From positions 4,469,933-4,513,066 of the forward strand of contig CAJFCJ010000005.1 in assembly GCA_904063045.1 (NCBI GenBank): a DNA stretch of 43,134 bases, in the 5' to 3' direction. The translations under genes and the position numbers were made by a program. The notes beneath the pieces are model-generated. The model was given only the letters and a program-made list of their open reading frames with translations, made no database searches and had not been told where the DNA came from. Of the stretch, positions 1 through 43,134 are shown piece by piece; the stretch's first letter is position 1; each line of letters begins with the position of its first letter. The stretch comes from Dimorphilus gyrociliatus (Eukaryota; Animalia; Annelida).

Positions 1-18
1 CCTAACCCTAACCTAACC

Positions 19-59
<41 letters not shown>

Positions 60-197
60 CCCTAACCCTAACCCTAACCCTAACCCTAACCCTAACCCCT
101 AACCCTAACCTAACCCTAACCCTAACCCTAACCCTAACCCTAACCCTAACCTAACCCTAACCCTAACCCTAACCCTAACCTAACCCTAACCCTAACC

Positions 198-238
<41 letters not shown>

Positions 239-350
239 CCCTAACCCTAACCCTAACCCTAACCCTAACCCTAACCCTAACCCTAACCTAACCCTAACCT
301 AACCCTAACCCTAACCTAACCCTAACCCTAACCCTAACCCTAACCCTAAC

Positions 351-387
<37 letters not shown>

Positions 388-457
388 TAACCCTAACCCT
401 AACCCTAACCCTAACCCTAACCCTAACCCTAACCTAACCCTAACCTAACCCTAACCT
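1..457 (+). repeat. Terminal telomeric array (CCCTAA)n, i.e. TTAGGG on the minus strand; left chromosome end
   Basis: Tandem CCCTAA from base 1 with scattered CCTAA, CCCTAAA and CCCCTAA variants; the C-rich strand at the 5' start is the orientation expected for a chromosome end. Confidence 0.98.
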
Positions 458-806
458 TGAAAATTTAAAAAAATTAAAAATTTTAAAAATGATTAATTGT
501 GAAATTAATAAAGTTGAAATGAATTTTTTTTATTTAATATCAATACAAGAAATTTATTTAAATAAGACAAAAATTCCATTAAAACATTTCACAGTAATGA
601 TTCAAAGACTTACAGATATTCAACGCATTGTAAGTGATCAATTTCAAATTTGTTGTTCAATTTCAAAATTACACTTGAGTGAAAAAGTTGAGTGCTTGAC
701 TAAAAAACAATTGTATCTAACTTGCAATGACGTCATCCATTTAAATATTTTAAAAGTTATAAGTTGGATTTTGTCAATTTTTGGCATCTGTGGAAACATA
801 ATTTGA
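458..806 (+). pseudogene. 5'- and 3'-truncated fragment of an LRR-containing GPCR (GRL101/LGR-like): last LRRs, hinge and TM1
   Basis: The frame reads ENLKKLKILKMINCEINKVE...SDQFQICC...C...LTCNDVIHLNILKVISWILSIFGICGNII. This is collinear with the paralog at 17143-18384 (TKLQYLDLSKCKINNIE...SDYFELCC...C...SSCGDLLQSRLIRILLWIINITSFIENIF). It ends where the repeat at 808 starts. Confidence 0.85.
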
Positions 807-807
807 A

Positions 808-1050
808 AGGTTACCCTCTAATTACTATAGAACATAGGGTCGAGATACTGGTAATAGAGTCTAAGGCTGCCAGTCAGCCATCCTCACCTACCACCGTTAA
901 CTCCAAAGCTCCATAGCTCAGCAACCGCTGGGCCGATTTCGTTCAAATTTTGCACAGTTGCTCAGTTCAATTAGATCTAGCACTGTGTAAAATTTCATAA
1001 CGATCGGAGCAAGTTGAAATTTCAATTTTCGTCAGTGGTCGACTTGCTTT
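808..1050 (+). mobile_element. Non-autonomous repeat with internal palindrome (DINE-1/Helentron-like or MITE-like), copy 1, CpG-rich
   Basis: Starts AGGTTACCCTCTAA and shares collinear blocks with 4921-5145. Imperfect inverted repeat CCGATTTCGTTCAAATTTTGCACA (933-956) / TGTGTAAAATTTCATAACGATCGG (984-1007). Family assignment is from recollection only. Confidence 0.55.
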
Positions 1051-1099
1051 ACTGACCACCAAATAGGTGATTTGTTGCGAGATAAAGTGTGGGATTGAC

Positions 1100-1922
1100 N
1101 NNNNNNNNNNNNNNNNNNNNNNNNNNNNNNNNNNNNNNNNNNNNNNNNNNNNNNNNNNNNNNNNNNNNNNNNNNNNNNNNNNNNNNNNNNNNNNNNNNNN
1201 NNNNNNNNNNNNNNNNNNNNNNNNNNNNNNNNNNNNNNNNNNNNNNNNNNNNNNNNNNNNNNNNNNNNNNNNNNNNNNNNNNNNNNNNNNNNNNNNNNNN
1301 NNNNNNNNNNNNNNNNNNNNNNNNNNNNNNNNNNNNNNNNNNNNNNNNNNNNNNNNNNNNNNNNNNNNNNNNNNNNNNNNNNNNNNNNNNNNNNNNNNNN
1401 NNNNNNNNNNNNNNNNNNNNNNNNNNNNNNNNNNNNNNNNNNNNNNNNNNNNNNNNNNNNNNNNNNNNNNNNNNNNNNNNNNNNNNNNNNNNNNNNNNNN
1501 NNNNNNNNNNNNNNNNNNNNNNNNNNNNNNNNNNNNNNNNNNNNNNNNNNNNNNNNNNNNNNNNNNNNNNNNNNNNNNNNNNNNNNNNNNNNNNNNNNNN
1601 NNNNNNNNNNNNNNNNNNNNNNNNNNNNNNNNNNNNNNNNNNNNNNNNNNNNNNNNNNNNNNNNNNNNNNNNNNNNNNNNNNNNNNNNNNNNNNNNNNNN
1701 NNNNNNNNNNNNNNNNNNNNNNNNNNNNNNNNNNNNNNNNNNNNNNNNNNNNNNNNNNNNNNNNNNNNNNNNNNNNNNNNNNNNNNNNNNNNNNNNNNNN
1801 NNNNNNNNNNNNNNNNNNNNNNNNNNNNNNNNNNNNNNNNNNNNNNNNNNNNNNNNNNNNNNNNNNNNNNNNNNNNNNNNNNNNNNNNNNNNNNNNNNNN
1901 NNNNNNNNNNNNNNNNNNNNNN
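1100..1922. other. Assembly gap (N run); may hide the gypsy LTR/gag
   Basis: Run of N. Confidence 1.
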
Positions 1923-2315
1923 TCATTTATTACAGAAAAAGAAATCAGGTTAATGGATTCTAAATTCATCAAGAAAGAAACCACTGCCTTACCAATCATC
2001 ACTTCAGCAGAGGGAAATGCTTTAAAGATAAAAGGAAAAGCAAAACTGAATATTCAATTTAATGGAAGAATTATGGAACAAGAATTTTTTATTATGGAAA
2101 AACTAGATATGGCTATAATACTTGGTTGTGATTTCCTAGAAACTGCTGGAGCTCTTATTGATTTTGCAACAAAACAAGTTTCTCTGCCATTGTTTATCAG
2201 AAAAGGACAACCAGTTAGAAAGTTTTTGCAATATAATGAAAATCACCAGACAAAATTTGGAAAAACAAGGCAGTGTAAAAAAAGTAACTGTTGGAATGAT
2301 GGGACAGTATGTTAA
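1923..2315 (+). pseudogene. Retroviral-type aspartic protease, C-terminal part
   Basis: ITSAEGNALKIKGKAKLNIQFNG...FFIMEKLDMAIILGCDFLETAGALIDF; the N-terminal DxG motif would lie in the gap. Confidence 0.85.
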
Positions 2316-3990
2316 AGATTCTGACATTCCATCTGAAGTTTCAGATAGAGTGGACTCAGAAATGGAAGTTACTGATCCAGATACTGGCTATGATACAAGC
2401 AACACTCATGGTTCAAGCATAGCTTATGAGGGATTCAATGGTTTTGATTCAGATAGCAATTATGGCACAGATGAAAGTTCCAGTACTTCTGAAAATTATG
2501 ATACAGAAACAAGTATTGAATCAGATCACAGCCCAGACTCAGATTTGGATATAATCAATGGTACAAGCTCATCTGAAGATGAAATTAGTGATTCAAATGA
2601 TTCTGATAATGGTTCACTGATTGTTATAGATTCATCTGAGGAAGAGTTTGATAACATAACTGAGCCTGATAATGGTTCAATGATTGTTATAGACTCATCT
2701 GAAGAAGAGACCAGTAACACAGTTGAGTCTGATAATGATTCAGTAATGGTTAAAGACTCATCTGATGAAGAGACTGGAAACACACCTGAGTCTGACAATG
2801 GCTCAGTTATTTTCATAAATTCATCTGAAGAAGAAATTGAAATTACATCTGAAGACTTAGCTACAGAAATGGAAATGAAACCACAATACATAGAATTAGA
2901 AGATGGAATAAGTATCAAAGTGGAAAAAGAACAAAAGAAACTTCCAGTAACTCCTGAAATAGAAGAATTACAGTTGGAAAGTATTGAATTTGAACATTTG
3001 TCTAATCAAAATGTACACAATAGTAATTCAAATACACTAGAAATTGACAATTATTTACATGTGTCCAAAAATAATCTTGACAAGAACAGAGAAGAATTAA
3101 AAGAAATGATAAAGAATTATGAAGACATCATTGCTACAAATCAAAATGACATTGGTTCACCAGATGTTCCACCAATGGCAATTGAATTATTGGAAGATAT
3201 AAAGCCTTTCAAACAAAGATCATGCAGATTGCCACCCAACAAACAGCAGGAATGCAGGGATCAATTAAATGGATTATTGGAAAATGGTCTAATTAGAGCA
3301 AGCAAAAGCCAATGGGCTTCACCCATTGTTTTTGTTAAAAAGAAAGAAGGAACATTAAGAATGTGTGTTGATTACAGAAAACTTAACAAGCAATCAAAAA
3401 AGAATTGCTACCCAATCCCACATCAGGAAAATTTATTTGATAAACTTGGAGGAGGACACAAGTATTTTTCTATATTAGATTTAACAAGTGCATTTCACCA
3501 CATCCCCATCAAGGAGGAGGACAAGGAGAAAACTGCTTTTATTACACCATTTGGTTTATTTGAATTCAAACCTTTTGGTTTGGCAAATGCACCTTCACAC
3601 TTCAGCTATATTATGGCAAATTTTGTTATTAATGGATTGGAAAACTTTTGCATTAATTATATGGATGATATTATAGTTTTTATCAAAACATTGGAAGAAC
3701 ACTTTGTAGCTCTACAGAAACTTATGGAAAGAATCAAGGAAAAAGACTTTAGAATTAAACTGAGCAAATGTGCATTCTTACAAGAATCAGTTCAATTCCT
3801 TGGTCATAGAATTACACAGAATGGTATTGAAACTGATCCTGAAAAGATTCAGAAAATAAAAGATGTCAAATTACCTATGTTTGCAAATACTCTGTTGAGT
3901 TTTGTGGCATTTTGTGGTTATTATAGAAGATTTGTTAAAGATTTTGCAAAAATCACAAAACCTTTGAGAGAATTATTAAAACTACATTGA
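2158..3990 (+). CDS. Gypsy reverse transcriptase preceded by a long Asp/Glu/Ser-rich spacer
   Basis: SQWASPIVFVKKKEGTLRMCVDYRKLN, LDLTSAFHHIP, TAFITPFG, PFGLANAP, YMDDI, KCAF, FLGH, YYRRFV. Confidence 0.95.
   Translation: MILQQNKFLCHCLSEKDNQLESFCNIMKITRQNLEKQGSVKKVTVGMMGQYVKDSDIPSEVSDRVDSEMEVTDPDTGYDTSNTHGSSIAYEGFNGFDSDSNYGTDESSSTSENYDTETSIESDHSPDSDLDIINGTSSSEDEISDSNDSDNGSLIVIDSSEEEFDNITEPDNGSMIVIDSSEEETSNTVESDNDSVMVKDSSDEETGNTPESDNGSVIFINSSEEEIEITSEDLATEMEMKPQYIELEDGISIKVEKEQKKLPVTPEIEELQLESIEFEHLSNQNVHNSNSNTLEIDNYLHVSKNNLDKNREELKEMIKNYEDIIATNQNDIGSPDVPPMAIELLEDIKPFKQRSCRLPPNKQQECRDQLNGLLENGLIRASKSQWASPIVFVKKKEGTLRMCVDYRKLNKQSKKNCYPIPHQENLFDKLGGGHKYFSILDLTSAFHHIPIKEEDKEKTAFITPFGLFEFKPFGLANAPSHFSYIMANFVINGLENFCINYMDDIIVFIKTLEEHFVALQKLMERIKEKDFRIKLSKCAFLQESVQFLGHRITQNGIETDPEKIQKIKDVKLPMFANTLLSFVAFCGYYRRFVKDFAKITKPLRELLKLH
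2539..2853 (+). repeat. 63-bp (21-aa) in-frame tandem repeat, ~5 units, xDNGS[LMV]IVIDSSEEE
   Basis: Units start at 2539 (degenerate), 2602, 2665, 2728 and 2791. Confidence 0.9.
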
Positions 3991-4365
3991 AATGGACAAA
4001 AGAAGCAGAGGAAGCTTATGTAAAAGAAGACCTTGTATGGTATCTAAATGCCTGTCAATCACTAATAGTAATCCCACAATCAACTCTAACCAACTTACTT
4101 GGACAAATTCATCAACATCACCTATTTGAGCACTATGGTTTAGACATAACAATTCACACTTTGGAGCAAGCTTTCTGGCACCCCAAGCTAAAGAAAACAA
4201 TTAAAGATCACATAAAGAGTTGTGAATTTTGTGAGCAGTTAAGAGCACCGGGCAACAAACATCTGTTGGTTGAAACACCTCACCCAACTTTACCAATGCA
4301 AAGAATAGCTATGGACATAAAGGGACCTCTGACTGGACATGATTCTTACAAGTATATACTTGTAT
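3987..4365 (+). pseudogene. RT connection fused to integrase zinc-binding domain and start of catalytic core
   Basis: KWTKEAEEAY then LIVIP...HQHHLFEHYG...FWHPKLKKTIKDHIKSCEFCEQ...PMQRIAMDIKGPL...YKYILV; truncated at a (TA)n tract. Confidence 0.88.
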
Positions 4366-4376
4366 ATATATATATA
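4363..4376. repeat. (TA)n microsatellite at the gypsy truncation point
   Basis: TATATATATATATA. Confidence 0.8.
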
Positions 4377-4496
4377 TTGTACATAACATATGTTAACATT
4401 TGTACTTCAACCAAACAGATGTCCCCACACTGTGCAACAATACAGGGCTCTACTAATGTCATGTGTATAAGCCAAAACTTGTAAACTTTTCCCATT

Positions 4497-4536
4497 TTTA
4501 CCTGAGGAAGGCTACTTACAGCCAAAACATTGTAAA
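4497..4536 (+). ncRNA. Decayed minimal type I hammerhead ribozyme of Penelope-like element type
   Basis: Stem I TTTAC/GTAAA, core CTGAGGA, stem II GGCT/AGCC, then CCAAAACATT where the consensus is CCGAAACGTT (two CpG-to-CpA changes). AATAAA follows ~10 nt downstream. Confidence 0.75.
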
Positions 4537-4634
4537 CGTTTTTTTTAAATAAAATAAACATTTTTAACTTACAGAAATATTAACTTCTTGAAAGAACTTA
4601 AGGTCAAAAGACTACTAAACAACAACAATTGTTA

Positions 4635-4800
4635 CCTAACCTTCAACTGGAACCCTAACCTAAAAAGGATACAAAAGGTTACATTCCACAATAAAAAGGA
4701 AAAGTTGCTACTAGCAGTTCCTATAAAATACAATCATCAAGACCTGATCTGGGAGTGTTTTGTGTGTGGCCTCAACCCAACCAAACCTAAACCCTAACCC
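4635..4800 (+). repeat. Degenerate interstitial telomere-like motifs
   Basis: CCTAACC and AACCCTAACCTAA (4635-4663); AACCCAACCAAACCTAAACCCTAACCC (4774-4800). Confidence 0.55.
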
Positions 4801-4920
4801 ATGCAAATAGGATTGGCCATATATGTACACAGGAAAGAACATAGAATTGAATCTAGGTCTTCCTTTGATACATTTTATGAGAGGCTACTAATAGATTGCT
4901 ATACCTGCAGTTACTTGAAC

Positions 4921-5145
4921 AGGTTACCCTCTAAATTGGTGTAGAACATCAGTGATGAATACCTAATCTTAAGGCTACAGCTGCCAAATATCAGGAGTAG
5001 GTGTAACAACCACTTGCGACCTGCGTCTTTTTCAAACCACCATAGCTCCTAAATTTTGTACATAGATTTGTTCGTATTGGGACTAACTCTGTACCAAATT
5101 TCATAGAGATTGGAGCAATTTGAAAATTTCAATAATTTTTTTGGT
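4921..5145 (+). mobile_element. Older, diverged copy 2 of the repeat at 808-1050
   Basis: Shares AGGTTACCCTCTAA, TAGAACAT, TAAGGCT, CCATAGCTC, AAATTTTGxACA and AAATTTCATAxxGATyGGAGCAAxTTGAAA in the same order. Confidence 0.6.
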
Positions 5146-5421
5146 CAACTCACAAGTGGAGGACACTTATATTCGACCTGTGGTGTACAACTTTGGTTAT
5201 ATTTTACATGCTTGAACTCTATTCTTTTATGCAACATATATATGTACATCTTAAAACCTACGCAAGAAAATGCTATAACATTGGCCAAACATAAGTCTGA
5301 TTAGTCAGCTTGAAGGCTCATCTTTAATTACCAATAAAGGTTTGGCCAAGTTATAATTTAATTAACTTACCTAGGGTGTGGCCAAATTATAATTCAATTA
5401 ACCTTCCTAAATGTTCAACCT

Positions 5422-5781
5422 TGTAACATCCTCTTACCAAAGAAAAATATGAACTACACATTTCTGCAACTGTAAAGTGATAATTGGATGTCAGAGGCAA
5501 ACCTCAAAGTATATAAATCCTCACTATTCTCATTTGGCATGCAGCTTCCATCTGGACCCAAGGACCTGGGAGAATCATCTGGAAACAACCTCCACTGGAA
5601 CCATCCATCTACTCCTGAACATTAGAAGACAGTTTGGTAATTTGGCAACCTGCTTTTACAAACTATCTACTCTGCTATCGAACTCTCATATTGTTACTTG
5701 CTTAAGTATTATTATTGTGAATAAACTGTTTTAATTTAAACATTTGTTTAAAGGTTCGAGTAGAACCAGTATTGTTATAAC
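5422..5781 (+). mobile_element. Possible solo LTR
   Basis: Begins TGTAAC, has a TATA-like GTATATAAA and AATAAA, ends GTTATAAC. There is no terminal CA, TSD or PBS, so support is weak. Confidence 0.25.
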
Positions 5782-6065
5782 TTGCAAATGTATAGATTTT
5801 GCCAGCAACAGCAGTAGAGTGAGTACATCAGGCCTGTCAATAATCAGTCTGGTGGTAATCATACTGCAGCCTTTCAACTCACTTGAAAAAGGGACAATTA
5901 GTCCCGAAATATTGTGAGGGTTTTAGCCAGATGACATTGTTAGTTGCTGCAGCACAGGTTCTCTTCACCCTTGTTGAGAATTTGTGATTGGGATACTGTT
6001 AGAGACACAGTGACAGCTTTGGCTGGGGAATTGCAACTTTAGATAGCAACTCCTCAATAGCTACA

Positions 6066-6175
6066 CCAACCCTTAACCAAATCTTGGTTGTAAGTGTGAG
6101 TGCACTTTTTGGGATTACCAGTCTGTACTGACTGTGCTAATCCCTAACCCCAAGACCCAACCCTTACCCTAACCC
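6066..6175 (+). repeat. Degenerate telomere-like motifs
   Basis: CCAACCCTTAACC and CCCTAACCCCAAGACCCAACCCTTACCCTAACCC. Confidence 0.45.
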
Positions 6176-6813
6176 ATTATCAATTCTTGTTAGCAACACA
6201 ATACAGTTTCCGTTTAATATTTGATAACACATCAAACATAATGGCTAAGTGCTGGTTGCATCTGAAAAAAAATTAATAACTCACAAAATGAAACTTTGGA
6301 TATTTCATACCTTGAAAACACTTAATATGACAGGTTTTAAAGCAAAGACAATATTTGCCTTTGATTTGGTTTTCAATGAATTCATCTTGACAAATATAAC
6401 ATGTATTGTCCATGTTTTTAAACTTGGGATAGTTTTCTAGAAAACTTGGGAAATAATTTATATTAACAAAATACCAGAAATTAGCAATTATCTATAGTAT
6501 ATACATTATTCAATAAGAGAAATCAAACAGTCAATTTTATGACAAATCATGCTTTGTAATTAAAGGTTTGTACAATAGTAAAAAAAAAAAATTTAAATAC
6601 ACCACATTAGGCAAAAAAGGTAGTATAAATTTATGTTAAATAAATCATTGACTGCTTATGAACAAATACTCCATTTTAACCTTAAAAAAACACTTTTTAT
6701 TAAAATTCCTTCTTACCTCAGCTTATTTTATCAAAAGTGTGAATTAAAAATCTTTTTATTACTATGAAGAGTTATCTAAAAGCTTTTTGTCACTTTGTAA
6801 ATTTTTTGTTTTT

Positions 6814-6838
6814 TTGTGGACATTTTCTGTCTGAACCC
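6814..6838 (+). mobile_element. Isolated right TIR of the MITE family at 11919-12125
   Basis: TTGTGGACATTTTCTGTC identical to 12103-12120. Confidence 0.65.
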
Positions 6839-7421
6839 ATAAATTTATAGATTAATAAATTGTAATATTAATGCTAGGTTATAAATAGCAATATTCTGTA
6901 TATAATTTAATAGGTTTTATTGCGGCACAATATGTATGCACTGCCCTATGCGAAACTAGGTCAATACTGCTTATCTCTATCAGTGCTATCTGCATAGTAC
7001 ATTACTGGTTCAATACTACTTCTCTATTGTAGGGTATAGCTGACGAATGTATGTGTACAAATCTTATATAGTGATTTTTAAATTTGAACAATTCATTCAG
7101 TTTTGTCAAAGTACAATCAGTGAAACAAGAACTTCACTTCCTTAAATTTTGTTATTTCTCCAAAACCTTTAGAACAGCTCAATACAAAATCAATATTTGC
7201 TGGTTTAATCATTGCTAGCAATGAAGGGTAATTGGTGGAAAGTAGCAGGAAGAACATTATTGATTGTAAAAAAGTTTTAGTGGTATGAAAAAAATTTTTT
7301 TTGTAATACCTTATTGTTTACCAAGATAATATTATATAAAGGGGCAGTAGCTACTGAATCAGGGCAGTTGAGTGTTATGTCTTGGAGCAGTTAAAAACAT
7401 TTCTTAACTATTTTAAACATA

Positions 7422-9403
7422 ATGGTAGGTTTGAAAAATAATAAAAATAAAAGAAAAAATGTTTCTTGTATTAGTAACCTTGGTGTTGTGTTTCTTTTAG
7501 TTAAAAGCTTGTGTTTTTGTTGGAGTGGCTACTTTAATTGCAGCTGCAATTGCAGGTTTAACTGTTGGTCTTTACTTTGGTTTGATCAAAGACAAGGGTA
7601 AGAGTTTGTGTAAAAATTTTATTTCAAATTTTTTATTTGACTGACTGATTGTTTCTTATTTTCTTGTAATTAGGAAAAAATGAAAATGCAATATACAAGA
7701 GTAAGTTGATTTTGATTTGAGTACATTATTGATTTAAAGGTAATATTTTACCTTTCTCAAATTTTAGCCACAGTTGAAGTAAACATGATTTTGCAAAAAC
7801 AGTATAGTTTAGCATACCGAGATGAAACATCAGATTCCTATAAACTTTTGTTGAAAGATATTCACAATGCTGTTAATGAAAGTTTGTGGACACCTGGATA
7901 TTCTCAACTAAACACTTTTTCTGGTATAAGAAGTCTAAGATGCTCCAGAGGCAGTATTGTTGCTGAATATATTGCTGTTTTTGAATCAAAAAAGAGACCT
8001 GTAGAGAAAATCAGCAAAAGTCATTTGATTGACAAATTTGAAAAATCAAAAATCAATAGATTTTCAAATTGGGAAAAGTTAAGATTAAAGAGTTATAAAA
8101 TTGGTAATGTTAATCACAATTTTCCACAAGAAACCTTAACAACAAAGTCATGGATGCAAACAAACAAACCTTCATTTACAACAAAGTCATGGAAGAAATC
8201 AACCAAACCCTCATCTACAACCAAATCTTACATTGATAATGGTAACTTTTTGAAAAATATAAATAACAAACAGGCAGACTCTGATTTTTGACATGAACTT
8301 TTTTTAAGGTGCAAATCCACTAGGTGTATCTTGTGCAAAAGTATTGCCTAGAGTAAAAAGTAGAATTGTTAATGGTCAAGAAGAAAATATTGAAAATATT
8401 CCTTGGCAGGTTGAGTTCAATTTTTATCATTTTCAATTAATGTTCATTAAAACAAAAAATAATTGACAAAATAGGCTTTTTTGTATGTTAGAAGCAATGG
8501 GAAAAACTACTACTGCGGAGCAGTGATTATCCATCCATACTATGTATTATCAGCAGCCAGCTGTATTAAAGATACTAAGTGAGCAAATAGTGTTTTTTTT
8601 ATATTAAAAAACTGACCTTTAAATTGATAAAATCCTCTTTTCACAGAGTTAAACATTATTTAACCTTTGGAGCTGATGATCTTCAATGGACTTTTATAAA
8701 TATATTTCATGCTAAAAAAATTTGGATACATGAACATTATAATCCAAAGACTTTTGAAAATGATATTGTACTTTTGAGAGTTGACACAAAAATTAATTTT
8801 AATAAAAAAATTCAACCTATTTGCTTACCAGAAAGAGACTATGGAATAAATGAAGGGTTTCATTGCAAAACAAGTGGATTCGGTTCGACACGCACAATAA
8901 GTAATTTTCCAAAAGATTTATTATATCAAAAAAAAAGAATAAATGTGTTTTTTTTTCTCTATATTTATAAATCAGGAACAAATACCAAACTTTATTCAGC
9001 AGCTCAATACTTATTTTCAAAATCTTTGTGTGAAAACCACTTTAACCTAATAAAATATCCTGAGATGATATGTGCTGGAGGTTTTAAAGAGTTTTATCCA
9101 GGAATTCCATGCAGTGTAAATCTTAAATATCAGATATTATCTAAAATTCTAAATATATATTTGAATGCTAGGAGGATGAAGGAGGGCCTTTACATTGTAG
9201 AAAAGGAGATTATTGGAGACTTTTTGGGATAACAAGCTTTGGTTCGAAAGGATGCACTGGCAAAGTTTCTGTTTTTACCAGAGTGAGTTATTGTTTGTTT
9301 TTTAATATTTAAATTTTCTTTTCTTTGATTTTTTGAATAGGTCTCACATTATGTAAATTGGATTAAACAAAAGATTACTAATGATAATACAACAACTACT
9401 TGA
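7422..9403 (+). CDS. Type II transmembrane serine-protease-like protein (TM - SEA - Thr/Lys/Ser linker - trypsin domain), predicted catalytically inactive; multi-exon
   Basis: TM VFVGVATLIAAAIAGLTVGLYFGLI (exon ~7501-7598); SEA with RGSIVAEY (7785-8240); activation site KSR/IVNG, IPWQ, CGAVIIHPYYVLSAASC, NDIVLL, MICAG, EDEGGPL, WRLFGITSFG, VFTRVSHYVNWI; GT-AG introns; stop 9401-9403. The start codon is inferred. Confidence 0.85.
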
Positions 9404-10578
9404 AAGATAATTCACTTAATCAAGTCAATTATGTTTTTCCTTTTCTATAAAAATATCTCACCAAATATCAAATTTGTTTCAATTTCTTGATAAGAAATGA
9501 CCAAACTTATTTGATGATTTACTTTGTCAAGTTCATTAACAAGTACTAGCCTTTAGAATTCATTCTGAACAAAGTAATACCACTCTATTACATAAACAGT
9601 AGAGTTCTATCAAAAGAATGTGTATTGGGTAAATGAGTCCAATCATACAATACAGTTTAAAATATACAGATAGATATTGCCTATCTTATGGGTTTCTACT
9701 TATTTTGTTTTTCAAAGCCAGAACACAGAAAATAAAGGCAAAAATCTGGCAATATAAGTGAGTGATATTTTCCAAAAAAATTTCCATAATTAATTTCATC
9801 ATAATAACTGATGGGCTGTCCATTTGGGATTTGATTTGGAGGTCCTGATTATAAGCCTGGCCACCTTTCATTTTTTTTGTGTACTGCATTTTGGTTTATC
9901 TTTTACCATTTATAGCTCTTTAAACTTCTTTATGTTTAGAACAGTAGTAGGGATACAATTTAAAAGAGAAATTCTTGTGGCTTCTGATAGCTTCACCATT
10001 TTATTTTTACTTTGTGAACTGATAGATTACACACACATAAATGAACTTAAAATCTGGTTAAAAGTGACACTACTTAATGTTTAGGGTAAGTTTAGAAAGA
10101 GAAAAACTTAAAAAAAATTATTTTTTTGAGGCATAAAAAGGACTAATGTCTGGTATTGTATATATGAAAGTATGATGTATGATATATAAAAATCCTAACT
10201 TGTTACCAAATCTGAATGCTGGGATCGGAGGTAGAATAAGTAAGTGCAAGAAAAAAGGGGGTCGTCAAATTCAAAAAGAATAAAAATATTGGTCCCCAAA
10301 CCATTGTCCGGAATAATATGTCTCACAGTCAAATAAGAAAAAAACACATAAAAAAGTACACATTATAAAAACAAAAAAAATTATGTAAAAAGTTATGTAA
10401 ATACTATTTGATAGAAATTTCTATGTAGATCCAAGTTTCACCTAATAATTAATAGCTACAAAATTTTTAAAAAAATATTTCTTCATAAAGAAACACATAT
10501 TTAATGTTCTACCTATCAAAATTTACAGTGTCTGGATTTTTCAGTCCCTTACTTTATATACTGTATATATAGTATATA

Positions 10579-11150
10579 CAGTCAGCGACAGAAGTTTTCA
10601 TATATATAAAAAAAATGTTTTTTTGTAATTTTGAAGGATAGAATTATTTTCTCTTAAATAGAATTATGTTTAAAGGTTATTTATGTAATTTCATAAAATA
10701 TTTCTTTTTTTCACCTTTCTAGAACATTTTTTTGTTTTATTTTAGACAACAAGTATTTTTTCACAATAATCCTATATAATTTAAAACGCACCATAAGTAT
10801 CTGTATAAGGATGTTTTTTGTCTAAAAAACTTATAAAACATTCAAATTTTGAACAATTACCTTTTAGAAGACAATTCCTTAAAATTACTTTTTAAGATGA
10901 AGTATCATCCACAAATTAGAGAGTTGGCAAGATGAAAAAAATCAGAGATGACCTATGACAGGCTTTCAGTGGACCTGAATATCCCTAGGTCATCTCTGCA
11001 ATACATTTGTAGGGAGAGAAGGGAAAAACAACCTAAAAGAATGGGTAGACCTTAAGGTAAGTGAAAGAACAAAAAATCTTATAAAAAGAGAATGTGGAAG
11101 ACTACAAGAAAAAAAAGAGCTTGCAAGTGCAAGCAAAATAAAGAGAAATT
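10579..11150 (+). mobile_element. Tc1/mariner relic (candidate left TIR plus N-terminal HTH of transposase)
   Basis: TA|CAGTCAGCGACAGAAG at 10577. From 10897 the frame reads MKYHPQIRELAR*KKSEMTYDRLSVDLNIPRSSLQYICRERREKQPKRMGRP, then shifts to KVSERTKNLIKREC...ASASKIKRNL. Confidence 0.65.
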
Positions 11151-11430
11151 TAGTGGATATAATATGTTAAAACCTGAATGGAACAATCAGGAGAGGATAA
11201 GTGCTAACATTAGTGAATGCAAAAGACAGTGCGACATTGATAAAATGTGCAAGTTAGTATTTTACAGTTGAGTTGACATATTCTTAAATATTCTGTTTAA
11301 CTGCTAATTTTCCTCTAAACTAGGTCAATTGACTATATAGTTTCTTCCAGTTTATGTTATCAGATTATTGAAAATTCTATCAAATTGCAATTATTCAATT
11401 GAAGATAAGTTATTGTTAATGAAGGATACA

Positions 11431-11494
11431 GGAGAAAATGTCCACTGGAGAAAACATCCACTGGAGAAAATGTCCACAGGAGAAAATGTCCACT
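11431..11494 (+). repeat. 16-bp tandem repeat x4 (GGAGAAAATGTCCACT), subterminal repeat of the MULE
   Basis: Units at 11431, 11447, 11463 and 11479. Confidence 0.9.
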
Positions 11495-11675
11495 ATAGAA
11501 CTTCAAAGTAAGATATAAGATATTTGATAGATGGAGTTTTTAGAGCAATTTGACAGGAAAAAATGAATAATAAGAATTACAAATATTTAAATATTAATAT
11601 ATTGATTAAGTAAAAAAAAGCATTATAACAAGAATGATTAACAACAGTGTAACAACATTAAAGAATAAAGGTATT

Positions 11676-13623
11676 TTAAACTGGTGAATAAATGTCAGAA
11701 GCTTTATCAAGTAAGTCCAGGGAGGTAATTGAGGCAATTTCAAATTGTTCCCATAAGCTGAATATTTTGCTTTGAATATTCTGATATGCTTTTCTTTGCT
11801 GTCTACAAATTTTCTGTTCACTGAGTAATTTTTTATATAGCTTTATCAAATCAGCTTCTCTTTTCAGTTCATCTAAAAGCAAATAGAATGCAGTGTTAGA
11901 GCAAAGATTCTTGTTAAGTGGATGTGACAGAAAATGTCCACAAATTGGTGCTTTTACCCTAACCCTAACCCAGCCCTTAGCTGTACCTAACCTTTTCCAT
12001 TACCCCTAACCCTTAGAGGAGACCCTCCTAATTACAAATCAGTTGCTCTCTTCTTCTTCCTAACCATTTCTCAATCCAAATTTTTGTCTTGAAATTTCTC
12101 ATTTGTGGACATTTTCTGTCAACCCCTTGTTAAGCCTGTGATTTTTTGTAAAATAAAAAGAATATAGATGAGAATTTTTCTTATCTTCTCATTTAACCTG
12201 TCTCTTGTAATTGGATAGAATCTACTCACAATTTTCCATCACAAATACCATAATGTGTTCTGTCCTTATAGCCTCACCATATACAGACCATACCTCTGGT
12301 TTATAAAATCCATTTATCCATTGTGTCTCAATGTACTCTAATACAGACTTCATTTCAATAGCACTTATTTCTTTAATAGTCTTAAATGTTGGTTCTATCA
12401 GATCAGAGGGCAGGAATGGTAATGCCATTAATTTCTTCATGATTCTATATTCAGCTTTTTTCTCCTTGTACATCTTACATAATCCTAATTCCTGGAAATA
12501 AATATGTCAGTTCTATCTAGAGCTCACATGCTAAATTAAAGTATTACTTGAATCTTTCTGTATATTGCCTGTGTCCAGTGAAAAACACACCCTTTAATGT
12601 TTGCTTCAGGATAAGTGAATGATAGTGCTTTCCAAATAGCTTTTTCAAAGTCTACAACAACTTTTTTGGGGCTATGCCCATTTGTTAAATCTTGTATTGC
12701 CTGTTAATTTAACAAATTAGATTATTCAATTTAAAATGCAAAATTATTGTACCTTAAATAATTTCTTGTAGGCTGTCTTTCCCTTGGATCCCATAAAAGC
12801 AAAAGCCATTGGAATTTGTTTTATTTCTCCATTTTTTTTATAAATCCATGAATAGACAAAAGTTGATAAAAAGGGTCTTTCACACATTTAAATGTGCCAT
12901 CCATAAACCATATTTTGCCTTTAGATAATAATTCAATTTGCTTTGTGGTTGAAAATATTTGTATTCTATCATTCTCCATTTGTATATCCATTGTAAAAAA
13001 TCATCAGGAATAAATATTTTAGCCAAGTTGAAGTGAATACTTTGAGGTTCAGCTGGTCAAAACTTCTTTCTTGTCCAGTTTGCCAGTCTTGTACAATTAT
13101 CTAGAGATGGAATAACTTCACTAGAACTACAATGTTTCACCAGAACATCTTCAGCTAAACATTTTCCTGAACTACTGATATCTTTATTACAAGCATTTTT
13201 TAGTTCATTCCTAATCATTAATTTTTTTTCCAGATCAGGTACTCTTTCATGAGAATTGGATAACTTTCCAGGATAAAAACTGTTCCCATGCTGACTAACT
13301 GTTGCTGAACATTTATTTCTTTTGTTCCTAACACTGCATATCCAGAATGTTGTCTTGTTTCTTTTCTCTTTAATATTGTAGCAGAAATTGTTGAAAAGTA
13401 GCAAATCTTTTCCTTTCTGGCTCATTCCCTTTAAGATTTTAAATGAATAACTTTCTTTCTCACAATCTGATTTTGGAGAAACTATAAATGAAACTTCCAT
13501 CATATTATTTTGTTGAGCTGGAAGATCTTCATAGAAAAACATTGTTTGATTCCATATTACTGCCATTTGTATCATTTCCACTTGAATTTCCACAATGATT
13601 TTCACAAACAATAGTTTGCTCAT
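11676..13623 (-). pseudogene. FLYWCH + MULE DDE transposase pseudogene
   Basis: FLYWCH (SQKGKDLLLFNNFCY...TFWICS...KCSATV...H); WFMDGTFKCVKDPFYQLLSIHG; VVVDFEKAIW; KGCVFHWTQAIYRKIQ; LMALPFLP...YIETQWI...WSVY...RT; HRLNK...FYLLLDELKREA. In-frame TGA at 13057-13059, homopolymer frameshifts and a MITE insertion. Confidence 0.9.
11919..12125 (+). mobile_element. MITE with TIRs, 9-bp TSD (Mutator-type) and internal telomere-like repeats
   Basis: TIR GACAGAAAATGTCCACAAAT / ATTTGTGGACATTTTCTGTC; TSD CTTGTTAAG at 11910-11918 and 12126-12134; interior ACCCTAACCCTAACCC. Confidence 0.9.
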
Positions 13624-14890
13624 TTCTATTATTTGCTGTATGAAAATTTGGTGTTTGACTTATTTCTTCATTAACAGATGCACTAGAAGGTAGTCTTTGC
13701 AGTGTAACAATGCATTTCTTCATTGATATGTCACAGCAAATGTAACAATAAAATGATTGATCTGTGAAAAAACATAAAAACATATTTGTAAGGAAGGATA
13801 GTGACAAAAAACTTAAACAAACCTTTATAATCCAAACATTTCTTGTGTATTTTAAATAAATGACAGCAAAACTAGCAATTTGGGAAAAATTCAAAGCTGG
13901 TGAAATTACAGCAAGTCAACTTCCTGAAATGTCTTTTGAAGTGTATTATTAATCTCTGTACTTCTGTTTTCTGTAGTTTGTTAATGTCAAAATATATTTC
14001 AATAAATTTGGAAAATCATTTAGATATAAATTATTATTTTTTTGACTAATTTTAAATTTCTAGAATTAATATTCAAACCTGGCTAAAAATAATATAGCAT
14101 TCTTTTGAATAGTCTGCCCTGGAACATTTTCTACCACTTTGGGGATGTTTTCTGTTGGCCTCAATTCTGACAAGTGAATTTGTACTTTTTTTGCAGGAGT
14201 TATATTGTTTAGTATCTGTACTTCTTGTGCTGAAGCTCAATCACTACCAAATGCTTGAAATCTTCTACCATAACTCAAAAATGTAAAAAGGACAATAAAA
14301 AAGTATGGAAAATAGATAGTTGGAAGTTTTTGGTTATTCCATCAAGATTACCATTAAAAATAATATACTTGAGTGATATTGGCAATGTCAATGAAAGAGT
14401 GAGATAAAAGGTTTTGAAATTAAAATGTTTGTTTTCTCTCTTACTAATTACTCTAAAAAGCCCTCTTCAAACCAAATTGTGAATGCGATTTGAATAAAAC
14501 AGATGCATTATGGGCTTGCCAAAACATCTGCTGTACTACATGGTACATAATATTTATAATTTTAACCATTAATTAAAAGTTGGCCTATTAATAGCTTATG
14601 CTTTTGAAGCAATGAAATGTCATCATTTTACATTGTTGATTTCAAAGGACAGATCAAAGCTCAATACTATGAGGAAAAAGATAATGAGACATCAATTGTT
14701 AAAAAAACAAGAAGTACTGGTCTTCTGGGAAGAATTTTTAAAAATTTCTCATCTTGAAAATTTAATTTTTATAAATTCAAGAGTTCAAGTAAGAAAATAG
14801 TAATTTTTTTTTATTCTTATAATGTTATCTTTGGTTTCTGATTTCAGGAATTCAGAAAAATATTCAAGTGAATTTTGTTAATTAAAAGAG

Positions 14891-15088
14891 ATGTTGGAGT
14901 GTAAAATATGCTATAATAACTTGGCTAATACTCTGTTTCTCCCTTGTAGTCATTTACCAAGCTGCATAGACTGTACAATGAAACTGTCAAGATTAGAATG
15001 CACATGCTGTCAGAATTTGATTAAAGGATATGTCATTATAAAAAGCGATACTGATATATTGAACTTGAATTCTTCAAGTGAGAAATAA
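14891..15088 (+). CDS. C3HC4 RING-finger exon (IAP/MDM2-type C-terminal RING); upstream exons unresolved, possibly a pseudogene
   Basis: ECKICYNNLANTLFLPCSHLPSCIDCTMKLSRLECTCCQNLIKGYVII. Confidence 0.6.
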   Translation: MLECKICYNNLANTLFLPCSHLPSCIDCTMKLSRLECTCCQNLIKGYVIIKSDTDILNLNSSSEK

Positions 15089-15589
15089 ACAGGAATAAAC
15101 AGGAATATATGAATATGATGCCAAACTAGACTGTAGAATTTGTAGGGTTTGGATAATTTTCATTCTAAACTAAATTTAATTTTAACTTTTTTTCAGGTCA
15201 TTTTAGGATGAACATCAGGGTTAGGAATCACAAAATGAAAGAAGTTTTTTTGTTTTAGCTTTAAGTTATGTTATTAGTCTATTCAATATAAATTTGAATA
15301 AATGTTGGTCTAAGTACTTGAATTTGGACAGCTATTTCAAAACATATGTGTGAAAAACATTGTACCTCTCTTGGTAAATGATTGGAAAGGACAAATACAG
15401 TTTTGACGAACCAGAAATTCCTACAATTACAATTCAACAAAGTACAGATGTCATCTATCATTCCATGGGTAGATTTCATTTGTAAAAAAATGATTGATTT
15501 TTTTAAAAGTTAAATTTTTCATTTTTTAGTTATTACAATTGAAATTAAAATAGAGAGGCAATTGGCAGACTTATTAAGGAAGATCAAAC

Positions 15590-15720
15590 TTCATCTCAGA
15601 TAGTAATTACCAAAAAATTGGTTATTTGTCAAAGGGCTGTTAGGAACATGATTAAAGACCTGAGGATCTGTATGATGCAGAATCAAGGAAGGCTTCTTTG
15701 GCCCACAAACACACTTCATC
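15590..15720 (+). mobile_element. Possible very degraded Tc1 HTH fragment
   Basis: SQIVITKKLVICQRAVRNMIKDL resembles the Tc1 N-terminal HTH; no termini found. Confidence 0.25.
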
Positions 15721-16554
15721 TCAACATGGAAAACAGCTAACAATTGCTAAATCAGCTGAAAAACTGCAATGTAAAGCTTTATGGGAGCTTGTGAAAAAAT
15801 TCAAATCTGAGTGACAAGTTCAATGTTTTTAAATCTAAATGTCTAACAGCTGATGCAAAAAAAAATTGAAACAATAATAAACACAATTTTGTAAAGGATA
15901 ATTGTTTATTTCATATCAAGTTAGTCACTTTTCGAATAGTATTTGTACGGCATTCTGCTTCATATATAATTTTTCTTCATTTGAAACTAACTGCAAAAAA
16001 TTTATTGTTGATTTTTGTAACATTTTCTTTAACAGTTGACCAAACATAAAAATATCTTTCATATCATAATTTTCTTCAAGTTTATGTAGTTTCTTTATCA
16101 ACAGTTGGCATCTTTTTCTATTTTTTGCTAAATGCTTTTTTTCAGGCAAATTTTAAAAAATTTATATATTTATAGAAATTCTTACATAGAATGTCACAGT
16201 ATTGAATGATATATCCTCATTAAAGGCAAGATTACCCGAATGACAAAATATTATTGCTGTTATTATAGATTTTGCCATAGATACAATATTCTTATGACTA
16301 AATATAAAAAAATACATTTTATATGCTTTTGTCAAGTTTAGTGCATTTATATCATGGGTCAGATAGTGGTTTCCCATATTATTTATGAAATTTAAATCTG
16401 TTTTAATATGAATAACCTGTTTAATAAGGTGATTTGAAAAAAAAAGGTATACACACATGTTTCAAAATTATCTTCCTTCTCAGCTTCGTATTTTGCAATC
16501 CTGTGAATTTGAAAATGGAAATAAAATATTTGTAATAATTGTATCACAGGCTAT

Positions 16555-19500
16555 TTAACAAACAATATTTGTCTCTGCCTATCTCTATGAGCTCTAATGT
16601 CAGATAGAACATCTTTCAAAATATATAACAAAGGATTTACTACTGAATTCAATGGAAGCATGATAACAACTAGTGCAGTGTATACTTCATTTGATACAGT
16701 CAAATTGAAAAACACTGAATATACACCTTAAAAATGGAAAAAAGGGTAACTGGCTATATAATTTGCTAACAATACAACATTCAATTATATTTTTAAATAT
16801 TTTTAAAAACCTAAAAATGAAATCGGTAGCCAACACAAAATATTTGTTATAACAACTAAAAATGATCGAAACTTAATTTTGTTTTACAAGATCTTATATT
16901 TGGATTTCTCAAGAAATCTTTTTGATTTTACAGTTTCTCTCCATATTTTAAAATACAATCCACAAATCACTGTACATGCCAATCCAACAAAACAACCAAA
17001 AAATAGAAAAGAATAGAACCAGCCTTCCTTTTTGGTACTGGAGATATGTAATGTAAAACACACTGAACTTTTGGAGTAGTAGTCCTAAATATAACAGAAA
17101 ACTATGAAGAATAATTTTGACTATTTAAACTACATTTGTTTTTCATACATTATAAATAGGTAATGGGAGGATTGATATTAAAATTGACCATAGCCAGATG
17201 AAAATAATACTATACCTAAGAAATTTTTTATCAAAATCTTTCAATATAGGAGAATTAATTTTTTTATATCTTTCAATTGTTATAAACAATAAACTCAATG
17301 TAGATAATTGAATTGAGAAACTTGCAAAACTTCCAATTGTTGAACAAGTTATACTTCTTTTCCAAAAGAAGTCATTTTCAACATATTCTCCTCTGAACAC
17401 CAAGTCAGTTATTCCAATAGAAATGAAATATATTGCAATATTCAAATCTGCAAAAGCCAGACTCAAAAGGAAATTATTTCTCTTTCTTTTTGCTGACAAA
17501 ATAGTTTGATATAACAATGAGAAAATGTTTTCAATAAATGATGTAATATTAATTATCCATAAGAGAATACGTATCAATCTTGATTGTAATAAATCACCGC
17601 AAGAACTAAATAATGATTTGTTTGGTTGACAATGTTTAATATTTTTCAAATATTTCCTTGCAAAGCAACACAACTCGAAATAATCACTTGAAAGATTTAC
17701 AAGCATTTTTAAATTCTTCACTAGATATTTACTATTTTCCATATATAAAAAAGTTTTTTCTAGTAATAATAGCTCAAGAGAAAATAAGTCAGAAAATGAT
17801 TTGGTCTCAATGTTGTTGATTTTGCATTTGCTTAAATCAAGATATTGAAGTTTTGTACAATTAGCAAAATATTTATATGAAATTCTAGACAAATTTGTGT
17901 TTGCAAGAATAAGTTTTCTTAGATTTGGAAAAATCTGGAATGAAAACTTTCCCAAAAATAATTTATTACTTTTAAGATTTAAAACTTGAAGTTTTTTTAA
18001 TGAATCTTTTAATACATTTTGAAAAAATATTTTTCTATTGTTTTCAATATTAAGAGAGAATACATTAGGAAACACATTTATAATGTCTGATATATCTATT
18101 ATACTTAAAGATACTGTTAAATATACTACAGTGAAATATTGTCTTTGGAAGTATGTTTTAAAAGACATTTCAAACTGTGATATATGAACATTTTTCCAAT
18201 AATATAGCTCATTAACATTTAACCAGAGGTTAGTTGCCTGCTTAAAATCACACATTAAAGTGTGGAAGAACTCACATGTGCACCTGGTAGGACAATTGTT
18301 TGAACTTTTGCAAAACATCTCATCATTTCCCAGAAGGCAATCTACTATCTTATTACATATATCTGAAGTGGGAATATACAACAACTCATTTCTACATTTA
18401 AAAAATCCTCTTGGTATAAAGTTTTCTGGTTTTTATAGGTTTAATTTATAAAAATGGATTGAAAGATTACTGTTTAATAAAAAAATACCACAATCATCTT
18501 CATCATCATGTGCAGGACAATGAGAAACTCCATCACAAACTTGTTTAATTGAAATGCAATAACCCTTTGACCTACATAAATATTCACCAACATGGCATTT
18601 TGTAATATCACATTGATGAAACTCATAAGGAACATGAGTTTTTGTGAGTAAATTGCCCATTGAATTATACTCTAAATGACAATTTTTATGTTGTTTTACA
18701 TCCCTTTCTATTATTTGAGCACAGTTTTCCTCTAGCATAATGTCAGTTGAATGTTTTTCTATACAGGGTTGAATGCCTTCATCAGCTGAATTGCTGCAGT
18801 CATGGTGGAAATCACATGTTCTTTCTATTGGTATATGCATATTATCACACAAAAAAAGTTTTTTCCATCCTAAGAATAAGTCAAATGAAATGGTTAGAAA
18901 CATATTTTTTTAATTTCATTTTGATCCTACCAGTGGAATTTTTGTCTACTACTGAGCAAAAAAGTTCATCACTTTCATCAAAACAGTTAATTTCACTGTT
19001 GCAAAATTCACTTTTATTAATGCATTGTCCATTTTTACATCTAAAAACACAGAAACATCTGAAGAGTTTGTAATTAAAAAATAGTTTTTTAAGAATGCAC
19101 CTTTGACTTGAGTCACAATATTCCCATTCTATTGAAAAAAAATTCATGACAAAAGAGCATTTTATGTTGGTCTTACCACAATCTCTTTCATCCTCAGAGT
19201 TTGGACAATTTGGTATATGATCACAAACTTTTTTATAATTTATGTGAAAAGAATGGTTACAATAAAAGAGATCACTTTCTGGGCAATTTATTTCATCTTC
19301 CCCTAAAAAGCAATCAGTTTTTCCATCACATACATTTATCTCATTAATATATATCTCAATATTTGGGCATAAAAACATATTGCTTTCAACTGGACTCTTT
19401 GTTACATTTTTAATTTCCAATTGTTCACTCAGTGACTTTTTTGTTTTTGTAGTTTCAACTGTGAGGGCAAAATTCAGTTTGGTTTTGTATATAGATACTA

Positions 19501-22500
19501 AAATCTTTGAACCAGGAGAAAAAAACATGTTTAGGACTATTTCAATCAGTCAGACTGATTTAATAGGAACAATCCTAGACATTTTCTCCATGATCCTAGA
19601 ATAATTACTTGCTGCTTCAATGCACACAACTTTTGTTATATCAAGAGTGTGACACCCTGAAATGTCAATGCTATATGGTCTAAAAACAGTTGTATCTGAC
19701 CATCCTAAGTCAGATTGTAGCTTATTTGAATCTCCATATACAAAACAGTCTGTTAATTTTGTTGGTTTACTTGATTTTTCTGTACCACGTAGCAATGCTT
19801 TACAAAATCCAGGTACTCTACAATATTTTATTTAAAAAAATGACTAATAAAAGCAACTTATTAGTGAACTAACAAATTAGTATCATCAAAGCTTGTAAAA
19901 TCAAAAGGTATTCCATCCAAATGTAGTGTTATTGATCTATTTCTATGATTCTTTATAGTTTTCATTTCTAGTTTTTATTGTATGATCAAGTCTTATTCAT
20001 AGTTAAGACAAAAGACTAGTTTCATACTTCCTGGGAATATAGTCTTTTTTTTTAACATTGCTTTCAAAAGGGGAATATCATTTGTCAAAGAGAGAGTTCT
20101 TATTTTATCTAATGTATGCAAAAAACTGTAGCTTTCAGGTGATATAAAAGCAAGGGTACTATTGTTATTTATGCAAATTTTTTCACTCTGACTAATTGAT
20201 ACTTTCTTTTCAAGTGTCAAATGTAAAAAACATACATTCTTGTAGAGAAATGATTTTTCATTCTTACAAACTTTATAAACAAGAATAAATATTTAAACAT
20301 TTTGTTTTTGCCCAATGCCCACCTTTTTGACTACTATTAAGGTTACTGCTGCATGTTATAATTATTGGTGACTTTGGATACACACCCAGTTCTTTCATTG
20401 AAGATTCAAATATTCCTTTCACAAAGTCATCATCAATTTCTAAGGAGCAAGAAGATGAATCTCCAGATTTCAAACATTTCATTGATGCATAATAAAATCT
20501 TGTAACACTAAAAGGAAATGTAATTTTTGAAATGACACCATAATCAAAACCAAAAGATTGGCATATATTTATGATATTGTTAAATTTGAATGATTCAAAA
20601 TTTGGTTGATACCAAATATTCTTATAATAGATTTGTACATTTCCAGAGAATTCAATATAGGTGTGTGTTTGCCCAAAATTTAAAATGCTTTGGTCAATAC
20701 TAAAGAGTCTATAGTGATAGTCTGTCAAGAAAATTTTTAAATCATCTTTATATGAAGTTTACTGCAAAAAAGAAATGAACCTTTGTAATTATCTTCCTCA
20801 CATCTTACTGATAAGGTATATGCTTGCCTATCTAGGTCATTTAAGTTACAAGTGGTGAAGTCATCCGCAGACAAATCACAATTGTAGAAAGAAAATACTA
20901 CATTATGTAAATGAAACACCTTTCTGTAAGTGCAGTCAGCTTGTCTCTGTAATAACAAGATTTTTTGTTTATGGAAAAAATCAACAGCATAAGCAAGCCT
21001 TCACCAGCTGCCATGAATGTATTATTTGAAATATAGGATATACTGTTTTATTTAAAGTTGCACACAAAGATTTAGCAACTTTATCACCATTTTCAGTCCT
21101 TTGAAATGTCAAAGGCAACATTCCCAACTTTTTAGAATAAAACACAAACATTGTGCCAAAAGGTAAAGAATCCTCATAAACATATTTTTGCATACTTTTC
21201 AGCATTGGAACAACTTTTACATCTGAAGGAAAAAAAACTAAGTTTTCTCTGTTAATATGATTAGTATTATTACCTTTTAATTCAGGGTAAAAACAATACA
21301 ATCTGATTAAGTCTGCTTTGTTAGTTTGTGGAAGTTGATTGATCTTTTTAAAAGTTAAATTTTTGAAAGGAACAACAAAATATTCTCTGGAATATTCAAA
21401 ATCACTGTCACCATAAAATTGTGCCTTTTCACACACATGATTGCGCTTTTCAGCATTTTTTATATACACCTGAAATGATGCTTTATTCAATCTCCTGAAA
21501 ATTGGATACTGATTAGTCTTTGCATTGTCTGTACCAAATTTACCAGTGAAAATAACTGAAGCATATAAAACAGTATAAAAATGCTAGTCATTGCTTTTAA
21601 CTTGAGATACTAAAGTGTTAATGACACTTACATGGTACATCAATTTTAAAACATTTTATACAGCTGAGGTGTCTTTTATAATCAAAATGTGTGACTTTAT
21701 GCCTATGGAAATAATCTTTTTTGAACATTTTCAGTGATTAAAAGAAATCCTATTAATTAGCTATTAATCTGTGCAGAGTCATCTACTATCTATTTTTTTT
21801 GTGTTAATTTCTAAACTCTAAAACAGCCCCTAGCAAAGTTTTCCACTAAAAATTGCAGAGTCAATTCATCTTGCCATACTTGATATTTTGAGACTGGGCA
21901 GTTGACATCAAAAATAAACCATTACTCTAAACCTATGAAAATTATCTTTTTAAGTATTACAAATGGGAGGTCAGCACAAAATACAAAACACAAATTAAGG
22001 CTAGATTTTTGACTGAAAATGGCAAAGCGAAAGTCTTGTTTGGGAGGGTTTCAACTAACAATTAGGGTAAGAAGATTATATGGGAACAAGACTTGGGTGT
22101 GGGTAAATGCAATAATTTGTGGACATTTACAGTTGCATCCTGCCAATATCAAGACTACATTTTATTTGTTTTATTCATAGAAGGTTTGGAGGAATTCTTC
22201 TAAGGGGTCAGAGCTTAAAGTAGAATGTGGAAAACTTATAGGGTTTGGAAAACTTTTGTTTTGATTTTCTTAGGTCATGCAGGACTGAACTGAGGGTTAG
22301 AAAGTACTAAATTTAGAGAATCTTGTTAGCTGATGGAATTAGCATTAGTGTAAAATATCAAAAAATAGGATGTTTTCTCCCATAAGACATTTTTAGAGTA
22401 GGTCAAATTCTTTCATTAAAAAAATTGTTTTTTACATACACTGCCACTCTGTCCTCAACAAATTGTAGATAAACTGTACCATTTAGTTCTGTAAAATGTT

Positions 22501-22860
22501 ATCAAAAGTTTATATTCAATTGATTGATTTAATACAACAGCTGCCTTCATGTTCACAGAGTTGGATTGTAACCCATATGTTGTCATATCCCATTGCATTA
22601 CAAATCTTCAACCACTTCATTGCAAGTTCAACAGATTCAAGGGAGTAGCCAACTGTCTCTATCTGACCTTTAAATGATAATTTCAATATACCAAAAGTAT
22701 ATTCAATTCCTTCTCCAAGTGGTTGTATGAAAAATGTTGCATTCTTCTCATCTAACACACTATACGATATGTCCCAATAGTATAATGGACAATGTTGTGA
22801 ATAAATAAAAGAAACAATATACAATGAAAATAGCTGCTTATACAGAAAACAAATTTGCAT
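16555..22860 (-). CDS. Multi-exon GRL101-like receptor: signal peptide, degenerate SRCR-like repeats, LDLa repeats, LRRs, 7TM; in-frame TAA in ICL3 (possible pseudogene)
   Basis: Signal MQICFLYKQLFSLYIVSFIYS; LDLa (CDGKTDCFLGEDEINC, CDGVSHCPAHDDEDDC etc.); LRRs and TM1-4 in 17143-18384 (TIERY, CSTIGSFASFS); downstream exons give YYSKSSVCFTLH, TM5, TM6 TNILCWLP, TM7 LPLNSVVNPLLY; stop 16555-16557. Confidence 0.88.
21965..22140 (-). mobile_element. Diverged reverse-orientation copy of the telomere-repeat MITE, inside the receptor gene
   Basis: GGGTGTGGGTAAATGCAATAATTTGTGGACATTTACAGTTGCATCC aligns with the reverse complement of 11919-11975; G-rich interior. Confidence 0.55.
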
Positions 22861-23119
22861 AATTTAAAATAAAAGTGATGAAGTGGTGTTATAATTTATA
22901 TACACATTGTTTTAAAATATCAGATTTCCTTTTTTAAGTACAGATCTAATATTTAGATATTCATTTCTTGTGCAATTTGATATTTACTATATTATTATAG
23001 CACATAGTGTTAAAGAAAACTAAAGAAGGTTGCTATAAGTTAAAGAAAATTTTTTTTCAAAGTTTTGTTTCATTTCTACCCTAATTCCTCTTTTAGCATT
23101 AATACTGAAATGTTCTGCT

Positions 23120-23467
23120 NNNNNNNNNNNNNNNNNNNNNNNNNNNNNNNNNNNNNNNNNNNNNNNNNNNNNNNNNNNNNNNNNNNNNNNNNNNNNNNNN
23201 NNNNNNNNNNNNNNNNNNNNNNNNNNNNNNNNNNNNNNNNNNNNNNNNNNNNNNNNNNNNNNNNNNNNNNNNNNNNNNNNNNNNNNNNNNNNNNNNNNNN
23301 NNNNNNNNNNNNNNNNNNNNNNNNNNNNNNNNNNNNNNNNNNNNNNNNNNNNNNNNNNNNNNNNNNNNNNNNNNNNNNNNNNNNNNNNNNNNNNNNNNNN
23401 NNNNNNNNNNNNNNNNNNNNNNNNNNNNNNNNNNNNNNNNNNNNNNNNNNNNNNNNNNNNNNNNNNN
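23120..23467. other. Assembly gap (N run)
   Basis: Run of N. Confidence 1.
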
Positions 23468-23519
23468 AATGTTAAATAATTAAAAAATATTTTTTCTTTG
23501 TTTCAAAAGATGATATTAA

Positions 23520-24502
23520 AAATACTCAAATTGCTGTTGAACATTCAAAATTTGAATCTTTACAAAGACAGCTCTGCAATCTTGATAATAAAAATTCTGG
23601 AATTGGAGTTTATCAAGTTTACAATTGTTCATATGTTGGTGATAGAGTATCTTTTTATCAAATTAGCAATGGAAGAGTTTTTGACATTTGTGAATTATAT
23701 GTTTTCGGTGAAAAACAACCTTACAATTCAAAAGGTCAAGGTCAGAAAAACTTGTTATGTTTGTTAATCTTATACCATATCTTTCACAGACCTAGGTAAT
23801 ATCATTATGGCCAGAAAAGGATTTTCAAAATCTTCAACAGATATAATATTAAATTCTTATTGCAATTTCATTTCAAATGATCAATACATTCAATTTCCTA
23901 ATACTCATAGAATAATTGCAATTAGTTTTACCCTAATAAAATCAGTACACTTCACTTCCGCTTTAGAAATTTATGGAATAAGTGAAAATACAAAAAAATT
24001 ATGCATCTCAGTTAAATATAATATGCAAATTGAAACACCAACAATATCTACATTTGTCTGCAAAAGTGAAATAATTGCAAAATATATTCGAATTTATTCA
24101 TCTGATATCAATTTTAAAATTTGCAAATATTCTCTGATTAGTAAAGAAGAAATTCAGGCAAAAGGAAGTGAGTGTATGATTTATTTATTATATCATTTGC
24201 ATATAATATAGATAAAATTTGCATAAAATTCAGATAACTATAAATTGGAGAAAAGTTATAAGATATTAAAACCTACTTTCATTCACTCAAAACATAATAC
24301 ATCTTCTGTTGTTGATTGTTGGAAAAAATGTTGGAAGAGTTCCCTCTGCACAGATATATCATATTCAATAGAAACTAAAATATGTTTATTCAGTGAATTT
24401 GATATACTGGAATATTTTCAGAGTTTTTTTATGCAACATTCACAAAGTATTTCCATATTCTCACAAAATCCTGGTATCCAATTATCTCCATTATGCCTTT
24501 AA
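23520..24502 (+). CDS. 3' part of a gene with F-type-lectin/discoidin-like domain(s) and a C-terminal PAN/apple domain; 5' part in the gap
   Basis: VYNCSYVGDRVSFYQ...FDICELYVFG; second similar unit ...TFVCKSEIIAKYIRI...FKICKY; PAN-like VVDCWKKCWKSSLCTDISYSIETKICLFS; GT-AG junctions near 23740/23790 and 24170/24235. Confidence 0.5.
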
Positions 24503-24608
24503 AGTTAATTATTTAAATATCAAAATACATTTCCAAAGTACAAAACTTCATTTATTCATTTAGACTCAAATAATGAATTTAATATTTTTCCAGTGTTTGT
24601 TAGTTCTA

Positions 24609-27600
24609 TTAAAATAATTTTTTCTTATTTTGAATAATGAAATATACAACGGAAATTATTAGAATAACTAATACAGTTGTTGCAGTAATAACTCCAATAA
24701 TAACATAGCTTACAAAACCTTGCTGGAAAATGTCTGCCTGACTTGTGGTCACCATTTCAGAGAGATGGTTGGAATTGCTAGTTGAATCAAATTCCTCTGT
24801 AGTTGTATCAAATTTCTCTGTGCTTGATATTTCGTTTGTGGTTGTTAACAATTCAACTTCTTCATCTCCCTTTTCAATGAAAACATAAAATGTTGCTGTG
24901 CTTGAGCAAGGACTACTTGATCTATCTGATACAATAATATAGCTTTTAAATTGTCCAATAGGAAGGGGATATTGAATTGTTACAATTTCATTAGAATTCT
25001 CTTTCACACCTAATATATCCAAATCTTCGGTTTGTTTAATGCTAAAAATCATATCTCCTTCCAAACCAGAATCAGAATCAACAGCCTCAATTCTTGTCAC
25101 AAGAAATCCCAGTGGAACTGTAGAATTAAGAAGTATTTTATCATTGGAATGAGGTTGATTTATCATTGAACACTCATTTACATCAGCCACATTGATAGTA
25201 ATTTCTGTTGAAGAAGATAATGCTTCTACTGTATTCTCAATTGCCATCACTTTTACATTGTATTTACCAGGTGTAAACTTTCCATTTGATCTTATAATTC
25301 CTAAAGTTTCATCTAGGGTTACTGCAATTTCTGAAGAAATTAGATTATAAAATATTCCTTGAACTGATCCTACATCTGTGTCATTTGCTTGAATTTGCAA
25401 AATGTACTCATTCATATGTATAAATTCATCAACTTCCACTACATATTTATCCTTCAGAAACACTGGAGGCACCAGTTAGGTTCAGCTCTCTCAGAACAAT
25501 TTTTTCCCTGATAATCTTTTCTACACTGACAGATATTTGGTGCTATACAGACACCATTTCCAGAACAATTTGATTGATTGTTACATAATGCTTCTGAGCA
25601 GGTTTCTCCAAACCAATGTTCATTACAAGAACAATGATCAAATGATATACATTTCCCATGACCAGAGCAATAATTCAAAGATTCACATGAGAATTCAGAA
25701 CAGTCCATTCCCTTGAATCCTGGATTACATTTGCACTCTTGAGCTGATATACAAATTCCATTTGTAGAACAAGGTGGATCACATACTGGATCACTACAAG
25801 TCTTCCAGTGTAACCATCATCACAAATACACTCTTTTTGTTTTACATATTCCATGATCACTACAATTGTCCAAATGAGGACAATTTATCATTGAATCACA
25901 TAATTCACCTTCAAATCCATCAATACAAATACATTGGTCAGGATTTATACATTCTCCATTTAAAGAACATTGATTTTTGCAAATTGGTATAGAGCAAGAC
26001 TCTTCTTGCCAACCTTCCTTGCAGAAACAAATGTCAAAACCTATACAAGATCCATGATTTGAACAATAATTTAAATTTTCACAACTAAACAATGAACAAA
26101 TGTCTCCTGTATATCCCATGTTGCATTTACATTTATTATGGTCAATGCACACACCATTTTGGGAACATCCTCTTGAACAAATTGCCTTTTCTGAACAATT
26201 GTTTGATGTCCATCCTTCTTCACATTCACAAATTCCAGTTTTCACGCACACTCCTCTTGATGAGCAATTATTTTTGCAAAATGCTTCAATCTCACAAGTT
26301 GATCCTTCAAAACCTTTAAAACAAGAACAAAATCCACCAGAGCAATTTCCATTAATACATTCCCCACAAACACCAATTTCACAATATTCTCCTGACCAAC
26401 CATCAATGCAAATACATCCTTTTTCTTGGCAAACACCCCTATTATAACACTGATTTTTGCATTGTTTAGAAGTCAGAACACCTTGCTTGGCTATTGTTGG
26501 ATCATTTGTAAGTATTACATCATAGATACATTTTATTTTGTCATCATCATCAACCTCATTGGCTTGGCATAATTTTGAGGCCATGTCAATTTTTGTTTGT
26601 GAGAAGTTCTGAAGATTATATATTGGCTGATGCGATGTGGTTGTATAGCTGGAATCCATTATGTCATCTTTGTGGAAGTTTGAAATGTTATTTAACCAAG
26701 ATTTATATAATCCTCCATTTTGATTAAATGTATCAACCATTCTCCATGATTCTACAAAATCAATGTGTGATGAATAGTTTTGTCCATTTGGTCCTCGAAA
26801 TCATCATTTTCATCATCATTCATTACTCCACATAAACCTGAAGTTTGATTAAACATATCTTTATCAGCAATAATTGAAATGCTTAGATATTGTCTTTTCA
26901 TTTTATCACTGAATGATGTAATGACTGAAATTGATGACCCACTATTTAATTTCATGGATATGATAAGAATTGTTGGATCATCTCCATTAAGAATTGAGAT
27001 TTTGGAGAAATATCTACTCGAATTGAGCTGTTGTCAAATTTTAATGAATGATTGCTTTCCAAGTTGCCAATGAGACTTCCATCTATCCTTAAGAATGGAT
27101 ATTCACCAACAGTTACATCTCTCCTAGTGGACAATGTAAGAATAGATGACTCACCAACTTTCAATGCAATTGCTCCTATAAATGATGTTGTTTTATGTGC
27201 AAAGAATCTGTATTGATAAGAGAGAGAAGATGAAATACATCCCCAAAATTGACCAATTCCAAAATAGTCAAAGGACCTGCCATCAAGTGTTTCTAAATGT
27301 GGATCACCCCAAGTAATTCTTGGTCTTCGTATTTCACAAGCAGTACCAAACCATAGATGATGACATTTGCATCTGGATTGACAATTTTCAGCACTAATAC
27401 AGTCACCATGTCCACTGCAAGTATTGGAAGGATAACAAATAGGTTGTTTACATTCTTTACCTTTTCTTTGATGCACACAAAAACCATTTATGCCACATTG
27501 ACTCCTACACTTGCATTCACCCGTTGGTGATCTCCTTACAATGGTATTTGCTGAACATCTTGAGCAAGGCTCACAGTAGCATAAACCATTTACCAATCTT

Positions 27601-30600
27601 GATAAAGTGCCATCTGGGCAGGTACAAGGACAACCAGTATTTGAATTGTATAAATGTTTAGCTGATCCATCAGAACAACAAAGACAATCTCCATCATTAA
27701 TTTTATAGCTGTGTTCCCTCTTTCCTTGTGAGCATTTACAAGAGCAAATGCAATCCTTTGTTAGTGGGTGTGTGTAACCAAAAGAAATGTCATTATTGAC
27801 AAAACAATTACATATATTATACAATCTTCTATATCTTCTATTGTAGATTTCACATTGGCTATAACATGGGAAAAGTATTTTATTATATTAAAGCTTTTTT
27901 ACAATGTAAAAATTTACCTTCCAATTATTAAATGATTGGTGTGATATTCTTGATAAAAAATATCTTTTTTATTATTAAATGAGAAAATTTCACCTGATAT
28001 TTTCATTTGTTTAAAATTGACAGTTGATGTAATGGGTTTCATCATATCTTTACAGATATTACTATTAGCATATCCACCTTTTATTTCTAATTCTTTGGTA
28101 AGATTCATTGATATTTTTACAGGAAGATTTTCTCTAGATTTCAATTTCTTTACAACTATATCTGGTTTTTTAATTTTTGCATATTTAATCATTTTTACAT
28201 TTAAAGGAAAGTGACACTGTACTTACTAGCAAGCCAGTTGCTAACTGAATTCAGCTGACCATTTGAATGGAAATATTTTTTATGATTTAATTGTGTCTTG
28301 GAATTTGTAATCCTTTTGTACAAAGGCCACTTAAGTGATAATTGCATTATAAATGGAATATTTAAATCACCATAGCCAGATGAATGTAATTTTGTGTGAC
28401 ATATATTTCTTTTTCTTTCCACAGTAGTTTTATAGTTGTCAATGTTTTCTTTATCATAATATATGAAACTGCTATTCATTATACTTGAAAATATACATTG
28501 GTCAGATGATAAGTTAACTATACTTCTATATTCCATCTTTGATTCACCAACTGATAAATTTGAGATGGTTATCAAACCAGGAAAATAGTATCCATTAATT
28601 TCATAGTAAAATAGATGTTCATATGATCTGCGGTCAATAGATGATAAAATATTATTTTTTAGTGTGGTATGTGTATTTCTTTTTGTAGAAAATGTAAATT
28701 TAACATCCACATCAGAATTGACTGAAAATGAAGGTTTTATATAGTTTATGCCGGAAATTGGGGTAATTTTTGTCTCAATTGTTGTCTGAATTATTGAATT
28801 ATATTTAGCAGCAATTGAAAGTTTAAGATTTGAATTCTGTCAAAGTGATAAATAAGATTAGTTTATAGAGAAATTTAAGTATTTGCAATGTTTGAACTTA
28901 CATCTTCTCTTACAGCAGGAAAATTTCCCTGTATTATTGTTGAAGAACTAAGTGAAGTAATTTTCCTTGATTTCACTGTCAGTTTTTCAATATCATCATA
29001 AATAACTTCATCTATCATCATATTTTTTGAAAGCAATTCTAAATTTATCATTTCTATTGCTTTCCAGCCATTTAAAAGGGATTTTGAATTTAGGACATAA
29101 CCTAAGGATGGACCTGTTTTCTTACCAATTATTAATTTACCTTCAGTCATTCTTTCATCATTCTTTAAGTAATGCAACTTTTTCTTATCATTTACACTAT
29201 ATGTACTTGTACAATCAAGCTGAGAGTTTAGAACTTTTAAATGACTTATATTTTCATTTTCCAACACATTTTGAGAACAGTCAACCAATTCAGTTTCAAC
29301 AAAGAGGTCTCTATTGGTATTTTTTCTAAATTTAACAATTCTTTCCAAAAAATAAGAATAATTTTCAACAGATACTGCATCTCCTATTGCAAAGTTACTA
29401 TTCTCTTGAACCATTATGTAATAAGACCATAAAGATTTACTCCTATACAGATATTCTTCACCAAAACATTTCACTGTTTTCTGTTTGCTAATAATTCTTG
29501 TTTGATGATTCAATTGAAGGAAATTCAAAATATAATTCTCATTAGTACTTAGCATTTTCCTTGAGTTGGAATTATCTGAATCAGAAAATTGACCATCAGC
29601 TTTAAAATGAGCATATTTAAAAATATCTAATGGATTAACAGCATATCCAATCAAGATTTCATAATTCAATAGAGAATCCATTTTATGGGTAATTTTATGA
29701 TGTAATCCCTTTGAATTCTTACTTATCATAATATTTCCAATTTTAAGTGATAAGCTGTTTCCTTCCAAGATATATATGTCATATTCATCATTTAAATCTC
29801 CATGTAATAATTCTTCACTACTGCATTTATATAAAATTGATGTTGATGGTATTTCAATAACATTTTCATGAAACTGAATATTTATTAATCTTTCTTCAGA
29901 TAATAAATTTGGTGTTGGAAAACCTTCTTTACATTTTTCTTCATTCCATATTTTACAACCAGTAGAGGTTTCTTTAAAGCAATTGATAATATCCTGGCAT
30001 TGTTCACAAAAATAATTGTTAGTGTTTGAACAATGGTGTTTTTGACAGTTATGTGTTATAATTTGATTTGAACAGGAATTTGGTTCTATAGTTAAACAAT
30101 TCCAATAGAACCAATGAGGACATGCTCTATTAGGTTTATCTGCTAACCCTGGAATACACCTTTCAGTAGTATCACACCATCCACACCCTTCTCTTTGTGT
30201 GCATTGTTTACAAGATGTAAAGCGAGGACAAATTGAGATAGAACATCTCCTACCATACCATCCAGGATTGCACCTACATATATTTGGCCCTACACAAGTT
30301 CCATGATTTGTACAATATCCAACATCTTCACAAGTGAATAATGAACAGTCATGGTGGGTCCATCCTGATTCACAGGAACAGGTTGTTCCATAACAAATTC
30401 CTCTTTTAAAACAATTATTAGTACAGAGACCAAATTTAATCTCCCTACAAACAAAGGGTTTAATGATATCATTTCTGCTATAATTACCAATTCTTGAATA
30501 GTACTGTTGTGAGTCAGCAGCATCCCATATATCAGCTGTCATGTGAGCATTATTACCATCAGTATATGTAAGTGTATTTTGTATATCTCTATTTCTTATT

Positions 30601-33600
30601 AGAAAGTCTCTTGTTAAAAGCATAGACATGTTTGAAAAACACCAATTTGCAGCATCGTTAAATGATAAAGGACCAAAATGAAAATAGAAGCAATATTGTT
30701 GTATATATTTCCAGCCCTTAAATCCACAAAAATTGTTAACTTTAGTATTGGTTGGTATTTTCTCTGAAATTGGGGAATAGTCAATCAATTTTAAAGATGA
30801 ATCATGTCTTCCATCAAATATTCTATTATGAATATTGCTGTGAAGTGTTTTACCCCACCAATTATTTGAACAATTATTAGAAATTAAACCACAGGTATTT
30901 GACAGACAAGCAATTTGGAATGTTGTTACATCATCATCTAAAATATTCTCATTAATTTGAATATTTTCTGCAGATGTAGAAATGATCTCTGCTTTGCCAG
31001 AACTTCCTGTATTGATATGAAATGTACTATCTTGAATTTGTATAATGCCTTCAGTAGTATTTTGAGAAAGATGAAAGATTAGATTATTAGCAGCTCTATT
31101 TTTATAAAATATACACTGAGTTATAAATGTATTTGTATTGATAATTCTAATAAAATTTATATTGCTTGAGCATTCTCCAAAATAATTTTGGTGTAAAATA
31201 ACAGAAAATTTCTCCATATTAGAATTATGAATATACAATATTTGGCCAGAATTCCAATGGAAATTACTTTGAACTATAACTATTCTTTGTTTATCCAGAA
31301 AAGAATAGACATTATTATAAATATGAATATTAATTGCACTTGAACTGCAATATTGAAATTTTAAATTTTTCATAAAAACTCTTGAACGTCTGCCTTTAAC
31401 ATCTATTACATTGCTAGATTTAGTAAATTTTACATTTTCAACATGTATATAAGTTTTATGATTTAATGTCTGATCAAAAATGTTGATAGATTCTCTAGAT
31501 TTGATAAAATTACTATTAACCACTTTCAATTCTGAATTATCTGTTTCTTTTTCACAATACACATAAGATGGTTCTCCAAAACTAACACAACTGCTATATC
31601 TCAAAAGCAAATGAATGAGAATCCTAAATTTTTTATTATGTAGATTTCTAATAGGAATATCATGAATTTGTATATAATTTCTGGAATGATCCTCAAACAT
31701 GTATTGTAGCTGCTCATTAGGTCCAATGACATTGACAATATGCTGTTCAATGTCACCTGACCAAAAGTATCGGTAGAAACAATAATTCTTATTAAATTGA
31801 AGATTTTTATGCTCAATTTCTATCCAATTTCTGTTTGATATAAAAGGCCAATTAAATTTGAAGGCCAGAACAAACTCAAATCTGCTTTTCAATAATTCAA
31901 AAATGTGTGAACATCTAGAACTGGTTTTATTCTGAAAAATTTGAATATCTTCATCATCTACTGTATAATTCAATTTGAGACCACAATGCTCTATTTTTGT
32001 CATACTATTGCAGATTTTATCTAAAAATATAAAGAATAACAATTAGTTCTATTATTCAATTTTTTATCTTTTTATAAACTGAAAACCTGGCCTTTGAACT
32101 GCTGAGAAGAGAAGTCTTAACTTTCGAGCAGAAATATAATTTAATTGTATTCTTGCTTTTTCTTCATACATGTAAAACTTGTCCTTTTTGTTTAAAAAAA
32201 AATAGCTAGTTGAGATTATTTATAGACCTAGAAATAAAAACACTATTTTACCTTGTCTTGATTTAAAAAGTATGGATTGCCATGTGTTGGATATATCTTA
32301 ATAAATTCAGATCTAATTGAACCAAAAAGTACCTCTCCTCTAATAATATAACCATGGGGAACCAAAATATTTACTGAACATCCACCAGAAAAAAAATTAA
32401 ACCAACTTGTATCAAACCACAGAGGCTTATCTTTCAGTTTATAAATATTACTTTTAGCAGAACATAGAGAAATTGGAGACCATATTGCTTGGCTTATTGA
32501 ATATGGTTTTTTCTCCTGATTTCCATATCTTTCTATTTCAATTGCCTTAAAAATATTTTCAAAATGACTATTTTCAATCATAAGGTTCCTTATTGTGCCA
32601 ATTATACTAATCCCCAGACCTTTGTACATAGACAAAGATTTAACCCATACATTTGAAATTGTTACAACTGGATTATTCTCAACTGCCAGAATGGATACAC
32701 CAATAGATTTTGACACAAAGACTGAATCTTTGATAAACACTTCTTTATTAGATACTAAAATCAGACTAACACCTTCAATGTACACATTTTGAATATTATT
32801 TGAAACACCTTTTAGACTAATCAAACTAGTTGTATCTTCTTTTTCAGTTGAACATCGAAAATTTAGATCATAAGCCTCTGTCCGATTGTTTGATACTTTT
32901 TGGCATTTGGACAGTTCTGGAGCATTGAAGCAATCTAGTATTAGTGAATTCTTGCTAGACGAATAATAATTTTGTCTAAGTATGAAATAAGCTAATAGGA
33001 AAAAAGTTTAGTTTATTGACAATTAATCAGAAACACTACACTTACCCGAATGGGCATGTCTATGAAAATGATTACATACCATATGATTTAGATGAACATA
33101 CTCTTGAAATGTTGTCACATGGCTAAACTGAACGTATTTATCAACATTCAAAGCCAATCTGTCAAAGTATAATTTATATTTATTATACTTTGCAATGCTA
33201 ATGTTTATAAACTGAGCTGTAGATGTTGGGAAATATATTTCCCCTTTAACTATCAACTTTTTCCCCCAATTTATATTGATTGATGTATTTTGTGCTAGAA
33301 TTATTAAATTTCCATTGATTACAGTAGTGTCATCTACCAGAGTACTTCCATGTAGTACAATAGGACCTTCAACATAACCTTGTAAGATGGACACTTGTGT
33401 TGATTTGACTTCTTCAAAGTACTTTAACATTGTCATATTACTGTTTGAGTAGCTTGGAGATAGATTAACTTTAATTAAAAGGCCATTTTCATTTCTATCA
33501 TATAGTTTAGTATAAGGATTTTCAGTATTAATATAATTGTGCGTTACATCATATTTGCATAAATCACTTTCAATATTATCACTATCGCACAAAAATTGAC

Positions 33601-36492
33601 AATCAATTTCATATTTAGTGTATCTGTTATCAAAGATATTTTCTATTATTTTTGGATAAATTTCTCCTCTAATTACTATTGATGAAATTGCTATGTTCTC
33701 TGAAAACTCATTTCTGCTAATATCAATTACAACATTTTTTCTATCAGGTTGCAGAAATTGAAAATCAACTGTTGAATCATACATTCTGTTATTTCTTATA
33801 ACATTATTTGAAAATTCAAAATTAGTATTCCTCAATATAACTTGAAAAGCAGATCTTGCTGTAGAATTCTTAATAAGATTATTCTTTACTAAAATATCAT
33901 CTGTAGTTTCTTTTAAAGATACAAACAGACTTTTTATTTGTATCAGAAAATTTGTGAAGCTAAAACAATTCAAAATTGTATTATTTTTTAATATTAAATT
34001 TGAATGTAGATTTGTAATTTCTATCAGATTGTGTGCGGTTACGTTAAAAAAATGATTATTTGCTATAACCCAATTATTAGATTTACTCTGATAAGTCTTT
34101 TGATATATACTCATTCCAGTCAATTTGATGAAAGAGTAGTCTCTCCAAAAGTTAGATGTTGGAAAGAAATTCTCAATCCAATTGTTTTTTATATTAATAT
34201 TAGAAGGAACTGATCTTGAAGAAAAACTGAGAAGATTCTTCCTTACATTGATTATATAGTTTTGTTCAAAAGAGAAATTAGTGTTTGATATTTCAATACC
34301 AACATTCTGGAAGCTACCATCAATGACATTGTCATATATGTTGACAAAATTGAAGCTTTGTATACGAATACTTCCTTTGATAATATTTTTAGTAATTTCA
34401 AAATGATTTGAGTATTGTTTCCATCCATGTAGTTTTAAGACGCTCTTGGAAAAAAAAATTTTTGATATGTTTTAAAATGTTTTTAATGAGAGAAATATAA
34501 AAATGTTCTTACTCCATTAATCAAATTATCACTAATTGTTATATTTTGAACAGTGGAATATCTGAAGTTCAAATCAGCCTGGGTTGATTGCAAGGTATTA
34601 TTTGTAATTGTAATTGAGAGTGATTGTGAATAAAACTGCAGTCTTGAATTGATAAAATGACTTGAATGAATATTAAATTCTCCTGACAAACCATTTAATT
34701 TCATTCTAGTCTTGTTTGTTGTTATATTAACCAGTGTAATGCCCACGTCAATGTCTTCAACATAAAAACTCGTGTCTCTTAGAGTACTTGAGAGATAAAA
34801 GTTGGAGAATATACATTCACCTGCATCAAAAATTATTTTAGGATTTTAAATTGCTTAAAAACAATTTAGAAATGACATACTTCGAGAAATGGAATTAATT
34901 TTTAAGTTCATATTCCACTTTATAGCATTATCATGTTTAGGTGAACAAGAAAGTAGAACACTTTGAAAATAACTAATTTTTCTGGTTTCGACAGAATATC
35001 CATGTTCGTCAGTCAATGAACAATCCATTGAGGATGAATAGTAAAAATAAACTATATATAGTACTTGACCTTTGGGAGCAAGAAATGTCTGCAATTCCAT
35101 TGTAGAAGCATTAAAAATTTACAATTTTTCAAGATTACTGATTCATTCTTACCTTTTGAATTTTTTGTCTTTTTTGAAATGTATTTGCTATATTAACTGG
35201 ATAGGACAAATCATGTTCATCACATACATTGCAATCAACTTGATCCCAGCGCTTTAAATTATATTTTTTTGGGGATAGATGCATTGTCTTAAAATAAAGA
35301 GCATAGTGTCTATTTCCTATTTTGAACATATATAAGATATCAGAGTAAAATGTATGATATTTTTGGATTTTGCAAAACAGTCACTCACCTTCAGCAATAA
35401 AATTGTCAATTATTATCTTATTTCTTGTTACAATATATAGGCCATAATTATGATTATTTTCCAAAATTATTGACTTTAGATTGAGGTCTTCAGAATTGGA
35501 TTGATTTTTAATGTATAAAGCATCTCTGAATGGCGAATTCCGAATTTGAACTTTTCTTTATATTTTTAAAAAGATTTTTAAAAATGAACATAATTTATGA
35601 GAATTTATTGTTACAAACTCAAAATGACTGATTGTGGAATCTATTATAGAAAATGATGCTTTCTCACTCAGCAAATTGGAAATGTAAACATAATTTGAAT
35701 TTCTAATCAGAATTCCATTTATTATTTCAAGCTCTGGAGACCTAAATGTCCAAGTATTTTTCCAGATTTTTTTAATGTCACCTGTGTTTTTGTAAAGACA
35801 AAACAGTGTAGAGATTCTAAAAGTACAATAGAAAATATTACCAAATAGACAATCTGTTAAGTATTTTGAGAAGATATTGCATTGAATTTCAGTACAATAT
35901 GAAGAATGTCCCGCATAGCCATTTTGTAATCCTAAAGTTTGATTGACAAGCTAAAAAGTTAATATTATTATTTCTATTTTAAATTATACAAATTTATATC
36001 AAAAATCAATTTTTATTCAACACCTCAATTGCGGTATTATGTGAACTTTCATCTGGCCAACAGATGTCTCTGAATTCATTTTTGTACTTGATCTGCAGTT
36101 GAAATCTGTCTAGTATTTCACTTACTTTATAAAGAACATCTTATTAATAGCATTAGAAAAAAACCTCTGTTTTTAAATGAAAATTGCACATTTGCCATTT
36201 CAGGGTTTTCTTCCACATTCATAAAAATTTGATTATTATTTGATCCATTTATTGTCACGTTACCACCATTTACTTCAATATAACTTTGGTAGGTGAAAGT
36301 TAAATTGACCCCTGCATTAATGACAAGAGAAGAGGGTCTAATTTTATCAATAATCCTATGATTTCCAGACAGAATCACTAGTTTCTTATTGTTGTATGCT
36401 GTATTGTAATCCAGGCAATTTATGCAACAAAGATATGTTGATAGAAGAAATATAAGGCAATATTTCAATTGCGAAGTAGTTAATGATAACAT
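24609..36492 (-). CDS. Very large single-pass receptor: Bark/Anakonda-like N-half (beta-helix PbH1, SRCR, CUB-like, C-type lectin), then EGF, PSI, Cys-rich, VWD, EGF array, two cadherin repeats and TM; multi-exon with several 1-bp frameshifts
   Basis: Signal MLSLTTSQLKYCLIFLLSTYLCC; Asn/Ile-rich beta-helix repeats; CTLD CGFKGWKYIQQYCFYF..LSFNDAANWC; EGF; PSI CTQREGCGWC; VWD WGDPHLETLDG..FDYFGIGQF and TSGLCGVMN; EGF repeats; cadherin PPVF..Y..EVDE, QANDTDVGS, DSDSGLEG; TM VIIGVITATTVLVILIISVVYFII. Confidence 0.88.
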
Positions 36493-36724
36493 TTCCCAGT
36501 CAAGATCCAAATAGTGTTAATAATGTTTCTCAAGTCTAAAGAGGAAGTGAAATTAACAAAATAGTAGAGCAAAATCCTATAAAGTGAAAGATATATAAAT
36601 AAATTTTTATTGTTAATTGTACAATCATAATTTAGGCCTAACAATAAAACCCAGTCTAAATAGTATAAAATTGCAATATATGAATAGAAAAGCTGAATGA
36701 AGTATTTGAATATGTAATTCACAT

Positions 36725-36734
36725 ATCACGTGAT
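36725..36734. promoter_or_regulatory. Palindromic E-box/CLEAR-like ATCACGTGAT upstream of the large receptor gene; ETS-like CTTCCG nearby
   Basis: About 235 bp upstream of the ATG at 36492. Confidence 0.4.
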
Positions 36735-37264
36735 CATCATTCTTAAGGCAAGGGTAAATATGACTTCCGTCTGATGTCAAATATATCTTTTTAGAATTGC
36801 ATTACGAATTTTCATTAGCAATTTTGTTACAATTTTAGTTTTGTTTCCAATGTTTCTCACTCACACTGTTCAGTTGCATTTGTTTCTTATACAGTACAAG
36901 GAACTCTTTGTCAGACAATCAAACAGGTATATTCTCATTGATTATCTTTTTGCACACTTAAAGAAAAGAAAGGAATTACAAATCAAAACCTACTTTTCTG
37001 CTCCTAACCATTTTTTAATCAGAAATCTCTCTTTCAAAAGTCTCGCTTGGGGAAGTTTTTTGTCGGCCACGAATTCTCTTAATCATTTTTGGGAGAAAAA
37101 ACATTTTTTTCTTTTTTTAATTTCAGAAATATGACTTGTTTAGTAAAGGAGGCCTATTTTTAATTGGGGCATAAATAGCTACTTACTATTTTTTAATAAC
37201 ATATTATGTAATCTACAGTTTGAATATTTATAATTTGAACTCTTAGCATTTAGTACAGTTGTTT

Positions 37265-37660
37265 ACTGTAAACATAATGTTCACTCCTCCAAATCGGAGT
37301 CTATTAATGATATCTTTTGGCTCATCCCTCTTACCTTACAGTCTCCAGACAAACTCTCTTCTCCTAGGGTGAAGCTCCACTTTGGAAAAATATGAAAAAA
37401 TAATTCTTTTCCCTTTCTGTAAGCTCCATTCCTTTTTTTCTTTGCTGAAATTTTTAATTTGCCTTTGATTTAAGGTGGGCTTCTTGGCTGCTAATCTTCC
37501 ATTGGCAGAGCATTTTCTCAAAAAGGTTTCCACCATTGACAATTGAAGGAGAGTAAAGCAGACAGAATAGAACAGTTTCCGCATAGTTCTTTCTAATTAG
37601 TTTAGACTTGCGTCCTAACTCTGAGCCCATGCCCTGACTGTGAGGAGAAAGAGTAAGAGT
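37265..37660 (-). mobile_element. Tc1-family transposase relic
   Basis: NGRLAAKKPTLNQRQIKNFSKEKKEWSLQKGKRIIFSYFSKVELHPRRREFVWRL*GKRDEPKDIINRLRFGG matches the Tc1 ARKKP...W..V.FSDESK.E..VWR..G...FGG pattern. Confidence 0.75.
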
Positions 37661-38287
37661 ATCATATTTGAAGGATTTTCAAGTGACTACAGTCCAATCC
37701 AACATTAAGGTGTTTTATTAGTGTGAAGATCTTTTGACTAGACTTATCAGGGTACAAAGACTAAATGCTCCGTTTATAGGTGCATTTTTCAAATGACTAT
37801 GTACAACTTTATATTGTATTGTTGGTAAAGCTATGACATTATTTTTAAAAATGATTAATCCGCCTGGAGGAAGCGACATTCTCCATTTAAGACTCCCTAA
37901 CAACCTAGGTGAAAAAAGTCATAAAAATATCTGTTTTGATATATAACTTCTACAGAAGGCAATAAGATTGAAATATTTAAAGATAAATCAGAGAATATTA
38001 CCAAATATGGAGAGTTGAAAGATGATTATTATTTGCACAAAATACATGTTTGTTTATTGTTTATTTTCTCTTTTTAACATTAAAGTGTACGCTTGAAAGT
38101 AGTGACAAACTTGATAATTTAGGAATTGTAGTAATTGAGTTTTTATGGATCAAAGAAGTTATCCAGAATTGTCCTGTGGTGCAAAGGTGTAAAAAGTTTC
38201 CTTTCCGGTCAAGAGTGTTATTAGCACATTTCTTGCAAGAAGTTTAGGTTAAAAGCAAAAAGTAGCCAATCATTCTGTGATTGAACA

Positions 38288-40675
38288 CTAATTTTGGTTG
38301 GAGCGAAAATATGAACTTATTTGATAGTTTTTTTCAAGAATCATCCATATTACACAGAAAACAAAAACTACTATGGTAAGCAGGATTTCTACTGTCAATC
38401 GAGGTATAAAGTATATTTTACCTTGGATTACTGTCTCTCTTACTATGCTACGTAAAGCCTGTATCTCGGAAATATGAAGATCAATATGTAAAATATTGAC
38501 ACACTTCAAAGTTTTTGCCGATCTAAGCCCTTCTAAAATATATATAAATGAATTGGTTAAACATCGATTCCATCCAAGATTAATTGTTTCTATCTTAGAG
38601 CAACGTGCTAAAAGGGTTGCCATATTTATACATTGATCAGTGTTCAAATTGCATTTATGAAAATCTATATTCTTCAGAGAATTTGATGAATAATAAAGTC
38701 CTTGACAAATATATCTTAATCCAATTCCAGTCTTATCATTCCCTCCCAAGATAATTGTTTCTATTATAGAACAATTTTGAAATAGATTTCCCATCTTTTC
38801 GCTCTGTTGTACGTTTAAATTACAATATTCAAAATTGATATTCGTTAAAAAATTTGATGAGTGAATAAGACTTTCGAAAATATCAATTAATCCATTTTTC
38901 ATCATTTTATTCCATCCAAAATTAATTGTTTCTAATATAAAACAATTTTTTAACAATTTTCCAATCTGTTTACAATCTTCTTCTTGTAAATCACATGAAT
39001 GAAAATCAATATTTTTCAAGGTATTTGAAGAATGAACGAGTCCTTTACATATATTTTCCATTCCTCTTTGTATCTTCGAATTTCCTCTAAGATTAATTGT
39101 TTCTATTTTGGAACATGTCTCCAACATATCTCCAATTCTAATACCTTCATTTTTTTCCAAATTACAATGGTTAAATTTGATATTTGCTAAAGTATTTGAT
39201 GAATGAACAAGTGTTTCAAGGATATATTTTAATCCATTTCCCATATTTCTATTCCATCCTAGATTGATAGTTTCTACATGAGAACAACTTTTCAACAGGT
39301 TACCTAAACTTCCACATAGCTTTTCATTCAATTTACAATTATGAAAATCAATGTTTCGCAGAGTTTTTGAAGATTGAAGAAGACCTTGACAAACATCTAT
39401 CAATCCATCTTTAATATTTCCATTCCCTCCAACATTTATTCCTTCTATTTGAGAACAATGTGTCAACAGTTTTCCAATCGGTTTAGCTTGTTCTTCTTCC
39501 AAATTACAGCTCTTAAAATTGAGATTTTTCAAAGTATTAGATGAATAGAAGAGTCCATTACAGATATTTTCCAATCCCAATCCCATATTTTTGTTCAGTC
39601 CTAGATCCACTGTTTCTAGTTTAGAGCAATTTTTAAACAAAGTTTCCAACATTGAACAACTTCCACCATTAAAATTACATTTAAAAAAATTGACATTAGT
39701 CAAAGTCTGTGATGATTGGACAAGTCCTTTACAGAAATATAATAATCTGCTTCCAATATTAGCATTCCATTTCAAGTTGATTGATTCAATATTTGAATAA
39801 TTTCCAAGTAAATTTCCAATTTCTTTGTATTCTTCTCCAGTCAATGAAGAATCTTGTAAATTAATTTCTATCAATTGTTTAGTAGATTGAAGAATATCGA
39901 AACCATTTTTAATATTTTCTTTCAATTCCTTTTCATTAAAAACTTTTATTGGATCTTTTTTGTTCTTTATATTATGTGTTATTTTTGTTTTTTCATCATT
40001 TGACCTACTTTGAATGTCGTAATTAGATTGAATATCTCCAGTAATTTCAACGTTTAAATCTGGAATATTTTGCAGAAAATCTTCTATTTGTTTGTTTTGG
40101 TGTAAATTAGAATTAAAACATTTCTCTCTTTCTTCAATAATCGCTTGAAATTTTCTTCTAACTCTTTCAAATTCATTCTGTATTTTCATGTTCAATTCGT
40201 ATTCGCGATGGGAAATTTGAAGTAAAATTCTTTCCCTATTCTCGTTCTCTTTCACTCGGTAATGTCTCATCATTTCTTTTCTTTTTTCAACTATTACCAT
40301 AGGAGATATTTCACAATCCGAGTGCTTTTCTTCCCAACATAAAACACAAATGTTTTCGATATTATGAGTTTGGCAATAAATTGATGTTTCCTCTTCGTGC
40401 TCTTTGCATAAATTATGTTTTTGTATGGATGATTTTTCCAATGAACATTTTAATAGATTTTTTTGCAATCTTTTTATCTGACCTTGAGGTAGTCTGGTCG
40501 TTCTTCTACATTCAGGACAATTAACTAGAGAGTTTTGAATTGGTAGTTTTTCTAAACATTTCAAACAAAATGTATGATGACAGAAAAGTATTCTTGGATC
40601 ATTTTCAACCCACGACTCTAAACAAATAGCGCATATTAGCTCCTCATCTTTAATAAAGTATCCTTTAGCCGCCAT
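38288..40675 (-). CDS. TRIM-like protein: RING - B-box - coiled coil - ribonuclease-inhibitor-type LRRs - hydrophobic C-terminus; single ORF, 795 aa
   Basis: CAIC..CHHTFCLKC..CPEC RING; CKEH.x7.CQTH.x5.CVLC.x4.H B-box; 57-aa double LRR units; tail LTVEILLTIVVFVFCVIWMIL. Confidence 0.92.
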   Translation of the reverse strand: MAAKGYFIKDEELICAICLESWVENDPRILFCHHTFCLKCLEKLPIQNSLVNCPECRRTTRLPQGQIKRLQKNLLKCSLEKSSIQKHNLCKEHEEETSIYCQTHNIENICVLCWEEKHSDCEISPMVIVEKRKEMMRHYRVKENENRERILLQISHREYELNMKIQNEFERVRRKFQAIIEEREKCFNSNLHQNKQIEDFLQNIPDLNVEITGDIQSNYDIQSRSNDEKTKITHNIKNKKDPIKVFNEKELKENIKNGFDILQSTKQLIEINLQDSSLTGEEYKEIGNLLGNYSNIESINLKWNANIGSRLLYFCKGLVQSSQTLTNVNFFKCNFNGGSCSMLETLFKNCSKLETVDLGLNKNMGLGLENICNGLFYSSNTLKNLNFKSCNLEEEQAKPIGKLLTHCSQIEGINVGGNGNIKDGLIDVCQGLLQSSKTLRNIDFHNCKLNEKLCGSLGNLLKSCSHVETINLGWNRNMGNGLKYILETLVHSSNTLANIKFNHCNLEKNEGIRIGDMLETCSKIETINLRGNSKIQRGMENICKGLVHSSNTLKNIDFHSCDLQEEDCKQIGKLLKNCFILETINFGWNKMMKNGLIDIFESLIHSSNFLTNINFEYCNLNVQQSEKMGNLFQNCSIIETIILGGNDKTGIGLRYICQGLYYSSNSLKNIDFHKCNLNTDQCINMATLLARCSKIETINLGWNRCLTNSFIYILEGLRSAKTLKCVNILHIDLHISEIQALRSIVRETVIQGKIYFIPRLTVEILLTIVVFVFCVIWMILEKNYQISSYFRSNQN

Positions 40676-40743
40676 TTTAATATTGTAAATATGATTAATT
40701 AAGCAACATGGAATATTTTCCTATTTTTATACGTGTGAAAAGG

Positions 40744-40753
40744 GTCACGTGAT
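40744..40753. promoter_or_regulatory. E-box/CLEAR-like GTCACGTGAT upstream of the RING-LRR gene
   Basis: About 70 bp upstream of the ATG at 40675. Confidence 0.4.
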
Positions 40754-41012
40754 TAAAGTCATGGATACAATTGATCAACCGTAAGTGTTCATAACATGTT
40801 ACGATTTAGCCTAAGATTAAAAGAAAACTAAAAATTTTCATACAATTCCAAGAAAGAAAAGAAAGGCAGTTGTCTTCATTTTGTTTTTATTATGAATTAA
40901 GAGATTAGGCCAACATAAATTTTACAGTAAAAAAAAAAAGAACAATTTGACAACACGTTTAGGAACTGATCTAGAATATATAACATAGAACCCATACATA
41001 GTGTTTAAGACT

Positions 41013-42588
41013 TTAAATAAGGTTTTCTTTATAAATGACGATGCATGATAAAAGGATAGATGAGATTAGAGTCATATCAAATTTTCCAGGTATTGAGGCA
41101 GAATCTAAAAAATTGAAAACACTCTTTTAAGAAAAAGATTAAAGAAATCGCAACAGCTTACTTATTGAAAGGGAAGATTTTTGTGCTAATGTATGTCTAG
41201 TTCCATTAACAACATTCCAGGCAGTGCATTCGTAAACCACGTTGCCTGAACCTTCAATTTTCACTTTAGAACTAGTTGAGAGGATAACTTTAGAAGATGC
41301 CTTTTAAGAAAACAAATAGAGGAACAATTTAGAATCAATAAAATGATTTTACTTTTCGCCATTCGTATTTAGGAACTGGATTTCCCATTGCAGTACAAAT
41401 TAGCTCATCACCATTTTTAAGTTTGTCTGAATTATCTTGATCAGACGTAATTTTTATATCACGTACTTTATCTATAAATGAAAGATAATGAATATTTCAA
41501 ATTGAAAATAAAAGAGACGTCTTTACATTCAACGCGAATTTTTATATCATCACTCTTAAATCTAACAAAATCTGTATCGTCATTTCTATACAATTTCACT
41601 TCAAAATACATATTTTGATTATCTATTTTCCAAGTAGCCTTATGTTCCTCTTTAAATTTAGCTAATCCGTCATAAAATATTGATTCAGTCTTCGACGAAG
41701 ATATCCACGTATCATTTACAAAAAGTTTACTACCAAAACTTCCAGCACCCCAGAATTTAAAATCAAATACAACGTTAAATTTTTCACCTTCAATAACAGT
41801 TTTAGGATATTCTTCGGCTGTTGGATTTGATTCTGTAAAGAGAGAGAGAGAGAGAGAGTTAGATATCTTTATTTGCGTGTTTTGAATATACACATTTACC
41901 ATATAAAACTACTCCAGTTTTACGATAATCAGTGCTTGAACCACCCACAATTGAAGCGTTAATATGAAGACCATCAATCTATTATTTTTTATAATAATTT
42001 AAATATTATTTCAAAATTCATAATTCAACTATTTTACTTTTTCCGATGAAGTGACGGTGAAAGTATAGGATGAACTTTCTCCACTAGGCGTTACTTTCCA
42101 TCTATCTTTAAACTTTGCATCAAAGTTTGGAGGTTCAAATATACTAGCCGATGTATCATTGTACAAACTTTCTAATCGAATTTGTTTAGCTTCTAAAAAA
42201 GAACATAAAAAGCGAAAATAGAAAAAAAAAGATCGTTAAGCGAACTGTTTCACCGCTAAGCGAATAATGTATATCAAACGTATCTCCCAGTTTTGCTACG
42301 ACATACTTTGGAGCGGAAAGGAATGTTACTGCAAAATAAACAAAATTCACTATATATAAATAGAGATAATTAACAGGTTTTACCCGCAAAATTTGGTGTC
42401 ATACAATTAAAAATTGTTACGATATTTAACAATCTTTTAAACGTGTTTATCATCTTTGTATGATCTATAAATAGAAAGTATCAAGGGCCATAAATGAAAA
42501 CGGCCATAAATGAAATATTTGAAAGTTAGATTTCAGCCTGGGAAATGGTTAGGAGGAATAAGATAACTGTTGATATGTTCTTATCCAT
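41013..42588 (-). CDS. Multi-exon Ig-superfamily surface protein (signal peptide, beta-sandwich domains, Ig domain, hydrophobic GPI-like tail)
   Basis: MDKNISTVILFLLTISQ; exons include DELICTAMGNPVPKYEWRK and VVYECTAWNVVNG; last exon SASIPGKFDMTLISSILLSCIVIYKENLI*. The first splice donor is not canonical. Confidence 0.7.
41839..41858. repeat. (AG)n microsatellite; forms the polypyrimidine tract of an intron on the minus strand
   Basis: AGAGAGAGAGAGAGAGAGAG. Confidence 0.85.
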
Positions 42589-42805
42589 ATCAAGGTATAG
42601 TATTATTAAACGGTTAAAGGATTTCGTTGACCTTCTATGTTGTTTTATATAGAGAAATTTTATTCGTAATCTTTCTCTCTCTATTTTGCAGTTGGTAATA
42701 TTATAGTTCATTCTCTTACCTTCTCAATTGATTTGTTTTATCAGTTCCAATGGCGGATAGACTGAACGAATAAAGGAGAATTCTATGAAACTATTTTAGT
42801 GCAAT

Positions 42806-42815
42806 GTCACGTGAT
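42806..42815. promoter_or_regulatory. E-box/CLEAR-like GTCACGTGAT upstream of the Ig gene
   Basis: About 220 bp upstream of the ATG at 42588. Confidence 0.4.
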
Positions 42816-43134
42816 CAACCCCTCTACAAAGCACCAGTTTTTTCGTTTGAGATGTCTATGAGGTTTGCACTGTGCTGGCTTTTAGAAATACTGACCTACT
42901 TTCGTGCCACAGGCAAACGCGCTGTTTTTTTTATAGATAATTACTGCTATTTACATCCTAACTTGAATATTAAAATTGCTTAATATATAAATATATTAAC
43001 TCGAGTGGATATTAGTTTAATCTAATAGTATTTAAGAGAATCCCAGTGACGAAAAATAGTTCCAAATAAAATATATAGTGTCCATAAATAGTTTCCCCCC
43101 AGAGATTTATTTCAAAAGTCTAAAGAATTTAGCT

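What the first reader, a model, noticed from the sequence alone, without database searches (positions are those of the whole stretch)
441..806. Telomere added directly inside a GPCR coding exon (healed chromosome break, possibly programmed)
Seen: the array passes with no subtelomeric spacer into coding sequence. The junction ...CCTAACCTT GAA AAT TTA reads in frame as P-N-L-E-N-L-K-K-L-K-I-L, an LRR, so the last telomere-like bases may belong to the gene. The fragment is collinear with the LRR-hinge-TM1 of the receptor at 17143-18384 but clearly diverged, so it is a different paralog that has lost its 5' part. Established: telomerase heals breaks at short template-matching seeds, and nematodes and ciliates do this during programmed DNA elimination. 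Inference: this end is a de novo healed break; it may be a fixed terminal deletion or a somatic break site.
Basis: partly seen in the sequence, partly recalled or inferred. Interest (0 to 1): 0.8.

Follow-up and report, generated by a model that had tools for sequence, protein, structure and literature searches.

The report
Telomere repeats capping a receptor-gene relic
A clean run of chromosome-tip repeats is joined, with no spacer, to a 343-base leftover of a hormone-receptor-type gene in the small annelid Dimorphilus gyrociliatus, which looks like an ordinary inherited chromosome break sealed by telomerase; nothing suggests a programmed break, and the repeats are not shown to lie at a real chromosome end.

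Summary
The sequence facts hold. Positions 1-456 are 77 CCCTAA units. Its only variants are one-base run-length changes, with no substitutions. The array passes at 457-459 straight into an open 114-codon frame. That frame aligns colinearly with the last LRR, the cysteine hinge and the start of TM1 of LDLa-LRR-7TM (LGR-type) receptors: 23-27% identity to the paralogue at 17146-18384 (minus strand) and 44% to the best library match.

The relic is also broken on its right side. At 801/802 it runs into a 5'-truncated copy of a high-copy repeat, and an N gap follows at 1100-1922. Short-read contigs support 533-1095. One contig stops about 31 letters into the array, as a 31-mer graph would at a telomere junction. 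The tool masked the junction letters themselves.

No second copy of at least 90% identity and no close intact gene was found. Best reading (0.55): telomerase healed a germline break inside a young, now dead receptor paralogue, as at Plasmodium var-gene ends.

Two cautions apply. The scan's index places other findings 22-40 kb before the window start, so the array is internal to the scaffold as assembled. The 1.1-kb contig is tied to its neighbours only by a gap. Programmed elimination has no support. Other first-reader notes report broken GPCR/LRR genes next to telomere repeats elsewhere in this genome.

The parts
1..456 (+). (CCCTAA)n telomere-type array of 77 units. It runs to the first letter of the window, so its true length and what lies beyond it are unknown.
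   Evidence: Only homopolymer-length variants and no substitutions, which fits a telomerase-made array read with long-read indel errors.
457..459 (+). Junction: TT at 457-458 are the first letters that cannot be telomeric, and G459 starts the GAA codon.
   Evidence: X3 contig record 4 has 64 letters left of 492, which is 31 letters left of 459. That is the exact stopping point expected for a 31-mer graph if everything left of T458 is telomere repeat (inferred from coordinates, the letters were not shown).
459..801 (+). Relic of an LGR-type (LDLa-LRR-7TM) receptor exon: last LRR, cysteine hinge and the first ~18 residues of TM1. It reads away from the array.
   Evidence: Open frame. No Pfam hit on its own. 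Single-copy depth in X3, with one contig of at least 90% identity.
802..1099 (.). 5'-truncated copy of a high-copy non-coding repeat family. The TGA at 804-806 that closes the frame belongs to it.
   Evidence: X3 depth is 5,000-19,000 against 126 for the relic. Other copies carry a different flank left of 802 that resembles window 4900-4922. A diverged second copy lies at about 4895-5200.
1100..1922 (.). 823-N scaffold gap. The link between the 1.1-kb telomere contig and the rest of the window rests on it.
   Evidence: X1 and X2 contigs run on for 318 and 234 letters past 1095 with letters that differ from window 1096-1099.
1923..4484 (+). Ty3/gypsy pol fragment (protease, RT, integrase zinc-binding domain), cut at both ends.
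   Evidence: 79% aa identity to D. gyrociliatus DgyrCDS14407 and 86-89% nt identity to CAJFCJ010000036.1.
17146..19528 (-). Neighbouring LDLa-LRR-7TM receptor paralogue used as the reference.
   Evidence: Pfam Ldl_recept_a, LRR_8 and 7tm_1. 23-27% identity to the relic.

Best explanation
A double-strand break fell inside the large LRR-hinge-7TM exon of a young LGR-type receptor paralogue. The piece carrying the promoter, the LDLa modules and the first LRRs was lost. Telomerase extended the exposed 3' end (bottom strand ...TTTTCAA) with TTAGGG repeats, which is de novo telomere addition or chromosome healing. The event is germline and appears fixed in the sequenced culture. The same paralogue is also broken at TM1 by a recent junction with a truncated high-copy repeat, so what remains is a non-functional 343-nt relic. 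Shown: the direct junction, the orientation, the purity of the array, the family membership of the relic, its intact frame, and short-read support for 533-1095. Inferred: that telomerase made the junction, that the lost part lay distal, and that the array is or was a chromosome end.
For: The array has 77 units and no substitutions. It is fused without spacer to a frame that aligns colinearly to family members across LRR, hinge and TM1. The CCCTAA orientation on the strand that reads into the relic is the one expected for a healed left end. The frame is stop-free, with 0 of 100,000 shuffles stop-free. The adjoining repeat copy differs from the high-depth family contigs at only 2 of ~300 positions (903, 920), so the breakage is young. 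X1 and X2 contigs bridge relic and repeat. The X3 contig ends 31 letters into the array and shows no competing branch, at depth 126 against 124.6 for a locus-specific repeat variant. No other copy of at least 90% identity lies on 506-620 in X3. The best library relative is 44% identical, and there are no near-identical short proteins. The first 7 kb behind the array is transposon debris and genes start at about 7.8 kb, as in a subtelomere. The same anatomy is the accepted hallmark of healing at Plasmodium var-gene ends (PMC5550746).
Against: The scaffold continues for at least 40 kb before the window start and carries receptor genes of the same family there, so the array is not terminal in the assembly. 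The telomere contig is only 1.1 kb long and is tied to the rest by an N gap. The assembly pipeline (HaploMerger2, SSPACE-LongRead; PMC7854359) can make false joins. The junction letters 437-491 were masked by the reads tool. Homology to the telomerase template at the junction is at most 1-3 nt and is blurred by homopolymer errors. No unbroken progenitor was found to prove that sequence was lost. X3 continues differently after 803 (unexplained).
Confidence: 0.55

Rival explanations
1. True interstitial telomeric array. Telomerase (or capture of a telomere) filled a break inside the receptor cluster and the other side was rejoined, or a once-terminal healed end was later buried by a fusion, a translocation or retroelement additions. 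The junction at 457-459 would still be telomerase-made, but the site is no longer a chromosome end.
For: Same-piece findings lie 22-40 kb before the window start and are LDLa-LRR receptors, so the family sits on both sides. Other notes of this scan describe buried telomere tracts and Penelope-like additions onto telomeres in this genome (unverified). SSPACE-LongRead needs several long reads to place a small contig between two others (my knowledge of the program; PMC7854359 names it).
Against: Seventy-seven units without one substitution is not what an old internal tract looks like. Short telomerase repair insertions are usually far shorter (own knowledge). Upstream sequence could not be read. 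Small repeat-rich contigs are easily misplaced.
Confidence: 0.22
2. Telomere-primed retro-copy. A reverse transcriptase copying the repeat element's RNA onto a chromosome end switched template at element position ~802 to a receptor mRNA and copied 343 nt of it. Telomerase then capped the new end. The relic would be a retro-copied piece, not a broken resident gene.
For: Relic and truncated repeat are joined head to tail. The repeat is 5'-truncated exactly at the joint. In X1 another copy of the same repeat starts at 818 directly behind degenerate telomere-like letters. Notes of this scan report telomere-attached retroelements in this genome (unverified).
Against: A young retro-copy needs a near-identical parent gene. 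No second copy of at least 90% identity is present in the 126x run, and the best relative is 44% identical. The repeat has no recognised reverse transcriptase or ribozyme, and Rfam found nothing in 1-12000. Its strand and class are unknown.
Confidence: 0.08
3. Assembly artefact: a chimeric long read or a contig-end error joined telomere repeats to an internal relic that lies elsewhere.
For: The array is full of uncorrected indels. The contig is tiny and flanked by a gap. Window letters 1096-1099 and 1026 disagree with all short-read contigs.
Against: The X3 short-read contig carries 31 letters left of 459 and stops there, as expected only if reads run from the relic into telomere repeats. X1 and X2 confirm 533-1095.
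Confidence: 0.07
4. Programmed or somatic chromosome breakage with telomere addition, as in ascarid nematodes or ciliates, with an intact germline copy.
For: Only the bare anatomy (telomere inside a gene), plus scan notes of other broken GPCR/LRR genes beside telomere repeats in this genome (unverified).
Against: A whole-animal run shows one junction at single-copy depth and no contig that continues the exon leftwards. No intact copy appears in two protein searches. The relic is also dead on its 3' side. No paper links DNA elimination to annelids. Contigs cannot exclude a rare germline-only form.
Confidence: 0.03

Closest known systems
Telomere healing (de novo telomere addition) inside subtelomeric multigene-family members, e.g. 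truncated var genes at Plasmodium falciparum chromosome ends (PMC5550746)
   Same: Telomere repeats are fused directly into the coding region of a member of a clustered receptor-like gene family. No subtelomeric repeat lies between them. The result is a pseudogene.
   Different: This is an animal germline rather than a cultured haploid parasite. The terminal position is not shown. No unbroken reference copy is available. The relic is additionally cut by a transposon-like repeat.
Short interstitial telomeric sequences inserted at double-strand-break repair sites in vertebrate genomes (own knowledge; a scan note reports such scars in this genome)
   Same: Telomerase-type repeats abut unrelated unique DNA inside an assembled scaffold.
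   Different: Those tracts are short and are flanked by both halves of the broken sequence. Here there are at least 77 pure units, and the upstream half of the exon has not been seen.
Chromosome breakage regions of programmed DNA elimination (Ascaris, Parascaris, ciliates)
   Same: New telomeres are added to non-telomeric DNA with little or no seed homology.
   Different: Those sites show heterogeneous addition points, a germline-soma difference and an intact germline sequence. None of these is seen here, and the process is not known in annelids.
Athena/Terminon-type telomere-attached Penelope-like elements
   Same: Truncated repeats lie directly behind telomere-type tracts in the same genome (X1 record 2; scan notes).
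   Different: No reverse transcriptase, ribozyme or reverse-telomere tail belongs to the 459-1099 unit. The sequence behind the array is a host receptor exon.

Membership tests
Chromosome healing junction (de novo telomere addition) | Species telomere repeat in the orientation that extends the 3' end of the retained fragment | tested here: met
   CCCTAA lies on the strand that reads into the relic, so the bottom strand ends ...TTTTCAA followed by GGTTAGGG....
Chromosome healing junction (de novo telomere addition) | Direct fusion to unique, non-subtelomeric sequence | tested here: met
   The array ends at 456 and the exon homology starts at 459. The relic is at single-copy depth.
Chromosome healing junction (de novo telomere addition) | The array is the physical end of a chromosome | not testable with these tools
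   The window starts inside or at the array. The scan index shows the scaffold continuing at least 40 kb upstream.
Chromosome healing junction (de novo telomere addition) | An unbroken progenitor or allele shows that sequence distal to the junction was lost | tested here: not met
   No copy of at least 90% identity in X3. Best representative 44%. No short near-identical proteins. No other piece of the gene in the window. Loss is inferred only from family colinearity.
Chromosome healing junction (de novo telomere addition) | Short match to the telomerase template at the addition point | tested here: inconclusive
   At most A or AGG (1-3 nt). The unit next to the junction is a 5-mer variant that may be a read error.
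Programmed DNA elimination break site | Intact germline sequence across the site and a germline-soma difference | tested here: inconclusive
   The only runs served are contigs of whole-animal libraries. No alternative leftward continuation was seen, but contigs drop rare forms.
Programmed DNA elimination break site | Heterogeneous telomere addition points within a break region | tested here: inconclusive
   One contig at full single-copy depth reaches the junction. The junction letters were masked.
LGR / relaxin-receptor-like LDLa-LRR-7TM GPCR | LRR ectodomain, cysteine hinge and rhodopsin-type 7TM in one chain | tested here: inconclusive
   The relic has no Pfam hit of its own. By alignment it holds one LRR, the hinge cysteines and the start of TM1 of a family whose intact members carry LRR_8 and 7tm_1. 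It is a fragment of such a gene, not a receptor.
Interstitial telomeric sequence (old) | Degenerate repeats with substitutions | tested here: not met
   0 substitutions in 77 units.
Athena/Terminon-like telomere-primed retroelement module | Penelope-type RT or hammerhead ribozyme, with a reverse-telomere tail belonging to the unit | tested here: not met
   No Rfam family at E<=0.1 in 1-12000. 802-1099 has no long ORF. The only RT nearby is a gypsy pol beyond the gap.

The most novel reading that the evidence does not exclude
The junction marks a site where this annelid breaks a chromosome and adds a new telomere in somatic cells, keeping an intact receptor gene only in the germline. That would be the first programmed DNA elimination in Annelida. 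A milder version is that LGR-type receptor clusters sit at D. gyrociliatus chromosome ends and are repeatedly pruned by break-and-heal events, as antigen gene families are in Plasmodium.
Probability: 0.03. Interest if true: 0.9.

Novelty: new member of a known kind. Interest (0 to 1): 0.25.

Why it matters
If the reading holds, this is a datable example of a germline terminal deletion sealed by telomerase in a spiralian. It would show that a rapidly diversifying receptor family loses members through end breakage. It also bears on assembly quality: a pure telomere array inside a scaffold marks either a false join or a buried former end, and each would change how the neighbouring receptor cluster is mapped. 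It opens no long-standing question by itself.

Tried and rejected
I tried several ways to read upstream of the window start, and all failed.
- Exact-product look-ups of six window ORFs found nothing on record.
- Ten further ORFs are not in the collection.
- The three homologue searches returned no window-encoded annotated protein, so I could not fetch the NCBI record that holds this window.
- The search of earlier findings does not accept places before the window.

Other checks that led nowhere or argued against an idea:
- Palindromic (hairpin) scaffold centred on the array: rejected, because the notes upstream describe different genes from those at mirrored window positions.
- The repeat at 802-1099 as the 5' LTR of the gypsy element: rejected. 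The only related copy (4895-5200) is 73% alike and no LTR pair exists.
- The repeat as a tRNA-derived SINE: no tRNA-like gene was found.
- The rest of the broken receptor elsewhere in the window: absent.
- Run X5, an independent study, holds only short 90%-like bits, so it is uninformative.
- The MAFFT placement of the telomere-encoded P-N under a conserved P-N column far upstream is an alignment artefact.

Full report
**What is there.** The window opens with a CCCTAA array that TRF scores as 77 copies at 1-456. A 12-letter telomere probe matches 64 times, against 0.07 expected by chance. Parsed unit by unit, the array holds 61 CCCTAA, 12 CCTAA, 3 CCCTAAA and 1 CCCCTAA. Every variant is a one-base change in the length of a C or A run, and there is not one substitution. 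That is the error pattern of unpolished long reads laid over a perfect array. It is not the pattern of an old, decaying internal tract.

**The junction and the frame.** The array ends at 456. TT at 457-458 are the first letters that cannot be telomeric. From 459 to 801 one frame is open for 114 codons, while the other five frames carry 6-18 stops. None of 100,000 shuffles of this 22% G+C stretch stays open.

**What the frame encodes.**
- It aligns colinearly with residues 173-288 of the minus-strand ORF 17146-18384 (23% identity, E 2e-9; 27% by tblastn). That ORF carries Pfam LRR_8 and 7tm_1, and LDLa exons lie upstream of it.
- An exhaustive profile-free search of 1.84 billion representatives gave 80 hits. 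Nearly all are 300-450-residue products with the same layout. The best is 44% identical over residues 4-118.
- In an eight-sequence alignment the relic keeps the invariant F, CC, C, C, W and N of the hinge and the start of TM1.

**The right-hand break.** Homology stops at 801. From 802 the sequence is a G+C-richer non-coding repeat, and this repeat supplies the TGA at 804-806.
- In run X3 this repeat is covered at word depth 5,000-19,000, against 126 for the relic, so it has roughly 40-150 copies.
- Other copies carry a different flank left of 802. That flank resembles window 4900-4922, just before a diverged second copy at about 4895-5200. The family therefore extends further 5', and the copy at the relic is truncated exactly at the joint.
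- This copy differs from the high-depth family contigs at only two positions (903, 920), so the joint is young.
- No further piece of the receptor occurs anywhere in the window.
- An 823-N gap follows at 1100-1922, and then a gypsy pol fragment cut at both ends.
- Genes start at about 7.8 kb with a SEA plus trypsin gene, followed by a FLYWCH ORF at 13 kb and the receptor paralogue at 17-19.5 kb.

**Is it real DNA?** Four runs of one 2020 study hold the stretch, and one 2024 run holds only scraps. All are served as 31-mer contigs.
- X1 (881 nt) and X2 (780 nt) bridge relic and repeat from 533/550 to 1095. They run on for 318 and 234 letters into the gap, with letters that differ from window 1096-1099.
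- The tool masked 437-491 as repeat, so the junction letters were not displayed. It did not call them human-like.
- The X3 contig over the relic (598 nt, depth 126.4) is laid from its letter 65 at window position 492. It therefore has 33 letters for 459-491 and exactly 31 more. A 31-mer graph stops at precisely that point if everything left of T458 is shared telomere repeat.
- No competing leftward branch cut the contig at 459. I take this as good indirect evidence for the junction, and evidence against a common intact allele.
- Depth 126.4 equals that of a locus-specific repeat variant contig (124.6). Only one contig of at least 90% likeness lies on 506-620. So there is no second near-identical copy in that library.
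- A word-indexed search found no near-identical protein of 65-206 residues.

**An unexplained point.** The bin depths at 782-827 are fully accounted for by that contig and three high-depth repeat contigs. X3 therefore seems to lack the window-type relic/repeat joint that X1 and X2 show. This could be a repeat-free allele, a different joint or a graph artefact. I could not read the letters.

**Which genome.**
- The gypsy pol is 79% identical to DgyrCDS14407 of Dimorphilus gyrociliatus, far above all other hits.
- A 25-kb stretch of D. gyrociliatus record CAJFCJ010000036.1 shares the gypsy at 86-89% nucleotide identity and a small inverted-repeat element (window 11920-12126) at 90-94%, with the same 29% G+C.
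- The RING/LRR ORF at 38.3-40.7 kb has its best named relatives in that species.

This agrees with what other agents of the scan wrote. The published assembly was built with PBcR, Quiver, Pilon, HaploMerger2 and SSPACE-LongRead (PMC7854359). That explains the variable N gaps and the unpolished array, and it warns of possible false joins. The paper does not mention telomeres.

**Is it a chromosome end?** I could not show that it is. The scan's index lists three findings of the same piece 22-40 kb before the window's start, all LDLa-LRR receptors, and none after the window's end. The array is therefore internal to the scaffold as assembled. Either it is longer than 456 nt and is cut by the window boundary, or it follows a gap. 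All attempts to fetch the record or the upstream DNA failed. The telomere-bearing contig is only 1.1 kb long, and most of it is repeat. Its placement on both sides could therefore be spurious. If it is not spurious, it implies long reads that cross the array.

**Explanation.** I favour chromosome healing (0.55). A break fell inside the exon, the distal part with the promoter, LDLa modules and first LRRs was lost, and telomerase extended the 3' end ...TTTTCAA. The orientation, the missing spacer, the purity of the array and the transposon-rich 7 kb behind it all fit. The same anatomy is the accepted hallmark of healing at Plasmodium var-gene ends (PMC5550746). The open frame and the young repeat joint say the paralogue died recently.

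The rivals are:
- a genuine interstitial array, that is a former end later buried or a break filled and rejoined (0.22);
- a telomere-primed chimeric retro-copy (0.08), weakened by the absence of a parent gene;
- an assembly chimera (0.07), weakened by the short-read contigs;
- programmed elimination (0.03).

For programmed elimination there is no positive evidence. I found no paper linking it to annelids. The relic is also dead on its other side, so no functional gene is being regulated by the break.

**Known or new.** Telomere healing of broken genes is well known. This would be one more case, in a spiralian germline and in a receptor family. First-reader notes of the scan report a broken GPCR and a broken LRR gene next to telomere repeats on other pieces of this genome (s1-082984, s1-081296; not checked by me). 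So the scan has met this kind of junction before. A survey of all ends might show recurrent pruning of this family, which would be the more interesting result.

Noticed in passing
Bin depths show no window-type relic/repeat joint in X3, although X1 and X2 bridge it. This may be a repeat-free allele or a different joint.
   Followed up: partly
window 818-856 (run X1 record 2): Another copy of the 802-1099 repeat family begins at position 818 directly behind degenerate telomere-like letters. Truncated copies of this family therefore also sit behind telomere-type tracts elsewhere.
   Followed up: no
window 1026 and 1096-1099: All three short-read runs read C, not T, at 1026. They also continue past 1095 with letters unlike the window's last four before the gap. 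These are probable assembly errors at a contig end.
   Followed up: no
window 11920-12126; L007 2344-2550 and 12150-12335: A small element with about 20-nt terminal inverted repeats (GACAGAAAATGTCCACAAAT) carries a degenerate CCCTAA-like tract inside. Copies at 90-94% identity lie in D. gyrociliatus CAJFCJ010000036.1. A 16-nt tandem repeat at 11431-11494 echoes the same motif. Some internal telomere-like tracts of this genome therefore travel inside a transposon.
   Followed up: partly
window 4630-4660, 4770-4800, 6140-6175: Short degenerate CCCTAA-like tracts, all in the same orientation as the terminal array, lie among transposon debris behind the truncated gypsy integrase. No Rfam hammerhead was found at E<=0.1 in 1-12000.
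   Followed up: partly
window 7785-9232 (+), 13057-13623 (-): The first host-type genes behind the array are a SEA-domain plus trypsin-like protease gene with short exons and a FLYWCH zinc-finger ORF.
   Followed up: no
window 38288-40675 (-): An intact 795-residue RING/LRR ORF has D. gyrociliatus paralogues at 37-42% identity. It is not itself in the protein collection at any length between 437 and 1391 residues, so it seems unannotated.
   Followed up: partly
L001-L006 (Logan contigs of SRR23372216, SRR23372228, SRR23372229 and SRR23372231): The closest relatives of the relic (44% aa, 70% nt over 199 nt) come from very AT-rich (22-24% G+C) contigs of an unnamed 2023 study. They share no transposons with the window. 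They are probably from a related worm with the same expanded receptor family.
   Followed up: partly
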